Positions 1 to 64,000 of a stretch of DNA of 64,000 nucleotides are shown piece after piece. The DNA lies in the NCBI GenBank assembly GCA_963716735.1, contig OY970321.1:2210021-2274020 (forward strand). Reading direction: 5' to 3'. A program made the position numbers and the translations under genes. The DNA comes from an uncultured Solirubrobacterales bacterium (GTDB taxonomy: Bacteria; Actinomycetota; Thermoleophilia; Solirubrobacterales; 70-9). The notes under the pieces are model-generated. The model did not search any database and was not told the DNA's origin. It worked only from the letters and a program-made list of their open reading frames with translations. How positions within the stretch are numbered: position 1 is the stretch's first letter; each line of letters begins with the position of its first letter.

Positions 1-288
1 GGCAACCGCGTCCCCCTCGAATGCCTCCAGCCCGGCACGGACGGCGAAGCCGAAGCCGTTTTCGTAGGGCGAGGGCAGGCAGCGCACTTGCGGATGCTCG
101 GCGGCGAAGGCTTCGACGACCGCCGCCGTGTTGTCGGCGCTGGAGTCGTCGACGACGATCACCTCGTGCTCGATCTGCTCCGCGTCCAGGGTCGAGACGA
201 TCTCGCCGAGCGTCTCGACGACCGTGCCGTCCTCGTTGTAGGCGGGGATCACCACCGAGAGCTTCAGCGGCGTGGTCGCGGACTCCAT
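1..288 (-). CDS. Glycosyltransferase family 2, Dpm1-like polyprenol-phosphate sugar synthase type (first 96 codons only; rest lies left of window)
   Basis: Own translation of minus strand from ATG 288-286: [31 protein letters not shown]...HEVIVVDDSSADNT...SPYENGFGFAVRAGL. VVIPAYNE and VDDxSxD motifs are typical of GT2. The ATG shares one base with the TGA of the upstream SDR gene (TGATG). Absent from the ORF track because it is truncated. Confidence 0.8.
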   Translation of the reverse strand, partial: MESATTPLKLSVVIPAYNEDGTVVETLGEIVSTLDAEQIEHEVIVVDDSSADNTAAVVEAFAAEHPQVRCLPSPYENGFGFAVRAGLEAFEGDAVA

Positions 289-1370
289 CAGGCCGCCTTC
301 TCGAAGCCGAGAGCCTCGGCGACGGCGGGCTCGTGGGCGACGGTCCACGCGAGCAGGTCGGCGAGCACGTCGCGGGCGCTGCGACGTGGTCGCCACGAGG
401 TGCGGGCGAAGAGCCGCGAGCAGTCCGAGAGGTAGATCGGCACGTCGCCGGGGCGGGTCTCGGGGTCGGCGCCGATCTCGATCTCGTTACCGGTCAGCTC
501 GCGGCAGAGTGCGGTCGTCTCCAGCAGCGAGAGGCTGCACTCGCGCCCGCCGCCGACGTTGGCAACCGAGCCGCTCCAGCCCTCCGGATCGCCCAGCTGC
601 TCGTCGACCAGGTCGACCAGGTCGTCGATGTGGAGCAGGTCGCGGACCTGCTTGCCGGCGCCGCCGAAGCCGATGTAGGAAAGCGACTTGCCGAAGTGGT
701 GGCTGAGCAGCCACCAGGAGAAGACGCCCTGATCGACCTTGCCCATCTGCCAGGGCCCGGCGATCACCCCGCAGCGGTTGACGACGGCGCGCAGGCCGAA
801 GGCGTCGGCGTACTCCTCGATCAGCAGCTCGGCCGAGAGCTTGGTGGCGCCGTAGAGGGTGCGGGCGCCGGGCAGCGGGAACTCCTCCGAGATGCCCAGC
901 GGGCCGGCGCCTGGGACGGGCTGCTCGGCGGCTAGCTCGAAGCGGGTCTCGCCCTCCTCCAACGCCAGCTCGAGCTGGGGGGCGACCGGGTAGACGCGGC
1001 TGGTCGAGAGGAAGACGACGAAGGCGTCCTCTTCGCGGGCGCGCTCGAGGCAGTTGAAGGCGCCGACGAGATTCGTCTGCACCGAGTAGGAGGTGTCGGC
1101 GAAGCCGGCCAGGACCGAGGGCTCGGCCGAGCACTCGACCATCGCGTCGAAGGAGCCGGCGGCGGCAAGGTCGGTCTGCTCGCGGACATCGCCGTGGACG
1201 AACTCGATCCCGGCATCGCGCAGGCGGGCCAGGTTCAGCTCCGAGCCGCGGCGCATCAGGTTGTCGAGCGCGACGACTTCCCAGTCCGGGTGGCGCGCTG
1301 CCAACGAGACGCCGAGGTTGGCTCCCACGAATCCGGCCCCGCCGGTGATCAGCACCCTCATCTGGCGCAT
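288..1370 (-). CDS. NAD-dependent epimerase/dehydratase (extended SDR, CDP-paratose/tyvelose 2-epimerase-like)
   Basis: ORF 288-1370. Rossmann motif [16 protein letters not shown], catalytic YGATK (YxxxK), [13 protein letters not shown]. The true start is probably ATG 1361 (MRVLITGG) rather than 1370. Confidence 0.85.
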
Positions 1371-1404
1371 TCATAGCAGGGGTGGCTTCGCTAGGCTGCG
1401 GCCG

Positions 1405-2478
1405 ATGCCGACCGCGATAGTCACTGGCTCGGGGGGCCTGATCGGCTCAGAGTCCGTCCGCCGTTTCATCGAGGCCGGTTGGGACATCGTCGGGATCGAG
1501 AACGACATGCGTGCTCGCTTCTTCGGCGAGGAGGCCTCGACCGCGCACGTGACCGAGGGACTGCGCGAGGGCTATGCCGAGTTCCGCTCGCTCGACCTCG
1601 ACATCCGCGACGCCGAGGGCATCAATCGCGCCTTCGCCGATCTGGGGGGCAAGCTCGATGCCGTCATCCACACCGCCGCCCAGCCTTCGCACGACTGGGC
1701 GGCCCGGGAGCCGCAGACCGACTTCGGCGTCAACGCGCTCGGCACGCTCAACCTGCTCGAGGCGGCGCGCGAGCACGCCCCGGACGTGCCCTTCATCTTC
1801 TGCTCGACCAACAAGGTCTACGGCGACACGCCCAACCGCCTGCCGCTGGAAGAGCTCGAGAAGCGGCTCGAACTGCCCGAGTCCCACCCCTTCCACAAGG
1901 GCATCGACACCTCGATGTCGATCGACCGTTCGACCCACTCGCTCTTCGGCGTCTCCAAGGCGGCGGCCGACCTGCTCGTGCAGGAGTACGGCCGCTACTT
2001 CGACATGCCGACCGTCTGCTTCCGCGGCGGCTGCCTGACCGGCCCCCAGCACGCCGGCGCCCAGCTGCACGGCTTCCTCGCCTACCTGATGAAGTGCACG
2101 GTCACCGGCACCCCCTACACCGTCTTCGGCTACGGCGGCAAGCAGGTCCGCGACAACATCCACAGCGCCGACCTGGTCGCCTGCTTCCAGTCCTTCCAGC
2201 GCGCCCCCCGCGCCGGCGCCGTCTACAACATGGGTGGCGGGCGCCGCAGCAACTGCTCGATGCTCGAGGCGATCGACGTCTGCGAGCGGATCAGCGACCG
2301 CAAGCTGCAGTGGGAGCTGAGCGACGAGAATCGCATCGGCGACCACCGCTGGTGGATCTCCGACGTTTCAGACTTCGCCGCCGACTACCCCGACTGGCAG
2401 CCGCGCTACGGCATCGACGAGATCCTCCAGGAGATGTACGAGCAGAACGTCGAGCGCTGGATGGCGACCGCGGGCTGA
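1405..2478 (+). CDS. NAD-dependent epimerase/dehydratase-like SDR (second, divergent paralog; catalytic Tyr position is Phe)
   Basis: In-frame ATG at 1405 ([16 protein letters not shown]). The upstream part of ORF 1093-2478 is antisense to the neighbouring gene. TGSGGLIG Rossmann motif and [13 protein letters not shown] are present. The YxxxK position reads FGVSK (codons 1945-1959). Confidence 0.85.
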
Positions 2479-2480
2479 AG

Positions 2481-4148
2481 CTAGCCGGCTTCGCGACCGA
2501 GGCCGCAGACCGTCGCCGGGCCGCCTTCGAGCTGCATCTTCCAGGGGACGGTGGAGAGGTCGCGGGGGATCGGCAGCGCCAGTGCTTCGCCGGCGCCGAC
2601 GCCCGTCTGGAAGTCGACCGGGAACTGCCTCCCCGTCGCGAACCGCCTCATCCTGATGTCGGTCACCGGTTTCGCGCCGGCGGCGATCGCGACACCGCCG
2701 GGCGGGACCTCGAACACGCGGGAGCCGGCGACGGCGAAGCACCCGTCGCTCGGTACCGCCGAGCGGGGGATCGGTTCGACCGCGATCCGCAGGGCGTTGA
2801 GCAGCACCTTGTCGGCGGCGAAGCGTGCGGGCTCCGGACTGCTCTGCAGCTCTGGGACGGTGAAGGCAGGAGAACCAAATGCGTCCACCGCGGAGAAATA
2901 GGAGCCGGCGTCGATGTGGTCGAAATTCGTATCGGCGAATTCCTCGTCGAGGTAGAAGCCCGGTTCGACCGTGTTCCTGGCGATCTCCAGTGCAGTCAGG
3001 TTCGCTTCGATGATCTGGCTGGTCCTCCGGTAGAAGTCATAGGACTGCTGGATGAGGAGTCCATTGCCGGCGAGCGAGACGGCGACGGCGATCAGCGCTG
3101 GAGGCAATAGGCGCCGGTCGAGCTTCAGGCCACTCAGCATTCCGGCGGCGACGAGCAAGACCATCGCCGCGCCGGGGTACTGGTAGCGGCTCGCCCACGG
3201 CACCCGGCCCGGCTTGACCGCGATCCCGCCGAAGACCCAGAACGCGATCGCGATCGCGATGACGACCCAGAGTGAGCGCGGGATGCGTTCGAGTTTGTAG
3301 AGGCGCCATGCCGCGAGCGCCCCGAGGCCGACGGCAAGCGGGCGCCCCCAGTCGAGGCCCGGCGGCGAGGGCAGGCCTTCGCCCATGGTCGCCAGGCCGG
3401 CCAGCGCTCCGCTCGCGGTGGCGAATGAGTCGAGCGCGAATATGGGCGCGGTAGCGATGTTGTGCAGTGTCACCGAGCTTTGGCCGCTGTTCCCCCAGCC
3501 GAGCCACCAGATCCCGTAGAGGACGACCGGCACCGCGACGACGAAGGCGCGCCGCCGCCAATCGCGGTCGGTCCGGCGCAGGACCACGTCCACGATGGCG
3601 CCGACGGCGAAGGCGAGCCAGAGGCTGGAGAAGAGCATCGCGCCGACCAGCCAGGCGCAGGCGAGGCGGTCGCCGACGCTGTCTCGCCGGTCGAGGGCCA
3701 CGAGCATGCCGAGGCCACAGGCCATCGAGCCGAGAAAGGTGATCGAGGCGAACCAGAAGAGGTCTTCGAAGGCTGCGCCGAGGAAGAGGATGGGCAGCGT
3801 CATCAGCAGGGCGCCCCAGCCGCCGATCCGGCGCCTGATCCAGACGAAGAGGAACCAGGCGCCGAGCAGGAGCATGGCGGTCGAGGCGATGCGGAAGGGC
3901 ACCAACGATCCCATGCCGAAGCCGGACAGCAAGAGCTTCCAGATCACGACCGCGCCGCCGACAAGGTGCTCGTTGGCCGGCGTCAGGAAGGCGTCGGCGT
4001 TGAAGTCGCGCCGGTAGAGGATGTAGGTCCAGTCGTCGAGGATGAAGGTCAGCCTCGAGCCGAGGACGACGATCACGACCCCGGCCACGAGCATCGCCGC
4101 CGCGAGCAGCAGCGACGCTGGGTTCTTCAGTCGGATTGCCCCGCCCAC
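2481..4148 (-). CDS. Polytopic membrane protein, possible GT-C-type (lipid-linked-sugar-dependent) glycosyltransferase
   Basis: 555-aa ORF with many hydrophobic segments in the N-terminal ~370 aa and a soluble C-terminal domain. An FILDDWTY motif follows the first TM, and an ALDRR motif comes later; both recur in the 26973-28727 protein. The start is GTG 4148; an alternative is ATG 4094 (MLVAGVV). Confidence 0.7.
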   Translation of the reverse strand: MGGAIRLKNPASLLLAAAMLVAGVVIVVLGSRLTFILDDWTYILYRRDFNADAFLTPANEHLVGGAVVIWKLLLSGFGMGSLVPFRIASTAMLLLGAWFLFVWIRRRIGGWGALLMTLPILFLGAAFEDLFWFASITFLGSMACGLGMLVALDRRDSVGDRLACAWLVGAMLFSSLWLAFAVGAIVDVVLRRTDRDWRRRAFVVAVPVVLYGIWWLGWGNSGQSSVTLHNIATAPIFALDSFATASGALAGLATMGEGLPSPPGLDWGRPLAVGLGALAAWRLYKLERIPRSLWVVIAIAIAFWVFGGIAVKPGRVPWASRYQYPGAAMVLLVAAGMLSGLKLDRRLLPPALIAVAVSLAGNGLLIQQSYDFYRRTSQIIEANLTALEIARNTVEPGFYLDEEFADTNFDHIDAGSYFSAVDAFGSPAFTVPELQSSPEPARFAADKVLLNALRIAVEPIPRSAVPSDGCFAVAGSRVFEVPPGGVAIAAGAKPVTDIRMRRFATGRQFPVDFQTGVGAGEALALPIPRDLSTVPWKMQLEGGPATVCGLGREAG

Positions 4149-4170
4149 GCCGGTAACCTATCTGCCCCTC

Positions 4171-5400
4171 TTGACGCTCCCCGCCCCATCCCCAGTCGCG
4201 ATCGAGGCCAGCGGCGTCGAGAAGACCTTTCGCATCCCCACCCAGCGGGTCGACTCGTTGAAGGAGCGGTTGACCACCTTCTCCGGCGGGGACTACCGTG
4301 AGCTGCGCGCCCTGCGAGACGTTTCCTTCGAGGTCGAGCGGGGGGAGTTCTTCGGCATCGTCGGCCGCAACGGCTCGGGCAAGAGCACCCTGCTGAAGAT
4401 CCTCGCCAGCATCTACGCGGCGGACGCCGGACGGGTGCGGATGGCCGGCCGCCTCGCCCCCTTTATCGAGCTTGGCGTCGGCTTCAACAACGAGCTGACC
4501 GCGCGCGAGAACGTCGAGCTGAACGGGGTGATGATGGGCCTCACGCGGCGCGACGCGCGCAGCCGCCTCGGCGCGGTGCTGGAGTTCGCCGAGCTGGAGG
4601 AGTTCGTCGACCTCAAACTGAAGAACTACTCCTCGGGGATGCTGGTCCGCCTCGCCTTCTCGGTGATGATCCAGTCCGACGCCGAGATCCTCCTGATCGA
4701 CGAGGTGCTGGCGGTCGGCGATGCCTCCTTCCAGCAGAAGTGCGCCGACGTCTTCTATGAGATCCGCGACTCCGATCGGACCGTCGTCTTCGTCACCCAT
4801 GACATGAGCGCGGTCGAGCAGTACTGCCACCGGGCGATGCTGCTTCACGATGGCGCTGTGCGGGCTATCGGCGCGGCCGACGAGGTGGCGCGCAGCTACC
4901 TTCGCCTCAACTTCGAGCAGGCTCCGAGCGACGGCGATGCAGATATGGGCGGGGTCGCCGACATCACGCTCAGCGACGTCTGGCTCGAGGACGGTGAGGG
5001 CCAGCGCATCACCAATGTCGAAAAGGGCTCTGAGCTGCGCTTCGGCGCGACGTTCGAAGCCCATCGCAAGGTCGAGGGCCCGAGCTTCGGGTTTGCTTTC
5101 ACCAACGCCGACGGGGTCGAGGTGACTGGGTTTGGCCTCGGCCTCTCCGGCGACGTACCCGACCTGCTCGAGCCGGGACAGCGGGTGAGCCTGAGCGGTG
5201 AGATCGAGAACCGGCTGGCACCCGGCCGTTACGTGACCAAGTGCTGGGTCCACCGGAACCACAACTTTGCCGACCTCGTCCTGCACTCGCCCCACGTGCT
5301 CGACTTCGTCGTCTACGGCAAAGACGGCGCGGGTGTGGTTGCTCTCAACCACGAGATCGTGGCGACGGTTGAGACCAAGGCGCCAGTGGAGGGATCGTGA
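4171..5400 (+). CDS. wzt: Polysaccharide/O-antigen ABC exporter ATP-binding protein with Wzt-type C-terminal extension
   Basis: Walker A GRNGSGKST, signature YSSGM, Walker B LLIDEVLAVGD, H-loop THD. About 150 extra C-terminal residues follow (ADITLSDVWLEDGEGQRI...FGFAFTNADGVEVTG...VLDFVVYG), beta-rich like the Wzt carbohydrate-binding domain. The start is uncertain. TTG 4171 is the first in-frame start not overlapping the divergent gene, and ATG 4042 would overlap it by 107 nt. Confidence 0.85.
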   Translation: MTLPAPSPVAIEASGVEKTFRIPTQRVDSLKERLTTFSGGDYRELRALRDVSFEVERGEFFGIVGRNGSGKSTLLKILASIYAADAGRVRMAGRLAPFIELGVGFNNELTARENVELNGVMMGLTRRDARSRLGAVLEFAELEEFVDLKLKNYSSGMLVRLAFSVMIQSDAEILLIDEVLAVGDASFQQKCADVFYEIRDSDRTVVFVTHDMSAVEQYCHRAMLLHDGAVRAIGAADEVARSYLRLNFEQAPSDGDADMGGVADITLSDVWLEDGEGQRITNVEKGSELRFGATFEAHRKVEGPSFGFAFTNADGVEVTGFGLGLSGDVPDLLEPGQRVSLSGEIENRLAPGRYVTKCWVHRNHNFADLVLHSPHVLDFVVYGKDGAGVVALNHEIVATVETKAPVEGS

Positions 5401-6248
5401 ACGCCGAGCCCTCGACCATGGAGTTGCGCGAGGTCACCGGCCCGTCCGCAATCGGCGGCGGTCGCCACCGCTTCTTCGAGTTGCTCTGGCTGATGTCGGT
5501 GACCGAGTTCAAGAAAACCTTCTTCGGCACCGTGCTCGGCTACGTCTGGTCGCTGATGCGGCCGCTGCTGCTCTTCGCCGTGCTGCTCCTCGTCTTCACC
5601 CAGGTCTTCAAACTCGGCAGTGAAGTGCCGCATTACGAAGTCCTGCTGCTCTTCAACATCGTCCTCTTCGGCGTCTTCCTGGAGGGGACCAGCGGTGCCG
5701 TTGGAGCGGTACTGGGGCAGGAGGGGATCGTTCGCAAGACCCAGTTCCCGCGCCTCGTCATCCCCCTCGCGGTCGTCCTGACGGCGGTCTTCACCCTCGG
5801 GCTCAACATGATCGTCGTCTTCGTCTTCATGCTCGCCTTTGGCATCGCGCCGATGTGGACCTGGCTTTTGTTCCTCCCGCTCATTCTCGTGCCGCTCCTG
5901 GTCTTCATCTGCGCCCTTGCGATGCTGCTCTCTGCGCTAAACGTCCGCTTCCGCGACGTGGCGATCATCTGGACGGTGGTGGCGACGGCGCTCAACTATG
6001 CGACCCCGATCCTCTATCCGCTGGAAATAATCCCCGAATCGCTGCGGCATGCCCTCATGGCAAATCCGCTTGCCCCCCTCTTCCAGCAGGCGCACATCTG
6101 GATGATCAATCCGCATGCGGAAGGTGTGCGGGCCGCCGCCGGTGGCCCCCTGCCGCTGATCGCCGCGGCCGTCATCTACGTCGTCGTTTGCGTTGCCGGC
6201 GTCTGGGTCTTCAACCGCGAGGCGCCGCGCATCGCCGAGCAGCTCTGA
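5397..6248 (+). CDS. wzm: ABC-2 type polysaccharide exporter permease
   Basis: 283 aa with six hydrophobic segments and an ABC-2 permease-like sequence (FRDVAIIWTVVATALNYATPILYP). The GTG start overlaps the wzt stop (GTGA at 5397-5400). Confidence 0.85.
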   Translation: MNAEPSTMELREVTGPSAIGGGRHRFFELLWLMSVTEFKKTFFGTVLGYVWSLMRPLLLFAVLLLVFTQVFKLGSEVPHYEVLLLFNIVLFGVFLEGTSGAVGAVLGQEGIVRKTQFPRLVIPLAVVLTAVFTLGLNMIVVFVFMLAFGIAPMWTWLLFLPLILVPLLVFICALAMLLSALNVRFRDVAIIWTVVATALNYATPILYPLEIIPESLRHALMANPLAPLFQQAHIWMINPHAEGVRAAAGGPLPLIAAAVIYVVVCVAGVWVFNREAPRIAEQL

Positions 6249-6297
6249 GCAGTGGGCGCTACTTTCCCTCTCGGGGCCGTTTCAGGGTGATGCGTTG

Positions 6298-7425
6298 ATG
6301 AGAAAACTGACAGGGGCGTTTGTCGTGGTCGTGGCGCTGCTCGGGCTGCCGGCGGCCGCCGCCGCGGTTGGCCCGGCGCCGTCCGGTTTTGCCGTCGGAA
6401 TCTCGCCCCAGACGCCAGCCGGCAAAGAGGACTACGCGCTGATGGCGGAGGCGGGTCTGACGAGCCTGCGGCTGCCGCTTGGCTGGGGCAGCGTCGAGCC
6501 CCAGAGCCCTTACTTCGCCGCACCCGACTGGTCTGACTTCGACCGCTCCGTCGCGCTTGCCGCCGAATCCGGAATGCGCGTCTTCCCGTTCGTCTGGGGG
6601 AGCCCGTCGTGGGTCGCCGGCCAGGGGCTGGTGGAACCCGTTCGCAATGCCTGGGAGGGCCGCGCCTGGGCCTCCTTCCTGCGCCAGGCAGTACGGCGCT
6701 ACGGCCCCTATGGGTCCTTCTGGGGGGAAAACCCGGAGCTGCCATTCCTGCCGATCCGTGACTGGGAGATCTGGAACGAGGAGAACATCGTCACCTTCTC
6801 CGCGCGTCCCGACCCGTCGCGCTACGCGCGTCTGTTGCGGATCGCCGGCCGCGCCATCCACCGCGCCGATCCTGGCGCGAAAGCGATCCTCGGCGGCCTT
6901 TTCGGCCGCCCTCTGCAGGTGCCGCCAAACATTCCCTCCGGCGCCTTCCTCAACGGCGTCTACCGGGCCGGCCACATAAGGCCCTTCTTCGACGGCGTGG
7001 CGCTGCACCCCTACGTCGCCGATGCGAGCGCGATGGAACCTCAGATTCGCAACCTGCGCCGCATCATGCGGCGCCATCGCGACGGTGCCACGCCGATCTA
7101 CGTCACCGAGCTGGGCTGGGGCTCGGACAGCTTCCAGACCCGTTGGGAGCGCGGCATGTGGGGCCAGGCTCGCGAGCTCGACCAGGCCTTCTCGATGCTC
7201 ACCGACCACAGCCGCTCCTGGCGCATCGCCGGTGTCTGGTGGTTCTCCTGGGCCGACGCGGGCCGTCTTTGCCAGTTCTGCGATTCGGCCGGCCTGCTCA
7301 CCGGCGACCGCGAAGCCAAGCCCGCCTGGTACCGCTTCACCGAATGGACCGGCGGCGACCCCGAAATCGTCCCGCGCGTCAGCTTCGGCGAGGAACCGGT
7401 GGACGTCGTCGACTCAGCCGGCTGA
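6298..7425 (+). CDS. Secreted clan GH-A glycoside hydrolase-like protein
   Basis: ATG 6298 gives the signal peptide MRKLTGAFVVVVALLGLPAAAAAV. WEIWNEEN (acid/base Glu) and YVTELGWGS (nucleophile Glu) motifs are present. It is a paralog of 37669-38799. Confidence 0.75.
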   Translation: MRKLTGAFVVVVALLGLPAAAAAVGPAPSGFAVGISPQTPAGKEDYALMAEAGLTSLRLPLGWGSVEPQSPYFAAPDWSDFDRSVALAAESGMRVFPFVWGSPSWVAGQGLVEPVRNAWEGRAWASFLRQAVRRYGPYGSFWGENPELPFLPIRDWEIWNEENIVTFSARPDPSRYARLLRIAGRAIHRADPGAKAILGGLFGRPLQVPPNIPSGAFLNGVYRAGHIRPFFDGVALHPYVADASAMEPQIRNLRRIMRRHRDGATPIYVTELGWGSDSFQTRWERGMWGQARELDQAFSMLTDHSRSWRIAGVWWFSWADAGRLCQFCDSAGLLTGDREAKPAWYRFTEWTGGDPEIVPRVSFGEEPVDVVDSAG

Positions 7426-8301
7426 GCGGAAGAGATTGACCGAGCCGATGCGGCGCATCGCGTACTGGTCGTAGGGCAGGTCGCCGCGCCAGCGGTTGTG
7501 CGCCTCGGCGGAGACGAAGTAAGTCTCGGGGTCGCTTTCCATCGCCTCGATCTGGCCCGCCAGGTCCCGCTCGGAGAGGCCGAGGGCGGCGACGATCGCG
7601 TCGAGTTTCTCGCGGTGCTCCTCGGCGCCCCAGCCGGCGAGGACGTGATCGACGGCGTGGATCGAGCAGCCGTTGCGCTTCTGTACCAGCTCGTGGCCGG
7701 CTTCGACCACCCTGGCGACGTGCTCGAGTGGCACATGCTCGAGCACCGAGATCGAGAAGACCGCGCCGAAGTCGTCGCCGACGTCCTCGTTCGGTGGGAA
7801 GAGCTCGCGGACGAAATGCACATCGGGGTAGGCGCTCTGGAAGCGCTTGAACTCGCGCGGGCCGTTGCCGCCGCCCATGTAGTCGTCGACCACGGTCACG
7901 TCGTAACCGAGGCGCGAGAGCATCCCCGCTACCAGCGGCTCGCCGGCACCGATCTCGAGGATGCGGTCGCCGCGCTCGACGTTGCCGAGGATCGCCTTGA
8001 TCGCCCAGCAGCGCTGCAGGTCCTTCATGTCGAAGCTCGCTCCGGCGAGGCCGGTGAGGTGGTCGGCGCTGTCGGCGAAATCGCGCACGGTGCCATAGGA
8101 GATCGCTGCTAGCGGGAAGTCGCCGACGTAGCGCTCGGCGATCGGCCACAGCGCGCTGTCGGCGATCGTCCAGGCCGAGGCGTTGGCGCCGGGCGTCGCC
8201 CCCGAGGGGGCGTAGAGCGCGGCCTTGCCCGCCAGTTTGCGCAGCAGCGGCGAACGCGCCGCGGCGGCGCGCAGGCGTTGGGCCTGTGCCGTCGCGCTCA
8301 C
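7414..8301 (-). CDS. Class I SAM-dependent methyltransferase
   Basis: RILEIGAGEPLVAGMLSRLGYDVTVVDD ... FGAVFSISVLEHV (motifs I-III). I prefer GTG 8301, which forms a GTGA overlap with the upstream GT4 stop. The ORF track start is 8337. Confidence 0.75.
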   Translation of the reverse strand: MSATAQAQRLRAAAARSPLLRKLAGKAALYAPSGATPGANASAWTIADSALWPIAERYVGDFPLAAISYGTVRDFADSADHLTGLAGASFDMKDLQRCWAIKAILGNVERGDRILEIGAGEPLVAGMLSRLGYDVTVVDDYMGGGNGPREFKRFQSAYPDVHFVRELFPPNEDVGDDFGAVFSISVLEHVPLEHVARVVEAGHELVQKRNGCSIHAVDHVLAGWGAEEHREKLDAIVAALGLSERDLAGQIEAMESDPETYFVSAEAHNRWRGDLPYDQYAMRRIGSVNLFRSAG

Positions 8302-9482
8302 GCTGAGGAACCCACTGGCCGGCCGCTGGCCGAGCACTCGCGCAGGAACGCACCCAGCCCTTCGGCGTTCGCCCGCCAGCTCAGCTGCTCGGCGGCGAAG
8401 CGGCGCGCGCCGGCGCCGAGGCGCCCGGCCAGCTCGCGGTCGGCAAGCAGCTGTTCGATGTTGACGACGATCTCCATTGCGTTTCCCTGCTCCAGTAGGA
8501 GGGCACTCTCTCCGTGCGTGAGGTCATTGCCGATGTTGCAGTGCGGCAAGATAACCGGCCGCCCCATCGCCAGGAACTCCGGCAGCTTGGAGGGCAGGCG
8601 GTAGCGGTTGAAGTCATCGGGTGGCCCGGGCTGGACGTAGGCGTCGGCCATCGCCAGATAGGCGGGGATCTCCCGCCAGGCGATCGGGCCGAGCTCGATC
8701 ACGCCGTCGCCGAGGGCGCGGAAGGCGCGCGGGTCGGGCCCGCCGAATTCGGAATGGCCGAGGCGGACGAGGCGCACCCTGTGCCCGCGCCGCTGCAGCA
8801 GCTTGACGGCGAGGTAGAGGCTCAGCATCTCGTGCTGGTTGGCGTAGTGGATCGTGCCGTGGTAGACGAGGACGAAGTCCTCGGGCCCGAGGCCGAGTCG
8901 CTCACGCGGGTGTGGCTCGAGGTCGGGGTGGAAGCGCTCGAGGTCGATGCCGGGGCGAGCCAGCGCGTGCGGTCGGCCGGCACGGTTGAACTCGTTGAGC
9001 GCCTCCGTGATCACCGTGATCCCGGCAGCGCCGTCGAGGAACTCGCGGTGGTGGGTGGGGTGGATCAGGTCGGGTGGCGCGAGGCTGTCCTGCTGGCGTA
9101 GCGGCAGTCGCTGCAGTTCGGCCAGCGAGCGCCCCGTCGCCGATTCGATCAGCAGCTCCTCGTTGTCCTCGAGGTGGATGGCGTAAGGGGCGCCGAGTTG
9201 CCGCACCGCCTCCATCGTCATCCGTCGCACCGGCTCGCGCGGCGTCCAGCCGAGGACGATCGTCTCCCGCGGGTCGCGGCGCATCTCGCCGAGCTTGCGC
9301 TCGAGGTCGTCGTGGGAGATGCACTCGAAGCGTGGCTCGCCGACCGCCGCCGCTCGCGCCGGGTCGCCGCGCCCGGCCACGGTCACCTCCCAGCCGAGGT
9401 CGGTCAGCTCGTTGCCGAAGTGGTAGGCCTGGATCCCGCTGTTGACGTCGAACGGGCCGAAGTAGACGACGAGGAGCCTCAT
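8298..9482 (-). CDS. Glycosyltransferase family 4 (GT-B fold)
   Basis: 394 aa, MRLLVVYFGPF... The C-terminal half carries RLPSKLPEFLAMGRPVILP (an EX7E-like region). ATGA overlap with the upstream gene at 9479-9482. Confidence 0.8.
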   Translation of the reverse strand: MRLLVVYFGPFDVNSGIQAYHFGNELTDLGWEVTVAGRGDPARAAAVGEPRFECISHDDLERKLGEMRRDPRETIVLGWTPREPVRRMTMEAVRQLGAPYAIHLEDNEELLIESATGRSLAELQRLPLRQQDSLAPPDLIHPTHHREFLDGAAGITVITEALNEFNRAGRPHALARPGIDLERFHPDLEPHPRERLGLGPEDFVLVYHGTIHYANQHEMLSLYLAVKLLQRRGHRVRLVRLGHSEFGGPDPRAFRALGDGVIELGPIAWREIPAYLAMADAYVQPGPPDDFNRYRLPSKLPEFLAMGRPVILPHCNIGNDLTHGESALLLEQGNAMEIVVNIEQLLADRELAGRLGAGARRFAAEQLSWRANAEGLGAFLRECSASGRPVGSSA

Positions 9483-11254
9483 CGTCTCCCCAGCGGCGCG
9501 GTCGCCCGGTAGACCCGTTCGCGCCAGGCGGCCGGCACGTAGTCGGCCAGCTGTTGGGCGAAACCCGGGTTGAAGTAGGGGTCGCCGCGCATCAGCTCGT
9601 CATACCAGCAGTCGACGAAGAGAGCGCGGTCGACGGCGTCGGTGGCGGCGCGGCGGCCGGCGGGGGTGCGGTGGTTGACGAGACGCGGCCGCGGGGCGTA
9701 GACGGACTTGAGGCCGCGCTTGGCGAACCGCTGGCATAGGTCGTAGTCCTCGTACTCGCGGCCGTAGAACTCGTTGAAGCCGTTCTCGGCCTCGAAGTCG
9801 ACCCTGCGCACCAGCAGGCACTCGGCGCCGAGTGCCGAGACCTCGCGGGCGCAGGGGAGGGAGCCGTAGTAGCCGTCGCCATCGGCAGGGAAGCCGGCCA
9901 GCATCGCGCTCGCCGGGTCGCGGAGGCCGATGGCCACACCCGCCTGGTCGACCAGGCCGTCGGGCTTGGCCAGCAGCGGGCCGACGGCGCCCACGCCCGG
10001 CAGGCCGGCGTGGAGGACGAGCTGCTCGATCCAGTCGGGCTCGGCCACCTCGACCTCTTCGTCGAGGAAGAGCAGATAGTCGCCTCCGGCCGCGGCGGCG
10101 CCGACGTTGTTGGCGCGGCCGCGGCGGAAGGCACCGGGCTCGCCGGCGATCCAGGTCACCGCCTCGGGGAGCCAGGCCGGCGCCTCCTCGCCACGCCCGA
10201 TGACGATCGTCTCGAAGCTCGGATACGAGGTCAGCTCGAGCAGCGAGGTGAGGCAGCGCCGCAGGCCTCCCTCGCCGCCCCCTGTGGCGAGGACGACGCT
10301 GGCCTTGGCCTGGGGCACGGCGCCGTTGCGCGGCGCCAGGATCGCTCGGTGGGGGATCGCCGGGTGGGGGACGGCCTTGGCCTCGACGCCGAGCCGCTCG
10401 AGGTGATCGCTCACCGCCCTTGCCTGCAGCTCCTCAACCCCCGACTTCTGGTCGGTGCCGGCGGCGATGCTGCCGGGTATCGCCCGCCAGTGGTAGAGCG
10501 TCTGCGGGATGTGGTGGATGCGCTCGGTGCGCTCGGAGACGCGCAGGAAGAACTCGAAGTCCTGGATCGTGTCGAAGGCGGGGTCGAAACCGCCGGCCGC
10601 CTCGGCGAGCGAGCGCCGGACCACCAGCAGGTGGCCGATGTACATCGCGCCGAGAGCGTAGACCGGCGACCAGTCGGGCTTGAGGAAGGGGTCGGCGCGG
10701 ACGCCGTGCGCAGTCAGCTTGTCGGAATCGGAGTAGACGACGTCGAGCTCGGGATCGGCGGTGAGCGCTTGGGCGACACGCAGCAGCGCGTCGGGCGTGA
10801 GCGTGTCGTCATGGTCGAGGAAGCCGACGAACTCGCCGTCGCACATCTCCATGGCGGCGTTGGTCGCCGCCGAGATGCCGCGGTTCTCGGCGGCCGGCTC
10901 GAACTTGATCCGCGGGTCGGCGTCGGCGTAGCGCTGGACCGCCGCGTTCAGCCCAGGCTGGCCGGAGCCGTCGTCGACGATGCACAGCTGCCACGCCGGG
11001 TAGTGCTGGGCTCGCACCGACTCGATCGCCTTGGCCAGATAGCCCAGGTCGGACTTGTAGGTCGGCATCGCCAGTGAGATCGTCGGTTGCGACTCGAGCG
11101 CCGCGACTTCCTGCAGGGCGGCTTCGCGCTTGGCCCGGGGTCGGCTGAGGTGAAGTTCCTGTCGCAGGCGGCGGGTCAGGTCCCTGAGGCGGCGCAGGAA
11201 GGCGAAGGCGCGCGGGGGGAGAAGCGATTTGAGCGAGCGGATATCGCGTGGCAT
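9479..11254 (-). CDS. Two-domain glycosyltransferase family 2 (tandem GT2 modules, rhamnosyltransferase-like)
   Basis: Module 1: ISLAMPTYKSDLGYLAKAIESVRAQHYPAWQLCIVDDGS...FLDHDD. Module 2: ASVVLATGGGEGGLRRCLTSLL...YLLFLDEEV. It lies in the same reading frame as the upstream 76-aa ORF, separated by a TGA and one codon. Confidence 0.85.
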   Translation of the reverse strand: MPRDIRSLKSLLPPRAFAFLRRLRDLTRRLRQELHLSRPRAKREAALQEVAALESQPTISLAMPTYKSDLGYLAKAIESVRAQHYPAWQLCIVDDGSGQPGLNAAVQRYADADPRIKFEPAAENRGISAATNAAMEMCDGEFVGFLDHDDTLTPDALLRVAQALTADPELDVVYSDSDKLTAHGVRADPFLKPDWSPVYALGAMYIGHLLVVRRSLAEAAGGFDPAFDTIQDFEFFLRVSERTERIHHIPQTLYHWRAIPGSIAAGTDQKSGVEELQARAVSDHLERLGVEAKAVPHPAIPHRAILAPRNGAVPQAKASVVLATGGGEGGLRRCLTSLLELTSYPSFETIVIGRGEEAPAWLPEAVTWIAGEPGAFRRGRANNVGAAAAGGDYLLFLDEEVEVAEPDWIEQLVLHAGLPGVGAVGPLLAKPDGLVDQAGVAIGLRDPASAMLAGFPADGDGYYGSLPCAREVSALGAECLLVRRVDFEAENGFNEFYGREYEDYDLCQRFAKRGLKSVYAPRPRLVNHRTPAGRRAATDAVDRALFVDCWYDELMRGDPYFNPGFAQQLADYVPAAWRERVYRATAPLGRR

Positions 11255-11257
11255 CGC

Positions 11258-11488
11258 TCAGCCTCGGCGCAGCTTCGACAGCGCGGACCGCAGCGGCCTG
11301 GTCAGCCGCCAGCTCAGCGAGGTCTCGTAGGTCTGGGCAACCTCGATGACCTGCTCTTCGAGTTCGCCGATGCGGAAGTTGCGGCGGCTGAGCTCGCGAT
11401 GGAACTCCTCCCTCTGCGCGTCCAGCTCCGCCCGGTGCCGCGCCTCGGCCGCGCTCAGCTGGTCGCTCGTCTGGGTCCCGGCGCTCAT
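11258..11488 (-). CDS. Small coiled-coil protein ending in an SWRLTRPLR motif
   Basis: 76 aa. Heptad-like charged helix (AEARHRAELDAQREEFHRELSRRNFRIGELEEQVIEV) followed by SLSWRLTRPLRSALSKLRRG. It is first in its operon, 39 bp from divergent rmlA. Confidence 0.55.
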   Translation of the reverse strand: MSAGTQTSDQLSAAEARHRAELDAQREEFHRELSRRNFRIGELEEQVIEVAQTYETSLSWRLTRPLRSALSKLRRG

Positions 11489-11527
11489 CGCGGCCTATCG
11501 TAGCCACGGTAGGGTTGCAGCCTCGCA

Positions 11528-12604
11528 ATGGAGCCCCTGAAGGGACTTATTCTCTCCGGTGGGGCCGGCACTCGCCTGCGGCCCATCACCCACACTTCGG
11601 CGAAGCAGCTCGTGCCCGTCGCCAATAAACCCGTGCTCTTCTACGGGATCGAGGCGCTGGTCGACGCCGGTGTTACCGAGATCGGGATCGTCATCGCGCC
11701 GGAGACCGGCGATGAGATCCGCGAGGCGGCGGGCGACGGCTCCCGGTTCGGCGCAAAGATCACCTACATCGTTCAGGACGAGCCGGCCGGGCTCGCCCAC
11801 GCCGTACTCACCGCCGAGGAGTTCATCGGCGGCTCGCCCTTCGTCATGTACCTCGGCGACAACCTGCTCGCCGATGGTCTGCGTGGCTTGGTCGCTACCT
11901 TCCGCGAGGCCGGGCCCGACGCGCTGATCCTGCTGACGCCGGTCGCCGACCCCAGCTCCTACGGCGTCGCCGAGCTCGACGGCGACCACGTCGTCCGCCT
12001 GGTCGAGAAGCCGAAAGACCCGCCCTCAAACCTCGCCCTGGTCGGCGTCTACCTCTTCGGCCCGCCGATCTTCGAGGCGGCCCGTGCGCTGAAGCCCTCC
12101 TGGCGGGGCGAGCTGGAGATCACCGAGGCGATCCAGAGCCTGATCGAGGACGGCCACAAGGTGCAGTCGGAGGTGGTCAGCGGCTGGTGGAAGGACACCG
12201 GCCAGCTCGCCGACATGCTCGAGGCCAACAGGCTCGTCCTCGAGGAGATCGAGACACGCCTCGACGGCGAGATCGACGAGGACTCGAAGGTCGAGGGCAG
12301 GGTCGTGGTCGAGGCGGGGGCGACGCTGAGCGGATCGGTTGTGCGCGGCCCGGCCGTGATCGGCGCCGGCGCCAAGATTGAGGGCGCCTACGTCGGCCCC
12401 TACACCTCGATCGGCGAGAACGTGAAGATCTGCCGCTCCGAAATCGAGCACTCGATCGTCCTTGCCGGCTCCGTCGTCGAAGACCTCGGCACCCGCATGG
12501 AGGCCAGCCTGCTTGGCCGCGAAGTCAAGCTGACCCGCAGCGACGGCATGCCGAAGACGCTGCGGATGCTGGTCGGCGACAAATCCGAGATCAAGATCAT
12601 CTGA
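11528..12604 (+). CDS. rmlA: Glucose-1-phosphate thymidylyltransferase (long, ~355-aa form with C-terminal LbH domain)
   Basis: MEPLKGLILSGGAGTRLRPITHTSAKQLVPVANKPVLFYGIE. Hexapeptide-like repeats at the C-terminus. It heads the rml operon. Confidence 0.9.
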   Translation: MEPLKGLILSGGAGTRLRPITHTSAKQLVPVANKPVLFYGIEALVDAGVTEIGIVIAPETGDEIREAAGDGSRFGAKITYIVQDEPAGLAHAVLTAEEFIGGSPFVMYLGDNLLADGLRGLVATFREAGPDALILLTPVADPSSYGVAELDGDHVVRLVEKPKDPPSNLALVGVYLFGPPIFEAARALKPSWRGELEITEAIQSLIEDGHKVQSEVVSGWWKDTGQLADMLEANRLVLEEIETRLDGEIDEDSKVEGRVVVEAGATLSGSVVRGPAVIGAGAKIEGAYVGPYTSIGENVKICRSEIEHSIVLAGSVVEDLGTRMEASLLGREVKLTRSDGMPKTLRMLVGDKSEIKII

Positions 12605-12617
12605 TGGGCGCTGGGCG

Positions 12618-13472
12618 ATGAAGCTGCTGGTCACCGGTGCGGCCGGGATGCTGGGCCGCGACGTGATGCTCGCCGCGGGTAACGCCGGCCACCAGGTGGT
12701 CGGCTATGGCCACGCCGAGCTCGACGTCGCCGACGGGCCGGCGGTCGGCGCCAAGATCGAGGGCGAGCGTCCCGACGTCGTCATCAATTGCGCCGCCTGG
12801 ACCGACGTCGACGGCGCCGAGGGGGCCGAGCGGGAGGCAACGCGGATCAACGGGGAGGGGGCCGGCAACGTCGCCGCGGCCGCCGCCGCGGTCGGCGCCT
12901 CGGTCGTCTACGTCGGCAGCGACTACGTCTTCGACGGCAGCAAGGGCGCGCCCTACGTCGAAACCGACCAGACCGCGCCGCTCTCCGCCTACGGGCGCAG
13001 CAAGCTGGCCGGCGAGGAGGCGACCCGCGTCGCCAACAAGCGCCACTTCATCGTCCGCTCCGCCTGGCTCTTCGGCACCGGCGGCACCAACTTCGTCGAG
13101 ACGATGCTTCGCCTCGCCGCCGACCACGGTGAGGTCCTCGTCGTCCGCGACCAGGTCGGCTCGCCGACCTACACCTGGCACCTCGCCTACGGCATCGTCC
13201 GCCTGATCGAGGGGGTCGAGTTCGGCATCCACCACATGGCAGCCGCGGGCAGTTGCTCCTGGTATGAGTTCGCCCGCGAGATCTTCGAGCAGGCGCACGT
13301 CGAGTGCAAAGTGATGTCGGCGACCACCGAGATGCTCGGCCGCCCGGCCCCCCGCCCCGCCTACTCGGCGCTGACGAGCCAGCGCCGGCACGCGATCGAG
13401 CTGCCCTCCTGGCAGGACGGCCTCGCCGCCTACCTCTCCCAGCGCAGCGCCGAGGCGGAGGCCGCGGCATGA
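12618..13472 (+). CDS. rmlD: dTDP-4-dehydrorhamnose reductase
   Basis: MKLLVTGAAGMLGRDV...INCAAWTDVDGAE...YGRSKLAGE. Size and position within the rml operon fit. Confidence 0.9.
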   Translation: MKLLVTGAAGMLGRDVMLAAGNAGHQVVGYGHAELDVADGPAVGAKIEGERPDVVINCAAWTDVDGAEGAEREATRINGEGAGNVAAAAAAVGASVVYVGSDYVFDGSKGAPYVETDQTAPLSAYGRSKLAGEEATRVANKRHFIVRSAWLFGTGGTNFVETMLRLAADHGEVLVVRDQVGSPTYTWHLAYGIVRLIEGVEFGIHHMAAAGSCSWYEFAREIFEQAHVECKVMSATTEMLGRPAPRPAYSALTSQRRHAIELPSWQDGLAAYLSQRSAEAEAAA

Positions 13473-14452
13473 AGATCCTCGTCACCGGCGCCGCCGGCTT
13501 CATCGGCTCGACCTACGTGCGCCTCGTCGGCGGCGACCACGAGGTGCGGGTGCTCGACAAGCTGACCTACGCCGGTCGCCGCGAGAACCTGCCGGAGGGA
13601 ACCGACCTGGTCGTCGGCGGGATCGAGGACCCGGCGGTCGTGCGCGAGGCGATGGAGGGCTGCGACGCGGTCGTCAACTTCGCCGCCGAGTCGCACGTCG
13701 ACCGCTCGATCGACGACCAGGACGCCTTCGCCCGCACCCACGTGATCGGCACCGGCACGCTGCTCGATGCCGCCCGTGAGCTGGGGGTCGACCGCTACCT
13801 GCAGGTCTCCACCGACGAGGTCTACGGCTCGATCGATTCGGGCTCCTTCACCGAGACCTCGCCGCTCGACCCCTCCTCGCCCTACTCGGCGACCAAGGCG
13901 GCCGGGGACCTGCTCGTCTCCGCCCATTTCCACACCTACGGGACCGAGGCCTCGATCGTGCGCGGCTCGAACAACTACGGGCCGCGCCAGTACCCCGAGA
14001 AGCTGATCCCGCTGATGGTGTTGAACGCAATCCACGGCGACTCGCTGCCGGTCTATGGAGACGGGCGGCAGGTACGCAACTGGCTCTACGTCGAGGACTT
14101 CTGCCGTGGCATCCACGCCGTGTTGATGAAGGGTCGCCCCGGCGAGGCCTACAACGTCGGCGGCCCCGACGAGTGCGAGAACATCGAGGTGGTGAAGCGG
14201 GTGATCGAGCTGAGCGGTGCCGCGGAGTCGCAGATCGAGTACGTCACCGACCGCCCCGGCCACGACCGTCGCTACTCGCTCTCCTCCGAGAAGCTGCGCG
14301 CCGAGCTCGGCTGGGAGGCGCAGGTGCACTTCGCCGAGGGCCTCGAGCGGACCGTGAGCTGGTACCGCGACAACAAGGAATGGTGGGGCCCAATCCGCTC
14401 CGGCGAGTACCGGGCCTACTACGAGAAGCAGTACGGCAAAGCGCTCGGCTGA
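13469..14452 (+). CDS. rmlB: dTDP-glucose 4,6-dehydratase
   Basis: ATG 13469 (MKILVTGAAGFIGSTYV) overlaps the rmlD stop (ATGA). FAAESHVDRS, YSATKAAGDLL and GDGRQVRNWLYVEDF are present. Confidence 0.92.
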   Translation: MKILVTGAAGFIGSTYVRLVGGDHEVRVLDKLTYAGRRENLPEGTDLVVGGIEDPAVVREAMEGCDAVVNFAAESHVDRSIDDQDAFARTHVIGTGTLLDAARELGVDRYLQVSTDEVYGSIDSGSFTETSPLDPSSPYSATKAAGDLLVSAHFHTYGTEASIVRGSNNYGPRQYPEKLIPLMVLNAIHGDSLPVYGDGRQVRNWLYVEDFCRGIHAVLMKGRPGEAYNVGGPDECENIEVVKRVIELSGAAESQIEYVTDRPGHDRRYSLSSEKLRAELGWEAQVHFAEGLERTVSWYRDNKEWWGPIRSGEYRAYYEKQYGKALG

Positions 14453-15000
14453 TGCCGCGGCGGTTGGAGACCAAGCTCGACGGCGTCGTCCTGCTCGAGC
14501 CCGAGGTCCACGGCGACGATCGCGGCTTCATGGTCGAGACCTATAGGCGCGACACCTGGGCAGAGCTCGGTATCGACGTCGAGTTCGTCCAGCACAACCA
14601 TTCGCGCTCCTCAAGAGGAACGTTGCGTGGCCTTCATTTCCAGACCGAGCCGGGCCAGGCGAAGCTGGTCCGCTGCCCGCGCGGCAAGATCTTCGACGTC
14701 GCCGTCGACCTGCGCCGTGCCTCGCCCACCTACGGTCAGTGGGAAGGACACGAGCTCGACGACGAGACCCACCGCCAGCTCTTCGTCCCCGTCGGCTTCG
14801 GCCACGGCTTCGCCGTCCTCAGCGACGTCGCCGACGTCACCTACCTCTGCTCGAGCACCTACGACCCGGCGACCGAGTCCGGCATCGCCTGGGACGACCC
14901 CGACGTCGGAGTCGAGTGGCCGGTCGACGACCCCCTGCTGAGCGAGCGCGACAAGCAGGCCCCGGCGCTTAGCGAAGTAGCCGAGTCACTGCTGTTCTAG
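14452..15000 (+). CDS. rmlC: dTDP-4-dehydrorhamnose 3,5-epimerase
   Basis: ATG 14452 (TGATG junction with rmlB). DDRGFMVETYR, RGLHFQ, QAKLVRCPRGKIFDVAVDLR and VPVGFGHGF are present. Confidence 0.92.
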   Translation: MPRRLETKLDGVVLLEPEVHGDDRGFMVETYRRDTWAELGIDVEFVQHNHSRSSRGTLRGLHFQTEPGQAKLVRCPRGKIFDVAVDLRRASPTYGQWEGHELDDETHRQLFVPVGFGHGFAVLSDVADVTYLCSSTYDPATESGIAWDDPDVGVEWPVDDPLLSERDKQAPALSEVAESLLF

Positions 15001-17303
15001 CTCTGGGGGTATCCAGCCAAGATTCTGCGGCGAAGGCCGCGCAGGCTCCGCCTCGCGGCTTCCGACCAAAGATGTTTCACACGCACCGTCCCAAGGGCGA
15101 CCTGCGGATCGCTTGTCGCCAGCACCTGCTCGTGCCAGGCAACGGTATCCGCGTAGTGTTGTTCATGCCAGGCATTGGCGTCGGCCAGCGTCTTCTCTGC
15201 CCACTCGGCGACCTCGTCGTGCGCGCGCTGCAGGAACTCCAAATCTTCGTTCGGTGCGGCAAATGCGACGAGGCACTCCCAGAGCGCTATTCGCTCGCTG
15301 CGGTCCAGTTCGACGTCGACGAGAATCTCGTCGACGATCCGGCGACGCAGCCGGAACTTTTGGGCGGGGTCTTTCGTAAGCGTGGCGAGTCGACCTCCGA
15401 CTTCGGTCCGGTACCAGAACAGCGGCCGTGGAACGACATCTATGTCGAAGCCGGCGAAGGCGATCTTGGCCAGCGTCTCCCAGTCCTCGTGTGGGGAGTT
15501 GGGGTCGGTCTCAAAGCCACCCACGGCGCGGAGGGCGTCCGTTCGGTAGAGGGCGCAGGTGTCACCGAAGACATTCTCAAGGGGCGCCACGATGCGGGGA
15601 CCTCCGGTGGGGGCATAGCGGAAGGCGTAGGACTCGGTCTCGATGTCGGCCTCGTTCACGAAAGCGAGGGTCTGACACGTCGCCACATCACGCGAAGGAT
15701 CGGTCTGGACTGCCCCCAGTAACGTTTCTACCAACTCTGGATGTGCGACATTGTCGGAGTCGAATGGAAGGAAGTGCGAGCCATTGGCGAGCTCGAGACA
15801 GCGGTTTCGGGCCGCGCCCGGTCCGGCGTTTTCTTGGCGCAGGAAGGTCCACTCTGGATAGCGTGCCTCCAAGGCATCGAAGACCTCGGCGGCGCTCGGA
15901 TCGGTAGAGCCGTCATCGATCACAAAGACCTCATCGGGTTGATGCGTTTGACCGGCAATCGAATCCAACGCCGATGGAAGGAACGCCGCGTGGTTGTAGT
16001 GGGTGACCGCCACGGAGACAGTCGCTCCCTCAGGTGGTTTCGGGGTGTAGCTCAGTCGTTCTTGGTGAAAGCGCGCTACGGCCTCTCGATAGCTCGCCTC
16101 CACCCCGTCGTTCCAGCGCTCGTGGTCGCACACCTCGGAGACCTCCCGTCGAAGCCGACGCTCGTTGTCGGGGTCGGCAGCAAGCCGCTCCGATATTGAG
16201 GTGGACAAGTCCGCAGCCGTGGGATCGAAAAGCCAGTTTTGCCTGGCTTCGCAATGCCGTACGACCTCGGGTATGCCCCCGGCATGCGCCGCGATGAACG
16301 GGATCCGATTGGCGATGCACTCCGCAACCGTGAAGCCGAAAGTCTCGCTCTGGGAGGCGATGATGGCCAGCGTGTCGCCGCTTGCCAACTTTGCCAAGGC
16401 TGCCTCCCGGTCCAGCTCATCCTCGATCTCAAAAGGCCGGTCTCCTAGGCGCTCGCGGATGATCTCGCTCGCGCTCCGCCCGTCCATCCTCGTATCGCGG
16501 CCGAGGAAGACGACCGGAAGCTTCTCTGGCACCGAATCCAGCGCGTCGAGGAAGATGTCCAGGCCCTTGCGCCGCTCCAGCCGCCCGAAGAAGGCGAGCT
16601 TGCATAGTTCGGCCGTTTGTATGGTCGGCTCTGGCTCTGGATCTGGGAAGGGGTAGGTGACGAGAACATCGTCCCGAACTTCCCATCCGATGGAGCGGGT
16701 GTCCTCGACCATGTAGTGGGAAGGGCTGAGCTGCAGGTCGGCTCGCTCGAAGGCGTAGCGCTCGCACCACTCGAGCTTCAGGTCCCACGGCGACTTACGG
16801 TCGGCGAGGTTGCCCCGGCGCTGCCAATCGGTCGTGCTGTGGAGCTTCACCGCGAGCGCCACATCGTCGAAGGCCAGGCCGGATCGTTTGGCCTGGGCGC
16901 TTCGAAGCCCGAGAGCACGCCAATCGTGGAACTCGATGATGTCGAAGGAATGCTCAGCATTGAGCCCTTCCAGTGCTTCCATCGCCAGCTGGCTGAGGTG
17001 GAGGTCGTGCATGCCGTCGCCGTAGCTGTGGATGTCCGCCCAGGCCGGTGCTGGAAGTTCTTCCAGCCAGGTGAATGTCACTCCCTCGGAGGCCATCCTC
17101 GCGGGCATCTCCGCCATCGCCTGCTCGTCGTCCGCCGCGCCGCAGAACAGCACGTGCACCTCCCAACCTCGCTTCGCGAGGAGTCGGCTCATCAGCCAGA
17201 AGTGAGTGCCGATCCCGCCGTTGCGGATGACGCTCACGAAGTCGGTGGTCACAAAGCAGATGCTGGGTGCACCCTCTTTTTGCCGGACCTCGGTCGGAGC
17301 CAT
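14997..17303 (-). CDS. Bifunctional glycosyltransferase (N-terminal GT4 + C-terminal GT2) with helical tail
   Basis: GT4 part: ICFVTTDFVSVIRNGGIGTHFW...SQSETFGFTVAECIANRIPFIAAHAGGIPEVV. GT2 part: VSVAVTHYNHAAFLPSALDSIAGQTHQPDEVFVIDDGSTD...FDSDN. The start is taken at ATG 17303 (MAPTEV), 2 nt after the upstream stop; ATG 17315 is an alternative. The ORF track extension to 17549 overlaps the upstream gene. Confidence 0.8.
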   Translation of the reverse strand: MAPTEVRQKEGAPSICFVTTDFVSVIRNGGIGTHFWLMSRLLAKRGWEVHVLFCGAADDEQAMAEMPARMASEGVTFTWLEELPAPAWADIHSYGDGMHDLHLSQLAMEALEGLNAEHSFDIIEFHDWRALGLRSAQAKRSGLAFDDVALAVKLHSTTDWQRRGNLADRKSPWDLKLEWCERYAFERADLQLSPSHYMVEDTRSIGWEVRDDVLVTYPFPDPEPEPTIQTAELCKLAFFGRLERRKGLDIFLDALDSVPEKLPVVFLGRDTRMDGRSASEIIRERLGDRPFEIEDELDREAALAKLASGDTLAIIASQSETFGFTVAECIANRIPFIAAHAGGIPEVVRHCEARQNWLFDPTAADLSTSISERLAADPDNERRLRREVSEVCDHERWNDGVEASYREAVARFHQERLSYTPKPPEGATVSVAVTHYNHAAFLPSALDSIAGQTHQPDEVFVIDDGSTDPSAAEVFDALEARYPEWTFLRQENAGPGAARNRCLELANGSHFLPFDSDNVAHPELVETLLGAVQTDPSRDVATCQTLAFVNEADIETESYAFRYAPTGGPRIVAPLENVFGDTCALYRTDALRAVGGFETDPNSPHEDWETLAKIAFAGFDIDVVPRPLFWYRTEVGGRLATLTKDPAQKFRLRRRIVDEILVDVELDRSERIALWECLVAFAAPNEDLEFLQRAHDEVAEWAEKTLADANAWHEQHYADTVAWHEQVLATSDPQVALGTVRVKHLWSEAARRSLRGLRRRILAGYPQS

Positions 17304-17305
17304 CG

Positions 17306-18040
17306 TCAGGCGCATCCGTCGCGGACTCTCTTCGGCGATGCCATATAGAGAGTCGCCCGGCCGTTCCAGTAGCTGGCGACATTGCGCACATCGAACCCGG
17401 CGGCCTCCAAAAGCGCGCTGACATAGTCGCGGGTGAAAAACCACCACCAGGCCTCGTAGGGGTTCCAACCCTCGCGCTGCAGATCCCACTCCTCGCCGAC
17501 CGCGTGGTTCACGCCGTACGCAAACGGCGCCCCGTTTTCGCGCAGCCACTCACCGAGAATGACACGCTGACTGTCGGTCATCGCCGGAACGAGCAGCGCC
17601 GTGCCCGGTTCGACGCTGATGGCTCCGGCGGAGGTGGCGACGGTCTCGGGCATCGTCGCCGTGCCCAGTATCAGGGTCCCCCGAACTAGTGCGCACAGGT
17701 TGCGCAGCGTGCGCAACGGTTCGGGACAGTGGTAGAGGACACCGCTGCAATGGACGGCGTCGAAGGAGCCGACTTTGTCTACGAGCGCGTGATCGTCGAC
17801 GCTGCCGTGAATGCAGCGTACGCCCGCCACACCGTGTTCCTCCAGCCGAGACTCGAAGGCTCCCCAGAGATCTTCGGGGCCGCCCTCGGGCGCGATGTCG
17901 ATCATCGTCAGGTCGGTGGCACCGGCAGCAGCAGCAACGGTGACTTGCTCATTCACCACCCCCCAAAGACCGCCCACCTCGGCAAAGGAGCTACCAGAAG
18001 CAACCGCCGCGATCCAGCTCTCCCTGAGGCCGTCTCCCAC
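17306..18040 (-). CDS. Putative class I methyltransferase-fold protein
   Basis: 244 aa. SFAEVGGLWGVVNE...DLTMIDI...FDAVHCSGVLYHCPEPLRTL resembles MTase motifs I, II and post-III. It is the first gene after an AT-rich spacer. Confidence 0.55.
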   Translation of the reverse strand: MGDGLRESWIAAVASGSSFAEVGGLWGVVNEQVTVAAAAGATDLTMIDIAPEGGPEDLWGAFESRLEEHGVAGVRCIHGSVDDHALVDKVGSFDAVHCSGVLYHCPEPLRTLRNLCALVRGTLILGTATMPETVATSAGAISVEPGTALLVPAMTDSQRVILGEWLRENGAPFAYGVNHAVGEEWDLQREGWNPYEAWWWFFTRDYVSALLEAAGFDVRNVASYWNGRATLYMASPKRVRDGCA

Positions 18041-18186
18041 GCTGAGAACCTAGCGCATCCGCAAGGGAAATCAGTACAACTAAAAAAACAAGTTAGTACG
18101 CCAAAGACGTTTCGATCATGTTGCCGTGCTCTACTTTTGCGCCGCGCCAGAGCACTGCTCGACCCGCTTCGGCGGTCTTGTCGTTT

Positions 18187-19287
18187 CTAGGCGCCTGCAA
18201 ATGCCTCGCTGAGCGCTCGTGACGCCACTTCGAGACTGTTGTGGGTCTCGACCCGATGCCGTAGGTCCCGGAGAGCCACCTCGTCGATACCAAGGACCTC
18301 TCTCCATAGCTGGGTCGTGTCTTCCGTTGTCCGTGGATCGCCAAAGGGATCGCGAGCCGCCTCGTCATAGCGATCGGGGGTGAGCACAGCGCCGGAGGCG
18401 CTGTTGGCGCCGAACGGGCGAGCGATGACGACTCGCCGTCCCAGCGCCGCGGCCTCTAGCGTCGTCGTTCCTTGGGCGACGACGAGATCGGAGTCGGCGA
18501 GCCTGGCGATCTGGTCCCTGGGAGCTCCCTCAACTCGCCAGGAGCCGGAGGGGAGGCGGCGCTCGCACAGGGTGATCGCATCCTCCCTCAAGGGGCCTTC
18601 GCCGGCAATCGTCAGCCGGCACGGATGGCCGGCGCTGAGTCGCTCGCGCACGAGCTCCACCGCCAGCCGGAAGATTGCCGTCTTGTCTGGAGCCAGCCGG
18701 GTCATCGCCAGCACCTCTTTCCCTTCTCCCGAGTTTGGGCGGAAGGGCAGCGAAGGCAGAGGGACCGATGGAGGCAGAATCCGCAGCGCTTCCGGGGGCA
18801 GGCCGTACGCGGTAGCCACCTTCCGCCGGTGCGCTTCACCGCGCACGAGCGCGACGGCATGCGGCTCGGCGACGACACGTTCGACCGTCCGCCTCGCTTT
18901 CATCGGCGTCGGCGGTGCGAGCCAGCGAGTCATCGTCTGCGGGGCCTGGTGCATGGCGAGCGCTGCGCGCCCGCATGCGTCCAGGACCCACGGGAAGTTG
19001 TCCATCGCTCCCTGTTCCCATTCGACGATTGCCACGTCGTGTTCCGCGATGGCGGCTTTGACGCCACCGCGAACGCCGTTCTCATCCCATGACGTCGGGA
19101 CCACCTCGATACCGGCCGCGCGCGCGGGCTCGGCAAGGGGGCCTTGCGGGGCAAATATCGTTGTCCGTCCCCCCTGTGCCGCGTGGCGCTCGAGCAGGCG
19201 GATCCACTGCCAGGTGGAACCGCCTGCAGCGAGGCTGTGCAGCAGGCAGCAGATCGCGGTTTCCCCCAGCTCCCCGCGATCCTCCAT
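18187..19287 (-). CDS. Glycosyltransferase, GT-B fold (GT4/GT1-like)
   Basis: Start taken at ATG 19287 (MEDRGELGETAICCLLHSLAAGGSTWQW). C-terminal half: VLAMTRLAPDKT...LTIAGEGPL...ADSDLVVAQGTTTLEAAALGRRVV. The ORF track N-terminal extension to 19713 is antisense to the acetyltransferase gene. Confidence 0.7.
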   Translation of the reverse strand: MEDRGELGETAICCLLHSLAAGGSTWQWIRLLERHAAQGGRTTIFAPQGPLAEPARAAGIEVVPTSWDENGVRGGVKAAIAEHDVAIVEWEQGAMDNFPWVLDACGRAALAMHQAPQTMTRWLAPPTPMKARRTVERVVAEPHAVALVRGEAHRRKVATAYGLPPEALRILPPSVPLPSLPFRPNSGEGKEVLAMTRLAPDKTAIFRLAVELVRERLSAGHPCRLTIAGEGPLREDAITLCERRLPSGSWRVEGAPRDQIARLADSDLVVAQGTTTLEAAALGRRVVIARPFGANSASGAVLTPDRYDEAARDPFGDPRTTEDTTQLWREVLGIDEVALRDLRHRVETHNSLEVASRALSEAFAGA

Positions 19288-19305
19288 GCCGGGATAATCG
19301 CAAGC

Positions 19306-19968
19306 TTGAACTCCCTGAGTCGATCCGATCTGGCCCCCAACCTCCTGCTCGGTGTCGGGGTGGAGATCGGCAGCGGGGTCGAGATCGGCGCGAACGTCAT
19401 CGTCCATGACGACGTGAGCATCGGAGAGGGTGTGCGGATCGATCACGGTGCGGTGCTCGGCCGGCCGGGCCGGGTGAGCCGCGGTTCCCGCCGCACCCCG
19501 CCCATGGGTGGGCAGACGGCGATCGGCGAGGAATCGACCGTCTGCGCCTACGCGATCGTCGAGGCCGGGGCCCGGCTGGGCGCTCACTCCCTGATCGGCG
19601 ATCACGCCGCCATCCGGGAAGGGACGACGATCGGCGTCGACGTCGCGGTGGGCTATGGCAGCGTCGTGAGGCACGACGTCGAGCTCCATGACGGAGTGCG
19701 CATGCAGGCGCACTGCACCGTCGGCACCGGGGTCGTGATCGAGCGGGACTCCTTCCTCGGACCGGGGGTTCAGATCCTCACCGGAAGAATCATGACCACC
19801 GACGCCCGTCGCCCCGCCCCGCGCCTTTGTCGTGGCTGTCAGATCGGTGCCGGAGCGCAGGTCCTTCCGGGCGTTGAGATCGGCGAGGGAGCGGTTGTGG
19901 GCGCGGCGGCCGTGGTGACGACAGATGTTCCGCCGGGCGCGGTCGTAAAGGGTATGCCGGCCCGGTAG
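19306..19968 (+). CDS. Left-handed beta-helix (hexapeptide-repeat) acyl/acetyltransferase
   Basis: Repeated [LIV]-G-x-x-x-x units: VEIGSGVEIGANVIVHDDVSIGEGVRIDHGAVLG...IGAGAQVLPGVEIGEGAVVGAAAVV. The start is uncertain. TTG 19306 is the first in-frame start beyond the divergent GT gene. Confidence 0.7.
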   Translation: MNSLSRSDLAPNLLLGVGVEIGSGVEIGANVIVHDDVSIGEGVRIDHGAVLGRPGRVSRGSRRTPPMGGQTAIGEESTVCAYAIVEAGARLGAHSLIGDHAAIREGTTIGVDVAVGYGSVVRHDVELHDGVRMQAHCTVGTGVVIERDSFLGPGVQILTGRIMTTDARRPAPRLCRGCQIGAGAQVLPGVEIGEGAVVGAAAVVTTDVPPGAVVKGMPAR

Positions 19969-19975
19969 TGGCGGA

Positions 19976-20797
19976 CTAGCGCTCCGGAGAGCAAGGGGCC
20001 GAGATGTGGCCTTTGAGCGCCGTCGTTGACGCCACCCCTGGCGCCCGGGCTTCGTTGCGGAAGAGGACCTTCGACGCGGTCGCCTGAAGCTCTCCGCTGG
20101 GGCATTTGGCGGCGAGATAGCTGCGTTTGGTCCCCTTGCTCATGAAGCGCCGCTCGACCCTGAACCTGAAGTCGAGCAGCGAGCCGTCTCCTTCGAGGAT
20201 GGACGGCAGTTTCCAGACCGTGTGCAGCCCAGAGTGCCTCCGCTGGATCTTTACGGTGCCGACCAGCGGCATCAGGCCGGGCACGGAAATCGCGCCGTGG
20301 ACGAAGAGCCTCGTCTCGCCGCCTGAGCTGCCGCCGCTGAAGAGCGTCAGGGGAGATTCGATGACGGCGTCCGAGGATGCGAACCCGATGTGGGCCACAC
20401 CGCTGCCGACGATCGCCTTGCGGCAAAGGCGCCGCGCCGCCGCAACCCTCTTGCCCTCGAGCTTTTGCCGCGCGCAGGCTGGCAACCCGGCAGTATCGAT
20501 TCCCACATCCTTGGGAATGTCGACGATCGCTTCGCGCAGGGCAGATGGGTGGCCCCCTTCCTCCACGGCGATCTTGCCGTGGACCTCGAACCCGACGGGT
20601 GCCAACTCACCCTTTGGCAGGACCTTCGGCGTGACGGCGCCTCCGAAGTCGACTTCAATACGCCCGCCAGCGCAGCCGTCCCTTAGGGAGTTCGATCGAA
20701 GGCAAGTGCTGACATAGCGCTGTGCTGTAGCGCCCGCAGCAACGCTGACCGCTATCAGTGCGATCACCGATACAAGGCTCACCACAATGCGCTTCAT
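19976..20797 (-). CDS. Secreted hypothetical protein (signal peptide, Cys-containing)
   Basis: ATG 20797 gives MKRIVVSLVSVIALIAVSVAAGATA and forms an ATGA overlap with the upstream GT2 stop. I recognise no family motif. Confidence 0.6.
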   Translation of the reverse strand: MKRIVVSLVSVIALIAVSVAAGATAQRYVSTCLRSNSLRDGCAGGRIEVDFGGAVTPKVLPKGELAPVGFEVHGKIAVEEGGHPSALREAIVDIPKDVGIDTAGLPACARQKLEGKRVAAARRLCRKAIVGSGVAHIGFASSDAVIESPLTLFSGGSSGGETRLFVHGAISVPGLMPLVGTVKIQRRHSGLHTVWKLPSILEGDGSLLDFRFRVERRFMSKGTKRSYLAAKCPSGELQATASKVLFRNEARAPGVASTTALKGHISAPCSPER

Positions 20798-21678
20798 ACC
20801 TGGTGGCGATCCTTGATAGCGGTGATCGCCAGGCTCGTCGCCAGTTTGGCACCGATGCCTGCATAGACAGCGGCGTTGAGCAGGGGGTTGTGCGAGGGGG
20901 CGTCGAAGCGGCGGTAGAAGCGGCCCATGCCCTGGTGGAAGGCGATTTCCTGGCGGGGAGCTCGTCGGCCGGAGCTCGAGCCGCCCTTGACGTGCAGGGC
21001 CGTGCCGGCTGGCTCGTAGAAGACCTTCCAGCCGGCGTCCCAGAAGCGGTGGCACCAGTCGAGGTCCTCCATGTAGAGCCAGTAGCCCTCGTCGAGCAGG
21101 CCGACCTCGCGCACCGCCTCGGCTCGGCAGAGCATGAAGGCGCCGTTGACCGCGTCGACCTCGCCCGGCTCGTCGTCGCCCAGTTGCGTCGCCCGGTACT
21201 GGCTGAGCGCCCCGGAGGCGCCGTCGGTGCGACCGATGCCGGTGAAATGGGCGAGGGCACTGAGGGGGGTGGGAAACGAGCGCTTGCAGGCATGGTCGAG
21301 CTCACCCGACTCGGTAACCAGCTTGGCGCCGACGATCCCGATCCGCTCCTCGCTCCAGAGCCTCCTCAGCACCGCTTCGAGCGTTCCGGCATACACCTCG
21401 GTATCGGGGTTGAGTAGCAGCACCGCCTCCGCCTCGCTGTCGCGCAGCGCAAGGTTGTTCGCCGCGGAGAAGCCGATGTTGGCCTCACGGATCAGGCGCA
21501 CCGCCGGGAACTCCCGCTCGACCATGTCCGGGGTCGAGTCGGGGCTGCCGCTGTCGACCACGGTGACCGACATCCCACCCGCCGGCGGGTGAAGCTCCAG
21601 TGAGCGCAGGCAGCGTCGCAACATCTCTTCGGCGCTGTGACTGACGACGATCGTCTCGAGTGCGATGGAATCGGACAT
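20794..21678 (-). CDS. Glycosyltransferase family 2 (rhamnosyltransferase-like)
   Basis: IVVSHSAEEMLRRCLRSL...VTVVDSGSPDST...GFSAANNLAL...LLLNPDT...EDLDWCHR. Confidence 0.85.
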   Translation of the reverse strand: MSDSIALETIVVSHSAEEMLRRCLRSLELHPPAGGMSVTVVDSGSPDSTPDMVEREFPAVRLIREANIGFSAANNLALRDSEAEAVLLLNPDTEVYAGTLEAVLRRLWSEERIGIVGAKLVTESGELDHACKRSFPTPLSALAHFTGIGRTDGASGALSQYRATQLGDDEPGEVDAVNGAFMLCRAEAVREVGLLDEGYWLYMEDLDWCHRFWDAGWKVFYEPAGTALHVKGGSSSGRRAPRQEIAFHQGMGRFYRRFDAPSHNPLLNAAVYAGIGAKLATSLAITAIKDRHQV

Positions 21679-21685
21679 GTGCAGC

Positions 21686-22612
21686 TCAGGTCCCCTCGTA
21701 GCGGCGGCGGATCTTCTCCAGGGCGGGACGATGGGCGGGATCGCGCGACATGCGATTGGGCGCGTCCATTACGTAGGCGTGGGAGAGCGCGGGTATCGCC
21801 AGCGCCTCCCGGTCGGTGGTGAGGCGGAGCAGCATCTCCCAATCCTCTGCGGTCGAGGCATCTTCGGCGAAGCGCGCCTCCTCGAGAACGCGACGATGGG
21901 CGAGCGCTCCGATGTCGGTGACGTTCTCCCTGAGCAACGTCTCGCGCGACCAGGGAAGTTGCCAGAACGACGGCCACCAGCCGTGCTCGCCGAGATCGTC
22001 CGGGATCCTGTGTTCGGCGATCGAGACGCCGTAGGCGATGTCAACGTCCTCGCGCTTCGAGAAGACGTGGGCGACCGCTTGAAGCCAGCCGGGATGCATC
22101 ACGTTATCGTCGTCGAGGTAACAGACGATCTCCCCGCTTGCGTGGTCCAGGCCGGTATTGCGGGCACCGCTCACGCCACGACCTGGACCCACGACGAAGG
22201 TCAGGCGGTCGTCGTCGATCGCCTCGACTACTTTGGGCGTCTCGGGGTTTTTGCCATCGTCCACGACCAGCAGCTGCCAGCGTTCGTAGCGCTGGGCAAG
22301 CACGGATCGAATTGCACGAGCGAGCAGTTGGGGCCTGTCGTGGGTCGTGAGGATGACCGACAACTGCGGGCCCGTCGTCGGTGGCAGCAGCTCCAGCCAC
22401 GACATGAAGGCGAGCATCCTGGTCGGCAGCGACATGTCTTGTGCCACTTCGAGCGCGTAATCGCCGCGGCCTTTGGCTTCCTTTGCGAGGGTGTCGATAC
22501 GGTCGATCTCGTTACGTAGCTCGGCGAGGATCTGCGCGGGTGCAGGCGGCGGCTCGGCCTGTGGTTCAGCTGCCCTTCTCCGTCTCGGCAGCCAGCTCAG
22601 CAGGCGATTCAT
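21686..22612 (-). CDS. Glycosyltransferase family 2 with N-terminal helical segment
   Basis: LSVILTTHDRPQLLARAIRSVLAQRYERWQLLVVDDGKN...GARNTGLDHASGEIVCYLDDDN. N-terminus: LLSWLPRRRR followed by ILAELRNEIDRIDTLAKEAK. Confidence 0.85.
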   Translation of the reverse strand: MNRLLSWLPRRRRAAEPQAEPPPAPAQILAELRNEIDRIDTLAKEAKGRGDYALEVAQDMSLPTRMLAFMSWLELLPPTTGPQLSVILTTHDRPQLLARAIRSVLAQRYERWQLLVVDDGKNPETPKVVEAIDDDRLTFVVGPGRGVSGARNTGLDHASGEIVCYLDDDNVMHPGWLQAVAHVFSKREDVDIAYGVSIAEHRIPDDLGEHGWWPSFWQLPWSRETLLRENVTDIGALAHRRVLEEARFAEDASTAEDWEMLLRLTTDREALAIPALSHAYVMDAPNRMSRDPAHRPALEKIRRRYEGT

Positions 22613-22636
22613 GAGCGACCCGGTTGCTCCATGGCC

Positions 22637-24022
22637 CTATCTCATCATGTCGCGGGCTGCACGGAGGACGTTCAGAACTCTCCATCCCCGGGTCGCATGG
22701 ACCGCGGCGAGCTCGCGCTCGGCGTCCTCGGCGCGCTGCTGTGCCGTCGCCAGCTCAGCCTCGAGCCCGGAGATCTCCAGGCTCTCGGCAAGCGCCACCG
22801 ACAGTGCGGCGCGTCCTCGCTCGAAGCGCTCGGCGACCTGCCGCGACTGTGTCCGCAGATGCGAGACGAGCTCAGTACGAGTTGGCCCGTCGACAAGGGC
22901 CTCGACCGCGGCCGGGGCGTCCTCCGCGGTGCCTGGAATGCCCACTCTGCCCGGTTCAAGCTGGAAAAGATCGCGCAGGCCGGCCGCCTTCTGCGCGTAG
23001 TAGTCGTTCTGAGCCAGCATCACCGCGGGGATGCCGGCAAGCAGCGAGGTGAGGGTCACGTGGTAGGAGCAGCTCACGGTGAGCCGCGCGCGCCGGAACT
23101 GCGACAGGCTATGGCCGATCGCGTCATCCAGGATGTCGAGCGGCTCTATCGGCCTCAGGCCCACCTCTTCCAGTTGGTCGCCCTCCCTCTCGAGGAGGTC
23201 CGCGACGACCGAGCGCTCGGACACCCGCGGGTCCTCGTAGGCGATCACCGGCTGGAGCTGGAGCGGCTCGCTGCTCGCAGCCGCCAGCTCCTTCACGAGG
23301 GCGACGATCCTGTTCTGGATTCCCTCGGCATCGTCACTCACCCACTCGCCGTCGTTCACGTGGAGGTTGACCATGGCGCCGCTCTCCACGGTTTGCTTCT
23401 CCAGGAAGGGAAGCGCGTCGTCCCCGGCCAGCTCGACGCGATCAGCGACGGCAGGTACCTGCCGTCGCAGGTAGCGCAGCGAGTCGATGTCGCGCACCCC
23501 AATCCAGGAGGCGCGGGAGAGAAGGTCATGCGCGGGTCCATCTGGAGCGATCGCGGCCTCGTCTACCTGGAGGCCAGAGGCGACCACGGGTAGGGGGCGT
23601 CCGCCGAGAAGGTGCTGGGCAGCATTCGCGTGCGCGGTCTTGCGGACTCCCCACCATCGGTTCAGGTGGCCGCCCCCGTAGATGTAGAGGGCGGCCTTTA
23701 CGGAATCGTCTCGAAGCGTCTCCAGCTCGACCAAGCCAGCTTCGGGAGCGCCGGAGTGGTCCTGAAAGAACGCGAACGCGGCCCCCTCAAAACGCTCGGC
23801 GTAGCGTCCCATTAACTCGCTGTGATGCTCTCGCGTCTCCCACTCGACGATGGCGACTGGGAGGGGCGACCTCGGCAGTCGCTTCACCGTCTCGATCGCA
23901 GTCGCCAGCTGCAATACGTCGCCGTAGTTCCCCGAGCCGTCGTAGCCGCCGACGAGAAACAGCACGGATTCCGCATCCATCACCTGTTTGTTGTCGGCGG
24001 GAGATGCCCAGAGAGACGGCAT
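22637..24022 (-). CDS. Polysaccharide pyruvyl transferase family protein with C-terminal coiled coil
   Basis: VLFLVGGYDGSGNYGDVLQL (GxxNxGD), IGVRDIDSLRYL (RDxxS), SCSYHVTLTSLLAGIPAV. Last ~45 aa: ISGLEAELATAQQRAEDAERELAAVHATRGWRVLNVLRAARDMMR. Confidence 0.8.
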   Translation of the reverse strand: MPSLWASPADNKQVMDAESVLFLVGGYDGSGNYGDVLQLATAIETVKRLPRSPLPVAIVEWETREHHSELMGRYAERFEGAAFAFFQDHSGAPEAGLVELETLRDDSVKAALYIYGGGHLNRWWGVRKTAHANAAQHLLGGRPLPVVASGLQVDEAAIAPDGPAHDLLSRASWIGVRDIDSLRYLRRQVPAVADRVELAGDDALPFLEKQTVESGAMVNLHVNDGEWVSDDAEGIQNRIVALVKELAAASSEPLQLQPVIAYEDPRVSERSVVADLLEREGDQLEEVGLRPIEPLDILDDAIGHSLSQFRRARLTVSCSYHVTLTSLLAGIPAVMLAQNDYYAQKAAGLRDLFQLEPGRVGIPGTAEDAPAAVEALVDGPTRTELVSHLRTQSRQVAERFERGRAALSVALAESLEISGLEAELATAQQRAEDAERELAAVHATRGWRVLNVLRAARDMMR

Positions 24023-24055
24023 TACACCCCGACCCTACGCGTTCGGACTCTGTCC

Positions 24056-25228
24056 CTATGGGGCGGCGGTGACCGCGGCGGCCTCATGGGCGTGCCTCGA
24101 AACCGACTCGATCACCCGATCGATGCGCTCTTCGCCCATGCCCGACCACAGTGGCAATCTCAGCAGGCGAGCACTCGCCGAGGGCGCGACCTCGATCGGC
24201 CCGGCGGCGCGCCCGAATCGACGACCGGCCGGTGACTCATGCAGAGGGCTGTAATGAAACACGCTCTTGATGCCGTCCCTGTCCAGGCGCTCGATCAGCT
24301 CGTCCCGAGCGGAAGCGCTTGGCATCAGCAGGTGATAGAGATGACCACTGTGCTCACATCCATCGGGAACGAAAGGACGCCGCAGAGCACCCTCCTCCTC
24401 CAGATCCGCGAAGGCATCGTGGTAGCGGTCCCAGGTCCCCCGTCGCTCCGCGGTTATCTCATCTAGTCGCTCGAGTTGTGCCCATAGAAACGCCGCACCG
24501 ACCTCGCTCATGAGGTATGAGGACCCCAGGTCCTGCCAGGTGTACTTGTCTACCTCTCCTCGGAAGAACCGGGATCTGTCGGTGCCCTTCTCCTGAACGA
24601 CCTCCGCCCGGTCGATCAAGGTCGGATCGTTTATCGCCAGCGCTCCACCCTCACCGCAGTGAACGTTCTTGGTCTCATGAAAACTGAACGTCGACAGGTG
24701 CCCGATCGATCCGAGCGGGCGCTCGCGCCAAGTTGCCGGAAGCGAATGAGCCGCATCCTCGATCAGGACGAGATCGTGCTGGTCGACGAGAGACGTGATG
24801 CGGCCCATGTCGCAGGCGATCCCGCCGTAGTGGACGACCACGATGGCCCGGGTGCGTGGGGTGATGGCGGCCGCTGCTGCGTCGGGATCGATGTTGAGGG
24901 TCTCTGGCTCGGAATCGACGAAGACGGGTACCGCTCCCCTAAGCGCAAAAGCGTTGGCGGTGGAGACGAAAGTGAAGGACGGCATGACGACCTCGTCCCC
25001 GGGTCCGAGTCCGGCGAGGATGCCCGTCATCTCCAGGGCTGCGGTGCACGAGGGAGTGATCAGGGCACGATCCGCACCCAGGCGGCGCTCGAGCGAAGCG
25101 CAGCAGCGCACGGCGAACTCTCCGTTCCCAGAGAGCTTTCCGCTCAATAGAGCCTCGTCGATGTAGGCGTGCTCATTGCCGGCGAGGCGAGGCCGGTTGA
25201 ATGGAATCGCCTCGTTCATCGGAGGCAT
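24056..25228 (-). CDS. wecE: dTDP-4-amino-4,6-dideoxyhexose (Fuc4N/Qui4N) aminotransferase, DegT/WecE family
   Basis: Collinear with my recollection of E. coli WecE: IPFNRP...TPSCTAALEM...MPSFTFVSTANAF...FSFHETKN (PLP Lys)...EKGTDRSRFFRGEVDKYTWQDLGSSYLMSE...LLRLPLW. The start is taken at ATG 25228 (MPPMNEAIPFN); ATG 25252 is an alternative. Confidence 0.88.
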   Translation of the reverse strand: MPPMNEAIPFNRPRLAGNEHAYIDEALLSGKLSGNGEFAVRCCASLERRLGADRALITPSCTAALEMTGILAGLGPGDEVVMPSFTFVSTANAFALRGAVPVFVDSEPETLNIDPDAAAAAITPRTRAIVVVHYGGIACDMGRITSLVDQHDLVLIEDAAHSLPATWRERPLGSIGHLSTFSFHETKNVHCGEGGALAINDPTLIDRAEVVQEKGTDRSRFFRGEVDKYTWQDLGSSYLMSEVGAAFLWAQLERLDEITAERRGTWDRYHDAFADLEEEGALRRPFVPDGCEHSGHLYHLLMPSASARDELIERLDRDGIKSVFHYSPLHESPAGRRFGRAAGPIEVAPSASARLLRLPLWSGMGEERIDRVIESVSRHAHEAAAVTAAP

Positions 25229-25250
25229 CGTATTGCCGCTGCGCTCTAGC

Positions 25251-26255
25251 ATGTCGCCGATGGGTCCCTACGACGCACGCCGGGCGGCATCCGGCGCCGA
25301 AGCAGACCCTGCACTGAGCATCGTGATTCCTCTTTACCGGGACGAGGCAGCCGTTGCGGAGATCTTTCGTCGCTGTCAGCCGGTGCTCGATCAGGTCGGC
25401 GGCGAGCTGATTCTTGTCGACGACGGCGGTCTCGATGAGACGTCCCCCCGCGCTCGGGCGTTGGCGGAGACGTATCCGCACCCAGTGGTCGTCGTGCGGC
25501 TTGCGCGGAACTTCGGTCAGCACCCCGCGGTCTTCGCCGGACTCGCACACGCCTCCGGCAGGTGCGTCGTAACTCTGGACAGCGACCTGCAGTACCCGCC
25601 CGAGGAGATCATGACTTTGCTTGCCGAGTTGTCGGATGCGTACCCGGTGGTTTCGGGATACAGACAGGATCGACAGGATCCGTTGCCGCGACGGCTGGTG
25701 ACGCGCCTGCTGACGGGTTGGCTGAACAGGCGCACCGGGACCGATCTCAACGACTTCGGATCGATGTTCAGGGTCTACGACCGGGCGACCGTCGACCTGA
25801 TGCTCGAATTCACCGAGAGGCATCGGTACGTCCCGGCGATAGTCGCCTGGCTCGGTGTTCCCATAAAAGAGGTGCCGATCGAGCACCATGCGCGAGGAGA
25901 CCAGGGCTCTCGCTATCGGCTCTCGACTCTGCTCGATCTGCTCCTCGATCTGATCACCGGATACTCGGTGTTCCCCCTCCGCCTACTCACCGGCGTCGGC
26001 CTTGTCGCGTCTCTTGCCGGGTTTCTCGGTACCGTCTTCTTCCTCGTCTACCGCTTGTTTGAGGGCAGCGGCGTGTCCGGAACCGTCTCGGCTTTTGCCC
26101 TCGTCTTTGCGTTGCTCGGCGTTCAGTTGTTGATTACGGCCCTGATAGGGGAGTACGTCGGCCGGGTTTACACCGAGGCGAAGGGGCGCCCCTACTATCT
26201 GGTCCGCGATGTGACTCGGAGTGACAGTCACGTCACTGCGCCAACCCCCTCGTGA
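25251..26255 (+). CDS. GT2 polyprenol-phosphate glycosyltransferase (ArnC/GtrB/CsbB-like, two C-terminal TM helices)
   Basis: LSIVIPLYRDEAAV...LILVDDGGLDET...LARNFGQHPAVFAGL...VTLDSDLQYPPE. C-terminus: FPLRLLTGVGLVASLAGFLGTVFFLVY and AFALVFALLGVQLLITALIGEY. Start ATG 25251, or 25260. Confidence 0.82.
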   Translation: MSPMGPYDARRAASGAEADPALSIVIPLYRDEAAVAEIFRRCQPVLDQVGGELILVDDGGLDETSPRARALAETYPHPVVVVRLARNFGQHPAVFAGLAHASGRCVVTLDSDLQYPPEEIMTLLAELSDAYPVVSGYRQDRQDPLPRRLVTRLLTGWLNRRTGTDLNDFGSMFRVYDRATVDLMLEFTERHRYVPAIVAWLGVPIKEVPIEHHARGDQGSRYRLSTLLDLLLDLITGYSVFPLRLLTGVGLVASLAGFLGTVFFLVYRLFEGSGVSGTVSAFALVFALLGVQLLITALIGEYVGRVYTEAKGRPYYLVRDVTRSDSHVTAPTPS

Positions 26256-26983
26256 CCGAGAGCGCTCTCGACGAAGAGATTGAGCTGCTTCGCTGGGACA
26301 GCGAGCATTTCAGGTTTCCCATTGCACGGGTATGTGACCCCACGGGCCCTGCGCGGATGAGTACAGCGGTTGACGTCGCCGAAAGCCGGGGCGTTCGTTG
26401 TCTCACTGCGCTGGTGAAAGCGGATCGAGTTGATGTCATTACCACCGCTGAGGATCTCGGGTTCCGCTGCTATGACGTCCGGACTGACCTCGACCGGCAA
26501 ATCGATGGTTCGCATGACATGTCGGCTGACCAGGGCCTTCGGCTTGCCACCGAATCTGATCTTCCTCACCTAGAGCCCATCGCGCGGGAGCGGTTCTCCG
26601 CTACTCGATTTGTCAGTGATTCGCACTTCCCGAGTGAGCTTGCAAGGAACCTCTATGTGGAGTGGCTTAGGCGAGGACATCGGGATGCGGGCCGCCGGTT
26701 GATCACGGCGAGCGGGCTGGACGGATTCGTCGTCTGCCGCCTCGATGGCGAAAGTGGGGTCGGTACCATTGAGTTGATCGCCGTGTCAGCGGAAGCAGAG
26801 GGTACGGGGCTCGCCGCGCGACTACTGCATGGAGCCGAGTCGCTCTTTATGGATGCGGGACTCGCGCGCGCTCATGTGGTGACCCAGGGACGTAATCTGT
26901 CGGCACAGAGGCTGTACCAGCGCCACGGCTATCGCACTGGAGACGTAAGCCTGTGGCTTCACCGGTGGGCGCCTAGCCGCTGA
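26252..26983 (+). CDS. wecD: dTDP-4-amino-4,6-dideoxyhexose N-acetyltransferase (WecD-like two-domain GNAT)
   Basis: Architecture and motifs parallel my recollection of E. coli WecD. LRWDSEHFRFPIARV matches LTWENAFFG. RFVSDSHFPSELARNLYVEWLRRG matches RFRAPWY...YAQWIENA. VVTQGRNLSAQRLYQRHGYRTGDVSLWLHRW matches VATQMGNTAALKRYIQSGA...YWLYR. The GTG start overlaps the upstream stop (GTGA). Confidence 0.7.
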   Translation: MTESALDEEIELLRWDSEHFRFPIARVCDPTGPARMSTAVDVAESRGVRCLTALVKADRVDVITTAEDLGFRCYDVRTDLDRQIDGSHDMSADQGLRLATESDLPHLEPIARERFSATRFVSDSHFPSELARNLYVEWLRRGHRDAGRRLITASGLDGFVVCRLDGESGVGTIELIAVSAEAEGTGLAARLLHGAESLFMDAGLARAHVVTQGRNLSAQRLYQRHGYRTGDVSLWLHRWAPSR

Positions 26984-28727
26984 TCGGTTCGGCCCAGTAG
27001 GGGACGGGTCCCCATCGGCTGAGCCGGGTTTCGCACTGCCGCTTCGAGGTGACATGCAAAGCGACCCCCCGAGCGGGGCTGACGAAGTAGACGGGGTGTC
27101 GTCCTTCTCCATACGGAGCGACGAGTTCTCCCAGCTGCGTGATTCCACGGGTGCCGCAGGCGACGTCTTCGTCGAACGGCGACGCGAAGTCAGGCCTTAT
27201 CGGGCTTTCGTATTCGATCACTCCGCGAAAGTCCCAGGTTTGGGCGAAGACCGGAATCCAGCCTTGCTCCCATCTAGGAGTATCGAAGCCCATGACCCGG
27301 GCGGTCGTGGGTACGTTGCGTAGGCCCTTGCGAAGTCCAGGAAGAGTCCTCTTCTGGATGCTCCATGAAGCAAGCCAGGCGTCCTGGTGTTCGGTGCTTA
27401 CGGCGAGCTGATGCTTTGCCGCGGCAGCGAATACGAGGAGCACGGCGAGGGGTGCAGCCGGAGCCCAGGGAGACCACCGTCGAACCAGCTCATACAGAAG
27501 GCCCAAGACCGCGACGAACGCGAGTACATAGGGAATCGTGCCCGGCAGATTGAGGCGGTTATTGGTGCTGAAGTACTGCAGCAGGTAGGTGTCATTGGCC
27601 GTGAGGAAGATCAGGGAGCATGCGATCGCGGCGACGGCTGCCGCCAGGAGCACAACCCACCACCGGATCAGCCGATGTCTCATGCTTGGAACGGCGAGGG
27701 TCACCGTCGCCGCTGCGAGGACGATGCATCCCAGGGCGATCAGCCCAAAGCGCGGCGCATATAAGTAGCGCCAGCTATCCCATGCACCTTCGACCAGGAC
27801 ACCGGCTCGCGTCACGAGCTGGCCAGTCGTACGTTCGGTCATGAAGGCCGGATCGTTGGTTGGTGCGACCACCAAACGGTAGAAGACGAACGCCATGACC
27901 AAGCCCAGGTCGGCGAGCCAGCGAATGAATGCTTTTCTGCTGCGGAAGATGGCGAGGTACACGGCCCCCTGGACTGCGATGAGCGGGACCGCAATCTCAT
28001 AGGTGGCCATGGCGATCAGGGCGAGCGCGGCCGAAAGACCGTGCAGGGCCCAACTCCGCCGGCCCTCCGGTCGATCCAGGGCCCGGATGGCGATCATCAG
28101 GCTCGCCATCTGAAGCAGGATCACGTACAGGCCGATGGTTGCGATCGGCCACAGTCGACTCGAGTCCGCGCCCGGAAAGAGGATGATCGCGCCGCCGATT
28201 GCCAGGCACCAAAGTCTGGCCAAGCCGGCCCGGCGAGCAACCGCATATGCGATGGCGACGATCGCGAAGAGCAGCACGATCGGAAGAACGTGATACGCCC
28301 ATTTGTGTCCTCCGAAAGCAGACCACTGCCCCGCCTGGTAGAGGCAGGCAAGCTTACGGCCGCCCGGGATCGTTTCCATGCACGTGTTCATCCCCGCCCA
28401 TAGCGACCCCTGTGACTTCTGTTCCGCATACACGGTCCAGTCATCGAGGAACCAGCCTGCCTCGGTCGCATAAGGCAAGTACAGTGCCAGCGTCAGCAAG
28501 AGCAAGCCGAGTAAGCAGGCAAAGTCGGCCAACGAGTACCGTGGCCACCCGCCGTTGCTGGACTCCGTATCCGGGGCCAATGACCTGGTCGTATCGATTT
28601 TTCGAGGAGGCGCTTTGGGGCTGGCTGCCATTGGCCGCATTACGCTACTTGTTGGCTCGGGTCGAGCGATCGCAAGCAGCGCCGGGGCTAGGACTCTGCA
28701 CCAGGCGGCTGCAAGTCGCCGATTCAT
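26973..28727 (-). CDS. Polytopic membrane protein, possible GT-C-type glycosyltransferase (paralog of 2481-4148)
   Basis: 584-aa ORF with more than 10 hydrophobic segments. WFLDDWTVY follows the first TM and IRALDRPEGRR comes later. The C-terminal ~130 aa are soluble. Start uncertain (ATG 28727, 28640 or 28631). Confidence 0.7.
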   Translation of the reverse strand: MNRRLAAAWCRVLAPALLAIARPEPTSSVMRPMAASPKAPPRKIDTTRSLAPDTESSNGGWPRYSLADFACLLGLLLLTLALYLPYATEAGWFLDDWTVYAEQKSQGSLWAGMNTCMETIPGGRKLACLYQAGQWSAFGGHKWAYHVLPIVLLFAIVAIAYAVARRAGLARLWCLAIGGAIILFPGADSSRLWPIATIGLYVILLQMASLMIAIRALDRPEGRRSWALHGLSAALALIAMATYEIAVPLIAVQGAVYLAIFRSRKAFIRWLADLGLVMAFVFYRLVVAPTNDPAFMTERTTGQLVTRAGVLVEGAWDSWRYLYAPRFGLIALGCIVLAAATVTLAVPSMRHRLIRWWVVLLAAAVAAIACSLIFLTANDTYLLQYFSTNNRLNLPGTIPYVLAFVAVLGLLYELVRRWSPWAPAAPLAVLLVFAAAAKHQLAVSTEHQDAWLASWSIQKRTLPGLRKGLRNVPTTARVMGFDTPRWEQGWIPVFAQTWDFRGVIEYESPIRPDFASPFDEDVACGTRGITQLGELVAPYGEGRHPVYFVSPARGVALHVTSKRQCETRLSRWGPVPYWAEPISG

Positions 28728-28740
28728 ATGATGGCTCGCA

Positions 28741-31700
28741 GTGAGTGACGAGCGGACGCCAATCCTCTATCTCGCCCCTTGGGTTGACCTCGGTGGCTCC
28801 GACAGGGGGACGATCGATTGGTTCAAGAACATCGATCTGAGCCGCTGGGCGCCTTCGCTGATTACCACTACTCCCTCGCCCAATCGATGGCTGCACCACG
28901 TCGAACCGTACGCCGAGGAGATCTGGAACCTTCCCGACTTGATGCCGGGTGCCGCCTTTCCCGAGTTCATCCTCGGCTTCATCGAGAGTCGTCAGGTCGG
29001 GGTCGTCCACATCATGAACTCGCGGCTCGGCTACGACCTGCTGCCGGACATGACCTGCCTGCCCGAACCTCCGGCGATCGTCGTCCAGCTGCATGCCGAG
29101 GAACCGAACCAGACCGGCTACGTCCGCTACGTGACGCGCCGCTACGGCAACCTGATCGATTCCTTCTCCGTCGTCAGCGAGAACCTCAAGCAGACGATCG
29201 TCGACTATGAGATCCCGCCCAGCCGGATCGAGGTGATCTATCTGGGCGTCGACAGCCGGGAGGAGTTCGACCCCGAGCGGGTCGAGCCCCTGGAGCTGCC
29301 GGGCAACGGCGCCAGCAGGATCCTCTGGCCCGGTCGCCTGGTCGAGCAGAAGGACCCGATGTTGACCCTCGAGGTCCTCGCTCGGGTTCGGGAGCGGGAC
29401 GAGGATTTCGTTCTCGACGTCGTCGGCGACGGCCACCTGAAGGAGCCTGCTCGTGCCCGGGCCGAGGAGCTCGGCGTCGCTGACGTCATCCAGTGGCACG
29501 CGCCTTCCCAGGACATGGCTCGCTGGTATCGCAGCAGCGACCTGCTGCTGATGACGAGCGTCTACGAGGGTATTCCGCTGGTGATCTACGAGGCCCTGGC
29601 GATGGGCGTCCCGGTTGTCGCGCCGGCCCTGCCGGGCAACGTCGAGTTCATGGATGCCGACAGCGGTGTGCTGGTCGATCCACGCGACGACGTCGATCGC
29701 TACGCCGAGGCGATCGTCTCTCTGCTCGGCGACGATGAGCGGCGGCGGGAGATGGGCGAGCGCTCACGCAAGCGCATGCTCGAGCAGTTCTCCCTGGCGG
29801 AGATGGGGCGCCGCCACGACGCTCTGTACGAGCGCTTGCTGTCGGAACAGACGGCGAGCAGCCGCTGGCGCAACGAGGAGCTGTTCGGCGAAGAGGACCC
29901 CGGGCATCGCGAGCCGAGTAGCGCCCCGCCGGCTCCGCTGAGACTTTCGCGCGACCCGCTGCCGGAGCCCACCGTCGGTGTGATCGTTCCCTGCTACCGG
30001 CACGGAATCTTCCTCGACGCCTGCATCGCCTCGATCAAGGCTCAGACGCTGACTCCGTCGCAGATCGTCGTCGTCGACGACGGCTCTAAGGATGCTGAGA
30101 CCGTTGCGGCGCTCGCTCGCCTCGACGACGACCCCCAGGTGACGGTCCTGCGCCAGCCGCGGAACTCAGGGCCGAGCGCCGCGCGCAACCGGGCGCTCGC
30201 GCAGCTCAAGACCAGCTACTTCCTGCCGATCGACGCCGACGATGAGCTGTTGCCCGATGCGCTGGAGCGCATGCTGGCGCAGTTGGAGGGAGCACCCGAA
30301 GAGGTCGGCTTTGTCTACCCGAATGCGCAGCACGTCGGCAACCAGATGAACTACGTTCAATCGCCGGCCTACAACGTCTGGCTGCTGATGGAGCAGAACT
30401 ACTGCCCGGCGCCGGCGCTGTTCGATCGCCGCCTGTTCGAGGGCACCGGTGTTTCCTATCCGGAGGAGATAGTGGTTGGCCACGAGGACTGGGATCTGAT
30501 CCTCCAGCTGGCGGAAAGGGACGTGCGCGGGATCCCCGCCAACGGGCCCACCTTTCTCTACCGCAAGCAGGGCTTCAGTCGTGTCCACGCCGTCGACTAC
30601 GGACCCGAATCCTTCGAGAAGACGATCGAGCGGCGTCACCCACATCTGTATCTGGACCGCGACGATCTCAAGGCCAAATGGGCGCCGGCGCTGAGCCTCG
30701 TGCTGCTCGACGAGGAGGGGGACACCTGGAAAGCAGACGACCTCTCGGGGTTGACGCGGCAGACCTGCCGGGATTTCGAGCTGCTGGCGGGAACCGATCT
30801 GGGCGGCCGGGTCCGCCTCGTCGAGGGCCCCGGCAAGCTCTCGATCGCTTGGCTGCAAGCGGCGATCGACCGCGCCCGCGGGCGCTGGATCCTGCTTCTG
30901 CCTCACTCCGCTTTCCCGATACTCGAATCGTCCTCCTTCGTCGAGCAGCTCATCCACGCTTTCTCCGCGAACGAGGGTGCCACCGCCATCGTGCTGGCCG
31001 ATTCAACGGAGATCGCCCGCCCGCTCTTCTCGCAGCTCGACAACGCCGAGCGCTTGCGGGCACAGCCGGCGGCGATCGCCTTCGAACGTCCGTTGTGGGG
31101 TCGGGTGCCCGAGATCACCCTCGGCGTCGAGGCATCGTTGTTGGCGGACCTCGTCGTCGGTTTGAGGGTTATCGGCCCGGCACAGTGGCGGGTCGCTCCA
31201 GGCGTTGACGGTGGTGGCCCTTGGAGGCAGCGCGTCGAGCCCGAGGACCACCCCGCGATGATCGACGTCAACGTGCCCGTTCCTGCGGACAAGGCGGATG
31301 CGGCGATGCGGCACATGGTCGCCCACCAGCCGCCGCGGCTGCCCGAGCTGACTCCTGGCACCGTGCGGCGGTGGAAGCAATCGGAGCCCTGGACTCCCCC
31401 TCAGACGCGGTTGCTTTGCCGCCATCTAGACCTGAAGACCGGTTTCCGGATGATCACGCCAGAGCGCAAGCCCCCGTCTGGGTACCGCTTCGAGCGCGTA
31501 CTCGGCTGCACCCAGATCTTTGCTGCCCCAGGCATGAGCCGCTTGGTTCACGCCAACCACAGCTTCGAGCTGACAGATGAGCAGGGCGCGCTACCCGACG
31601 GACAATTCGACATGGGGTACGTGGAGCAGCAGCCGCTGCCGCAGCTCGAGGGGCTGGAGCTGCGGCGAGTGCCGGAGACCGGCCAGGAGATCCTCGTGGC

Positions 31701-32340
31701 CGGTCCCGACGATCCGCTCATCTACAACTCGGAGCAAATTGCGTTCCTGGGCTGGATCGAGGCATGTCCGATCCTCCCGCGTGCGAGCGAGATCATCCAT
31801 ACAGGCCCCTGGGCGGTGGTCGCGCTCCATCGCCGGGTCAACCGCGCGGTGTGGAAGCACAGCTATCGTGCCGACTCGCCGCTGCGGGCGGAGGGGGAGG
31901 GAATCGCGCTGGGCTTGCTTCAGCGCCACGCCGGTCCCGGGGCGGTTGCGCTCCGACTTCGGTCCGACGGCCGCCTCGCCAGCGAGCTCGTCAACCCGGG
32001 ACGCGCCAGCCGTGACCCGCGCAAGATCGGGCGTTGGGTCGCAGAGCCGCTGCACGCAGAGGATGCTGGACATCGAGCTGTCGGCGCCGGATCACGTCTG
32101 CGCCACCTCGCGAGCAACTTTCGAGGGCGTCGCCTCGCGACGGAGGAGGGCGAGGTTCTCGGCTATCTACGGCGCCAGACCATGTCCGGCTGCAGCACCC
32201 TCTACAGCACGATCCACCCTGTCACCGGCGATCAGCTCGTCACCCGCTTCCCGTCCGAGGCGATAGACGCCGGCTATGTGATGGACGGCATCCTGGGGGC
32301 GATCTTCGATCCGCCCGGCGATTCGACTCGAACTTTCTAG
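28741..32340 (+). CDS. Giant multidomain glycosyltransferase (GT4 + GT2 + ~550-aa C-terminal region of unknown function)
   Basis: GTG 28741. GT4: ILYLAPWVDLGGSDRG...SVYEGIPLVIYEALAMGVPVVAPALPGNVE. GT2: VGVIVPCYRHGIFLDACIASIKAQTL...VVVDDGSKD...PIDADDEL...EDWDL. From about residue 650 I recognise no catalytic motif. Confidence 0.8.
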   Translation: MSDERTPILYLAPWVDLGGSDRGTIDWFKNIDLSRWAPSLITTTPSPNRWLHHVEPYAEEIWNLPDLMPGAAFPEFILGFIESRQVGVVHIMNSRLGYDLLPDMTCLPEPPAIVVQLHAEEPNQTGYVRYVTRRYGNLIDSFSVVSENLKQTIVDYEIPPSRIEVIYLGVDSREEFDPERVEPLELPGNGASRILWPGRLVEQKDPMLTLEVLARVRERDEDFVLDVVGDGHLKEPARARAEELGVADVIQWHAPSQDMARWYRSSDLLLMTSVYEGIPLVIYEALAMGVPVVAPALPGNVEFMDADSGVLVDPRDDVDRYAEAIVSLLGDDERRREMGERSRKRMLEQFSLAEMGRRHDALYERLLSEQTASSRWRNEELFGEEDPGHREPSSAPPAPLRLSRDPLPEPTVGVIVPCYRHGIFLDACIASIKAQTLTPSQIVVVDDGSKDAETVAALARLDDDPQVTVLRQPRNSGPSAARNRALAQLKTSYFLPIDADDELLPDALERMLAQLEGAPEEVGFVYPNAQHVGNQMNYVQSPAYNVWLLMEQNYCPAPALFDRRLFEGTGVSYPEEIVVGHEDWDLILQLAERDVRGIPANGPTFLYRKQGFSRVHAVDYGPESFEKTIERRHPHLYLDRDDLKAKWAPALSLVLLDEEGDTWKADDLSGLTRQTCRDFELLAGTDLGGRVRLVEGPGKLSIAWLQAAIDRARGRWILLLPHSAFPILESSSFVEQLIHAFSANEGATAIVLADSTEIARPLFSQLDNAERLRAQPAAIAFERPLWGRVPEITLGVEASLLADLVVGLRVIGPAQWRVAPGVDGGGPWRQRVEPEDHPAMIDVNVPVPADKADAAMRHMVAHQPPRLPELTPGTVRRWKQSEPWTPPQTRLLCRHLDLKTGFRMITPERKPPSGYRFERVLGCTQIFAAPGMSRLVHANHSFELTDEQGALPDGQFDMGYVEQQPLPQLEGLELRRVPETGQEILVAGPDDPLIYNSEQIAFLGWIEACPILPRASEIIHTGPWAVVALHRRVNRAVWKHSYRADSPLRAEGEGIALGLLQRHAGPGAVALRLRSDGRLASELVNPGRASRDPRKIGRWVAEPLHAEDAGHRAVGAGSRLRHLASNFRGRRLATEEGEVLGYLRRQTMSGCSTLYSTIHPVTGDQLVTRFPSEAIDAGYVMDGILGAIFDPPGDSTRTF

Positions 32341-33632
32341 CTCGAACTCCTCCGCCGACGGAGTGCAGCGCCGGCCTTGCGCATCGGAGCCGTCATTCGC
32401 CAGGAGCGCGATTCGAGTATCTCGGCGAGCGCGGCCGCGGAGTGCTCGTCGGCCGGCGGGTCAGGCGCGCTGCCGCCGCTCAGCGGTGGCGGGCCCGGCA
32501 GGTGACGTCGCCGGTAGCTCGGGGGCAGGCCGAAGCCTCGTTTGCTCCTTTCCACGACCCCTTCGACGGCGGGCTCCAGGTCGGCGCGGCCCGCGGCCCG
32601 GACGGCGTCGAGCACGTCTTCCCAGAGGGTGAGGACGAGGATCTGTTTGGTCTTGAACGTGGCGAGATTCTGCAGGTCGAGGTCAGGCGGGAAGGTTTGA
32701 ATTCCGGAGCGAACGCCGAACGCCTCCAGGGTGATCATGGTCATCAGGCACTTCCGGCAGCGGCCGCAGTTGTAGGCGCTCCCACGGTTCTCCCAGCAGA
32801 CGCGAAGCGTTCGCTGCACCAGCGGGTGGCCGGCGATCCTTTTCGTTCGCTCGGCTCGTGAGTAGCGCCCGCCATCGTCGACGATTTCGAGCTGCTCGCT
32901 GTTCCAGAGGTGGTCGACGAGCCGGGCCGAGCCGATCGGAGGACCGTCGACCTCATGGTCCATGCCGCTGGCGAGCAGCACCCTTTCGAACCTGGGTGCC
33001 AGGAAGTGGGCCACCGCCATGCAGGCGCTGGCGTAGTAGGCATCCCAGAGCACCAACGGGTCGGAGAGCTCCCTCAGGTCGGTTTCGACCACGTGCAGAG
33101 TGAGGCCCAATTCTTCGGCCACCTCACGCACACGTGCTTCGACCTCGGGAGCGACCTCCGCGTGGTGCGTTGCCCCCGGGATCAGATCGAACCCACGGGC
33201 AAAGATGAGGTCGGTGATCTCGGGATGGTCGAGCAGCGTCGACCAGGAGTCGACCCCGCCGCTGAAGAAAGCCGCGACACGACCGGGTTCCCGCGGGGCC
33301 TCAGGCGCACGCGTGGGCGCGATCACCTCCACCTCCTCGAACGGGGGTTCGCCGAACTCCCAATCGAGCGACCAGGCGCGCTGGACCGCCTGGTACTCCC
33401 GCTGAGATCGCAGAACTCTTGGGCTGACCGGCCCAGGCAGCGTGAGGGTGCCACCGAAGCGCATCGCCGGCATCAGGCACGCGGCGAGCGCCGGGTCGGC
33501 GCCGGTGGCGGTCTCGCCACCCTCCGCCCGCATCCGCACGCGCCGGTCGTGTCCGCCCAGCCGCGCGCGGAAGCTGAGCTCGCCCGGCGAGCAGTTCAGC
33601 TCGGTGACCTCGTGATGGTCCGTCGCGGCCAC
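32337..33632 (-). CDS. PP-loop (SGGxDS) ATP-pyrophosphatase-like protein, QueC-like Cys cluster, SWRMTAPMR tail
   Basis: AAFFSGGVDSWSTLL (PP-loop) and VCWENRGSAYNCGRCRKCLMTMITLEAFG (CxxCxxC as in QueC-type enzymes). An N-terminal ~125 aa and a C-terminal Pro-rich linker plus LESRSWRMTAPMRKAGAALRRRR are unassigned. Confidence 0.65.
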   Translation of the reverse strand: MAATDHHEVTELNCSPGELSFRARLGGHDRRVRMRAEGGETATGADPALAACLMPAMRFGGTLTLPGPVSPRVLRSQREYQAVQRAWSLDWEFGEPPFEEVEVIAPTRAPEAPREPGRVAAFFSGGVDSWSTLLDHPEITDLIFARGFDLIPGATHHAEVAPEVEARVREVAEELGLTLHVVETDLRELSDPLVLWDAYYASACMAVAHFLAPRFERVLLASGMDHEVDGPPIGSARLVDHLWNSEQLEIVDDGGRYSRAERTKRIAGHPLVQRTLRVCWENRGSAYNCGRCRKCLMTMITLEAFGVRSGIQTFPPDLDLQNLATFKTKQILVLTLWEDVLDAVRAAGRADLEPAVEGVVERSKRGFGLPPSYRRRHLPGPPPLSGGSAPDPPADEHSAAALAEILESRSWRMTAPMRKAGAALRRRRSSS

Positions 33633-33638
33633 GCTCGT

Positions 33639-35144
33639 TCAGTGCGAGCCCTCGCCGCGCACGATCGCGGCGGGGGTGCGCAGCAGGATCGCCAGGTCGC
33701 CGGCGACGGAGATGTTGTCGAGGTAGTCGCGCTCCATCGCCAGCCGCTCCTCGAAGGTCAGGTCGGCGCGGCCGTATACCTGCATCGGGCCCGTCATCCC
33801 CGGCTTGACCGCGAGCCGGATCCGCTGGCGCTCGTCGTAGAGGGCGACGACCGCTTCCTCCTCCGGCCGCGGGCCGACCAGCGACATGTCGCCGCGCAGG
33901 ACGTTGACGAACTGCGGCAGCTCGTCGAAGCTGAAGCGGCGCAGCATGCGGCCCACACGGGTGACGCGGGGATCGTCGGCGATCTTGAAGGCGGGCTCTT
34001 TGAGCTTCTCGAGGTCGACCAGTTCGCCCAGCTGCTCCTCGGCTCCCTGGACCATCGTGCGGAACTTGAGGACGGTGAAGGGCTTGCCGTCCTTGCCGGC
34101 CCGCCTCTGCCGGAAGAGCACCGGCCGGCCCGAGTCGAGCAGGATCAGCACCGAGCTGACGAGCAGCACGGGGGAGAAGAGCACGAGCAAAAACGCGCTG
34201 ATCGTCACGTCCATGAATCGCTTCAGCGCTTCGGTCGAGCGTGGCGGATCGGAGAAGCGGAAGTCGAGGACTGGTAGCTCGGCGAGCCGGTTCAGCTCGA
34301 TGCCGGGCCCGAGCAGGCCGAAGTGCTGGGGCAGGAAGGTGAGCGCCAGGCCGGCGGCCTTGCACTGCTCGATCAAGCGCTCCGCCGCCGCCTCGCTCAT
34401 CTCCTGCTCGGTCACGATCACTCGCTCGACGTCGTGTTCGCGGGCGACGCGGGAGATGTCGCCGATCGATCCGAGGCGCGGCAGTCCGCCCATCCGGGGT
34501 GCGGCGTCCTCTCCGCGCGGCGTCAGGTAGCCGACCAGGTGCAGCCGGGTCTCCGGGTGGGTGGCGACCCGGCGGGCGACCACGGTGATCGCCGCCGCCG
34601 GCCCGACCACGATCCCGGTCGCGGCCCCGGCCAGGCGGTGCCAGAAGAAGCGCAGGACGGCGCGTGAGGCAAAGGCACCGATCAGCGCGCCCAGGCCGAC
34701 GGCGATCGCGCTGGCCGCCGCCAGTGGCCCTACCGGGCTCAGCGCCAGCAGCCCGTCCAGTGCCAGCGTCCCCAGAGCCGCCGCCGAGATCAGGCTGGAG
34801 AGCTCGTCGAGGGTGCTGTGGCGGATGCGGCGGTGGTCGTTGTCGTAGAGGCCGTGCAGCTTCAGCACGAGGATCCAGACCGGGCTGAACATCGTCGCCC
34901 AGAAGAGCGTGCCGACATCGGTCTCCGGGCTCGCCGCAGTGACGATGCAGAGCGTCGCCACCATGGTCAGCCAGTCGCCGGTTGCCAGCATCCGCCGCAG
35001 CAGCGAGCCACGCCGCCGCGCTCCGCCGGCGCCGGTCAGTCCCAGCCGGGTTGCCGCCTCGGTTCTGCCACCACGCGGGTCCGGCCCTGGCTGTTGTGCC
35101 GGCGAGGTCATACGGGTTGGGGTCTCCTGCGCCTTGCTCGTCAT
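33639..35144 (-). CDS. Polyprenyl-phosphate sugar phosphotransferase (WbaP/WsaP/CpsE-type initiating enzyme)
   Basis: N-terminal TM block, central Rossmann-like region, and a C-terminal bacterial sugar transferase domain. Motifs: LKRFMDVTISAFLLVLFSPVLLV...RRAGKDGKPFTVLKFRTM...DELPQFVNVLRGDMSLVGPRP. The start is taken at ATG 35144 (MTSKAQ); the track start 35189 is TTG. Confidence 0.88.
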   Translation of the reverse strand: MTSKAQETPTRMTSPAQQPGPDPRGGRTEAATRLGLTGAGGARRRGSLLRRMLATGDWLTMVATLCIVTAASPETDVGTLFWATMFSPVWILVLKLHGLYDNDHRRIRHSTLDELSSLISAAALGTLALDGLLALSPVGPLAAASAIAVGLGALIGAFASRAVLRFFWHRLAGAATGIVVGPAAAITVVARRVATHPETRLHLVGYLTPRGEDAAPRMGGLPRLGSIGDISRVAREHDVERVIVTEQEMSEAAAERLIEQCKAAGLALTFLPQHFGLLGPGIELNRLAELPVLDFRFSDPPRSTEALKRFMDVTISAFLLVLFSPVLLVSSVLILLDSGRPVLFRQRRAGKDGKPFTVLKFRTMVQGAEEQLGELVDLEKLKEPAFKIADDPRVTRVGRMLRRFSFDELPQFVNVLRGDMSLVGPRPEEEAVVALYDERQRIRLAVKPGMTGPMQVYGRADLTFEERLAMERDYLDNISVAGDLAILLRTPAAIVRGEGSH

Positions 35145-35151
35145 CGTCGGC

Positions 35152-37167
35152 TCACCCGCAGCTCGGTTTCCCGCGGAGACACTTCTCAAGCGGGTTCAGG
35201 TGTCGTGCCTGTTCCAGATCCGCTTCGGCCGCGGCCTGGTCGCCCGCCTCTTCCTCGACTTTAGAGCGTAGGTAGTAGTACTGCCAGTTGCGGTCCTCGC
35301 GGTCGATGGCTTGCGTTAGGCGTTCGACGGCCACCGGATAATTCCCTTCGCTCTCGGCGATCAGGCCGAGCTGCACGTAGGGAGAGGCGGCGAAGGGCTC
35401 GATCGAGCGCGCCGTCTTGGCGTGGCTGGTGGCGCTGGTGAGGTCGCCGTTTGCGGCGGCGCTCTGACTGGCGTCGAGCTCGCGATCGACGAGCAACGGA
35501 CCGATCAGCGCGATCGCCGCCATCCAGGCGACCGCGAGGCCGGCGACCGCGAGGCCGAAGCGCCGCTCTTCGCCCGCGGCTACGAGGCGGGGGTCGGGAG
35601 GAGCCGCCAGTTGGGCGCACCTGGCCGCCACCAACACCCCCGAGGCGAGGAAGAAGACCACCCCCAGGCCGGCGATCTCCCAGAACCAGTCGAGCCCGGC
35701 GACCACGGCGAAGGCGAGCGTCGCCGCGAGGAGCGCGGCGTAGCGCTCGCGTTGCGGGTGGGGCGCGGCGCGCCAGGCGCTGAACCCGGTCCAGAGCAGA
35801 GTGGCGACCAGCACCAGCACGAGCAGCCCGCCGACGATGCCGAGCTCGGCGAAGGCCTCCAGGTAGAGGGAGTGGGCATCGTGGACCGGCATGTCGATCG
35901 AGCGATGTCGATCCCAGGCGAACACGTAGGTGCCGGCGCCGACCCCGAGCAGCGGCTTTTCGTCGAAGGCATCGATCGCGACGCGGTAGAAGTCGTGACG
36001 GCCGGCCCCGTTGAACTGCGAGAAGTGCTGCTCGGGCTGGTTCGGGAACTGGACGTCGGAGCTGGAGAACTGATCCCAGGCACGACCGCCGATCGCGATC
36101 GCCACCCCGATCGCAATGACCGCCGCCACCGCGGCGACGCCTTTCAGCAGCGACCGGTTGCGCGAGAGATCGACGGCGCGGCCGGTCAACCGCCCTTCTC
36201 GCCGCTCGGCCCAGCGCTGCGCGGCGAAGAGCAGCAGGGTGAGGGCGACCCCCGCGGCGAGGATCAAGAGCACGGTCACGCCCTGGTCCACGGCGGCCTG
36301 GTTGTCGACGTGGTCCGCCAGGCTGTGCCGCGCCTGCACCGCAAGCACCGCCGGTAGTGCGCCCAGGGCCCCGCAGGCCAGGGTCGCAAGCAGCCAGAGG
36401 CGGTCTCGGGAGAGGACGATGAGACAGCCGGCGGCGATCAGCAGGGCCAGCAGCCCACCGCGCGAGTAGGTGAAGTAGAGGGCGAGCATGACCACCGGCA
36501 ACATCCCGGCAGCGAGCCAGCGCAGTCCGCTCCAGGCCGCTCTGCGGCTGCTCCAGAGCAGCAGGGCGATGGCGATCCCGAACATCGCGCCGTTGGCGTT
36601 CCAGTAGCCGAGCGGGTAGCCCAGGCGCGGGCCGGTACCGAATGCGTCGCCGGCCTGCAATACGTGCGGTAGAAGGCGGCTCGCGAGGGCCAGCAGGGCG
36701 ACGAGCGCCAGAGAAATTGCCAAGCCTTCAGCGAAACGTTGGCGCCTTTGGTCGGTTTGGGCGATCAGGAATGCGACTAGGAAGACCCCCAGGTAGACCA
36801 GACCCCGGTCCGCCTCGATCACGCTCAGCTCGGCTGAGCCCGACCAGAGGGATGAAATTGCAGCCAGCAGGGAAAAACCGAGAGTCAGTCCCGTCGCCCA
36901 GTAGAACGGTCGTGCCAGCGTTGCCCGGGAGGCGACGCCGAGCAGGATCAGCGCGACCACGACAAGCCATACGGCAAGGCCCGCAATGTGGCGATCGCTC
37001 ACCTCGAAACCGCCGCCAGCCAGCGCCAGAGCGACGATCAGGACGACTGGCGCAAGTAACGCCGAGCTTTCCTCTAACCTACCGCGCCATGTTTGGGACG
37101 CGCCAAAATCTCGCCCCTCGCCGGGGCGGCCACGTCTTCGCTCTGTCAGTGCTGGCTCTGCTGGCAA
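35152..37167 (-). CDS. O-antigen ligase/polymerase-like (Wzy_C domain) membrane protein with C-terminal TPR repeats
   Basis: More than 10 TM segments. LALYFTYSRGGLLALLIAAGCLIVL (Wzy_C-type SRGG motif) and a large loop with HDAHSLYLEAFAELG. C-terminus: PYVQLGLIAESEGNYPVAVERLTQAIDREDRNWQYYYLRSKVEEEAGDQAAAEADLEQA (TPR-like). The TTG start 37167 is uncertain; it overlaps the divergent gene by 79 nt. Confidence 0.8.
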   Translation of the reverse strand: MPAEPALTERRRGRPGEGRDFGASQTWRGRLEESSALLAPVVLIVALALAGGGFEVSDRHIAGLAVWLVVVALILLGVASRATLARPFYWATGLTLGFSLLAAISSLWSGSAELSVIEADRGLVYLGVFLVAFLIAQTDQRRQRFAEGLAISLALVALLALASRLLPHVLQAGDAFGTGPRLGYPLGYWNANGAMFGIAIALLLWSSRRAAWSGLRWLAAGMLPVVMLALYFTYSRGGLLALLIAAGCLIVLSRDRLWLLATLACGALGALPAVLAVQARHSLADHVDNQAAVDQGVTVLLILAAGVALTLLLFAAQRWAERREGRLTGRAVDLSRNRSLLKGVAAVAAVIAIGVAIAIGGRAWDQFSSSDVQFPNQPEQHFSQFNGAGRHDFYRVAIDAFDEKPLLGVGAGTYVFAWDRHRSIDMPVHDAHSLYLEAFAELGIVGGLLVLVLVATLLWTGFSAWRAAPHPQRERYAALLAATLAFAVVAGLDWFWEIAGLGVVFFLASGVLVAARCAQLAAPPDPRLVAAGEERRFGLAVAGLAVAWMAAIALIGPLLVDRELDASQSAAANGDLTSATSHAKTARSIEPFAASPYVQLGLIAESEGNYPVAVERLTQAIDREDRNWQYYYLRSKVEEEAGDQAAAEADLEQARHLNPLEKCLRGKPSCG

Positions 37168-37664
37168 TGTGCTGTGTTCCGGTGCTCGCTCAGGCTTCGT
37201 CCGCCGGCTACCAGTATTCCGATGCGCCGCCCACGGTAACCGGGGGCAAGCCGCCGAGTGAATCGAATCTCTCGGGTGGCTCCAAGTCGACTAGCGGCAT
37301 CGGCTCGCACGCGGGCAGTGGCAAGTCGGGTGGGAAGTCTTCTGGTGGGAATGGCTCACTCTCAAAGTCCAATGGCTCCGGTGGCGGCGGAAACGGAGCA
37401 GGCCAGCAGGGTAGCCAAGGCGGCGGCAACCAAAACTCGGGTGTCGGGGCCGGAGGAGAAGCAAACGGCACCAGCGCCGAACCGGGATCGAGCGACGGCG
37501 GCTCTTCGCCGCTGGTGCCGATCCTGATCGCGATCGTGCTGCTCGCCGGTGGCTCCATCGCCTATGTGGTGATCAAGCGTCGCCGCGCCGGCGACCCTGG
37601 CTCGGCCGACTCGACCGATTCGCCGGGGTCCGCCGACTCCTCCGTCTCGCCCGAGGCGAGTTAG
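37089..37664 (+). CDS. Gly/Ser-rich secreted protein with C-terminal membrane anchor
   Basis: ATG 37089. Signal peptide MFGTRQNLAPRRGGHVFALSVLALLAMCCVPVLAQA. About 110 aa of G/S/N/K low complexity follow, then TM PLVPILIAIVLLAGGSIAYVVI and KRRRAGD plus an acidic Ser-rich tail. Confidence 0.6.
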   Translation: MFGTRQNLAPRRGGHVFALSVLALLAMCCVPVLAQASSAGYQYSDAPPTVTGGKPPSESNLSGGSKSTSGIGSHAGSGKSGGKSSGGNGSLSKSNGSGGGGNGAGQQGSQGGGNQNSGVGAGGEANGTSAEPGSSDGGSSPLVPILIAIVLLAGGSIAYVVIKRRRAGDPGSADSTDSPGSADSSVSPEAS

Positions 37665-37668
37665 CCCG

Positions 37669-38799
37669 ATGCGCCACCAGGTAATCGGCCCGCCGCGGCG
37701 GGCTCGCCTTTGGCTAGCGGCTTTTGCGATCGCCTCCCTTGGGGTGCTTGCCCTCGCGTCTTCGGCCCTCGCTGTTCCCGCCAACTTCTGGGGTGTGGTG
37801 CCGCAGGTGGCGCCGAGCGCGGAAGAACTGCAGCGGCTCAAACGCGGCGGTGTCGACAGCATCCGCGTTCCCGTCTCCTGGGGTTCGATCCAGCCCACCA
37901 GGCACGGTGGCTATGACTGGTCGAGCACCGATTCCTACATCGCCGCGGCGATTACCGCGCGTATCGAGGTCTTTCCCTTCCTCTCCACGGCGCCGTCCTG
38001 GGTGGTGGCCGTCGACCGGCGTTTCGGCAGCCCGGTCACCCTGCCGGTGCGGACGGGCGTGCAGCGATCCGGTTGGACGCAGTTCGTCAAACAGGCGGTG
38101 TTGCGCTACGGGCCGAACGGCACCTTCTGGACCGAAAATCCGAGCCTGCCGCGGAGGCCGCTCCGCACCTGGCAGATCTGGAACGAGCCGAACTTCAAGT
38201 ACTTCGTCGCGCGGCCCGACCCAGCCGATTACGGCAAGCTGGTGAAGCTCTCCGGCGCCGCGATCAAAGCGATGGATCCGGGTGCCCAGGTCATCCTGGG
38301 CGGCCTCTTCGCGCGTCCGATCGAGGCGACCTTCCACAAGAACCCACCGCAGGCCTACTTCGCCTCCGACTTCCTCGCGCAGATGTACGAGAGCACGCCG
38401 GGGGTCAAGTCCAAGTTCCAGGGCTACGCGCTGCACCCGTACACCGGCAGCTGGAAGAACCTCACCTCGCGGATCGAAGAAGTCCGTCGAGTATTGAAGG
38501 CCAACCGCGATATCGGCAAGGGCCTCTTCCTCACCGAGGTGGGTTGGAGCTCCGAACCGCCCAGGCCGGGCAACAGCTTTGCCAAAGGCGTCGCCGGTCA
38601 GGCGAGGGAACTGAAGGGCGCCTTCCGTCTCTTCAGCGCCAATCAACGAAAGTGGAATCTGCAGCGGGTCTACTGGTTCTCGATCGGCGATTACGCCGGT
38701 CTTTGCAACTTCTGTGGCGGCTCCGGCCTCTTCCGGAGCGGCTTCAAACCGAAGCCCGCCTGGAATGCCTACGTGCAGTTCGCCGGCGGCCGTCCGTAG
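37669..38799 (+). CDS. Secreted clan GH-A glycoside hydrolase-like protein (paralog of 6298-7425)
   Basis: Signal peptide MRHQVIGPPRRARLWLAAFAIASLGVLALASSALA. WQIWNEPN and FLTEVGWSS catalytic-type motifs are present. Confidence 0.75.
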   Translation: MRHQVIGPPRRARLWLAAFAIASLGVLALASSALAVPANFWGVVPQVAPSAEELQRLKRGGVDSIRVPVSWGSIQPTRHGGYDWSSTDSYIAAAITARIEVFPFLSTAPSWVVAVDRRFGSPVTLPVRTGVQRSGWTQFVKQAVLRYGPNGTFWTENPSLPRRPLRTWQIWNEPNFKYFVARPDPADYGKLVKLSGAAIKAMDPGAQVILGGLFARPIEATFHKNPPQAYFASDFLAQMYESTPGVKSKFQGYALHPYTGSWKNLTSRIEEVRRVLKANRDIGKGLFLTEVGWSSEPPRPGNSFAKGVAGQARELKGAFRLFSANQRKWNLQRVYWFSIGDYAGLCNFCGGSGLFRSGFKPKPAWNAYVQFAGGRP

Positions 38800-38850
38800 G
38801 CTTGCGGCTCTTCGGTTCGCCGACCGCGCGCCGGGCGTAAGATCGGTGGG

Positions 38851-41800
38851 TTGAGCACTCGCCCGAAAGCACGCGTGAAATCTGACCCGCTGGCGCCGTT
38901 CAGCGCTCCGGTCAGGCGCTGGTTCGAGTCGTCCTTCGAGGGGCCGACGCCTGCCCAGGCGGGCGGTTGGGAGGCGATCGCCGGTGGCGCCAACTCGCTG
39001 ATCTGCGCCCCGACCGGCTCCGGCAAGACCTTGGCCGCCTTCCTCTGGGGCATCGACAAGCTCTCCCGGTCACCGGCGCTGGGGCAGGGCGTCAAGGTCG
39101 TCTACGTCTCGCCGCTGAAGGCGCTCTCCTACGACATCGAGCGCAACCTGCGCGCGCCGCTGCGGGGGATCGGGGCCGACATCTCCGTCGGCCTGCGCAC
39201 GGGTGACACCAGCCAGAAAGACCGCCGGGCGATGCGCAAAACGCCGCCCGACATCCTCATCACCACCCCCGAGTCGCTCTACCTGATGCTCTCCTCGGGC
39301 GCCCGCGAGATCCTCACCGGGGTCGAGGCGGTGATCGTCGACGAGATTCATGCGGTGGCCCAGTCCAAGCGGGGGTCGCACCTGGCGTTGACTTTGGAGC
39401 GGTTGGACCATCTGGTGAAGGACCATGCGGGTTCGGCCGCGGGTCCTGTCACGGGGGAGGGGGTGTCCGGGTCTGGGCTGGGTTTTTCGCCTGCTGAGGA
39501 TGCTCCCCTCGCTGAGTCGGATGGGCGAAAAAGAGGACGCCGCCCTGCCCCGGACACCCCCTCCCCCGTGACACCCGCGGGAGGGGCGCAGGGGGTTCAG
39601 CGGATCGGGCTGAGCGCCACCCAGCGGCCGCTTGAGCGGATCGCGAAGTTCCTGGTCGGTCCTAAGAGAGCTTGCGAGATTGTGGATGCGGGGGTGGCTA
39701 AGGAGCTGGACCTCGAGATCGTCGTTCCGGTTGAGGACATGTCGGAACCGGGGGCTCCTAATTTCCCCAACAGCGAGGGCGTTCCCAATGAGGGCGAGCC
39801 CCTGGCCCACGTCCGTTCGATCTGGCCCGCGATCTACCCCGAGCTCCTCAAGCTGGTCAAAGAACACAACTCGACGATCATCTTCGTCAACGCCCGTCGA
39901 GCAGCTGAGCGCCTGGCAAAGCGCCTCAATGAGCTTGCGGCCGAAGAACCGGAGCGTGAGCTACCAGCCACCGAGCAGGTGGGGCACTCCCCTTCCGCGG
40001 GTGGCGTGGGGGATGGGGGGGTCGAGGACGCCCCCGCCCGCAGCGCCCCCCCATCCCCCGCGACAGGACCCGCGGTTGACGGAAATGAGCCCTTGGTGGA
40101 GATCGCCAGGGCGCACCACGGGTCCCTGTCGCACGAAGAGCGCCTTGTGGTCGAGGAGATGCTCAAGTCGGGCCAGCTTCCCTGCCTGGTCGCGACCTCG
40201 TCGCTGGAGTTGGGCATCGACATGGGCGCCGTCGACCTCGTGATCCAGGTCGAGTCGCCGAAGTCGGTCAGCCGCGGGCTGCAACGGGTCGGCCGCGCCG
40301 GTCACTCGCTGGGCGAGGTCTCGCGCGGCCGCATCTTCCCCAAGTTCCGCGCCGACCTGCTCGAGTGCGCCGTCGTCGCGCGGCGGATGCGCGAAGGCGC
40401 GATCGAGGAGACGGTGATCCCGCAGAACCCGCTCGACGTGCTCGCCCAGCACCTGGTCTCGATGGCCGCGTTGGACGAGTGGGAGATCGACGAGGTCGAG
40501 CGCCTCGTCACCGCCACCCAGCCCTTCGGCGAGCTCTCGCGCGAACAGCTGGAGAACGTGCTCGACATGCTCGACGGTCGTTACCCGTCCGACCGCTTCG
40601 CCGAGCTGCGACCGCGGATCGTCTGGGACCGCACCCGCGGCACGATGCACGGCCGCAAAGGTTCCCGCCAGCTCGTCGTCACCAACGCCGGCACGATCCC
40701 CGACCGCGGCCTCTACGGCGTCCACCTGCCCGACGGCCGCCGCGTCGGCGAGCTCGACGAGGAGATGGTCTACGAGGCTCGGGCCGGGCAGACCTTCCTG
40801 CTGGGCGCGACGACCTGGCGGATCGAGGAGATCACCCGCGACCGGGTCATCGTCACGCCCGCGCCCGGCCTGCCGGGGGCGGTGCCGTTCTGGAAGGGCG
40901 ATGGGATCGGCCGCCCGGCCGAGCTGGGGCGGGCGATCGGCGCCTTCTCTCGCGAGGCGGTCTCGCGCGAGCCAAAGGAATTGGCCGCCGAGTACGACCT
41001 CGACCGCCGCGCCGCCGAGAACCTCGTCGCCTATCTGCGCGAGCAGCAGGCGGCCACCCGGGTCGTCCCTTCCGATGAGACGATCGTAGTCGAGCGCTTC
41101 CGCGACGAGATCGGCGACTGGCGCCTCTGCATCCTCTCCCCCTTCGGCGGCCGCGTCCACTCCGCCTGGGGCCTCGCTCTGGGCCAGAAGATCCGCGAGG
41201 AGCACGAGCTGGAGGCGGACGCGATCTGGTCCGACGACGGCATCGTCATCCACCTGCCCGACGCCGACGAGCCGCCGTCCGCCGACCTGGTCATGGTCGA
41301 TCCCGACGAGCTCGAGGACCTGGTCGTGCGCGAGCTCTCCGGCTCGGCCCTGTTCGGCGCCCGCTTCCGCGAGAACGCCTCGCGGTCGCTGCTGATCCCG
41401 CGCGCCTACCCCGGCAAGCGCACGCCGCTCTGGCAGCAGCGCCTCAAGTCACAGAGCCTGCTCGAAGTCGCCCGCGACTTCCCCCGCTTCCCGGTCATCC
41501 TCGAGACCTACCGCGAGTGCCTGCGCGACGTCCTCGACCTGCCCTCGCTGCGCCAGATCCTCACCGACCTGCACTCGCGCAAGCTCGGTCTGGTCGAGGT
41601 CGAGACGCCGACCGCGTCGCCCTTCGCCTCCTCGCTGCTCTTCGACTTCGTCGCCACCTACATGTACGAGGGGGACACGCCGAACGCCGAGCGCCGCGCC
41701 GCCGCGCTCTCCCTCGACCGCGACCTGCTGCGCGAGCTGCTCGGCCAGGAGGAGCTGCGTGAGCTGATCGACCCCGAGGCGCTGGTCGAGGTCGAGGCAC

Positions 41801-43560
41801 AGCTTCAGCATCGGACCGAGGCCGGCCGCGCCAGCGACCGCGACGCGCTGCAGCAGCTGCTCCGCAACCTCGGCGACCTCAGCGCCGAGGAGTGCGCGGA
41901 GCGCGTCACCGAGGGTTACTCGGCGGCGTCGATGCTGGAAAAGCTGGTCGCCGAGCGCCGCGTCGCGCCGATCCGCGTCGCCGGCAAGGAGCGTTACATC
42001 GCCGGTGAGGACGCCGGCCTCTACCGCGACGCGCTCGGCGTGCCGCCCCCGCCGGGGCTGCCCGAGACTTTCCTCGAGGACCACCCAGACGCGATGCGCG
42101 CCCTGGTCCGCCGCTACGCCCGCACCCACGGCCCCTTTCCGACCGTGCAGCTGGCCGAGCGCTACGGCGTCGATCCAACCCCGGCCCTGCGCGAGCTGGA
42201 GCGCGAAGGGGCGATGGTCCGTGGCGAGCTGCTGCCCGGTGGCAGCGAGCGCGAGTGGTGCGACGCCGACGTCCTGCGCCGGGTCCGTCGTGCCAGCCTC
42301 GCCCACCTGCGCCGCGAGGTCGAGCCCGCGGGCCGCGATCGCTTCGCTCGCTTCCTGCCCAGTTGGCAGAACGTCGACTCCCACCGTCCGGCAGGTGCCG
42401 GTCCGGACCGCCTGCGCGACGCACTCGTGCCGCTGCAGGGCGTCGCCCTCACGCCCAAGATCTGGGAGGAGGACGTGCTGCCGCGCCGCCTCGGCGCCTA
42501 CTCGCCGGCCTGGCTCGACGAGCTCTGCACCAGCGGCGAAGTGGTCTGGATCGGCGCCGGCTCGCGCGGGCGCAGCGACGGCCGCGTCGCCCTCTACTTC
42601 CGCGAGGACGTCCGTCTCGCCGGCCCGCCGCCCGCCAACGCGAAGCTCGAGCGCCGCGAGGGCGAGCCCCAGGAGGCGATTCGCGAGCGGCTTCTCTCCG
42701 GCCCCTCCTTCTGGCTCGATCTGCTCGCCGACCTCGACTTCCCCGGCGAGGAGCTGCACAACGCTCTGTGGGACCTGGCCTGGTCTGGAGAGGTGACCAA
42801 CGACGCGTTCGCTCCCCTGCGTGCGCCGCGCCTGCGCTCGGTGCCCGCGCACGAGCGCCAGGGCCGCCGCTTCGCCCGCCGCCGCTCGGGCGCCGGCGCC
42901 GCCGTGCAGGGGCGTTGGTCGTTGACCGCGCCGCTCTTCGCGGAGGCGCCGGGGCCGGGGGCGAAGCTGCGGGCGCAGGCCGAGCTGATGCTGGAGCGCT
43001 ACGGCATCGTCACCCGCGAGACGGTGCTCGCCGAGGGCGTGCCGGGCGGCTTCTCGACCCTCTACGCCGAGCTCGGCAACCTCGAGCTGCTCGGCACCGC
43101 CCGCCGCGGCTACTTCGTCGAGGGGTTGGGCGGCGCCCAGTTCGCCCTGGCCGGTGCGGTCGAGCGGCTGCGCTCGCTGCCGGAAACGAATGGCTCCCTG
43201 CAGGTTCTGGCCGCCACCGACCCCGCCAACCCCTACGGCGCCGCCCTGCCCTGGCCGAAACCGCCCTCAGGCAGGCGGCCCGCCCGCGCCCCCGGCGCCC
43301 ACGTGCTGCTGCGCGACGGCGAGCCACTCGTCTACGTCGAGCGCGGCGGCCGCAGCATCCTCCGGCTCCGCGAGCTCGCCGACGGCGAGCTCGCCACCGC
43401 GATGCAGGCGCTCGCCGACGCCGTCTCGGCCGGCCGCCTGCCGAAGCTCGGGATCGAGAAGCTCGACGGCGAGGCGGTGATCGGCTCCGGCCACGAGGAG
43501 GCGCTGCTCAGCGCCGGCTTCAGCCGCGGACCGCGCAAACTCACCGCCTCTGCCAGGTAG
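38851..43560 (+). CDS. lhr: ATP-dependent helicase Lhr (large helicase-related, DEAD/DEAH superfamily 2)
   Basis: 1569 aa. APTGSGKTLAAFL (motif I), VIVDEIHAV (DExH), GLSATQRP (SAT), HHGSLSHEER, TSSLELGIDMG, QRVGRAGH, and a long Lhr-type C-terminal region. Start TTG 38851, or GTG 38875. Confidence 0.9.
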   Translation: MSTRPKARVKSDPLAPFSAPVRRWFESSFEGPTPAQAGGWEAIAGGANSLICAPTGSGKTLAAFLWGIDKLSRSPALGQGVKVVYVSPLKALSYDIERNLRAPLRGIGADISVGLRTGDTSQKDRRAMRKTPPDILITTPESLYLMLSSGAREILTGVEAVIVDEIHAVAQSKRGSHLALTLERLDHLVKDHAGSAAGPVTGEGVSGSGLGFSPAEDAPLAESDGRKRGRRPAPDTPSPVTPAGGAQGVQRIGLSATQRPLERIAKFLVGPKRACEIVDAGVAKELDLEIVVPVEDMSEPGAPNFPNSEGVPNEGEPLAHVRSIWPAIYPELLKLVKEHNSTIIFVNARRAAERLAKRLNELAAEEPERELPATEQVGHSPSAGGVGDGGVEDAPARSAPPSPATGPAVDGNEPLVEIARAHHGSLSHEERLVVEEMLKSGQLPCLVATSSLELGIDMGAVDLVIQVESPKSVSRGLQRVGRAGHSLGEVSRGRIFPKFRADLLECAVVARRMREGAIEETVIPQNPLDVLAQHLVSMAALDEWEIDEVERLVTATQPFGELSREQLENVLDMLDGRYPSDRFAELRPRIVWDRTRGTMHGRKGSRQLVVTNAGTIPDRGLYGVHLPDGRRVGELDEEMVYEARAGQTFLLGATTWRIEEITRDRVIVTPAPGLPGAVPFWKGDGIGRPAELGRAIGAFSREAVSREPKELAAEYDLDRRAAENLVAYLREQQAATRVVPSDETIVVERFRDEIGDWRLCILSPFGGRVHSAWGLALGQKIREEHELEADAIWSDDGIVIHLPDADEPPSADLVMVDPDELEDLVVRELSGSALFGARFRENASRSLLIPRAYPGKRTPLWQQRLKSQSLLEVARDFPRFPVILETYRECLRDVLDLPSLRQILTDLHSRKLGLVEVETPTASPFASSLLFDFVATYMYEGDTPNAERRAAALSLDRDLLRELLGQEELRELIDPEALVEVEAQLQHRTEAGRASDRDALQQLLRNLGDLSAEECAERVTEGYSAASMLEKLVAERRVAPIRVAGKERYIAGEDAGLYRDALGVPPPPGLPETFLEDHPDAMRALVRRYARTHGPFPTVQLAERYGVDPTPALRELEREGAMVRGELLPGGSEREWCDADVLRRVRRASLAHLRREVEPAGRDRFARFLPSWQNVDSHRPAGAGPDRLRDALVPLQGVALTPKIWEEDVLPRRLGAYSPAWLDELCTSGEVVWIGAGSRGRSDGRVALYFREDVRLAGPPPANAKLERREGEPQEAIRERLLSGPSFWLDLLADLDFPGEELHNALWDLAWSGEVTNDAFAPLRAPRLRSVPAHERQGRRFARRRSGAGAAVQGRWSLTAPLFAEAPGPGAKLRAQAELMLERYGIVTRETVLAEGVPGGFSTLYAELGNLELLGTARRGYFVEGLGGAQFALAGAVERLRSLPETNGSLQVLAATDPANPYGAALPWPKPPSGRRPARAPGAHVLLRDGEPLVYVERGGRSILRLRELADGELATAMQALADAVSAGRLPKLGIEKLDGEAVIGSGHEEALLSAGFSRGPRKLTASAR
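39447..39573. repeat. Perfect 25-bp inverted repeat (39447-39471 / 39549-39573) with a 77-nt spacer, inside the lhr reading frame
   Basis: Left arm tgtcacgggggagggggtgtccggg equals the reverse complement of right arm cccggacaccccctcccccgtgaca (checked base by base). The spacer looks less GC-rich by eye. It encodes a low-complexity stretch between the DExH and SAT motifs. Confidence 0.85.
39995..40075. repeat. Second, composite inverted repeat inside lhr (ccgcgggt...gggggatggggggg / cccccccatccccc...acccgcgg)
   Basis: 14-bp perfect arms at 40008-40021 and 40046-40059, plus 8-bp outer arms at 39995-40002 and 40068-40075. It encodes SPSAGGVGDGGVEDAPARSAPPSPATGPAV between helicase domains 1 and 2. 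Confidence 0.75.
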
Positions 43561-43571
43561 TCCGCCGCTGG

Positions 43572-43616
43572 CGCGGTCGAGGTTTGGGTCGGATAGCGAC
43601 TCAAACCTCTACCGCG
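43572..43616 (+). terminator. Candidate stem-loop terminator after lhr (no clear U-tract)
   Basis: cgcggtcgaggtttg (43572-43586) pairs with caaacctctaccgcg (43602-43616), 14 of 15 positions, with a 15-nt loop. It begins 12 nt after the lhr stop. Confidence 0.35.
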
Positions 43617-43661
43617 GTTGTGGCCGTTGGATGAAAGTTCTCAGCCGGTCCTCACCGGCAG

Positions 43662-44606
43662 GTGGATCGGGTCGATCAACCGTCCATGCACTCGCTAAAA
43701 CAGAAGTCCAAGCCCGCAAGAACCGCTCATATCGCTCTCGGCTGTCTCGTCGCGCTCATTGCCGTGCTGGCCGTGCGCCCTGCCGCCGGCCTCGCCGCGC
43801 CGATCGAACCCGAAGCGCCCCAGCTGGCGATCGAACCGGGCAGCTACGACTTCGGCCTCCAGCCGCTCAACTGGGGGAGCCGCGAAACGAACTTCCAGCT
43901 GCGCAACGTGGGCAGCGAAGCCCTCCAGGTCGGATCGCCGGAAATCGTCGGCCCCGGCCACGAAGCCTTCTGGGCCGACTACAGCCCCTGCTACGGCTCG
44001 TTCCTGCTGCCGGGCGAAGCTTGCTCGGTGCGCGTGTACTTCGGTCCCCGCGACGCGGTCGAATACGCCGCCCAGTTCAGGGTCAGCGTCGGCTCCTACT
44101 CGTTCAGCGCCGATCTGACCGGCACCGGCGGACGGGCCAGCTTCTCCCCGGCCTCCAACCCGACCGATTTCGGCGCCGTCAAAGTGGGATCGGCCACGAC
44201 CCGTGAGGTCCAGGTCACCAACACCGGCAACATGCCGGGTGGCATGTTCATCGCCGTGATCGCCGGCGGCGCCATCGGCAGCTTCCAGATCCTCGACGAG
44301 AACTGCACCGGCGTCGAGCTCGCACCGGCCGCGACCTGCATGGTGCAGGTCCGCTTCCAGCCGCTCAGCGAAGGCGTGAAGAAAGCGACGCTGGGTCTCT
44401 TCGGCGAAAGCGAAGGGCCCACCCCGATCGTCCTCACCGGCGTCGGCACTGCTCCCGATCCAGCCCCCGGTCCGGCTGCGGCCGGCCCCGCGAGTGCGGC
44501 AGCGCCAGGGCCCGCCCACAAGCGCAAGGGACCCAAGGGGAAGCATCGCCGCTTCAAGCGCCACCACAAGCGAGCGTCCGTTCACGCGGCCGCTCGCGTC
44601 TCCTGA
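43662..44606 (+). CDS. Secreted protein with two choice-of-anchor-D-like (Ig-like beta-sandwich) modules and a highly basic tail
   Basis: Signal/TM IALGCLVALIAVLAVRPAAGLA. Two repeats follow the pattern FG...G......V.N.G...L........G..F.......C.G..L.PG..C.V.V.F.P. Tail: AHKRKGPKGKHRRFKRHHKR. Start GTG 43662, or ATG 43686. Confidence 0.6.
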   Translation: MDRVDQPSMHSLKQKSKPARTAHIALGCLVALIAVLAVRPAAGLAAPIEPEAPQLAIEPGSYDFGLQPLNWGSRETNFQLRNVGSEALQVGSPEIVGPGHEAFWADYSPCYGSFLLPGEACSVRVYFGPRDAVEYAAQFRVSVGSYSFSADLTGTGGRASFSPASNPTDFGAVKVGSATTREVQVTNTGNMPGGMFIAVIAGGAIGSFQILDENCTGVELAPAATCMVQVRFQPLSEGVKKATLGLFGESEGPTPIVLTGVGTAPDPAPGPAAAGPASAAAPGPAHKRKGPKGKHRRFKRHHKRASVHAAARVS

Positions 44607-44633
44607 CGGGGGCGATAGGGCGATAATCCGGGT

Positions 44634-45335
44634 GTGACCGATTCGGATGAGAGTCAGAGCCCGATCGAGCTGCTGCGCAGCGTGCCGCTCTTCGCCGATC
44701 TCGAGCCCGGTGAGTTGGAGAGCTTTTCGCACGTAGCCGTTCCACGCGCCTTCCCGGCCGCAACGCGGGTCTTTCACGAGGGTGACCACTCAGACGCCTG
44801 CTACATCGTCCGCTCTGGCAGCTTCCGGGTCACCCGGGAGCACTCCGACGGGCGGGCGATCACCCTCGCCACGCTCGGCCCCGGTGACATCTTCGGCGAG
44901 CTGGCGATGCTCGACGGCGAGGTGCGCTCGGCCAGCGTCGAAGCGCTGGGCGACGGTGAGCTGCTGGCGTTGCCGGCGGGCGAAGTGCGGGGGCTGCTTG
45001 CCCGCCACCCGGAGATCACGGTAAAGCTGGTCGGGGCCCTCGTGCGGCGGCTGCGCGCCGCCAACGAGCGCATCTCGCGCCAGTCTTTCCAGACCGTGCC
45101 CAGTCGCGTCGCCGGCGTCCTCTCCCAGCTCGTCGCCGAAGAGGCGCCGCGCACAGCCGAGGGCGGCGAGATCACGATCCGCATGAACCAGTCCGACCTG
45201 GCACAGCTCGCCGGTACCTCGCGGGAGAGCGTCAGCCGCTTCCTCGCCGACCTCGAGCGCGCCGGCATCGTCCGCCCCGGCCGTGGCCGGGTCGCGGTCC
45301 TGGCTCCCGCCAAATTGCGTAACTACATCTTCTGA
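44634..45335 (+). CDS. Crp/Fnr family transcriptional regulator
   Basis: cNMP-binding domain (FHEGDHSDACYIVRSGSFRV...GPGDIFGELAMLDGEVRSASVEAL) and C-terminal HTH (QSDLAQLAGTSRESVSRFLADLERAGIV). GTG start. Confidence 0.88.
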   Translation: MTDSDESQSPIELLRSVPLFADLEPGELESFSHVAVPRAFPAATRVFHEGDHSDACYIVRSGSFRVTREHSDGRAITLATLGPGDIFGELAMLDGEVRSASVEALGDGELLALPAGEVRGLLARHPEITVKLVGALVRRLRAANERISRQSFQTVPSRVAGVLSQLVAEEAPRTAEGGEITIRMNQSDLAQLAGTSRESVSRFLADLERAGIVRPGRGRVAVLAPAKLRNYIF

Positions 45336-45360
45336 AAATGGCGGCGGGGTCGGGGCCGTC

Positions 45361-46008
45361 ATGACCGACTTCGGCACCCTTCGGGCGCAGATGGTCGAGC
45401 GGCAGCTACGGCATCGCGGCATCGGCGACGAGCGCGTGCTGGCTGCGATGGGGGAGGTGCCGCGGGAGCAGTTCGTGCCGGAGCGCTTTCGCAAGCGCGC
45501 TTACTCGGACTCGGCGCTGCCGATCGGCGCGGGCCAGACGATCTCCCAGCCCTGGATCGTCGCCGCGATCTGCCAGGCGCTGGAGTTGAGTGGGAACGAG
45601 CGGGTGCTGGAGATCGGCTCCGGGTCCGGCTACTCGGCCGCGGTCGCCGCCCGCCTTGCCGCGGGCATCGTCGGAGTGGAGCGGCACGAGTCGCTGGCGA
45701 CTGAAGCCCGCCGTGTCCTTGACGTGCTCGGCGTCGAGAACGTCGAGCTGCTCGTCGGCGACGGCAGTCGCGGCGTCCCGGCGCGGGCGCCGTTCGAGGC
45801 GATCGCGGTCCACGCCACCGCGCCGGCACCGCCGCGTACCCTGCTCGGACAGCTCGCCGACGGCGGCCGGCTCGTTGTCCCGATTGCCGGCGATGGTGCC
45901 GATCTGCTGACCGTGTTCCGCCGTCATGGCGGTGAGCTGCGCCGCGAGGAGATCAGCCCCTGCCGCTTCGTCCCGCTGATCGGCGAAGAGGGCTTCAGCC
46001 CGGATTAG
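45361..46008 (+). CDS. pcm: Protein-L-isoaspartate O-methyltransferase
   Basis: ATG 45361. GQTISQPWIVAAICQALEL...VLEIGSGSGYSAAVAARL...RLVVPIG..., 215 aa. Confidence 0.88.
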   Translation: MTDFGTLRAQMVERQLRHRGIGDERVLAAMGEVPREQFVPERFRKRAYSDSALPIGAGQTISQPWIVAAICQALELSGNERVLEIGSGSGYSAAVAARLAAGIVGVERHESLATEARRVLDVLGVENVELLVGDGSRGVPARAPFEAIAVHATAPAPPRTLLGQLADGGRLVVPIAGDGADLLTVFRRHGGELRREEISPCRFVPLIGEEGFSPD

Positions 46009-47804
46009 GCACGTCGGCTGCGGAGCTTGTTGCGGCCGCCATGGCCGATCAGGCTGTCGCGGTGGCTGCCGATCAGTACGTCGGGACCTGGAGATCCCTC
46101 GAGCTGCTCTACCGAGGAATCGACGCGGCCGGGGGTGCAGGGGCCGCCCGCACGCGTCGCCGGGCCGCCGATTTCGGCGTTGACGCCAGGCGTAAAGCGG
46201 AAGAAGTTGGCGTCATCCTCACCTGGGCCACCGTCGAAGACGTCGCCGTCGCAAGGATCGCCGCCGACCATCACGTCGCTTCCAGGGCCACCGATAAGCG
46301 TGCTTTTGCCGCTGTTGTAGGGGACCGGCAGGTCGGTGCGTGCGCCGACCAACGCGTCGTCGCCGGCGCCGCCTTCGAGCAGGTCGGGGTCGTTGTCGTC
46401 GCCGGCCTCGAGCACGTCGCCGCCTCGTCCGCCTTGCAGTTGATCGGCCCCGGGGCCGCCTTCGATCCGCACTTCGATCTCAGGGGGAATGCTGCCGTCG
46501 ACGCTCACGCTGTCGTTGCCGCCGCCGGCGTCGATCACGATCGTCTTCACGTCGGCCGCGCAGACGGCGTTGCCGCCGACCGCTTCGCAACCGTCGACGT
46601 CGGCCGTGGAGAACGCGATGCCCGCATCGGTCACGACGTAGGCCGAGCCCTGCCTGGCGATCGCGATCGCGTCATCGTCCGCGGTGCCGCGCACGCTGAG
46701 CGAGCCGCTGCCGTCGATGCTGTGCACGCGGGAGACACTCGGCCCGCCTCCGCTCGTCGCCGGCTTGTCGCAGCCTTCCTCTTGCGCTGAGCCCTCGCAG
46801 CTCGCCCCGTCGGGGCCGCCGAAGAGCGAGTCCCCGCCGCCGCCCCCGTCGAGCTCGTCATAACCGGCGCCTCCGTCGATCCGGTTCGCCCCGCCGTCCC
46901 CGATCAGGGTGTCGTTGTAGGCCGAGCCGATGATGTCCTCGGTCCCGGCTGCGATCTTGTCGCGGCCGTCGCCGTGGGCGCTGCCGGTCGCGAGATCCGC
47001 GGTCACTGCTTCGGAGGCGGTGGAGAAAGAGGCGATGTCGCGGGCGCCGGGACCGCCATCGAGCTTGTCGAAGCCGATGTCACCGCGCATCACGTCTTCG
47101 TCGCCGGCCCCGCCGAAGATGTCATCGCGGCCGTGGTTGCCCAGCAGGAGGTCGGTACCGCCTTCGCCGTTCAGGGTGTCGTCGCCGAGGCCGCCATCGA
47201 CCATGTCTTTGCCGGAACCCCCGTCGAGGCCGTCGTTGCCGCGGCCGCCGTAAACCCGATCCTCGCCGCCTTCGCCGTCGACGACCTTCTCGCTGGCTTT
47301 GCCGGCATACAGGACGTCGTCGCCCCCGCCCGCCTTCATCACATCCGGCCCTCGGCCGCCGAGAAGCTCATCGTCGCCGGCGCCGCCGAACTCGTCGTCC
47401 GGGCCTTTGGCGCCAAGGAGCTGATCGTCACCTTCGCCACCCGCCAGGCTGTCGGCGCCTTTTTCGCCGATCAGGCGGTCCTCGCCGCCTTCGCCGTCGA
47501 TCGTGTCGTTGCCCTTGCCGCCGTGAATGGTGTCGTCGCCGGGACCGCCGCAGATCGTGTTGTTGCCGTTGTGCCCGCCGGAGATCTTGTCGTCACCGCC
47601 GCCGCCGTAGATCACGTCGCTGGCCCTCTTGCCGACGATCGTGTCGTCGCCGGGCGTGCCGACGATCGTCGCGTGCTTGCCGGCGCAGGTCGCGGCCGAG
47701 GCCTGGCTCCAGGCGGGGAGCAGGAGCAGCAGCGTCGTGCCGAGCGCAGCGGCCAGAAGGCGCCAGGAAGTCGATTTGACCAGGGTGGACATTCCAGGCG
47801 CCAT
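46005..47804 (-). CDS. Secreted calcium-binding RTX-like (GGxGxD beta-roll repeat) protein
   Basis: N-terminal signal peptide (LLAAALGTTLLLLLPAWSQASA) followed by dozens of GGxGxD/GxGxDxL nonapeptide-type repeats. Possible start ATG 47792. Confidence 0.8.
   Translation of the reverse strand: MAPGMSTLVKSTSWRLLAAALGTTLLLLLPAWSQASAATCAGKHATIVGTPGDDTIVGKRASDVIYGGGGDDKISGGHNGNNTICGGPGDDTIHGGKGNDTIDGEGGEDRLIGEKGADSLAGGEGDDQLLGAKGPDDEFGGAGDDELLGGRGPDVMKAGGGDDVLYAGKASEKVVDGEGGEDRVYGGRGNDGLDGGSGKDMVDGGLGDDTLNGEGGTDLLLGNHGRDDIFGGAGDEDVMRGDIGFDKLDGGPGARDIASFSTASEAVTADLATGSAHGDGRDKIAAGTEDIIGSAYNDTLIGDGGANRIDGGAGYDELDGGGGGDSLFGGPDGASCEGSAQEEGCDKPATSGGGPSVSRVHSIDGSGSLSVRGTADDDAIAIARQGSAYVVTDAGIAFSTADVDGCEAVGGNAVCAADVKTIVIDAGGGNDSVSVDGSIPPEIEVRIEGGPGADQLQGGRGGDVLEAGDDNDPDLLEGGAGDDALVGARTDLPVPYNSGKSTLIGGPGSDVMVGGDPCDGDVFDGGPGEDDANFFRFTPGVNAEIGGPATRAGGPCTPGRVDSSVEQLEGSPGPDVLIGSHRDSLIGHGGRNKLRSRRA
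47518..47682. repeat. 165-bp segment near-identical to 49491-49655 (2 mismatches)
   Basis: Base-by-base comparison of the two stretches. It encodes GKHATIVGTPGDDTIVGKRASDVIYGGGGDDKISGG.NGN.TICGGPGDDTIHGG in both paralogs. Confidence 0.9.
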
Positions 47805-47878
47805 CGACCGGATCGGCGCTCTCTGCAGCTCTGCAAGACACCCGTCTAATCCCTAATGGGTACGGAGCGACGTACAGC

Positions 47879-49777
47879 TCAGCAGCCGACCGGGCCCGGA
47901 TCGACTTTGTCCTTGATCACTTCGCCGCCGCCACCGCCGCAGCTGATCGATTTGTCCTGTTTGCCGTCGATGGCGTCGATGAAGTCGTTGCCGCCTTTGC
48001 CGATGAAGGTGTCGGCGCCGAGGTGACCGAGGAAGCTGTTCTCGCCGTTGTCGCCGATCAACACGTCGGGACCGTCGGAGCCCTCGAGGCTCTCGTTGCT
48101 GGAGCCGACCTGATCGGGCGAGCCACAGCCGGACGGGCCCCCGGTGCCGCCGAGCGCGACGGTCAGGGCGGCGTCGGACCGACCGTAGGAGACCGTGTCG
48201 TCGCCCGGTCCGCCGTCGTAGTCGTGTCCCTGGCAGACGGCTACCGATGAGACGAGGAGGTCGTCGCCGGGGCCGCCGGAGAGCTGGTCGGCGCCTGGAT
48301 CCGCATAGAGCACGTCGCTGCCCGCGTTGCCGGTCAGAGTGTCGTTGCCGTCGTTCGGGCCGTTGTAGTTCTCGCCCGCCTCGAGCACGTCGTCACCCGG
48401 GCCGCCGCTGAGGGAATCCGAGCCGGCGTTGCCGTTGGCGCGGACGTGGACGCTGGCGGGAACGCTGTCGGCGACCGCGATGCCATCGTTGCCGTCTCCG
48501 CCGGTGATCACCAGCAACCCGGTGGCGACCGGGACCGCGCAGTTGACGGCGCTGCTGCTCGCCGCCGCGCACCCATCGCCGGCGAAGATGCCGGAGTCGT
48601 CGGAGACGGTCCAGCCGCCACCGCCGAAGGAGACCTGGATGTTGTTGGCGGCACCGGTTCCCTGCACGATCAGGCTTGAGCCGTCGAGGCCCTGGTTGAG
48701 GATTACGAAGGTGTCGTCGGGAGGCGGATTTGGTTCGACTCCGCAGGAGTGCTCGGCGGCGAAGCCGTCGCATTCGTCGTTGCCGGCACCGCCGAACGCT
48801 TCATCGGGGCCACCGTCACCATCGAGGTCGTCGTCGCCGACGCCGCCGTCGAGCCGGTTGATGTCGCCGTCGCCGACGATGTCATCTCCCTGCGGTGAGC
48901 CGACCACGTCCTCGAAGCCGCTCAGCGCGTCGTGGCCGTCGCCTTTTGACTTGCCCGTTCCAAGGTCGACGATTACCCCGCTTCGCGTCGCGCTCGCGTA
49001 GGAGATGATGTCCTGCGTTCCTTCGCCGCCTTCAAGTTGGTCTTCGCCGCTGTCGCCACGGACGACGTCGCCGTCTCCGCTGCCCCCGTCGGCCGTGTCG
49101 CTGCCCGCGCCGCCGAGCACGATGTCGGCACCTCCGCTGCCTTCGAGGTCGGGATCGTCACCGGGGCCACCTTCGAGCTGATCGTCGCCGCTGCCGCCAT
49201 CGAGCTGATCGTTGCCCTTTTCTCCGTAGAGCGAGTCGTTTCCACCGTCGCCGATCTCCTCGTCGCTCCCTTTGCCACCGATCAGCACGTCTTCCTCGCT
49301 GCCGCCGACCATGTGGTCTGGGCCTTTTGCCCCGCGGATTTCGTCGCTCCCGGCGCCGCCGATGAGGCTGTCACTGCCATCGGCGCCGACGAGGCCGTCG
49401 TTGCCGTCGTCGCCCTCGACGTGGTCGGAACCGCTGTCGCCGGCAAGACGGTCGTCGCCACCGTCGCCGTAGAGCGCGTCGAAGCCACGCCCGCCGTGAA
49501 TGGTGTCGTCGCCGGGACCGCCGCAGATCGTGTCGTTGCCGTTGGGCCCGCCGGAGATCTTGTCGTCACCGCCGCCGCCGTAGATCACGTCGCTGGCCCT
49601 CTTGCCGACGATCGTGTCGTCGCCGGGCGTGCCGACGATCGTCGCGTGCTTGCCGTGGCAGCTCGCGGCGGAGGCCTGGCCCGCCAGGGGGATCAGCAGG
49701 AACGAGGCAACGCAGGCGACAATGGCGCCGGTAGATCTGAACATTCGGGTGGAGGCGAGGGGCATCGTCCTATGCAT
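47879..49777 (-). CDS. Secreted calcium-binding RTX-like beta-roll repeat protein (tandem paralog)
   Basis: Signal peptide (AIVACVASFLLIPLAGQASA) and a GGxGxD repeat array. The N-terminal module is identical to the neighbour. Possible start ATG 49744. Confidence 0.8.
   Translation of the reverse strand: MHRTMPLASTRMFRSTGAIVACVASFLLIPLAGQASAASCHGKHATIVGTPGDDTIVGKRASDVIYGGGGDDKISGGPNGNDTICGGPGDDTIHGGRGFDALYGDGGDDRLAGDSGSDHVEGDDGNDGLVGADGSDSLIGGAGSDEIRGAKGPDHMVGGSEEDVLIGGKGSDEEIGDGGNDSLYGEKGNDQLDGGSGDDQLEGGPGDDPDLEGSGGADIVLGGAGSDTADGGSGDGDVVRGDSGEDQLEGGEGTQDIISYASATRSGVIVDLGTGKSKGDGHDALSGFEDVVGSPQGDDIVGDGDINRLDGGVGDDDLDGDGGPDEAFGGAGNDECDGFAAEHSCGVEPNPPPDDTFVILNQGLDGSSLIVQGTGAANNIQVSFGGGGWTVSDDSGIFAGDGCAAASSSAVNCAVPVATGLLVITGGDGNDGIAVADSVPASVHVRANGNAGSDSLSGGPGDDVLEAGENYNGPNDGNDTLTGNAGSDVLYADPGADQLSGGPGDDLLVSSVAVCQGHDYDGGPGDDTVSYGRSDAALTVALGGTGGPSGCGSPDQVGSSNESLEGSDGPDVLIGDNGENSFLGHLGADTFIGKGGNDFIDAIDGKQDKSISCGGGGGEVIKDKVDPGPVGC
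49491..49655. repeat. Second copy of the 165-bp near-identical segment
   Basis: See 47518-47682. Confidence 0.9.
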
Positions 49778-49861
49778 CGACCCGTTTTCGGCTTCCCTAC
49801 ACCCGAGTCCATACGAACGTCCAGGTGTGGGCCTCGCTCCGTCAGATACGCTCGCAGCCCT

Positions 49862-50266
49862 ATGCGCGGCGGGATCTACGTGCTCAACTTCTACTCAACG
49901 GTTTTCGTCGACCAGCTGAAGCGCGGTCGCAAGACCGCGACGATCCGGCTCGGTGACAAGACGAGCAAGTACGAGCGCGGCCAGGTGGTCTGGATAACCG
50001 TTGGCTTCCGTCACAGTCCACGCGAGAAAATCTTCGCGGCGTGCATCGACGACGTCGAGGTGAAGAAGGTCGGTGACCTCTCACCGCGTGACATCGAGCA
50101 CGACAACCCCGAGTTCCGCCGGCTCGAGGACGAGATCAAGTTCCTCGAACAGATCTACGGCCGCACCGTCGGCCCGGACGACATCGTCACCGTGATTCGC
50201 TTCTCGCAGATAGTCGAGCCGCCGGGAGCGCACTTCGGTAACGGGGAGACGCCGCACCACAATTAG
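49862..50266 (+). CDS. ASCH domain protein
   Basis: ATG 49862. FVDQLKRGRKTATIRLGDKTSKYERGQVVWI is an ASCH-type N-terminal motif. The upstream part of ORF 49037-50266 is antisense to the RTX gene. Confidence 0.6.
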   Translation: MRGGIYVLNFYSTVFVDQLKRGRKTATIRLGDKTSKYERGQVVWITVGFRHSPREKIFAACIDDVEVKKVGDLSPRDIEHDNPEFRRLEDEIKFLEQIYGRTVGPDDIVTVIRFSQIVEPPGAHFGNGETPHHN

Positions 50267-50295
50267 ATGGCGGACCGCCATCTAGCGGCTGTCCG

Positions 50296-50769
50296 ATGGC
50301 CGACTACGCCTTTCTGACCACCTGGCTGCTCGACTCGCCACGCGAGCCGGTCTGGGAGGCGATCTACGACCAGGAGCGCTGGCCCGAGTGGTGGCGCGGG
50401 GTCGAGGAGGTCGAAGAACGCAATGGTGGAGACGGTGGCGGTATCGGCGCCGTCTCGCGCATGGTCTGGAAGAGCCTTCTGCCCTACCGGGTCGAGTTCG
50501 AGGTGACGACGACGCACATCGAGCGGCCGTACCTGTTGCAGGCCGACGCGGTCGGCGAGCTGGCCGGCATCGGCCGCTGGCGCCTCTACGAGCAGGACGG
50601 CGCCACCGCCGTCCTCTACGAGTGGAACGTCTCGACGACCAAGCCGTGGATGAACCTGCTCGCCCCGATCGCCCGCCCGGCCTTCGAGTGGAACCACGAC
50701 TGGGTGATGTCCCACGGCGCCACCGGCATCGCCCGGCTGCTCGGCTGCAAGCTGCTTGCCAGCGGCTAG
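50296..50769 (+). CDS. SRPBCC (polyketide cyclase/dehydrase-like) family protein
   Basis: 157 aa. PREPVWEAIYDQERWPEWW...YRVEFEVTT...GRWRLYEQDG is the typical SRPBCC/START-like pattern. Confidence 0.65.
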   Translation: MADYAFLTTWLLDSPREPVWEAIYDQERWPEWWRGVEEVEERNGGDGGGIGAVSRMVWKSLLPYRVEFEVTTTHIERPYLLQADAVGELAGIGRWRLYEQDGATAVLYEWNVSTTKPWMNLLAPIARPAFEWNHDWVMSHGATGIARLLGCKLLASG

Positions 50770-50823
50770 CGAGCTTGCCCCGCGACGCTCGCGCCCCGCG
50801 CGGTCTCGCTATCTTTACAGCGG

Positions 50824-50850
50824 CTGGCACTCACCTGTGTAGAGTGCCAA
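50824..50850 (+). promoter_or_regulatory. CIRCE-like HrcA operator upstream of groES
   Basis: ctggcactc-acctgtgta-gagtgccaa compared with consensus TTAGCACTC-N9-GAGTGCTAA (15/18 match). It lies 82 nt upstream of the groES ATG. Confidence 0.7.
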
Positions 50851-50931
50851 CGTCCGGAGACCGCAGAAACGGCTCTGAGGCGCGAATTCCACGACTTTGA
50901 CCAGTAAATCACCCATAACGGAGGTTCACGG

Positions 50932-51219
50932 ATGAAGCTGAAGCCCCTCGGGGACCGGCTGATCGTCAAGCCGATCGAGGAGGAGGAGACGACCGCTAGC
51001 GGCATCGTCCTCCCCGATACGGCCAAAGAGAAGCCGCAGAAGGGCAAGGTCATCGCCGTCGGCGATGGCGCAATTCAGGAGGATGGCTCTCGCCGCCCGC
51101 TCGACCTGAGCGATGGCGACGAAGTCCTCTACTCCAAATACGGCGGCACCGAGGTCACCGTCGAGGGCGACGACCTGCTCGTGCTGCGCGAGTCGGACGT
51201 CCTCGCCAAGCTCGGCTAG
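50932..51219 (+). CDS. groES: Co-chaperonin GroES
   Basis: [49 protein letters not shown] lies 8 nt upstream. Confidence 0.97.
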
Positions 51220-51264
51220 ACCCCGCCAACAGGACTTAGAGACACCAAGGAGGAAGGAAAACCA

Positions 51265-52905
51265 ATGGCTCACAAGGAGCTGAAGTACAAGGAGGAGGCA
51301 CGCGGGGCCCTGCAGGCCGGCGTCGATGCAGTCGCCGACGCCGTCAAGGTCACCCTCGGCCCGAAAGGCCGCTACGTCGTGCTCGACAAAAAGTTCGGCG
51401 CGCCGACGATCACCAATGACGGCGTCACCATCGCCCGCGAGGTCGAGGTCGAGGACGTCTTCGAGAACCAGGGTGCCCAGCTGGTCCGCGAGGTCGCCAC
51501 GGCGACCAACGACGTTGCCGGTGACGGCACCACGACGGCGACCCTGCTGGCCCAGACGATCGTTCGTCACGGCCTCAAGAACGTCGCTGCCGGCGCCAAC
51601 CCGCTGGCCCTGCGCCGTGGGATCGAGAAGGCCGTCGACGACGTGGTCGACAACCTGCGCGACAAGCAGTCCAAGGAGGTCGCCGGCAAGGAGCAGATCG
51701 CCCGCGTCGCCGCCATCTCCGCCGCCGACGATGAGATCGGCAACGTGATCGCCGACGCGATCGAGAAGGTCGGCAAAGACGGCGTCGTCAACGTCGAGGA
51801 GGGCCAGACCTTCGGCATGGAGCTGGAGTTCACCGAGGGGATGCAGTTCGACAAGGGCTACATCTCCCCGTACATGGTCACCGACCAGGACCGCATGGAG
51901 GCGGTGCTGGAGGATCCGTACATTCTCATCGCCAACCAGAAAATCGGCTCCGTGCGGGACATCCTGCCGGTGCTCGAGCAGGTGATGCAGGGTGGCAAGC
52001 CGTTGCTGATCGTCGCCGAGGACGTCGAGGGCGAGTGCCTCGCGACCCTGGTCGTCAACAAGCTGCGCGGCACCTTCACCGGCGTCTCGGTCAAGGCTCC
52101 GGGCTTCGGCGACCGCCGCAAGCGGATGCTCGAGGACATCGGCATCCTCACCGGCGGCGAAGTGATTACCGAGGAGATGGGCCTCAAACTGGAGAACACC
52201 CAGCTCGCTCAGCTCGGCAAGGCGCGTCGCGTCGTCGTCTCCAAGGACACGACGACGATTATCGACGGCGCCGGTGACGCCGAGGACATCAAAGGCCGGA
52301 TCAACCAGATCAAGCAGGAGATCGAGAACACCGACTCCGACTTTGATCGCGAGAAGCTCCAGGAGCGTCTCGCCAAGCTGGCCGGTGGTGTCGCGGTCGT
52401 CAAGGTCGGCGCCGCCACCGAGACCGAGATGAAGGAGAAAAAGCACCGCGTCGAGGACGCCCTGCAGGCGACCCGGGCGGCGCTCGAGGAGGGAGTCGTG
52501 CCGGGCGGTGGCGTCGCGCTGCTGAACGCGCAGAGCGAGCTCGATCCCGACAAGCTCGACGATCCCGATGAGGTGACCGGTGCCCGCATCGTGCACCGCT
52601 CGCTCGAGGAGCCGGTCCGCCAGATCGCCGAGAACTCCGGCCTGGAGGGCTCGGTCGTCGTCAATAAGGTCCGCGACCTGAAGCCGGGCGAAGGCCTCAA
52701 CGCGGCCAACGGCGAGTACGGCGACCTGATCAAGGCCGGCGTGATCGACCCGACGATGGTGACCCGGTCGGCGTTGCAGAACGCCGCCTCGATCGCCAAG
52801 AACATCCTCGTCACCGAGGCGATCATCGCCGAACCGCCCGAGAAGGACGGCGCCGGTGGCGGTATGCCCGGCGGTGGCATGCCGGACATGGGCGGCATGA
52901 TGTAG
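51265..52905 (+). CDS. groEL: Chaperonin GroEL
   Basis: 546 aa. [20 protein letters not shown], and a C-terminal [15 protein letters not shown] tail. AAGGAGG upstream. Confidence 0.98.
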
Positions 52906-52954
52906 CCACGCCCGCCCAGGCGTATCCTCGCCCCAACAGGCGAGTGGCTTTTAC

Positions 52955-52987
52955 GAGGGGCCCGGGAAACCGGGCCCCTCTTCTTCT
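52955..52987 (+). terminator. Rho-independent terminator after groEL
   Basis: gaggggcccgg-gaaa-ccgggcccctc (11-bp perfect stem) followed by ttcttct. Confidence 0.7.
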
Positions 52988-54122
52988 ACTGGGCGGGCGG
53001 GACCGGTGCCGGCTCCGGCTTCGGCGGTTTCTTCTTTTCCTTCGGTGGGAGCGGAGGTAGGAGCCCCGCGTTGTATTCCGCTTCGGTGAGGAAGGTCGCG
53101 CGGCGGACCTTGAGCCTCAGCGTGTTCGCCGTACGTGGGTAGAGCTTCAGGTCATAGGGGTTGTAGCCAGGCCCGAAGCCCTGGTAGTAGACGAACATCC
53201 GCACCCGCGGGCGTTTCGTCAGCCAGGAGACGAGCTGTTTGGCGAAGCGCGGTTCGTCTTCGTCGTAGACCGCCCACTCGGCGATCGCGATCGGCTTGCC
53301 CCGCCACTGCTTGCCTTCGTAGAAGCGGTTGAGGTCTTTCCAGACGGGATACTGGGAGTAGAAGTCGGTCCCGGCCCAGTCGACCCAGCGGGCGCCCGGC
53401 CAGTAGTTGCCGGGGAAGTTCCCTTTCACCCTGGGGGAGCCCCCCGGCAGCGGGCTCCAGATGATGCTCACCGGAGCTCCCGGAAGTTCGGTCGGCGGCG
53501 GTCCTTTGGTGCGGTTCACCGGCGGCAGGCCGATTTCCGCCAGGGTCGCGTTGATCCCTTCCAGGCTGTTGCCGCCGCGCACGATCAGGGCGATGCGGCG
53601 GAAGGCCTGCTTGTACCAGCCGGTCGTGTGTTCGCCGCCTTTCTGACTGCCGTCGCAGTTGACCGCCGACCAGGCGTTGAGGCAGCGGTTGGGCTCACCG
53701 AGCGGGCGGATGTAGGCGGGCAGCCCGCGTTTGAAGAAGAAGTCGTTGAGCTGGAGCAGGTAGTCGTCGCCGGCTCCGAGCGCGATCTGCGCGGGCGTGA
53801 TCAGCTCGGTCAGCTTCTGGTCGTCGATGGTTGAGATGTGCAGGATCGGCCGGGTGCCGGTTTCCCGCCATCTTTCGTAGGACTTGTTGAGGCTGTTGCC
53901 CCATGGATGGAAGGTCTCGAGCAGCGCCGGATGCTTGCCGCCGAGAAATTCGGTGAATTCGTTGAACTCCTGTGTCGTGCCGCGGTCGCTGACGCCGAAG
54001 AAGACGTTTGGCTTGGGCGGGACGAGGGAGAGGGCGGCTGCTGGGGCGGCCCAGACGGCAGTGGCCGTGGCGCCCAGAACCGCAACCGCGCTCACTGCAG
54101 CCCTAAGCCTCCGCCAGTACAT
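52986..54122 (-). CDS. Secreted clan GH-A-like hydrolase (GH26-like) with Pro/Lys-rich C-terminal tail
   Basis: Signal peptide MYWRRLRAAVSAVAVLGATATAVWAAPAAA. YIRPLGEPN and PIAIAEWAV are candidate acid/base and nucleophile Glu motifs. Tail: PPLPPKEKKKPPKPEPAPVPPAQ. Confidence 0.55.
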   Translation of the reverse strand: MYWRRLRAAVSAVAVLGATATAVWAAPAAALSLVPPKPNVFFGVSDRGTTQEFNEFTEFLGGKHPALLETFHPWGNSLNKSYERWRETGTRPILHISTIDDQKLTELITPAQIALGAGDDYLLQLNDFFFKRGLPAYIRPLGEPNRCLNAWSAVNCDGSQKGGEHTTGWYKQAFRRIALIVRGGNSLEGINATLAEIGLPPVNRTKGPPPTELPGAPVSIIWSPLPGGSPRVKGNFPGNYWPGARWVDWAGTDFYSQYPVWKDLNRFYEGKQWRGKPIAIAEWAVYDEDEPRFAKQLVSWLTKRPRVRMFVYYQGFGPGYNPYDLKLYPRTANTLRLKVRRATFLTEAEYNAGLLPPLPPKEKKKPPKPEPAPVPPAQ

Positions 54123-54984
54123 CGCCCATCCTTCTCGGCTCTATTCCCAGTTCCTCCGCGTCTGCGGTGCCGCGCTCGGTGGTCATCGATACCTCCATCA
54201 GCTCTGCCTCCTCCCAGGTTGCGAACACGGCCTCGCCGAAGACGTTGCGGAGTCCGATCAAACCGGCGCGGATGGCGGGCAGGGGAACGTGGACGAGCGC
54301 CCGCGGCCGGCCCGCGACGCGGCTGACCAGATCCGACATCTCGTCGTAGCTGAGCGTCTCGGGGCCGGCCAGCTCGTAGCGGTCGCGGCCGTCCCGATCG
54401 AGTGCGGCCACCACGCAGCGAGCGGCATCGTCCGCCCAGATCGGCTGGAAGCGAGCCCGGCCGTCGCCTGAGACGGGCAGGACAGGCAGGAAGGAGAAGC
54501 GGCGCAGCAGCGTCACCCAGGGGTCGCTGCGGTCGTAGACGATCGAGGGGGCGAAGACGGTCGTCTCCAGCGGCGAGGAAGCGATCGCCTGCTCCGCCAG
54601 CCACTTGGCGCGGAAGAAGCGGGTGCGCTGGGCCGCCGCGGCGTCGAGCGCGCTGAAGAAGTCGAAGCGCCGTACGCCGCTGCGCTCGGCTGCTCGCAGC
54701 AGCCGCACGCTCGCCAGCCCGTTCAGCTCCTCGATCCGGTGCGGCGGCTGGTCGCGGATCGTCGCCGCCAGGTGGATCACCGTGTCGACCCCGCGCAGCG
54801 CCTGGCGCAGGAGGTAGGGATCGGACATCTCGCCGAGGTCGCCGAGCGCGATCTGCACGTCGACCCGGTGCCCTCCGAGCCGCCGCGGCTCGCGCACGAG
54901 GCAGCGCACGTCCTCGCCCCGCTCCAGCAACAGCGGCAGGAGCCGTGAACCGATGCTTCCAGTGGCCCCCGTCAGCAACAGCAT
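54103..54984 (-). CDS. NAD(P)H-binding NmrA/NDUFA9-like atypical SDR
   Basis: ATG 54984: MLLLTGATGSIGSRLLPLLLERGEDVRCLVR. The upstream 330 codons of ORF 54103-55983 are antisense to the fdx and acyl-CoA dehydrogenase genes. Confidence 0.75.
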   Translation of the reverse strand: MLLLTGATGSIGSRLLPLLLERGEDVRCLVREPRRLGGHRVDVQIALGDLGEMSDPYLLRQALRGVDTVIHLAATIRDQPPHRIEELNGLASVRLLRAAERSGVRRFDFFSALDAAAAQRTRFFRAKWLAEQAIASSPLETTVFAPSIVYDRSDPWVTLLRRFSFLPVLPVSGDGRARFQPIWADDAARCVVAALDRDGRDRYELAGPETLSYDEMSDLVSRVAGRPRALVHVPLPAIRAGLIGLRNVFGEAVFATWEEAELMEVSMTTERGTADAEELGIEPRRMGDVLAEA

Positions 54985-55074
54985 CGGGACATCATCCCTA
55001 AAATGTCTGTTCGCGCCTGGCAGGCCCCGAATACCCGCCCGGCACCGCAAAGTCGAACCAGGAGAAAGCATCGA

Positions 55075-55347
55075 ATGACCTACGTCATCGCCGAGCCGTG
55101 CATAGGCCAGAAGGACAACTCGTGCGTCGAGGTATGTCCGGTGGACTGCATCCACCCAACCCCGGACGAGCCCGACTACGACTCGGTAGAGATGCTCTAC
55201 ATCGACCCCGACGAGTGCATCGACTGCGATGCCTGCGTCGAGGCCTGCCCGGTCGACGCCTGCTTCGCCGAGGACCAGCTCCCGGCCGAGTGGGCCAAAT
55301 ACGCCGAGATCAACGCCGAGTACTACAAGAGCAAGAGCGCCGCGTAG
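55075..55347 (+). CDS. fdxA: Ferredoxin (7Fe, [3Fe-4S][4Fe-4S] FdxA type)
   Basis: MTYVIAEPCIGQKDNSCVEVCPVDCIH...CIDCDACVEACPVDAC. ATG 55075. Confidence 0.9.
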   Translation: MTYVIAEPCIGQKDNSCVEVCPVDCIHPTPDEPDYDSVEMLYIDPDECIDCDACVEACPVDACFAEDQLPAEWAKYAEINAEYYKSKSAA

Positions 55348-55371
55348 CGCGGCTGCTCTTCGACACCCGCG

Positions 55372-56532
55372 GTGACTACCGCCACTGATTCCGGGGTCTA
55401 CGAGATCCCGCAGGAGTCGCGCGACCTGCGCGACATGGTGCGCCAGTTGGCGCAGGAGAAGATCGCGCCGCGCGCCGGTGAGATCGATCGCGAGGGCAAG
55501 TACCCGTGGGACGTGAGGCAGCGGCTCGCCGAACACGACATCCTCGGCCTGCCCTTCGAGGAGAAGTACGGGGGTACCGGCACCGGCACGCTGGTCCTGC
55601 AGATGGCGGTCGAGGAGATCGCCAAGGCCTGCGCCTCCTCCGCGCTGATCCTGATGATCCAGGAGCTGGGCACGCTGCCGATCCAGCTCTTCGGCTCCGA
55701 TGAGCTGAAACAGCGCTTCCTGCCAAAGTGCGCCAGCGGCGAGTGGTCGCCCGCCTTTGCGCTGTCGGAGCCGGAGGCCGGCAGCGACCCGGCCTCGATG
55801 CGGACCACCGCCGTCCGCGATGGCGACGAGTGGGTGATCAACGGCCAGAAGAACTGGATAACCAACGCCTCGATCGCCGACTTCTACATCGTCTTCGCCG
55901 TCACCGACCGCGAGAACAGGCGGATGAGCGCCTTCGTGGTCGAGAAAGAGCGCGAGGGCTTCGACCCGGGCCAGCTCGAGCACAAGCTCGGGATCAAGGG
56001 CTCGCCGACCGGCTCACCCTCGTTCACCGACGTCCGCGTCCCCAACGAGAACATGGTCGGGGCCGAGGGCAAGGGGCTGAGCGTCGCGCTCGGCACCCTC
56101 GAGCGCACCCGCCTCGGTGCCGCCGCGCAGGCGGTGGGGATCGCCCAGGGGGCCACCGACTACGCCAACCAGTACTCCAAGGAACGCATCGCCTTCGGCA
56201 AGCCGATCAACAACCTGCAGGGGATCCAGTTCAAGCTCGCCGACATGGAGACCGGGACCGCCGCCGCGCGCGAGCTCCTCTACAAAGCCTGCTCGATGGC
56301 CGACAAGCCCGAGCGCCCTGCCGACCTCGGCAAGTGGACCTCGATGGCCAAGCTCTTCGCCTCCGACAACGCGATGAAGGTCACGGTCGAGGCGATCCAG
56401 GTGCTCGGCGGCTACGGCTACGTCAACGAGTACCCGGTCGAGCGCATGCTGCGCGACGCCAAGATCACCCAGATCTACGAGGGCACCAACGAGATCCAGC
56501 GGGTCGTGATCGCCCGCGCGATGGGCGCTTAG
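55372..56532 (+). CDS. Acyl-CoA dehydrogenase (short/branched-chain type)
   Basis: 386 aa. FALSEPEAGSDPASMRTTA, QKNWITNA, and the C-terminal YEGTNEIQRVVIAR motif. Confidence 0.9.
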   Translation: MTTATDSGVYEIPQESRDLRDMVRQLAQEKIAPRAGEIDREGKYPWDVRQRLAEHDILGLPFEEKYGGTGTGTLVLQMAVEEIAKACASSALILMIQELGTLPIQLFGSDELKQRFLPKCASGEWSPAFALSEPEAGSDPASMRTTAVRDGDEWVINGQKNWITNASIADFYIVFAVTDRENRRMSAFVVEKEREGFDPGQLEHKLGIKGSPTGSPSFTDVRVPNENMVGAEGKGLSVALGTLERTRLGAAAQAVGIAQGATDYANQYSKERIAFGKPINNLQGIQFKLADMETGTAAARELLYKACSMADKPERPADLGKWTSMAKLFASDNAMKVTVEAIQVLGGYGYVNEYPVERMLRDAKITQIYEGTNEIQRVVIARAMGA

Positions 56533-56696
56533 GAGGGTCTAGCGAAACCCCCGCACGCGTCTGGCGGCGGCGGACACGGCGCGGTGCGGCGTCCTCGGTC
56601 GGCCAAATAGCGCTGCTATTCGGCCTCCCTGCGTCCTTGCCCCGCTTGGTCCGGCGCTCGCCAGGCCGCATACGCGAGTTTCGCTAGACCCTCCTA
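56530..56696. repeat. 167-bp palindromic intergenic element with perfect 19-bp termini
   Basis: taggagggtctagcgaaac (56530-56548) equals the reverse complement of gtttcgctagaccctccta (56678-56696). The interior is also an imperfect palindrome with a central hairpin ggccaaatagc/gctattcggcc. The TAG stops of both convergent genes lie in the arms. Confidence 0.85.
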
Positions 56697-57839
56697 GGCC
56701 ATCGGCAGCGGGGTGCCGCTGACCGGGGGCGCTTCGGCCGGGGCCGGGGTCGCCTGTAGGACCGGCAGCTCCTGAGGCGTGGCGGCGATGATGCCGCGGG
56801 CGGCCTGGCGGATCGCCTGCGAGGCCGGTGAGTCGGGTTCCTCGATGGAGAGCGGGGAGCCGTTGTCGGCGTGCTCGCGCAGCGGCTCGGAGAGGGGAAC
56901 CTTGCCGAGCAGCGGGATGTCGAGCTCGTCGGCGAGGAGCTGACCGCCACCCTCGCCGAAGATCGTGAAGCGCTCGCCGTCGGGCGTGGTGAAGCCGGAC
57001 ATGTTCTCGATCACGCCGAGCAGCTCGAGGTCGAACTTGACCGCCATGTCGGCGGCCCGTTTCGCCACGGTCTGCGCCGCCGGTTGCGGCGTGGTGACGA
57101 TCGCGAACTTGGCCTGTGGCAGGAGCTGGGAAAGCGTCATCGAGACGTCGCCGGTTCCGGGCGGCAAGTCCAGCAGCAGGTACTCCAGCTCACCCCAGGC
57201 GACGTCCTCGAGGAACTGCTGGATCGCCTTGTGCAGCATCGGGCCGCGCCAGACCACCGCCGAGTTCTCCTCGACGAAGAAGCCGATCGACATCACCTTG
57301 ACCCCGCCCGCCCCCACCAGCGGCAGGATCTTGCGCTCGCCGTTGACCTCGGGTTTGTGGTTGACGCCGAGCATGCGCGGCATCGAGTAGCCGTAGACGT
57401 CGCAGTCGAGGGCGCCGGCCGAGTGGCCTTCGGCGGTCAGCGCCGCGGCCAGGTTGGCCGTCATCGTCGACTTGCCGACGCCGCCCTTGCCGGAGGCGAC
57501 GCAGATCACGTTCTTCACCTGGGCCAGTGCGCCCTCCGGCAGCTTGCTGCGGCCGAGGGTCTGCTGCAGGTTGCCTTTCTCGTCCTCGGAGAGGACGTCG
57601 AAGCCGACCGCGACCGCGGTCACCCCGTCCAGCTGGGATACCTGCTGGGCGACCGCCTGTTCGAAATGGGAGCGGATCGGGCAGCCGGCGGTGGTCAGTG
57701 AGACGACGACCTCGACTCGACCGTCGTCCTTGATCTCGATCGAGCGGACCATGCCCAGCTCGACGATCGAGCGACGCAGCTCGGGATCGATGACGGCGCG
57801 CAGCTTCTCGGTGACCTGATCTTCGCTCGGAAGGGGCAT
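56694..57839 (-). CDS. apbC: Fe-S cluster carrier ATPase Mrp/ApbC/NBP35 family (N-terminal DUF59-like domain)
   Basis: ATG 57839. VTEKLRAVIDPELRRSIVELGMV, VASGKGGVGKST, LLLDLPPGTGD. The upstream 377 codons of ORF 56694-58970 are antisense to the next gene. Confidence 0.88.
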   Translation of the reverse strand: MPLPSEDQVTEKLRAVIDPELRRSIVELGMVRSIEIKDDGRVEVVVSLTTAGCPIRSHFEQAVAQQVSQLDGVTAVAVGFDVLSEDEKGNLQQTLGRSKLPEGALAQVKNVICVASGKGGVGKSTMTANLAAALTAEGHSAGALDCDVYGYSMPRMLGVNHKPEVNGERKILPLVGAGGVKVMSIGFFVEENSAVVWRGPMLHKAIQQFLEDVAWGELEYLLLDLPPGTGDVSMTLSQLLPQAKFAIVTTPQPAAQTVAKRAADMAVKFDLELLGVIENMSGFTTPDGERFTIFGEGGGQLLADELDIPLLGKVPLSEPLREHADNGSPLSIEEPDSPASQAIRQAARGIIAATPQELPVLQATPAPAEAPPVSGTPLPMA

Positions 57840-57980
57840 CGGGTCATTCTCGCAAAGCGCGAGTCCGAGCACGCAGCGACCGGGGCGGCGGTCACGTGCC
57901 CCGACATCCGTCCGCAGGGGGGAGAGGCCGTGTTGCTGAGCCCTTGGGCCTCCATCTGCAATTCGATCGATGGAGGGCCG

Positions 57981-60266
57981 ATGTCGGGAACGCGCGGGGG
58001 TTTGGGACGGATCATCGCGATGGGGATCGCGCTGGCACTGGCACTGCTGCTGCTGGCGGCGCGCGAGGCGACGGCCGGGGACTACACGGTCGCGCAGTGC
58101 GGCTGGTACGTGGACAAGGATGCGGACTGGGCCGATACGACCGGTGGCGCCAAGTTCCGCTCCGACGCCTGGTGTGTCCCATCCGGCGGCGATCCCTTCG
58201 ACGGCGTCCACACGAAGAGCTTCACCAAGGGTGGCTCGACCGTCTCCGGCACGCGTTACGCGCGCTGGCGCTGGGTGGCGCCGGCCGGCACCGGCATCAG
58301 CCGGGTGACGGGTACCTGGTGGCACACGCTGCACGACGGGATGGAGCAGCGGATCGGCGCCGGTAACTGGAACGGCGGCTTCGATCCGATGGTCAGCGCG
58401 AGCGGGACCGATACGACCCCGCGTAACTTCGCCTTCTCCCTTTCGATCCCCCAGCCCGCGCTCGAGGACCGGCTGCTCTGCGCCCGGGGGGAGGACAAGT
58501 GGTGCTCGATTGAACCGGACTCCTGGTCGGCGCTGCGGGCCCTGATGCTCACCGTCTTCGATGGCTATACGCCGGTGCCGGGGGATGCGGGTGCGGATCT
58601 GGCGGCCGGTGGTTGGCGCCGTGGGGCGCAGCGGGTCAACTACTGGGACACTGATGTCGGCGGCGGGGTTCGCTTCAGCGAAACACTCCTCGACGGCGCC
58701 CGCGTGGGGCTGACCGAGTACCCGTGCGCCAAGGCGATGATCGACGGCCAGTGGCGGGCGACGCGGATGCAGCCGTGTCCGACCGGCGCCGCGGACGAGG
58801 TCACGGTCCAGACGACGAACTTCAACGACGGTCCGCATGCACTCCAGCGCTGCGCGACCGATTTCGCGGGGAACAGCGCCTGCCTGTTCCCGACCACCGT
58901 CCTGATCGACAACCACCCCCCGGCGGCGCCTCGCAATCTCACCCTGGCAGGCGGTGTGGATTGGCGCCATGTCGACAATTTCGATTTCTCATGGCAGAAC
59001 CCCGACCAGGGACCCGCCAGCCCGATTGGCGGCGCTTACTGGCGCATCACCGGCCCGGCCGGCTACGACACCGGGGTCAACCTTGCCTCCGCGCATGACA
59101 TCTCCTCGCTCGCCGACCGTACCTTGCCCCGGCCGGGCATCTTCGCCTTCCACGTCTGGCTGCGCGACGAGGCCGGCAATGCCGACTCGGGGTCGGCGAT
59201 AGAGATCCCGATGCGGCTCGACGACGTGCCGCCCGGCGTGACCTTCGAGACCGTGGCCGACCCAACCGGGCCGGAGCTGCCCCAGACGGTGAGCGCGGTG
59301 GTGAGCGACGAGCACTCGGGGCCGGCCGGCGGCGAGATCGAGTATCGGCGGCTCAACGCCGAGCACTGGATCGGGCTGCCGACCAAACTGCAGCGCGGGG
59401 GCGGATTGGGCAAAGCCAGCCTCATCGCCGCGCCCCCGAGTGGCCTCGAAGCCGGTACCTATGTCTTCCGCGCCAGTGCCGTCGACGGGGCCGGAAATGT
59501 CGCATCGACCACGCGGCGCGCGGACGGCACCGAGATGGCGCTGCGCAAGACCCCGCCCCCGGTGGGCCCAAGTCGGCCGGCGACGGGGCAGAAGGAGTCA
59601 CCCCGCTTGGTGCCCGGAGCGAAGACCCGGATCTTCGCCGTGCTGCGCTGGCGACATCGCCACGGATCGAGCGTGACGGTGCCCTTCGGCGCCGGGGCGG
59701 CTCTATCGGGGCGGTTGCTGAACGCCGACGGGGCGGGGCTGGCCGGACGGGGGCTGCGTGTCGTCTCCCGTCCCTCGCACGGCGCTCTCATGCCCCGCCG
59801 GGTCGAGACGATCGAGACCGGTGAGCACGGCGGCTTCAAGCTCACGCTGCAGGCCGGTCCCTCTCGTCGGCTCACCGTCGTCTTTCCGGGCGGTACGGGA
59901 TTAGACGCGGCACGCCGTCCGGCCCTGGCCCTGCGCGTGCGCGGCGCGGCCAGTCTCAGTGCCACCCCGCGTAGCCTCCGAACCGGCCAGTCGGTGCGGC
60001 TCCGGGGGCGTGTTCGTAGCCGTGGAGCGCCGCTGCCGCGACGCGGCAAGCTGGTCGCGATCCAGTACTTCGAGAACGAGGGCCGGATCTGGCGGCCGGT
60101 CCTCGTCACTCGCAGCGATCACAGCGGTCGCTTCCACGCCAGCTACCGGTTCCGTTACATCACCGGAACGGCCCGGATCCGCCTGCGCGCCGTCGTCCTT
60201 GCGGAGGAGCGCTGGCCTTACGCTCCGGGAGCGTCCCGCCCGGTCACGGTGCGGGTTTCGGGTTGA
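57981..60266 (+). CDS. Large secreted hypothetical protein
   Basis: ATG 57981. Signal peptide [33 protein letters not shown]. The ~760 aa are beta-rich with several Cys pairs, and I recognise no family motif. Confidence 0.6.
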
Positions 60267-60283
60267 TCGATAGGGTGCGCGCC

Positions 60284-60742
60284 ATGTCACAGGCGACGTT
60301 TCACACCAATGCCGGGGAGATCGTGCTCGAACTGCACGACTCCGACGCCCCCAAGACGGTGGAGAACTTCCGCAAGCTCGCGGGAGACGGCTTCTACGAC
60401 GGGCTGATCTTCCACCGGGTCATCAAGGACTTCATGGTCCAGGGTGGCTGTCCGGAGGGAACCGGCCGCGGTGGTCCCGGCTACACCTTCGAGGACGAGA
60501 TCAACGAGCACAAGATCGTCCGCGGAGCGCTGGCAATGGCCAATGCAGGGCCCAACACCAACGGCTCGCAGTTCTTCATCGTCACCACGGAGGCGGCACC
60601 CTGGCTGGACGGTAAGCACACCGTCTTCGGCACGGTCACCGCCGGCATGGAGACCGTCGATGCGATCGAGGCGACTGCTACCGACGGCTCCGACCGTCCC
60701 CTCGACGAGCAGAAGATCGAGCGCGTCGAGCTCTCCGAGTAG
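60284..60742 (+). CDS. ppiB: Peptidyl-prolyl cis-trans isomerase, cyclophilin type
   Basis: ATG 60284. [41 protein letters not shown]. Confidence 0.92.
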
Positions 60743-60748
60743 CGCCCC

Positions 60749-61474
60749 TCAGCGGGGCGCCGGCGCTTCGGCGGGAGGCTCGCCGCCGCCGCGCCGCTCG
60801 CGCCGCCGCAGCAGTCCCTCGCCGGGTCGCCAAAGGCTGACCAGCCCCGCCACCAGGGTCACCAGGAAGATCTGGCCGAGCATCATCTCCAGCCCGGAGA
60901 CCATGCGGCCCATCTGCCCGGTCGGAACCAGATCGCCGTATCCGGTCGTGGTCAGCGTGGTGTAGCTGAAGAAGAGGAAGTCGCTTCCCTTGGTGGCGAC
61001 GCCGGGTCCGAAGAAACCGCCGCCTTCGATCCGGTCGATCAGGCCATAGGCCCAGGTAAAGAGGATGCCGAGGGAGGTGTAGACGCTGATTGCGCCCAGG
61101 ATCGTGCGGGAGGAGACGTTGTCGCCGGCGACAACGCGCCGCAGGACCGCGGCCATCGCCACCGCCAGGAGCCCGATCTCGATGAAGTTGGCGGCGTTGA
61201 GGCAAAGCCGGCCTCCAAATGCCGCCGATACGATGGCCAGCAGCGTCGCGATCGCCGCCAGGATCAACGCCCGCCGAACAAAGACAGGCCGAGCATGGGA
61301 GCTGGTCAGGGCGACCACCGAGGTGGCGCCGACCACGATCGTCAGCAGGACCGCTGACCAGCCATGGTTGGGAAGAACCGAGGCGAGCACATAGGTGGTC
61401 AAGATCAGCAGCAGGACCAACCCGAAGGCATCCCTGGCGCGCTCCGCCCGTCGCCTCCACCGCTCGCGGCTCAT
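60749..61474 (-). CDS. Potassium channel family protein (pore loop TTGYGD)
   Basis: FFSYTTLTTTGYGDLVP selectivity-filter motif flanked by TM helices, with additional N-terminal TM segments. Confidence 0.8.
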   Translation of the reverse strand: MSRERWRRRAERARDAFGLVLLLILTTYVLASVLPNHGWSAVLLTIVVGATSVVALTSSHARPVFVRRALILAAIATLLAIVSAAFGGRLCLNAANFIEIGLLAVAMAAVLRRVVAGDNVSSRTILGAISVYTSLGILFTWAYGLIDRIEGGGFFGPGVATKGSDFLFFSYTTLTTTGYGDLVPTGQMGRMVSGLEMMLGQIFLVTLVAGLVSLWRPGEGLLRRRERRGGGEPPAEAPAPR

Positions 61475-61577
61475 CTCACCTAGTTCGGTTGCCAGAGCGG
61501 CGATCCTGCGTGGACCCGGTTAGCGTGGGTGACCATTCGCACACCGAGAAGCGAGAACGTAACCTAGTCTCCAGTAG

Positions 61578-62231
61578 GTGTCGCGCGATGACTTCTACGC
61601 CTCGCCGTTCGGCGCTATCTACAGCGCTTATATGGAGCGCCCGCGCCTGAGCCGTCGGATCAGCCGGTTCGTCTGGGGTGGCGACACCATGCCGTACTAC
61701 GAAAGCATGGCGGCGGCGACCGCGGTGCCGGCCGGAAGCACGATCGTCGACTGCCCGTGCGGGGCGGGGCCGGCGCTGCGCGCGATTCCCTCGAACGGCG
61801 CCGCCCGCTACGTAGGGGTCGACCTCTCGCCCGCGATGCTAGGTCGCGCTCGTGCGCGTGCCGCCGCCCGCGGTCTCGCGAGCGCCGACTTCGTGGAAGC
61901 CGACGCGACGGAGATCCCACTGCCTGCAGCCACCGCTGATCTGTTTCTTTCCTTTTGGGGCCTGCACTGCTTCGGCGATCCCCGGGCTGCCGTCGCCGAG
62001 GCGGCTCGAATCCTCAAGCCGGGAGGCCGGCTCGTCGGCTCCTCCTTTGTGCGCGGCCGTGGCAGCCTGCGCCAGCGCCTCCTGATCCGTCCGCACGTGG
62101 GCGATTTCGGTCCGCTGGGCACTCAGCCCGAAATCGAGTTTTGGCTCGCCGATGCGGGCCTCGAGCTCAGCAATACCGAGCGCTCCGGTCCATTCCTCTT
62201 CTTCGAGGCACGTAAGGAAAACAACCTTTGA
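61578..62231 (+). CDS. Class I SAM-dependent methyltransferase
   Basis: IVDCPCGAGPAL (motif I), VGVDLSPAML, LKPGGRLVGSSF. GTG start. Confidence 0.75.
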   Translation: MSRDDFYASPFGAIYSAYMERPRLSRRISRFVWGGDTMPYYESMAAATAVPAGSTIVDCPCGAGPALRAIPSNGAARYVGVDLSPAMLGRARARAAARGLASADFVEADATEIPLPAATADLFLSFWGLHCFGDPRAAVAEAARILKPGGRLVGSSFVRGRGSLRQRLLIRPHVGDFGPLGTQPEIEFWLADAGLELSNTERSGPFLFFEARKENNL

Positions 62232-62297
62232 CCAGATGTCTCCATCCCTCATGCGGCTGGACGTTGCCTGGGAGAACGTTGGCTACACTGCCCCGCC

Positions 62298-63311
62298 GTG
62301 AAATACCGGACTCGCATGTTTATTTCCTTGGCAGCGATCTTTATTGCCGGGCTTTTCACATTCGGCTGTGGCGATGATCCGGACACGCCGGAGTGGGCGC
62401 TACGACTCCCCGACGGGGCGCAATACGGAGCGTGGTCGCCCGATGGGAAGCTGTTCGCGATCCCGGCCTCACGACAGGGTCGAACTGATTAAGGCTGACG
62501 GCGGCCTGGAGCGCAGGATCAACGTGCCGGGAATCGACAATTCAGCCCTGTCCTGCGAATGCCGCCTTGGCTGGTCGAAGGATGGCTCGGCGATCCACAT
62601 CGTTACCCGACCCAGGCCAAAAGCGCGAGGGGGCGTCGCGGTTGTCAATGCAGACGGTGAGAATCTGCGCACGCGCAATCTCGATCTGCACGTTTCTGGC
62701 GCGACTTGGGGGCCCCAGGGTTGGCCCTTGATCTTGGAGCCTCAGCCGACTGATGACGGCAGGCCGGGGTCTGAGCGTTCCCAATTGCTTCGACTGAATC
62801 GCCTCAACGCCCGTCCCGACATATTCCTGAGAATGGATGGCTATATCTCCGAACCGGCTTTCTCTCCGGATGGCAGGAGGATCGCGTTCACAATCGTTCC
62901 GGAAAGCCCAAATGCAAGCCTCTGGATTGCCTCTCGCAACGACGGAAAGCCACGGCGTCTGCTCACGCATCTCCTCAGCCCCTACTTCTCCTGGTCCCCG
63001 GATGGTCGTGAGCTGGCCCTGAATGCTGCTGTGCAGGGTCGTCGCGGCCTTTTCCTGGTCTCTGCAACGAGTGGCGAGGTGAGGCTCCTCACCAGCGATC
63101 TACTTGCGGAAGGCCAGCCGCCGGCTTGGACTCCCGACGGTCGCTGGATCAGCTATGCAGGCGAAGACAGCAGCGTCAGCAAAATCCGACGCGACGGCAC
63201 GAAAACGCAGGGCCTCTTTGAACTTCCGGCGAAGAAATCTTTGGGCTCAGCTGGTCTCCTGACGGACGCCGCCTTGTGTACAGCGCCCGCGCGATAGTCC
63301 CAAGCGGCTAG
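62298..63311 (+). pseudogene. Frameshifted lipoprotein-like gene with TolB-type PD40 beta-propeller repeats
   Basis: Frame 1 (62298-62492): MKYRTRMFISLAAIFIAGLFTFGC...YGAWSPDGKLFAIPAS then a stop. Frame 2 continues (HDRVELIKADGG...PAFSPDGRRIAFT...FSWSPDGRELAL...PAWTPDGRWISYA). Frame 3 gives the natural end EEIFGLSWSPDGRRLVYSARAIVPSG, with a stop at 63309-63311. At least two frameshifts are needed. Confidence 0.75.
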
Positions 63312-63329
63312 CAGCGAGCCTCTCGCCGC

Positions 63330-63878
63330 TCAGCGAGGCGGGCACTGGGGTGCTGGTGGGGGGAGAGAAGACGGGGGGTGTTTTTCACGAACGTTCCTCA
63401 GGGCTTGCACGGCAGAGTTGAGGACGCTTTGGTTTTCGGCGCCGATCGTCACGGTTGTTCGGCCGGTGAAGATTTCCAAGCCAGCTCCGCTTCCCCGCAT
63501 CGTCTTGGTCGCCTTGGCCCCGCGTAAATCGAATAGCCGGCTCTCACGCAGGCCTGCCCCGCGAGCGCAAATGCTGTAGCTGTGTATCTGGAGTGGGGGA
63601 AAACAACCGCCTTCATCCGCATTGCAATCGCCGTAGATGAGAATCCAGGCCGTGTCTCGTTTGTCTTTGTACTGAGTGGGGTCTCCGAAAACCTCTATTA
63701 GAGAGTTCCCAGCTACGGAGTTACCGGAGTAGTAGACCGGGTAGGCCCGGAATTCTTTGATCTCGCTCAAACTCGGCGCGTCCTTCGGCGCGTCCTCCGT
63801 TGCACACGCGCAGAGGCAAAGCGCAGAAGCGAATGCCGCGAAGAGCGTCCTGAGAGCTTGCCTGAGTTTCAAACCCAT
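63330..63878 (-). CDS. Hypothetical lipoprotein
   Basis: MGLKLRQALRTLFAAFASALCLCAC (lipobox-like LCAC). 182 aa in a lower-GC region. Confidence 0.55.
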   Translation of the reverse strand: MGLKLRQALRTLFAAFASALCLCACATEDAPKDAPSLSEIKEFRAYPVYYSGNSVAGNSLIEVFGDPTQYKDKRDTAWILIYGDCNADEGGCFPPLQIHSYSICARGAGLRESRLFDLRGAKATKTMRGSGAGLEIFTGRTTVTIGAENQSVLNSAVQALRNVREKHPPSSLPPPAPQCPPR

Positions 63879-63933
63879 CCCTTGCCTTCTGGGTTGCTTG
63901 CAGCCGACCTAGAGCCAGATTCGGCTCTATAAG

Positions 63934-64000
63934 CGGAGGGGGTGGGATTCGAACCCACGAGACACCCGAAGGCATCTAACGGCTTTCAAGGCCGCCGCAT
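63934..64000 (-). tRNA. tRNA-Ser (anticodon UGA), 3' two-thirds; 5' part lies beyond the window
   Basis: Reverse complement reads ...GCGGC-CUUGAAA-GCCGU (anticodon loop, UGA). A long variable arm follows (GAUGCC-UUCG-GGUGUC), then T arm GUGGG-UUCGAAU-CCCAC, acceptor CCCCUCC and discriminator G. No encoded CCA. Confidence 0.85.

Follow-up and report, generated by a model that had tools for sequence, protein, structure and literature searches.

The locus analysed here shares its logic and gene order with the Arn (Pmr) pathway (ArnB, ArnC, ArnA, ArnD, ArnT and ArnE/F), which places L-Ara4N on lipid A; in both, a DegT-family 4-aminotransferase, an ArnC-type polyprenyl-phosphate (Pren-P) GT2, an N-acyltransferase and a GT-C are grouped. 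In the three-component extracytoplasmic glycosylation systems (GtrA/GtrB/GtrX, CsbB/GtcA/YfhO, GacI/GacJ/GacL and GmlABC), the sugar is first loaded onto polyprenyl phosphate by a GT2 anchored in the membrane and then passed to an exported polymer by a polytopic GT-C. In the Fuc4NAc branch of enterobacterial common antigen (ECA; RmlA/RmlB, WecE, WecD and WecF), dTDP-Fuc4NAc is made by RmlA/RmlB, WecE and WecD, and the Fuc4NAc is joined in the cytoplasm to an Und-PP-linked disaccharide. Pren-P-linked amino sugars serve as donors for a GT-C outside the membrane in mycobacterial PpgS/Rv3779, where polyprenyl-P-GalNAc leads to GalN on arabinogalactan, and in Francisella FlmF2/FlmK, but there the precursor is UDP-GalNAc, a 2-acetamido sugar. 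The donors of the characterised GtrB/ArnC/DPMS-type enzymes cited here are UDP- or GDP-sugars (PMC11127046, PMC12690121), and ArnC takes the N-formylated sugar only (PMC12690121).

The window, meaning the whole stretch of 64,000 nucleotides that was analysed (contig OY970321.1 positions 2,210,021-2,274,020, assembly GCA_963716735.1), belongs to an uncultured soil bacterium of the Solirubrobacterales (Actinomycetota). The original prediction placed a four-gene unit at 24056-28727, and every gene was found at these coordinates. The first encodes a WecE-type PLP aminotransferase (24056..25228, minus strand, with the ORF reaching 25252), which scored 540 bits against NCBIfam NF008687 (cut-off 375), 522 bits against TIGR02379 (cut-off 435) and 1e-94 against Pfam DegT_DnrJ_EryC1, placing the enzyme, predicted only as WecE-like, above the equivalog cut-off. 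In the PDB, the E. coli WecE structures matched at 415 bits and ArnB at 177 bits. As predicted, 22 bp separate the divergent wecE and GT2 genes when wecE is started at 25228 (MPPMNEA...); the ATG of the GT2 is at 25251. From its sequence matches the enzyme is predicted most likely to convert dTDP-4-keto-6-deoxy-D-glucose to a dTDP-4-amino-4,6-dideoxyhexose; the Fuc4N configuration is favoured for the dTDP-linked sugar, with Qui4NAc as the alternative for the N-acetylated form.

The ArnC-like polyprenyl-phosphate GT2 (25251..26255, plus strand) has a GT-A domain, juxtamembrane helices and two C-terminal TM helices. It aligned to positions 8-314 of 316 of the NCBIfam ArnC model NF007986 (231.7 bits, below the cut-off of 529), including the C-terminal TM region, in keeping with the ArnC/GtrB architecture first proposed. 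ArnC (9bhc) was matched in the PDB at 216 bits and GtrB at 149 bits, and the NCBIfam PpgS model gave a weak match of 31 bits. Ten ArnC metal, nucleotide and Und-P residues (D58, N87, D110, D112, Q114, R138, R141, R147, R215 and S220) are identical in this GT2 and invariant in 17 homologues. JGI labels homologues of the GT2 as undecaprenyl-phosphate 4-deoxy-4-formamido-L-arabinose transferase. Where the nucleotide is contacted, the GT2 has nearly the same residues as ArnC, a UDP-using enzyme, which counts against the reading that we favour, and no thymidine-specific signal was seen on comparison with the ArnC nucleotide contacts. By analogy with ArnC, the GT2 is predicted to load an N-acetylated amino sugar onto polyprenyl phosphate.

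The GT2 stop overlaps the start of the next gene in a GTGA at 26252-26255, the site of the translational coupling that had been predicted. This gene encodes a WecD-like two-domain GNAT N-acetyltransferase (26252..26983, plus strand). The sole PDB match, over its full length, was E. coli WecD (TDP-fucosamine acetyltransferase), and it aligned end to end with the WecD model NF008212 (positions 5-231 of 232), as expected of a WecD-like protein, though at 83 bits against an equivalog cut-off of 219, a further point against our reading. Because of this low score, we infer the N-acetylation step.

Convergent on these genes, as predicted, and with stop regions that overlap by 11 bp (26973-26975 and 26981-26983), is a gene for a polytopic membrane protein of what we call the 'DDW' family (26973..28640, minus strand, with the ORF extending to 28727). 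Its length, given as 584 aa in the original prediction, is shortened to ~555 aa because its homologues do not begin before the ATG at 28640. Sequence searches against Pfam, NCBIfam and the PDB returned no match, and none in Pfam or the PDB linked it to any known GT-C; the GT-C assignment proposed for 26973-28727 is supported by structure prediction. In a Foldseek search with its AlphaFold (AF2) model (pLDDT 82.9, pTM 0.82), ArnT (5f15) ranked first, followed by PglB, STT3, ALG3 and Pmt4, and 18 of the top 20 matches were GT-C enzymes at a probability of 1.00, with transporters at ~0.2. The TM-scores were moderate (0.38-0.43) and the E-values borderline (best 5e-4), which weighs against our reading. 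A DDW motif directly after TM1, where GT-C catalytic acids sit, is near-invariant in close homologues and 97-98% conserved across 139 representatives of the wider family, which comprises 1706 representative clusters in a 1.84-billion-protein library. R95, D159, E215, D244, R362, C495 and C536 are also conserved, and the C-terminus forms a beta-rich domain with two conserved cysteines. A GT-C fold and a conserved acidic motif had been set beforehand as the test of this protein, and both are present, in the model and as DDW. Given the fold matches, the conservation of DDW and the lack of a sequence match, the modelled protein represents an undescribed family of GT-C-like enzymes.

Conservation was examined in 12 loci holding the membrane-protein family (L001-L012) and in a second set tallied by GT2 identity (L013-L094). 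The arrangement recurs in 10 of the 12 loci and in dozens of metagenome contigs; the full four-gene unit is found in nine genome or metagenome assemblies (L001, L002, L004, L005, L007-L010 and L012), and in the tenth locus, L006, the sequence ends after the GNAT. This recurrence excludes chance. Across the module loci the GT2 is 70-80% identical and the GT-C 40-61%, and the flanks differ. In the second set, where the GT2 was at least 61% identical, a WecE (at least 50% identical) was divergent from and adjacent to it in 28/30 cases, and the gene directly 3' encoded a GNAT in 31/33 and a formyltransferase in 2/33. A downstream formyltransferase was found in 9/10 cases at 50-60% identity and in 7/8 below 50% (true arn-type). 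As formyltransferase or GNAT neighbours occur at every identity level, a sugar N-acyltransferase always accompanies the ArnC-like clade, and the occasional swap of GNAT for formyltransferase in the same position parallels arnB-arnC-arnA. The membrane protein beside the trio belongs in some loci to the DDW family and is in others a DUF2142/PMT_2 protein above Pfam cut-offs; loci without the DDW family carry a bona fide GT-C clan protein in the neighbouring position. A fixed donor module combined with changing acceptor enzymes would be expected to give this pattern. The predicted tie between the GT2 and amino-sugar genes therefore extends beyond the window, with the aminotransferase-GT2-N-acyltransferase trio kept while its surroundings and membrane partner change.

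The unit is set in a rhamnose-type cell-wall glycan cluster, and like streptococcal Rha-CWPS loci it is embedded among rhamnose and ABC-transporter genes (PMC11127046). An RmlA-like glucose-1-phosphate nucleotidyltransferase (11528..12604, plus strand; Pfam NTP_transferase 2e-59) and an RmlB-like dTDP-glucose 4,6-dehydratase (13304..14452, plus strand, with the real start probably near 13470; Pfam GDP_Man_Dehyd 7e-68 and Epimerase 5e-61) are encoded, the latter beside RmlD (12618-13472) and RmlC (inside ORF 14173-15000). By analogy, the RmlA-like enzyme would provide dTDP-glucose and the RmlB-like enzyme the 4-keto-6-deoxy substrate of WecE. A polyprenyl glycosylphosphotransferase of the WbaP/EPS type (33639..35189, minus strand; TIGR03025 352 bits, cut-off 296; Pfam Bac_transf) initiates the glycan of the cluster, and Wzt, with a Wzt_C carbohydrate-binding domain, and Wzm (4042..6248, plus strand; Pfam ABC_tran, Wzt_C and ABC2_membrane) mark it as ABC-transporter-dependent. 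A Wzy_C/TPR protein is also encoded. Divergent from the GT-C gene is a 1199-aa GT4+GT2 fusion glycosyltransferase (28741..32340, plus strand; Pfam Glycos_transf_1 and Glycos_transf_2), which may synthesise the acceptor polymer. All of the 12 loci but L003 have it near the GT-C homologue; 10 of these 11 also show genes of the module. It is absent within 7 kb of the trio in L022, L025, L026, L033, L037, L065 and L075.

Taken together, it is probable that the unit is an Arn-like module in which a 6-deoxy amino sugar is built, N-acylated, loaded onto a lipid and transferred outside the cell. Following established family functions, the cluster-encoded RmlA and RmlB would make dTDP-4-keto-6-deoxy-D-glucose, which the WecE-type enzyme would, at the level of its family, aminate to the dideoxyhexose, favouring Fuc4N; the GNAT may then acetylate this to dTDP-Fuc4NAc. 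Synteny and the ArnC precedent suggest that the GT2 would move the sugar from dTDP to polyprenyl phosphate at the cytoplasmic face, after which a flippase would carry it over the membrane and the DDW-family GT-C would place it on an exported acceptor, most likely the rhamnose-type glycan built by the GT4-GT2 enzyme and exported by Wzm/Wzt. A GtrA homologue adjoins the trio in L013, L042 and L056. In the 64-kb window neither tblastn with GtrA of a related locus nor a scan for ORFs that encode small multi-TM proteins found a GtrA-type flippase, as the original prediction had it, and this too tells against the proposal. The window ORFs scanned included no formyltransferase, deacetylase or deformylase; with no deacetylase, the sugar probably stays N-acetylated.

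It is rather unlikely that WecE and WecD instead supply a cytoplasmic Leloir glycosyltransferase, such as the GT4-GT2 enzyme, with dTDP-Fuc4NAc, and that the GT2 and GT-C separately add a common UDP-sugar (Glc, GlcNAc or Gal) in the manner of GtrB/Gtr, GacI/GacL and CsbB/YfhO. The UDP/GDP donors of the characterised enzymes cited above, the UDP-type residues of the GT2, the many further glycosyltransferases of the cluster and the GT4-GT2 gene that accompanies the module in Solirubrobacterales loci would all fit such a division. However, the order, tight spacing and translational coupling of the trio are retained in more than 30 loci, many without the GT4-GT2 gene inside 7 kb; the GT2 is nearer ArnC than GtrB; and an N-acyltransferase adjoins it in every ArnC-like clade sampled, even where GNAT and formyltransferase are exchanged in place.

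We consider it improbable that the membrane protein is some other kind of polytopic enzyme, such as a polymerase or ligase, and that the Pren-P-sugar is a glycolipid end product or serves a different enzyme, encoded elsewhere, as donor. The missing sequence match, the moderate TM-scores, the Wzy_C/TPR protein and L011, where the GT-C homologue has no trio within ~10 kb (a point against our reading also), are consistent with this, but the GT-C structural matches, the position and conservation of DDW and the neighbouring PMT_2/DUF2142 proteins of loci without this family argue for a transferase. A genuine Ara4N-type system, with an Ara4FN transferase and an ArnT analogue adding a cationic pentose, is very improbable: ArnC is the top NCBIfam and PDB match of the GT2, JGI naming agrees and ArnT is the top fold match, but the GT2 falls far below the ArnC equivalog cut-off, the aminotransferase is WecE-type and far from ArnB, the acyltransferase is a GNAT and not an ArnA formyltransferase, the formyltransferase, deacetylase and deformylase were all unfound among the window ORFs scanned, and the host is an actinobacterium, a group that is not known to make lipid A.

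The Arn-like module that we favour resembles Arn in a GT2 whose closest relative is ArnC, with catalytic residues retained, in the structural match to ArnT and in the formyltransferase of some sister loci. It differs in a WecE-type aminotransferase, which implies a dTDP-linked 6-deoxyhexose and not a UDP-linked pentose, in its WecD-like GNAT, in the lack of an ArnA decarboxylase, ArnD deformylase and ArnE/F, and in a GT-C without sequence similarity to ArnT; in a Gram-positive-type actinobacterium the acceptor cannot be lipid A. From the three-component systems it is set apart by built-in genes for its donor sugar, which would be N-acetyl-4-amino-4,6-dideoxyhexose from a dTDP precursor, by the lack of GtrA in the window and by a GT-C family without a Pfam model. 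From the ECA branch it differs in that the scanned glycosyltransferases gave no match to a WecF-type (GT56) model and that the Pren-P GT2 gene stands between wecE and wecD. From synteny, we infer that the sugar put on the carrier lipid is an N-acyl-4-amino-4,6-dideoxyhexose. The literature searched gave no polyprenyl-P-Fuc4NAc-type donor, and a dTDP donor would lack precedent, since the cited enzymes use UDP- or GDP-sugars. If the proposal is true, the logic of the Arn pathway, known from polymyxin resistance, would have been copied with a sugar new to such systems.

All four genes that the original prediction placed at 24056-28727 are present as described. The first, a DegT-family aminotransferase of the WecE type (ORF 24056-25252, minus strand), passed the cut-offs of two NCBIfam models, NF008687 (WecE; 540.3 bits against 375) and TIGR02379 (522 bits against 434.85), and among PDB sequences it scored 415 bits with E. 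coli WecE, compared with 196 for perosamine synthase and 177 for ArnB. The two models name different products, one galacto and one gluco; the C4 configuration of the product is likely to be galacto (Fuc4N). The gene is divergent from that of an ArnC-like polyprenyl phosphate (Pren-P) GT2 (25251-26255, plus strand), and the predicted spacing of about 22 bp agrees with the 22 bp that separate a wecE start at 25228 from the ATG of the GT2 at 25251. As this divergent gap (25229-25250) and another at 28641-28740 are both very short, promoters must lie inside neighbouring coding sequence, or the mRNAs must be leaderless. The GC content of the whole window ranges from 0.61 to 0.73; in the module (24000-28000) it is 0.62-0.64, as against 0.65-0.73 for most of the window, and the module ORFs, unlike the flanking genes, fell short of a GC3 filter. 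Both observations would suit a cassette within the glycan cluster that is variable or has been exchanged.

The GT2 aligns over its full length with the ArnC equivalog model NF007986 (positions 8-314 of 316) at 231.7 bits, under the cut-off of 529, and its PDB scores were higher for ArnC (216 bits) than for GtrB (149) or DPMS (59). The alignment to ArnC is end to end and gap-poor through residues 222-321, covering the ArnC TM helices, and thus takes in the juxtamembrane and C-terminal TM helices. The GT-A metal motif (D-x-D-L-Q) is present as D110-S-D112-L-Q114, aligned to D100-A-D102-L-Q104 of ArnC, and the ArnC/GtrB architecture first proposed for this enzyme stands. D58, N87, R138, R141, R147, R215 and S220 of the GT2 are also shared with ArnC and, together with D110, D112 and Q114, are invariant in 17 GT2 homologues; they correspond to residues reported for ArnC to bind metal, nucleotide and undecaprenyl phosphate (Und-P), the proposed catalytic base among them. 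The only changes noted at ArnC contact residues are E19 to D, A101 to S and K211 to R. With nearly all of them conserved, these residues were uninformative as a readout of UDP versus dTDP, and the resemblance of the nucleotide pocket to that of ArnC means that it lends no independent support to a dTDP donor, which would be without precedent in the GtrB/ArnC/DPMS enzyme class (PMC11127046; PMC12690121).

The GT2 stop codon overlaps the GTG start of a WecD-like GNAT gene (26252-26983, plus strand) as GTGA, bearing out the translational coupling that had been proposed. The best NCBIfam match of the GNAT is the WecD model NF008212 (positions 5-231 of 232; 83.4 bits, with the cut-off at 219), and it scored 63.1 bits against TIGR02382, under the cut-off of 195. 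Its sole PDB match is E. coli WecD, over residues 17-235, an alignment which spans both the N-terminal domain and the C-terminal GNAT domain and agrees with the predicted two-domain architecture. The match to WecD is a weak one.

Converging on the GNAT gene, with an 11-bp overlap, is the gene for a polytopic membrane protein. Its convergence had been predicted correctly, but its length had not: the ORF extends to 28727 and was read as 584 aa, whereas homologues begin at or after ATG 28640, giving a protein of about 555 aa (26973-28640, minus strand). The protein has no match in Pfam or NCBIfam, nor among PDB sequences by phmmer or with a profile at E values up to 10. The check that had been put forward, an HMM search against GT-C families (PMT_2, YfhO, GT39/GT83), thus gave no match, and membership by sequence of any described GT-C family, including DUF2142 and others, was rejected on these searches. 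While a word-indexed search returned only 25 homologues, all metagenomic, an exhaustive profile search returned 1,706 representative clusters (E≤1e-30 for 443), and this is therefore a sizeable family without a model. It is called here the DDW family, after the motif that follows TM1.

An AlphaFold2 model of the membrane protein from 23 sequences was confident (pLDDT 82.9, pTM 0.82). Foldseek comparison of this model with the PDB ranked ArnT first (E 5e-4, the best), and next PglB, eukaryotic and archaeal STT3, ALG3 and Pmt4, all full-length with a probability of 1.00 and TM-scores of 0.32-0.43, as against a probability of ~0.2 and a TM-score of ~0.12 for unrelated transporters; the predicted structure provides a moderate match to the GT-C fold. 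Directly past TM1 is the sequence GWFLDDW, in which D66, D67 and W68 are conserved in at least 90% of close homologues (n = 23) and in 97-98% of 139 family representatives of no more than 50% mutual identity, aligned with hmmalign. R95, D159, E215, D244 and R362 are further conserved, and the C-terminal beta-rich domain has two conserved cysteines, suggestive of an extracytoplasmic disulfide. The GT-C fold and the conserved external acidic motif anticipated in orthologs were therefore both found, and on fold prediction and motif, rather than sequence homology, the protein is probably a GT-C-like enzyme of an undescribed family.

A second polytopic protein in the window (2481-4148, minus strand; 555 aa, ~10 TM helices) carries ILDDW right after TM1 and has no Pfam match. 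Tested as a possible GT-C paralogue, it gave an hhalign probability of only 18% and went undetected by both narrow and broad family profiles. As there is no second ArnC/GtrB-like GT2 in the window, this protein might, should it be a GT-C, rely on the lipid-linked donor of the module. One related locus, L002, has two DDW-family members near a single trio of aminotransferase, GT2 and N-acyltransferase genes; the second, divergent one (L002:15002-16612, minus strand) scores 473 bits with the broad profile and is 3.4 kb away from the first, and the two enzymes may share one donor.

The related loci from genome and metagenome assemblies (L001-L094) show how far these genes travel together. The genome matches are all MAGs, from Solirubrobacterales, Conexibacter or unclassified Actinomycetes. 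Among the loci with a homologue of the membrane protein, the full four-gene unit recurs in the same arrangement in nine (L001, L002, L004, L005, L007-L010 and L012); the L006 contig ends just past the GNAT. Across these loci identities are 70-80% for the GT2, 64-78% for WecE, 44-55% for WecD and only 40-61% for the GT-C, and the flanking genes differ. In L011 the trio is not within ~10 kb of the GT-C homologue. Three loci were found from the GT2: L013 has the trio, a DDW-family protein and GtrA, L014 has the GT2 and GNAT with a different, 13-TM protein, and L015 has a formyltransferase in the exact position of the GNAT. A metagenome scan added 79 loci to the tally; a few contigs are near-duplicates, and the counts that follow are approximate. 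Where the GT2 is at least 61% identical to that of the window, a WecE at least 50% identical is divergent and adjacent in 28 of the 30 loci with enough flank, and a WecD-like GNAT is directly downstream in 31 of 33, with a formyltransferase in the other two. At 50-60% identity, a formyltransferase downstream and a more distant DegT protein occur in nine of ten loci, and a DDW-family protein in three. Below 50% are classical arn-type operons, with a formyltransferase downstream in seven of eight. An intermediate clade (L048, L051-L054, L060 and L062-L064; GT2 55-60% identical) has the order GT2, formyltransferase and then DegT (32-44% identical to WecE), with a DDW-family membrane protein upstream in L060, L062 and L063.

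In roughly a dozen loci the large membrane protein beside the trio is of the DDW family. In five others (L022, L025, L026, L033 and L065) the partner scores above the Pfam cut-offs for DUF2142 and, in three of these, also above those for PMT_2, the ArnT/PMT-type GT-C family. A constant trio with a variable GT-C-type partner is the pattern expected of a donor-making module that serves varied acceptor enzymes. It is rather unlikely that the unit instead interleaves two independent functions, in which WecE and WecD feed a cytoplasmic glycosyltransferase while the GT2 and GT-C add a common UDP sugar, as the trio persists where other glycosyltransferases are absent and the acyltransferase is swapped beside the GT2. 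In L015 and L034 (L015:9053-9922 and L034:2324-3172; GT2 70-71% identical to that of the window) the GNAT is replaced by a formyltransferase (Formyl_trans_N/C), an arrangement which mirrors ArnA and from which an N-formyl form of this lipid-linked sugar is predicted. For the membrane protein, the predicted fold, the DDW motif and the PMT_2/DUF2142 substitutes at other loci make it improbable that the cognate transferase is another protein. A genuine Ara4N system was rejected as highly improbable, since the aminotransferase passes the WecE equivalog cut-off, the ArnC score is sub-threshold and ArnA is missing.

The unit lies in a glycan cluster of ~36 kb, which holds Wzt (with a Wzt_C domain) and Wzm (4042-6248), RmlA, RmlD, RmlB and RmlC (11528-15000), a WbaP-type phosphoglycosyl transferase (33639-35189), a Wzy_C/TPR protein (35152-37167), several large multi-domain GT2/GT4 enzymes, methyltransferases and a pyruvyl transferase. 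With RmlA and RmlB in the cluster, the WecE precursor dTDP-4-keto-6-deoxyglucose would be made locally. The C-terminal carbohydrate-binding domain of Wzt (4042-5400, plus strand), together with a methyltransferase (17306-18040, minus strand) and a weak methyltransferase-like ORF (7414-8337, minus strand), suggests that a terminal cap controls chain length, by analogy with E. coli O9a-type ABC-transporter pathways. A GT4+GT2 fusion enzyme of 1199 aa (28741-32340, plus strand) is a candidate for building the acceptor polymer; of the 12 loci with a GT-C homologue, 11 (all but L003) have such a fusion near it, and it is missing from most of the other loci where only the trio is present. The cluster is bounded by an Lhr-type large helicase (38851-43560, plus strand; 1569 aa), which neighbours it in L001 too and suggests a conserved chromosomal location. 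A partial tRNA gene (63934-64000, minus strand; Rfam 29.5 bits, at the gathering threshold) is cut at the window end.

The unit differs from each of the known systems it resembles. The Arn pathway has ArnA (formyltransferase and UDP-GlcA decarboxylase) and ArnB, whereas here there is a WecE-type aminotransferase and a GNAT, and neither a formyltransferase nor an ArnD-like deacetylase was found in the window. Three-component (GtrA/GtrB/GT-C) systems have a GtrA- or SMR-type flippase; the predicted lack of a small GtrA-type flippase held throughout the 64-kb window (tblastn with the L013 GtrA, and a scan for small multi-TM ORFs), and a GtrA_DPMS_TM protein adjoins the trio in three other loci (L013:10659-11036, L042:5280-5651 and L056:1707-2075). 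WecF (GT56) and the other wec genes of the enterobacterial common antigen pathway were not found either, the glycosyltransferases scanned in the window being of GT2 or GT4 types only.

In the ArnC operon the GT2 gene follows that of the aminotransferase and precedes that of the formyltransferase, and ArnC accepts only the N-formylated sugar (PMC12690121). On this precedent and the ArnC residues kept in the GT2, a chain of six steps is proposed. RmlA and RmlB would make dTDP-4-keto-6-deoxyglucose and the WecE-type enzyme would convert it to dTDP-Fuc4N, both on family-level evidence; the GNAT may then form dTDP-Fuc4NAc, from which the GT2 would make polyprenyl-P-Fuc4NAc. A flippase would carry this over the membrane, and the DDW GT-C would move the sugar onto an exported acceptor, most plausibly a rhamnose-type polymer that the 1199-aa GT4-GT2 enzyme, which travels with the module, would build and Wzm/Wzt would export. 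More broadly, and in our view with the balance even, the ArnC-like Pren-P glycosyltransferase branch as a whole may be specialised for N-acylated 4-amino sugars, the Gram-negative Ara4N pathway being one offshoot, with a dTDP-linked 6-deoxyhexose (Fuc4NAc, Qui4NAc or their N-formyl forms) as the donor in soil Actinomycetota and delivery by the unrecognised DDW GT-C family (~1,700 representative clusters).

The kinds of parts (Pren-P GT2, GT-C, WecE and WecD-like GNAT) and the three-component/Arn scheme are known already; the sugar, the nucleotide, the GT-C family and the taxon would be new. In the literature searched, neither Und-P-Fuc4NAc nor Und-P-Qui4NAc was described, nor was a GtrB/ArnC-type enzyme that uses dTDP or the four-gene module in Actinomycetota. 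The comparative evidence for the module is strong and entirely computational. If the proposal is true, the sugar would be the first 6-deoxy amino sugar linked to polyprenyl monophosphate, the GT2 would be the first of the GtrB/ArnC class to depend on dTDP, and three-component glycosylation would extend past UDP/GDP-derived common sugars, pentofuranoses and Ara4N to dTDP-derived 6-deoxy amino sugars. The rule from polymyxin resistance, to N-acylate before lipid loading, would become a general design that Gram-positive-type soil bacteria also use, and the enzymes could serve glycoengineering with rare amino sugars. A large Pfam-less membrane-protein family (1,706 representative clusters) would gain a function. 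Solirubrobacterales are abundant and almost unstudied soil actinobacteria, and the module would provide a concrete handle on their cell-envelope glycans.

Follow-up and report, generated by a model that had tools for sequence, protein, structure and literature searches.

The gene and its neighborhood

The stretch of DNA analyzed here, 64 kb long and referred to as the window, encodes a 431-residue QueC-like PP-loop protein on its minus strand at 32337..33632. The gene was taken from the ORF list with a GTG start at 33632 and a TAG stop at 32337-32339, and homologues that are at most 91% identical share the same start position. A sequence-only reading of this DNA had placed the ORF between a giant glycosyltransferase and an initiating transferase, and both flanking genes are as claimed. 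The former, at 28741..32340 on the plus strand, encodes a 1199-residue GT4+GT2 glycosyltransferase whose C-terminal half has no assignment. It is convergent with the PP-loop gene, and the stops of the two genes overlap in a single CTAG. On the other side, directly upstream of the PP-loop gene, lies the gene for an initiating phosphoglycosyl transferase (Bac_transf, PGT; 33639..35189, minus strand; PF02397, E 4e-62), with 6 nt between its stop and the GTG start. The PGT start is in turn overlapped by a gene for a Wzy_C/O-antigen-ligase-like membrane protein with TPR repeats (35152..37167, minus strand; PF04932, E 1.2e-16), which is apparently the first gene of a Wzy-PGT-PP-loop unit; in that case the Wzy-like protein, the initiating PGT, and the PP-loop protein would be co-expressed. 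Parts of this arrangement recur among the loci surveyed around other family members. Orthologues of the 1199-residue protein adjoin family genes in six of them (L047, L048, L008, L038, L017, and L027), the order PGT-family gene is found in L047, L048, L084, and L073, and the Wzy_C/O-antigen-ligase-like gene is syntenic in L048 and L084.

A polysaccharide pyruvyl transferase (PvT) is encoded at 22637..24022 on the minus strand (PF04230, E 3.5e-12), 8.3 kb from the PP-loop gene and directly upstream of a GT2 glycosyltransferase gene (21686..22612, minus strand; PF00535, E 2.1e-28). One ORF of L048 (14681-16873) matches both the window PvT and this GT2, as one fused protein. The closest relatives of the window PvT are the PvTs of the syntenic loci L047 and L048, followed by PvTs that adjoin family genes or are fused to family domains (E ~1e-55). 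By sequence, then, the window PvT is of the partner subtype and is the probable functional partner of the PP-loop protein. A motif-level scan of every frame of the 64-kb window found no UDP-sugar 6-dehydrogenase motif, so the PvT is the only recognizable carboxylate-installing enzyme of the window. Genes for a DegT aminotransferase and a GNAT protein are also present in the locus, which makes synthesis of an N-acetylated amino sugar probable.

The PP-loop protein is built from several distinct parts, and its AF2 model has a pLDDT of 83.5. Residues ~1-110 (33303..33632, minus strand, as for all features of this protein) form a family-specific N-terminal domain that is modeled as three strands followed by helix-strand-helix (pLDDT 76-97). 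No Pfam or PDB match was found for this domain, and L53, A56, M57, and Q81 within it are near-invariant across the family. The QueC-like PP-loop core follows at residues ~115-305 (32718..33290), with the order strand-PP-loop-helix-strand-helix-strand, and is co-linear with the entire E. coli QueC. Its PP-loop had been put about 125 residues from the N-terminus and is indeed found there, as V119-A-A-F-F-S124-G-G-V-D-S129. The loop proper, S124-G-G-V-D-S129 (33246..33263), is predicted to bind the pyrophosphate of ATP, is the sole such motif in the 64-kb window, and lies in the model after a strand at 119-122 and before a helix at 127-135. Near the end of the core, the string VCWENRGSAYNCGRCRKC (residues 278-295) holds a four-Cys motif and putative structural Zn site at 32748..32798. 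Its spacing had been given as C-x11-C through a miscount; the actual pattern is C279-x9-C289-x2-C292-x2-C295, with W280 following the first Cys. A C-terminal helical subdomain (residues 306-378; 32499..32717; helices 320-325, 331-346, and 353-366, pLDDT 82-95) leads into the Pro-rich linker and SWR tail, both of which are present as described earlier. The linker (residues 379-402; 32427..32498) has 7 Pro in 30 residues and is predicted to be disordered, with pLDDT <50 at residues 380-402. The basic tail (residues 403-431; 32340..32426) has a net charge of +6 and carries the motif S-x-S-W-R-x-T-x-P-[LM]-R, which is shared by 55 of 125 family ORFs and is also seen in PvT fusions and in a stand-alone PvT in L018.

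A large family with a QueC-like core

More than 460 close homologues of the PP-loop protein were found (best E 8.5e-266), and an exhaustive search gave a family of 7,580 cluster representatives at 50% identity, in which all named members are labeled 'hypothetical'. Conservation and motif counts were drawn from 123 family domains from 83 loci in many phyla. All 123 domains retain [ST]124, R259, and the four Cys, while G126 and D128 are each found in 122; virtually every domain has the loop [ST]-[GA]-G-x-D-[SGA], and the SGGxDS motif, whose conservation in homologues had been set as a check, thus holds. The x9 spacing after the first Cys occurs in 103 of the 123 domains and x8 in 3, and an aromatic residue follows the first Cys in 105. 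Given these numbers of homologues and this residue conservation, the ORF and its motifs are far beyond chance. The window protein has all sequence features of the proposed family, namely the N-terminal domain, FFSGGVDS, R259, [KR]262, and C-x9-C-G-x-C-x-K-C. On these sequence features, it is a member of a large QueC-like family that has hitherto had no name.

The window protein itself found no match among Pfam, NCBIfam, or PDB sequence entries, and the earlier impression of an unusual architecture is in keeping with this. Diverged relatives are more informative. Among 79 diverged family members, 36 match Pfam QueC weakly (best E 4.3e-7), and the matches cover two segments, the PP-loop and profile positions 152-208 (the Zn segment). 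The first reading from the letters, of a PP-loop enzyme carrying a QueC-type Cys motif, is therefore borne out by relatives that match QueC at both segments. Weak NCBIfam matches among the same 79 were to asparagine synthase TIGR01536 (38 members), QatC NF041925 (17), and LarE (9). With hhalign, residues 115-327 aligned to QueC 1-229 with Prob 27% and E 6.7e-4 against a shallow profile, and the family Cys were paired with QueC C188/C197/C200/C203. When the AF2 model was searched with Foldseek, no PDB structure matched with E <1e-3. Only LarE (prob 0.84) and MnmA (0.87) scored above 0.8, with E 0.02-0.12 and TM ~0.3; the strand-helix alternation of the model fits a Rossmann-like alpha/beta fold, and a PP-loop Rossmann core is what these two proteins would have in common with the window protein. 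Homology of the family to QueC is weak.

The comparison with QueC (PF06508/TIGR00364) nevertheless extends to several details. Both have an SGGxDS PP-loop near the start of a co-linear catalytic core and, toward the C-terminus, a Cys-x(8/9)-Cys-x2-Cys-x2-Cys motif whose first Cys is followed by an aromatic residue (Y189 in QueC, W280 here). Both also lack a glutaminase domain, QueC using free ammonia. In contrast to the C(x)8CxxCxxC of QueC, the Cys spacing of the window protein is x9, and it lacks the substrate-pocket motifs YxQxHxxE, VPxRN, and YPDC described for QueC (PMC13329287). It also adds the ~110-residue conserved N-terminal domain, the helical C-terminal subdomain, the linker, and the basic tail, and the partners of the family are PvT, GT2, and AsnB rather than QueD and QueE. 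Among PDB sequences the best match (E 0.0033) is to QatC, a QueC-like component of the anti-phage Qat system (PDB 9vlk, 9zee) that likewise has an N-terminal extension ahead of its PP-loop, but only the short FSGGxDSF and CGRCxxC segments align, and QatC is missing among the top Foldseek matches. Asparagine synthetase B, including the WbpS/LtsA-type amidotransferases of glycans and peptidoglycan, resembles the family in using a PP-loop for carboxylate adenylation followed by amide formation, and the TIGR01536 matches lie, sub-threshold, over the PP-loop. However, the window protein has a much smaller core with no N-terminal Ntn glutaminase domain (GATase_6/7 and Asn_synthase gave no match in it with Pfam or NCBIfam), and AsnB lacks the cysteine knuckle of the family.

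Coupling to pyruvyl transferases

A PF04230 domain is present in six of nine long family proteins, either before or after the PP-loop domain, and fusions of PvT to the family domain thus occur in both domain orders. Of the 83 loci, 19 have a fused PvT, 50 have one that is fused or no more than 300 bp away, and 59 have one anywhere in the fetched flanks, although part of the adjacency count is shared ancestry because the sample of loci is rich in Solirubrobacterales. In loci with a PvT, the share of ORFs that touch it is 67% for the family, compared with 29% for GT2, 18% for GT4, and 0/60 for epimerases, and 40 of 45 unfused PvT-family pairs are co-directional. The coupling was found in more than 15 sequence clusters that are <45% identical to each other and span many phyla; in the cluster of the window protein, 42 of 58 members are PvT-coupled. 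In the window itself, the PvT lies 8.3 kb off and does not adjoin the family gene, which counts against the coupling there. The association of homologues with glycan loci, a further check proposed from the letters, also holds. Other associations are present as well. GT2 fusions of family proteins recur, and AsnB-type amidotransferase genes adjoin family genes in 5 loci and lie no farther than 10 kb from them in 10. No PvT was found in the fetched flanks of 24 of the 83 loci, some of which are on short contigs, and three contexts appear to be non-glycan: L002 (ThiF, methyltransferase, Amdase), L006 (inside a purine operon, with AsnB), and L056 (by fumarate reductase genes). Tandem family paralogs reach five copies per locus.

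We also observed that diverged family subtypes with 35-37% identity are exchanged in one genomic slot whose flanks are 60-88% identical.

Candidate chemistry and its alternatives

Our tentatively preferred reading of the sequence evidence, which we hold as a serious possibility and short of a probable one, is that the PP-loop protein is a stand-alone enzyme that uses ATP to adenylate, and so to amidate, the carboxylate of a ketal pyruvate on the lipid-linked repeat unit, as the partner of PvT. Because the family is fused or adjacent to pyruvyl transferases across many phyla, the acid group of the sugar pyruvate may be what becomes an amide. In this scheme PvT would act at the cytoplasmic membrane face, using PEP to attach pyruvate as a ketal (1-carboxyethylidene) to a sugar within the lipid-linked repeat unit. 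The PP-loop enzyme would then adenylate the free carboxylate of the pyruvate (ATP to acyl-AMP and PPi), with the SGGVDS loop in the Rossmann core binding ATP, and AMP would be displaced by ammonia, or by another amine in some subtypes, as in the first QueC half-reaction. The acidic pyruvate would thereby become a neutral carboxamide. The four-Cys knuckle is probably a structural zinc site. Motif conservation, remote homology to QueC-like enzymes, operon position, and the systematic PvT fusion or adjacency are observations; we infer the substrate, nucleophile, product, zinc binding, and site of action. Precedent exists for the individual components: QueC turns a carboxylate into an amide by using ATP and ammonia (PMC13329287), and lipid-linked units are pyruvylated in the cytoplasm, a compartment with ATP at hand (PMC6801904). 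The searchable literature and a 2019 review hold no report of an amidated pyruvate ketal, and the predicted product is therefore unprecedented and without corroboration. A simple one-step amidation does not account for the tandem paralogs. A bolder version of the amidation reading, which we regard as a long shot, is that the PvT/QueC-like pair installs an undescribed class of glycan substituent: a carboxamide and, in some lineages, a nitrile made in a second ATP-dependent step like that of QueC, or conjugates with varied amines. Subtype swapping and tandem paralogs would then represent different nucleophile specificities, a serotype-like tuning or capping of surface-glycan charge across many phyla.

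The sequence-only reading had proposed that the enzyme amidates a uronate or pyruvate ketal of the glycan or converts an acetamido to an acetamidino group. Amidation of a pyruvate ketal has strong but indirect support from PF04230 fusion and adjacency; amidation of a uronate is not favored, and acetamidino formation is not supported. If the same class of enzyme instead amidated a uronic or other acidic sugar, the PvT link would reflect only a shared module of side-chain decoration. AsnB-type WbpS-like enzymes are thought to amidate acidic glycan sugars; AsnB-type amidotransferases recur beside family genes, NAD-dependent epimerase/dehydratase pairs occur in many loci, and the 24 loci without a detectable PvT also fit. 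We still consider this unlikely, since direct PvT fusions in both domain orders occur in 19 loci, epimerase genes never touch PvT as family genes so often do, and the window shows no UDP-sugar dehydrogenase signature at the motif level. A somewhat less probable order of events has the enzyme acting before its PvT-like partner. Adenylation of a small carboxylic acid would provide a donor other than PEP, or else a modified acyl or enolpyruvyl group, for the PF04230-like domain to transfer, and the product would be other than a classical pyruvate ketal. Fusions show that activities are coupled and not in which order, partner PvTs score modestly against PF04230 (E 1e-5 to 1e-14), and the conserved N-terminal domain has no known function, all of which would suit such a role. 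However, characterized PF04230 enzymes take PEP directly with no activating partner (PMC6801904), and no precedent was found in the literature searched.

The remaining alternatives draw on other branches of PP-loop chemistry. In a sulfur-transferring enzyme of the LarE/MnmA/TtuA kind, a carboxylate or carbonyl would be adenylated, its oxygen replaced by sulfur, and the Cys cluster would hold an Fe-S center. The two highest-probability Foldseek matches, the weak LarE matches in 9 of 79 members, and a ThiF-like neighbor in one locus point in this direction, yet the cysteines follow the QueC-type C-x9-C-x2-C-x2-C pattern and not the three-Cys [4Fe-4S] or single sacrificial Cys of LarE, and LarE has no four-Cys zinc motif (PMC13329287). 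Genes for LarB/LarC, a cysteine desulfurase, or a sulfur carrier were not found among the window ORFs scanned or in most loci; there is no tRNA context, and no AIRC or Ni_insertion neighbors were detected among the window ORFs scanned. We judge sulfur transfer to be very improbable. Acetamidino formation by a WbpG/PseA-type N-acetyl-sugar amidotransferase has a slimmer prospect still. Enzymes of the WbpG/PseA/WbuX type, cluster 5 of the QueC superfamily, are also PP-loop enzymes encoded in surface-glycan loci, and their hallmarks are CxxC(x)6CxC, a YDC triad, and an SGGxDSxY loop (PMC13329287). This loop variant is present in 31 of 123 family domains, the window protein itself having SGGVDSWS, and the N-acetylated amino sugar suggested by the DegT aminotransferase and GNAT would be a suitable substrate. 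Against this, none of the 123 domains has CxxC(x)6CxC or YDC, the motifs come in another order, no WbpG/WbuX-type NCBIfam model is among the best 25 listed, no HisH/HisF-like partner (WbpH/WbpI in those systems; GATase/His_biosynth domains) was found among ~35 window ORFs scanned, and PvT fusions would be left unexplained. Least credible of all, to the point of being nearly negligible, is a true enzyme of the QueC/7-deazaguanine pathway, or a QatC/Cap9-type defense component, that lies in a glycan locus by chance. Both hallmark QueC motifs are shared and the top PDB sequence hit is QatC, but the QueC Pfam and NCBIfam models miss the window protein even at E up to 10, and the substrate motifs are nearly absent from the 123 domains (YxQxHxxE in none, VPxRN in 1, YPDC in none). 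Moreover, no queD, queE, folE, tgt, or Qat/CBASS neighbors, QatA/B/D included, were seen in the window or in any surveyed locus, and the context of the family is glycan biosynthesis rather than defense.

Pyruvate ketals are one main source of negative charge on bacterial surface glycans and serve as recognition epitopes, for example in SLH-domain anchoring and lectin binding. If amidation of these ketals is true, then 7,580 clusters at 50% identity in many phyla would represent a widespread and hitherto unrecognized editing of glycan charge and antigenicity, and thousands of 'hypothetical' proteins would gain a function. The QueC-like scaffold would also reach from nucleobase and protein chemistry to polysaccharides, a branch of which a 2026 survey of the QueC superfamily makes no mention (PMC13329287). 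The amidation idea is open to direct test in cultured carriers: Aquihabitans daechungensis DSM 27986 (L079) carries a family member, and Parafrankia colletiae Cc1.17 (L072) carries a PvT-family gene pair.

A QueC-like core in an unannotated family

The target gene runs from 32337 to 33632 on the minus strand, begins with GTG and encodes 431 aa containing both a PP-loop and a Cys string, just as the earlier sequence-only reading had delimited it. Only 6 nt separate its start from the stop of the Bac_transf gene (33639-35189), which in turn overlaps a Wzy_C/TPR gene (35152-37167), and a single CTAG is common to its TAG stop and the stop of a convergent 1199-aa GT4+GT2 protein. Judged by its homologues, the target is clearly a real gene because more than 460 close ones exist (the top one at 91% identity, E 8.5e-266) and an exhaustive profile search of the family returned 7,580 cluster representatives at E <= 1e-3, 2,226 of them at E <= 1e-30. 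Scanning the surroundings of the operon for promoters and terminators showed no promoter-like sites and terminator-like sites in the number that shuffles predict.

The PP-loop AAFFSGGVDS proposed earlier was located at residues 120-129, and its serine-to-serine motif (nt 33246-33263) is the sole copy in any frame of the window. The proposed Cys cluster is also present (residues 278-295), but its first gap had been miscounted as x11; the actual spacing is C279-x9-C289-x2-C292-x2-C295. Conservation was counted over 123 family domains from 83 loci. All 123 have S or T at position 124, R at 259, K or R at 262 and Cys at 279, 289, 292 and 295, while G126, D128 and N288 each occur in 122 and K294 in 121. 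The x9 gap is found in 103 domains, and an aromatic residue, W or Y, directly follows the first Cys in 105. The N-terminal domain is the family's own and is likewise conserved, with near-invariant L53, A56, M57 and Q81.

Neither the window protein alone nor a profile of its close homologues produced a meaningful match in Pfam, NCBIfam or PDB sequence searches, and matches to a cyclic-nucleotide-gated channel and FtsY were judged to be chance. Public names are of equally little help: family members are "hypothetical protein" throughout, apart from one JGI cluster labelled NUDIX pyrophosphatase. The AF2 model of the window protein is confident (pLDDT 83.5, pTM 0.82) and divides into five regions. 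Residues 1 to about 110 form an N-terminal domain, followed by a core of alternating strands and helices that opens with a strand (119-122), the PP-loop and a helix (127-135). Next come a subdomain of helices (306-378) and a disordered linker rich in Pro (380-402), and a helical tail of low confidence closes the C-terminus. A Foldseek search of the PDB with this model gave zero matches at E < 1e-3, and its only high-probability matches were the PP-loop enzymes LarE (0.84) and MnmA (0.87).

A further scan covered 79 diverged family members with merely 30-40% identity to the window protein. Pfam QueC matched 36 of them (best E 4.3e-7) at profile positions 5-68, which hold the PP-loop, and 152-208, which hold the zinc motif. 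Weak matches to DUF6395 (PF19932) appeared in 35 over the Cys segment (residues 265-297 of member P0205 and 267-303 of member P0230), and DUF6395, of which no mention was found in the searchable literature, may be a sister family with a common metal knuckle. NCBIfam matches among the 79 were to asparagine synthase (38), QatC (17), LarE (9) and QueC (7), and QatC was the best PDB sequence match of the family profile, with FSGGxDSF and CGRCxxC aligned. Comparison with an E. coli-type QueC profile in hhalign reached only Prob 27% (E 6.7e-4) because that QueC alignment is shallow and limited to enterobacteria (Neff 1.4). At a greedier setting, residues 115-327 were co-linear with QueC 1-229, and C279/C289/C292/C295 paired with QueC C188/C197/C200/C203. 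This remote homology and the motif conservation together uphold the original class assignment of a PP-loop enzyme with a QueC-like Cys cluster.

Coupling to pyruvyl transferases

The main new evidence comes from the genomic partners of the family. A PF04230 domain (polysaccharide pyruvyl transferase, PvT) lies on one side or the other of the PP-loop domain in six of nine long family proteins, and the remaining three carry a C-terminal GT2. Additional fusion partners are seen in members P0166 (616 aa) and P0357 (615 aa), which show NAD-dependent epimerase/RmlD-like and DUF218 (YcdF-like) domains.

The sequence-only reading had proposed a gene-neighbourhood survey of homologs, and the loci sampled for it comprised 77 from species-representative genomes and seven more from contig look-ups. 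Among the taxa behind the 77 are Thermoleophilia, Chloroflexota, Cyanobacteria, Myxococcota, Gammaproteobacteria, Campylobacterota, Acidobacteriota, Lentisphaerota, Omnitrophota and Nitrospirota, and Parafrankia colletiae and Aquihabitans daechungensis represent cultured strains. Features were counted over 83 loci using local HMMs seeded with Pfam-assigned proteins. PvT is fused to the family gene in 19 loci, fused or within 300 bp in 50, within 3 kb in 55 and anywhere in the fetched flanks in 59. The adjacency counts are lower bounds, since the initial local model, later rebuilt, had missed divergent PvTs in two loci (L058 and L083) that Pfam recognised. GT2 is fused in 9/83, an initiating transferase is adjacent in 5/83, and an AsnB-type amidotransferase is adjacent in 5/83 and within 10 kb in 10/83. 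As a control, ORFs touching PvT in PvT-containing loci were tallied, giving 67% for the family, 29% for GT2, 18% for GT4 and 0/60 for epimerase. Unfused family-PvT pairs are co-directional in 40/45 cases, and more than 15 sequence clusters with mutual identity under 45% show the coupling; in the window protein's own cluster it holds for 42 of 58 members. The target belongs to a QueC-like PP-loop family, very large and without annotation, whose coupling to PvTs is systematic. We consider it likely that the target is catalytically competent as a PP-loop enzyme and has a functional tie to glycan pyruvylation.

The window itself holds a PvT (22637-24022), closest to the PvTs of two syntenic loci (L047 and L048) and next-nearest to PvTs that are fused with family members or lie beside them (E about 1e-55). 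Its downstream GT2 neighbour (21686-22612) forms a single fused protein with PvT in L048. Farther along are genes for a DegT aminotransferase (24056-25252), a GT2 (25176-26255) and a GNAT protein (26252-26983), and on the other side a GT4+GT2 protein (14997-17549) and a methyltransferase (17306-18040). The catalytic motif of UDP-sugar 6-dehydrogenases is absent from every frame of the window, which leaves PvT as the sole recognisable enzyme adding a carboxylate to the glycan. The same region contains a Wzt/Wzm ABC transporter with a Wzt_C carbohydrate-binding domain (4042-6248, +), rhamnose-pathway genes (11528-14452) and the Wzy-like and initiating phosphoglycosyl transferase (PGT) system (33639-37167, -), and their co-occurrence suggests a pair of glycan assembly pathways encoded next to each other.

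Candidate chemistry and its competitors

Ahead of N- or S-transfer, PP-loop enzymes activate the oxygen of a carboxylate or carbonyl by adenylation. In the explanation we favor, the partner PvT would make a ketal-pyruvate, the family enzyme would adenylate its carboxylate, and ammonia or an amine would then convert the adenylate to an amide. The conserved N-terminal domain could be a module that binds the glycan or its lipid carrier, and AsnB-type neighbours could serve as ammonia suppliers or parallel amidotransferases, consistent with amide chemistry. Two points are established: QueC takes a carboxylate to an amide and then a nitrile using ATP and free ammonia (PMC13329287), and ketal pyruvylation is PEP-dependent, with lipid-linked repeat units in the cytoplasm as its acceptors (PMC6801904). 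The full scheme, amidation of the pyruvate carboxylate included, is tentative, and we would place it somewhat short of probable. An amidated ketal would be a new product and is also uncorroborated, as no amidated, carbamoyl or pyruvamide ketal is described in a 2019 review (PMC6801904) or the searchable literature. Likewise, the 2026 QueC-superfamily survey nowhere mentions pyruvyl or polysaccharide partners (PMC13329287), and literature searches gave no meaningful report linking PvT with QueC or PP-loop proteins.

Of the three chemistries offered by the sequence-only reading, pyruvate-ketal amidation is the one favored by the PvT coupling; uronate was rejected as a substrate at the window locus for want of the dehydrogenase motif, and acetamidino formation lost ground once WbpG-type CxxC(x)6CxC and YDC were found in 0/123 family domains. 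With these defining motifs missing, a WbpG-type reaction is highly improbable. A true QueC or QatC is hardly credible. Canonical QueC has five motifs, SGGxDS, C(x)8CxxCxxC, YxQxHxxE, VPxRN and YPDC, and an essential Tyr after its first Cys (PMC13329287). The family shares QueC's ATP loop and its type of metal knuckle, but YxQxHxxE, VPxRN and YPDC occur in 0, 1 and 0 of 123 domains, so the substrate pocket must differ, and the partner genes were seen in none of the surveyed loci. Sulfur transfer in the manner of LarE is favored by the Foldseek neighbours, but the Cys motif is QueC-type and sulfur-relay genes are absent from the window and most loci, making it very unlikely. The superfamily clusters already described are QatC, Cap9, LarE, PfkB-linked, WbpG-type and GMP-synthase (PMC13329287); membership in QueC proper, WbpG-type, LarE, AsnB and QatC was rejected, each with at least one defining feature failed.

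There are two further alternatives. The enzyme might amidate another acidic sugar of the glycan, a reading favored by AsnB neighbours and loci lacking PvT, yet the PvT fusions and the missing dehydrogenase signature make this unlikely. Slightly more doubtful still is action upstream of PvT to produce a non-PEP donor, which is compatible with the fusion data.

Paralogs, tails and neighbouring genes

The target's slot has counterparts in L047 (1211-2452), L048 (9782-11047) and a third syntenic locus, L084 (9161-11107). Flanking proteins there are 60-88% identical to those of the window (PGT 76-88%, Wzy 64-79%, giant GT 68-72%, PvT 60-62%), but the family gene in the slot is a mere 35-37% identical, and the window-type version (73% identity) is found in L008. 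Such an exchange of paralogs at one position is reminiscent of how serotype-specific genes are swapped. Tandem paralogs, up to five copies, occur in 30/83 loci, with arrays of two to five in L046 (426-5458 and 9920-11146), L059 (1767-7452), L001 (7976-11299), L020, L022 and L023; a common layout is a PvT-family fusion followed by two further copies. The copies look catalytically competent rather than decayed because the PP-loop survives in almost all of them and the four Cys in every one.

A C-terminal motif, S-x-S-W-[RK]-x-T-x-P-L-R, ends 55 of 125 family ORFs (32340-32426 in the window). The same tail ends a stand-alone PvT (L018, 3-1421) and is found on a probable PvT fragment (L011, 13541-13978) and on PvT fusions, so it is common to both protein types and may speculatively dock partner proteins or the membrane. 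The target's tail is basic (+6) and only moderately amphipathic (muH 0.35, 85th percentile), which keeps docking speculative; a membrane-binding amphipathic tail was rejected on these values.

Some loci look different. An AsnB-type glutamine amidotransferase lies directly upstream of the family gene in loci without an adjacent PvT (L004 6175-9173, L006 6349-9281, L061 2709-7158, L068 8103-11149); in L004 and L006 the two genes overlap in their coding sequence, and the L006 pair sits inside a purine-biosynthesis operon. In L002 (8162-12089) and L003, a member with 58% identity to the window protein sits among genes for a ThiF-like protein, a SAM methyltransferase and an Amdase-family protein. 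Glycan genes are lacking in the vicinity, and the context does not fit the glycan model. Since L002, L006 and L056 look non-glycan, the family may not be limited to one substrate.

The giant GT convergent with the target (28741-32340, +) has GT4 at about aa 54-353 and GT2 at about aa 410-586, and the roughly 600 aa of its C-terminal half have no Pfam match yet are conserved in the L047, L008, L038, L017 and L027 orthologues. Beside it lies a 584-aa ORF (26973-28727, -) without a significant Pfam domain. Homologues of this ORF (E 1e-22 to 4e-30) occur near family genes in L034, L038, L017, L048, L084 and L027, which marks it as an uncharacterised co-travelling gene. Beyond the glycan cluster, 38851-43560 (+) and 46005-49777 (-) encode an Lhr-type helicase of 1569 aa together with a pair of large RTX (HemolysinCabind) repeat proteins.

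Follow-up and report, generated by a model that had tools for sequence, protein, structure and literature searches.

A Wzy_C-TPR enzyme and a divergently encoded stalk protein as a candidate glycan ligase and acceptor pair in Solirubrobacterales

Enzymes of the Wzy_C type include ligases that place a finished glycan on its final carrier, which raises the question of what that carrier might be in a monoderm actinobacterium. We addressed this in the 64,000-nucleotide stretch of Solirubrobacterales DNA shown above (hereafter the window), where a gene for a Wzy_C protein with a C-terminal TPR module lies head-to-head with a gene for a small secreted protein. The original prediction was that the two form an oligosaccharyltransferase (OTase) and acceptor pair, in which a Ser-rich stalk is the dedicated acceptor and the TPR module its docking site.

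The enzyme, the stalk protein and their overlapping genes

The Wzy_C-TPR enzyme (671 aa; 35152..37167, minus strand) was delimited from its Pfam Wzy_C match, AF2/Foldseek, topology and the starts of its orthologues. Residues 300-451 (35815..36270, minus strand) form the Wzy_C core (PF04932; E 1.2e-16, 61.2 bits against a cutoff of 31.7), which includes a large outward loop at 360-441. Topology prediction by the positive-inside rule gave 15 transmembrane (TM) helices and put the N-terminus on the inner and the C-terminal TPR on the outer side. The latter follows TM15 (residues 537-555) and comprises about three repeats (residues 572-662; 35182..35454, minus strand). The roughly 100 aa of TPR-like repeats originally predicted were borne out by a profile search of the PDB, in which consensus TPR proteins matched this module at E 2e-11; the single-repeat Pfam models TPR_16/TPR_2 matched residues 600-659 under their gathering cutoff. 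Moreover, the module resembled peptide-bound 3-TPR modules in Foldseek (TMt 0.87-0.93; 3kd7 0.91, 1elw 0.87). It is followed by two near-invariant cysteines, C663 and C670, at the extreme C-terminus. Such a module had been called unusual for lipid A-core ligases, which does not hold for the O-OTases, since WsfB and PglL have both been described with a C-terminal TPR (PMC2943079).

At E<=0.01, Wzy_C and TPR were the only Pfam families found in the enzyme, and neither PglL_A (PF15864) nor Wzy_C_2 (PF11846) was detected. The best NCBIfam match of the core was TIGR03097, at 38.6 bits far below its cutoff of 188. Searched against the PDB, the full enzyme profile returned TPR matches only and the core alone had no sequence match. 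For the fold search we used an AF2 model built on a diverse alignment (pLDDT 89.6, pTM 0.90), leaving out a model built from close homologues only (73-82% identity; pLDDT 51.9). The best Foldseek match in the PDB was WaaL (7tpg_B; E 1.1e-5, probability 1.0, TM 0.57 on target), a match that has no comparator because a solved Wzy_C-type polymerase was absent among the hits; the runner-up was the SEDS protein FtsW. Five residues do not vary across the family (R181, R236, R390, H432 and E441) and a sixth, R280, shows at least 90% conservation; all of these lie in predicted outward loops except R236, which falls in a predicted TM helix. The loop at 360-441 holds R390, H432 and E441, together with four residues invariant inside the close clade (R362, D392, R422 and H429). 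Catalytic Arg, Arg and His residues in periplasmic loops are known from E. coli WaaL (R215, R288, H338) and from PglL (R224, R298, H349) (PMC3643930). Aligning the enzyme family profile with E. coli K-12 WaaL in hhalign gave no alignment, so that no sequence similarity to this protein was detectable.

On the opposite strand, the stalk protein gene (37089..37664, plus strand) encodes 191 aa, against 340 aa for the stop-to-stop ORF. As originally predicted, the product is a secreted protein with a low-complexity region, one TM helix and a charged tail. A signal peptide (residues 1-36) ends in AQA, and directly after this cleavage site stands a tip motif, SSAGYQYSDAPPTVTG (residues 37-52; 37197..37244, plus strand). 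The disordered G/S/N/K stalk that follows (residues 53-138; 37245..37502, plus strand) is 86 aa long, 76% of it G/S/N/K/T, with 22 Ser/Thr. Residues 139-167 (37503..37589, plus strand) comprise a juxtamembrane SSPLVPILIA, the TM helix and a KRRR stop-transfer signal, behind which lies a basic tail of 24 aa. The stalk ectodomain, the catalytic loop and the TPR module are all three predicted outside.

The 5′ ends of the two coding sequences overlap by 79 nt (37089..37167, antisense), an overlap that was noted originally and that proved conserved, with a median of 79 nt and a range of 76-133 across 61 loci. The only in-frame starts for the ligase are TTG 37167 and a GTG at codon 56, and the latter is disfavoured because the conserved TM1 would be lost; the site of the TTG is an ATG in 52 of the 61 scored orthologous loci. 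A scan of the overlap for sigma-70 consensus promoters, which is uninformative for this phylum, found none. Could the small ORF have arisen by chance, as a stop-free frame opposite the 5′ end of the ligase gene in DNA rich in GC? Its GC3 is no more than moderate (0.67-0.83), and a low-complexity composition inflates open frames. Against this, its ATG (kept in 61/61 scored loci), signal peptide, tip motif, TM segment and C-terminus are conserved in 78 loci and in distant clades, at a fixed phase relative to the ligase. Moreover, pN/pS is ~0.5 in the signal-peptide/motif and TM blocks, the greater part of the gene lies outside the overlap, and many independent gene callers annotate it (446 database proteins). 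The chance reading is effectively refuted, and the small ORF is a real gene.

Selection is unevenly spread over the stalk protein. In the stalk itself pN/pS reaches ~0.9; its composition is kept but its sequence is not, drifting almost neutrally, and the stalks of distant clades are not Gly/Ser-rich. The family-invariant parts are the TM anchor and the tip motif, whose consensus just behind the signal peptide is Y-x-[D/E/S]-x-x-P, with Y43 (codon 37215-37217) and P48 invariant throughout the family. Stalk proteins of nine clades matched no Pfam or NCBIfam family, apart from one spurious glycine-rich match, and the protein belongs to an uncharacterised orphan family. Three other readings of it were rejected. 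A lipoprotein signal peptide does not fit, as the Cys eight residues before the AxA is not invariant and its context has no canonical lipobox. Neither does a sortase- or exosortase-type C-terminal signal, given the conserved tail behind the basic cluster and the lack of a partner enzyme, with no exosortase family found among the scanned window proteins. ECF sigma genes adjoin the ligase in three distant loci, for which reason an anti-sigma role was considered; it is unlikely with a cytoplasmic part that is merely a tail of 10-36 aa.

Gene linkage and the surrounding glycan genes

Co-occurrence of the two genes was surveyed within the class Thermoleophilia. The stalk gene was present in 79/79 orthologous Solirubrobacterales loci having upstream DNA (one copy is frameshifted) and in 8/9 loci of distant family members, whose ligases are 30-34% identical to that of the window; at the ninth, L083, it was not found within 8 kb. 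The same gene arrangement emerged when the look-up was run in reverse, with the stalk protein as query. Of 80 Solirubrobacterales loci, about 78 keep the gene order Lhr-GH-stalk-LIG-PGT, at ligase identities of 62-92%. Ligase and stalk gene are thus a tightly and anciently linked pair, as the original prediction would have it.

That prediction overlooked a third constant partner. Four nucleotides past the stop of the stalk gene, and in the same operon, begins a gene for a secreted or anchored PslG-like GH39 glycoside hydrolase (37669..38799, plus strand) with NEP and TEVGW catalytic motifs. Residues 165-371 match PslG in the PDB (5bx9, E 5.4e-10); the Pfam GH39 match is weak (E 0.018). Conserved in 78/80 Solirubrobacterales loci and in 9/9 distant ones, it is the most constant and deepest partner of the ligase. 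The trio of ligase, stalk gene and GH39 was found around L082, from the cultured Thermoleophilia bacterium SCSIO 60948 (CP053031), and around L084-L090. In most loci the stalk gene shares its transcript with GH39 and not with the ligase.

Directly downstream of the ligase is an initiating polyprenyl-phosphate glycosylphosphotransferase (PGT) of WbaP/EpsB type (33639..35189, minus strand; ORF bounds, the true start probably being later), identified by Bac_transf (4e-62) and by TIGR03025 (352 bits, above cutoff) and conserved in 78/80 loci. A conserved GT2 and candidate second-step (adaptor) transferase (20794..21678, minus strand) immediately follows the PGT in 63 related loci, and is parted from it in the window by an inserted island at 21686-33632. 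Beyond the PGT the genes vary from genome to genome; divergence of the ligase follows that of the genomes. Further genes of the window are rmlA, rmlD and rmlB-like genes for dTDP-rhamnose (11528..14452, plus strand), which are common beside the PGT in related loci too, and an export pair of Wzt (ABC ATPase with a Wzt_C glycan-binding domain) and Wzm (ABC-2 permease) (4042..6248, plus strand), that is, an ABC-transporter-dependent export route. Wzx was not detected in the window. The window also encodes two orphan 10-TM proteins, among which an unrecognised flippase or polymerase could be present, and secreted RTX proteins are encoded near the module.

Ligase or polymerase, and the question of the acceptor

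Sequence alone cannot separate ligases from polymerases, and Pfam Wzy_C includes the latter. The enzyme could instead act as polymerase (Wzy type), or in another step of synthesis, within a Psl-like exopolysaccharide machine. Its TPR would then be the docking site of the hydrolase, by analogy with PelB-PelA and PgaA-PgaB, and the stalk protein an accessory peculiar to the lineage, e.g. a chain-length or tethering factor. The parts list agrees with this: a PGT of PslA/WbaP architecture (Bac_transf + CoA_binding_3), a PslJ-like Wzy_C protein and a GH39 that is most similar to PslG and the most constant partner. Moreover, the enzyme belongs to a very large, diverse family (1957 representatives at E<=1e-30, ~2000 clusters at 50% identity). 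However, the enzyme also occurs where an ABC transporter exports the glycan, a route in which no Wzy polymerase is needed; at L089 the transporter is next door to the ligase. It coexists with a separate, shorter Wzy_C protein at L082, L083 and L085, the last two of which have a Polysacc_synt flippase as well. It is highly conserved beside variable glycan genes, the reverse of the usual Wzy pattern, and no PCP/Wzz-like gene was seen. We consider the Psl-like reading unlikely. The genomic context, the conservation beside a variable glycan cluster and WaaL as top structural match support the original assignment, and the enzyme is more likely a terminal ligase/O-OTase than a polymerase.

Our leading explanation, held tentatively and at a little under even chances, is that this monoderm actinobacterium has a WaaL/O-OTase-like pathway whose last step, transfer of the glycan to the stalk protein, is carried out by the Wzy_C-TPR enzyme. 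The adjacent WbaP-like PGT would start the glycan on polyprenyl phosphate, the conserved GT2 (with rhamnose) and strain-variable transferases would extend it, and Wzm/Wzt in the window genome, or Wzx elsewhere, would export it. The ligase, acting at the outer face of the membrane, would then move it en bloc onto the divergently encoded stalk protein. In this type I membrane protein the N-terminal tip (G-[VIL]-[QE]-Y-x-[D/E]-x-x-P-T) would be the recognition or acceptor element, and the disordered stalk of ~90 aa a spacer that might take the glycan across the wall. Enzyme and acceptor may be held together by the conserved TM segment and/or by the TPR; for the latter, the docking role originally predicted is consistent with its outside location and its likeness to peptide-binding modules. 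The co-transcribed PslG-like GH39 would trim or release the polymer.

The idea of a dedicated acceptor draws its support from gene linkage, and the recurrence of the trio across the class suggests that the stalk protein may anchor a variable surface polysaccharide. O-OTases with a cognate acceptor encoded alongside are well known (TfpO/PilO, TfpM, PglS and many PglL homologues; PMC3643930, PMC12645811). The Ser-rich stalk itself, however, is not conserved, and on patterns of conservation the likelier glycan site is the tip, where Y43, P48 and an acidic residue stand out as invariant in a protein that is otherwise not conserved. Known O-OTase linkages run through Tyr, Ser and Thr (PMC2943079). 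Against the acceptor model stands the GH39 partner, which is typical of exopolysaccharide machines (Psl), not of protein glycosylation; the TPR could dock the hydrolase instead.

A terminal ligase might also serve another acceptor, such as peptidoglycan or a membrane glycolipid, or a whole range of secreted proteins (general O-glycosylation), leaving the stalk protein as an accessory subunit. As such it could be a wall-spanning, membrane-anchored adaptor placing GH39 or polymer, or a regulator. The ligase-type context speaks equally for this and for the acceptor model, and the co-transcription of the stalk gene with GH39 in most loci favours it, as do the secreted RTX proteins nearby. Moreover, conservation of the TM segment points to a partner within the membrane more than to a mere substrate, and general PglL systems need no adjacent substrate (PMC3643930). 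Set against these points, no LCP-family gene or other obvious acceptor is conserved with the module, the tip motif is sequon-like with an invariant hydroxyl residue (Tyr) in a Pro/Thr context, and at L090 the stalk gene lies between PGT and ligase in a single operon. We regard this alternative as rather unlikely.

Returning to the stalk protein as acceptor, its most specific form would have the strain-variable, O-antigen-like polysaccharide of Thermoleophilia anchored not to lipid or peptidoglycan but to a dedicated, disordered, wall-spanning membrane stalk, glycosylated at a single tip motif (possibly Tyr43) by a WaaL-like ligase with TPR/TM recognition, and with shedding controlled by the PslG-like hydrolase. 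So detailed a scheme is doubtful. If the carrier-protein reading is true, it would amount to a bacterial proteoglycan replacing lipid A-core in a monoderm, and to a mode of displaying variable polysaccharides not described before in bacteria of Gram-positive type. Few O-OTase substrates are known, and the tip motif of the disordered stalk would join them as a sequon-like acceptor of very small size, with practical interest for glycoconjugate engineering. It would also give a role to the orphan stalk protein family and to the very large Wzy_C-TPR family, which is dominant in an abundant, poorly studied group of soil actinobacteria. SCSIO 60948, as a cultured carrier of the trio, makes the acceptor hypothesis directly testable.

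Comparison with known systems

The Psl machinery encodes the same three protein types together (PslA PGT, Wzy_C-type PslJ and PslG GH39). It is, however, a diderm Wzx/Wzy-like system with PCP/OPX, and has neither a TPR on the Wzy_C protein nor a stalk protein. For TIGR03097, the putative O-glycosylation ligase associated with exosortase A/PEP-CTERM, the idea is likewise that a Wzy_C-type ligase has secreted low-complexity partners, whose C-termini carry a motif, then a TM helix and a cluster of Arg. There the motif is PEP, whereas stalk proteins have SSPLVPIL/LLLPII and a conserved tail past the Arg cluster, and no exosortase was found among the scanned window proteins. TfpW-PilA provides another membrane glycosyltransferase with a periplasmic C-terminal TPR beside a protein acceptor (bioRxiv 10.1101/2020.04.19.049825), but TfpW is an ArnT/Emb-like GT-C enzyme with a DDX motif that polymerises from monosaccharide lipid donors, and its catalytic fold differs from that of the window enzyme.

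WaaL (PDB 7TPG) is, like the window enzyme, conserved beside a variable glycan cluster, and the invariant Arg and His of the window enzyme in predicted outward loops may be a further likeness; WaaL serves both Wzx/Wzy and ABC routes, and the window enzyme family occurs in both contexts. It has 12 TM helices against 15 plus a TPR here, and the present host is without lipid A-core. Nearer in substrate are TfpO/PilO-PilA, PglS-ComP, TfpM and general PglL, which are Wzy_C-family enzymes that transfer lipid-linked glycan en bloc and have the acceptor gene adjacent. The pilin-specific enzymes work in diderms on folded pilins, whereas the candidate here is disordered and the host monoderm; for PglL, the preferred context is disordered and of Ala/Pro/acidic type (PMC3643930, PMC12645811). 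Neither of the hallmark domains of PglL/PglS, PglL_A and Wzy_C_2, was detected in the window enzyme, and pilA-tfpO are co-directional where the ligase and stalk genes are divergent and overlapping.

Monoderm hosts, as here, are found for the S-layer O-OTases WsfB of Paenibacillus alvei and WsaB/WsaA of Geobacillus stearothermophilus, a likeness that we draw from published descriptions, not from sequences. Their acceptor is a large self-assembling S-layer protein, and the candidate here a 191-aa disordered type I membrane protein; the GH39 partner is constant here and not described for WsfB/WsaB. WsfB combines a Wzy_C core with its C-terminal TPR, and in Geobacillus WsaA is a neighbouring TPR protein (PMC2943079). 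These systems use a rhamnose-containing adaptor and link glycan to Tyr, Thr or Ser, and the Geobacillus slg cluster, with its rml genes, wzm/wzt, WbaP-like WsaP, methyltransferase and WsaB OTase, mirrors the window (PMC2943079).

The putative ligase and its divergent neighbour

The ligase ORF (35152-37167, minus strand, 671 aa) lies in a window of ~68% GC whose closest relatives are Solirubrobacterales MAGs, and matches Pfam Wzy_C over residues 300-451 with 61 bits against a cutoff of 31.7. Pfam TPR matches were sub-threshold; a family profile search aligned residues 572-662 with consensus TPR proteins of the PDB (E 2e-11), in agreement with the original prediction of about 100 aa of C-terminal TPR. 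An AlphaFold2 model built from a diverse alignment (pLDDT 89.6, pTM 0.90) was searched against the PDB with Foldseek, which returned WaaL first (7tpg_B, E 1.1e-5) and the SEDS protein FtsW second; sequence methods yielded no alignment of the ligase to WaaL. The C-terminal module can be overlaid on TPRs of the peptide-binding, three-repeat kind, namely CTPR390 with Hsp90 peptide (TMt 0.91-0.93) and HOP TPR1 (0.87). The predicted 15-TM topology obeys the positive-inside rule at every loop, with the N-terminus inside. Predicted outside are loop 360-441, carrying the family-invariant R390, H432 and E441, and the TPR; the stalk ectodomain is predicted on this side as well.

The only start codons of the ligase are TTG 37167 and a GTG at codon 56. 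All relatives conserve the protein sequence of residues 28-55, TM1 included, and the TTG position is ATG in 52/61 scored loci. Because the ligase starts at this position and the ATG of the stalk gene is kept in 61/61, their coding 5′ ends overlap antisense by 79 nt (median 79, range 76-133 in the scored loci); the overlap first noticed in this sequence is thus a kept feature.

The stalk gene (37089-37664, plus strand, 191 aa) encodes a signal peptide ending AQA, a 16-aa tip motif SSAGYQYSDAPPTVTG (residues 37-52), an 86-aa low-complexity stretch that is 76% G/S/N/K/T, SSPLVPILIA with a TM helix, and KRRR with a short tail. Judged by sequence comparison with 80 related loci found by searching with the ligase, this small ORF is a real gene. 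Its frame is phase-locked in these loci, with a low-complexity middle between two hydrophobic segments. Alignment shows conserved blocks at the signal peptide, tip motif, TM segment and a C-terminal S-x-SP-[EK]-A-S, where pN/pS is ~0.5 versus ~0.9 in the stalk. One copy (locus L005, about 5730-6079) is truncated at 114 aa and runs on in another frame, probably a frameshift and possibly a long-read assembly error.

A profile search recovered 446 called proteins of 170-280 aa without a Pfam domain, and family members matched no Pfam or NCBIfam model. Many (P0122-P0239) bear the JGI label 'cobalamin biosynthesis Mg chelatase CobN', evidently a low-complexity artefact. Tyr43 and Pro48 are the sole residues invariant across the whole family, and the stalk of distant clades is not Gly/Ser-rich. 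Distant members (loci L084-L090) have two extra semi-conserved segments, 'LG.RNAEKLE.HGP.G.A.A..A.ETAP' and 'GSSG.SEVL.QATG', where the window clade is pure Gly/Ser.

A conserved module with changing surroundings

The original prediction paired the two genes, and they do co-occur: the stalk gene is present in 79/79 related loci whose DNA reaches upstream. A secreted hydrolase (37669-38799, plus strand), nearest to PslG (GH39; 5bx9, E 5.4e-10), starts 4 nt after it, whilst a WbaP/EpsB-type initiating phosphoglycosyl transferase (PGT; ORF bounds 33639-35189, minus strand; TIGR03025, 352 bits) follows the ligase. The block Lhr-hydrolase-stalk-ligase-PGT is syntenic in about 78/80 loci. The window's genes beyond the PGT recur in merely 0-8 of 80, and in one checked locus another sugar pathway (FdtA, DegT) occupies their place. 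In 63 loci the next gene after the PGT is a conserved GT2; the window's copy of it (20794-21678) has been moved away by a lower-GC island (21686-33632). The island holds GT2s, a pyruvyl transferase, a DegT aminotransferase, a GNAT, a 1199-aa GT4-GT2 fusion, an orphan 10-TM protein and a 431-aa orphan, and is probably strain-specific glycan decoration. The 431-aa protein (32337-33632, minus strand) has no family match; SGGVDS (PP-loop-like) and CGRCRKC motifs were read by eye, and it may be a sugar amidotransferase-like enzyme.

An exhaustive profile search placed 1957 50%-identity representatives in the ligase family at E<=1e-30; among the matches listed, >100 span core and TPR at full length, with the TPR part conserved. 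Distant homologues, drawn with a profile of distant members, share 30-34% identity with the window ligase and are labelled Solirubrobacterales or Thermoleophilia. Contigs of nine were inspected. A PslG-like hydrolase (NEPN and TE..W motifs) adjoins the ligase in 9/9, and 8/9 encode a small protein of stalk design, with a signal peptide, N/D-[QE]-Y-x-E-x-x-P, a disordered region, an LLLPII-type TM helix and RRR. Stalk gene and ligase are divergent in L084-L089, whilst L090 is a single operon (PGT-stalk-ligase-hydrolase). In L082 (the cultured Thermoleophilia bacterium SCSIO 60948) the stalk gene lies ~1 kb downstream behind an ECF sigma gene; in L083, alone of the nine, no stalk gene was found within 8 kb. 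The GH39-like ORF directly upstream of the L082 ligase (6740-7957, CP053031) is missing from the called genes, leaving an apparent 1.3-kb gap in a complete genome.

An ECF sigma factor gene adjoins the ligase in L082 (10355-10903), L084 (8185-8622) and L089 (7136-7714), which hints at envelope-stress regulation of the module; the window lacks this feature. A 58-81 aa ORF directly follows the ligase in these loci, lying between ligase and sigma gene in L082 and L084 and overlapping the convergent sigma gene in L089.

The glycan pathway of the window

Farther along the window are rmlA/D/B, large GT4-GT2 fusion enzymes with a methyltransferase, and Wzt (with a Wzt_C domain) and Wzm. Among the window's proteins we detected no Wzx-type flippase, second Wzy_C protein or LCP-family protein. 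By gene content, the region is laid out as an O-antigen-like pathway with ABC-transporter-dependent export. The Wzt_C glycan-end-binding domain (Wzt 4042-5400, plus strand) and a stand-alone methyltransferase (17306-18040, minus strand) suggest, by analogy with Geobacillus and E. coli O8/O9a, that a methyl cap terminates the chain and that export is coupled to it.

Directly after Wzm/Wzt lies a second PslG-like hydrolase (6193-7425, plus strand), 38% identical to the stalk-adjacent one (E 4e-84), whose NEP motif reads NEE; the stalk-adjacent hydrolase of some related loci is closer to this paralogue (66-70% identity) than to the window's stalk-adjacent copy. Two orphan membrane proteins (2481-4148 and 26973-28727, both minus strand) have ~10 TM helices, a C-terminal soluble part and no Pfam/NCBIfam family; the latter, with a DD pair in the first of its loops, is perhaps GT-C-like. 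Each may be a flippase, a polymerase or an extracytoplasmic glycosyltransferase that family models do not recognise. Two adjacent secreted proteins full of RTX calcium-binding repeats (46005-47804 and 47879-49777, both minus strand; 8-9 matched stretches each) could be surface or S-layer-like proteins and offer other targets for glycosylation. Neither turned up in the ±6-10 kb flanks of the related loci, a range too short to reach their equivalents.

Candidate ligase, candidate acceptor and known parallels

ABC-transporter export routes need no polymerase. We think a terminal ligase/OTase likelier than a Wzy polymerase because the enzyme occurs with such routes, because other loci pair it with Wzx and a separate, shorter Wzy_C protein, because it is conserved while the accompanying glycan genes change, and because its nearest solved structure is WaaL. 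That the enzyme instead belongs to a polymerase or exopolysaccharide machine seems improbable, even though its most constant partner is the GH39 hydrolase, a type of enzyme that exopolysaccharide machines (Psl, for example) typically include, and this hydrolase might be what the TPR docks.

Our leading, tentative reading is a ligase with the stalk protein as dedicated acceptor. Since the stalk protein is invariably linked and the host is a monoderm without lipid A-core, it would be the most economical acceptor candidate; that the ligase serves another acceptor, with the stalk protein an accessory, we consider rather doubtful. Acceptor genes adjoin TfpO, PglS, TfpM and many PglL homologues (PMC3643930, PMC12645811). 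Among OTases, WsfB and PglL carry a TPR, and glycans linked through Tyr, Ser or Thr are all known (PMC2943079). For a dedicated acceptor, the original prediction placed the acceptor site in the Ser-rich stalk; the conserved tip motif is the likelier recognition or attachment site, and the stalk looks like a spacer.

The window cluster closely parallels the S-layer glycan cluster of Geobacillus stearothermophilus, which comprises rml, wzm/wzt, the WbaP-like WsaP, a methyltransferase and the Wzy_C OTase WsaB (PMC2943079). There is precedent both for Wzy_C-TPR OTases and for enzymes encoded next to their acceptors. New relative to these systems are an orphan stalk family whose tip motif has an invariant Tyr and Pro, GH39 as a constant third partner, a conserved overlap in antisense between the start codons of ligase and stalk gene, and how widely the module occurs in Thermoleophilia.
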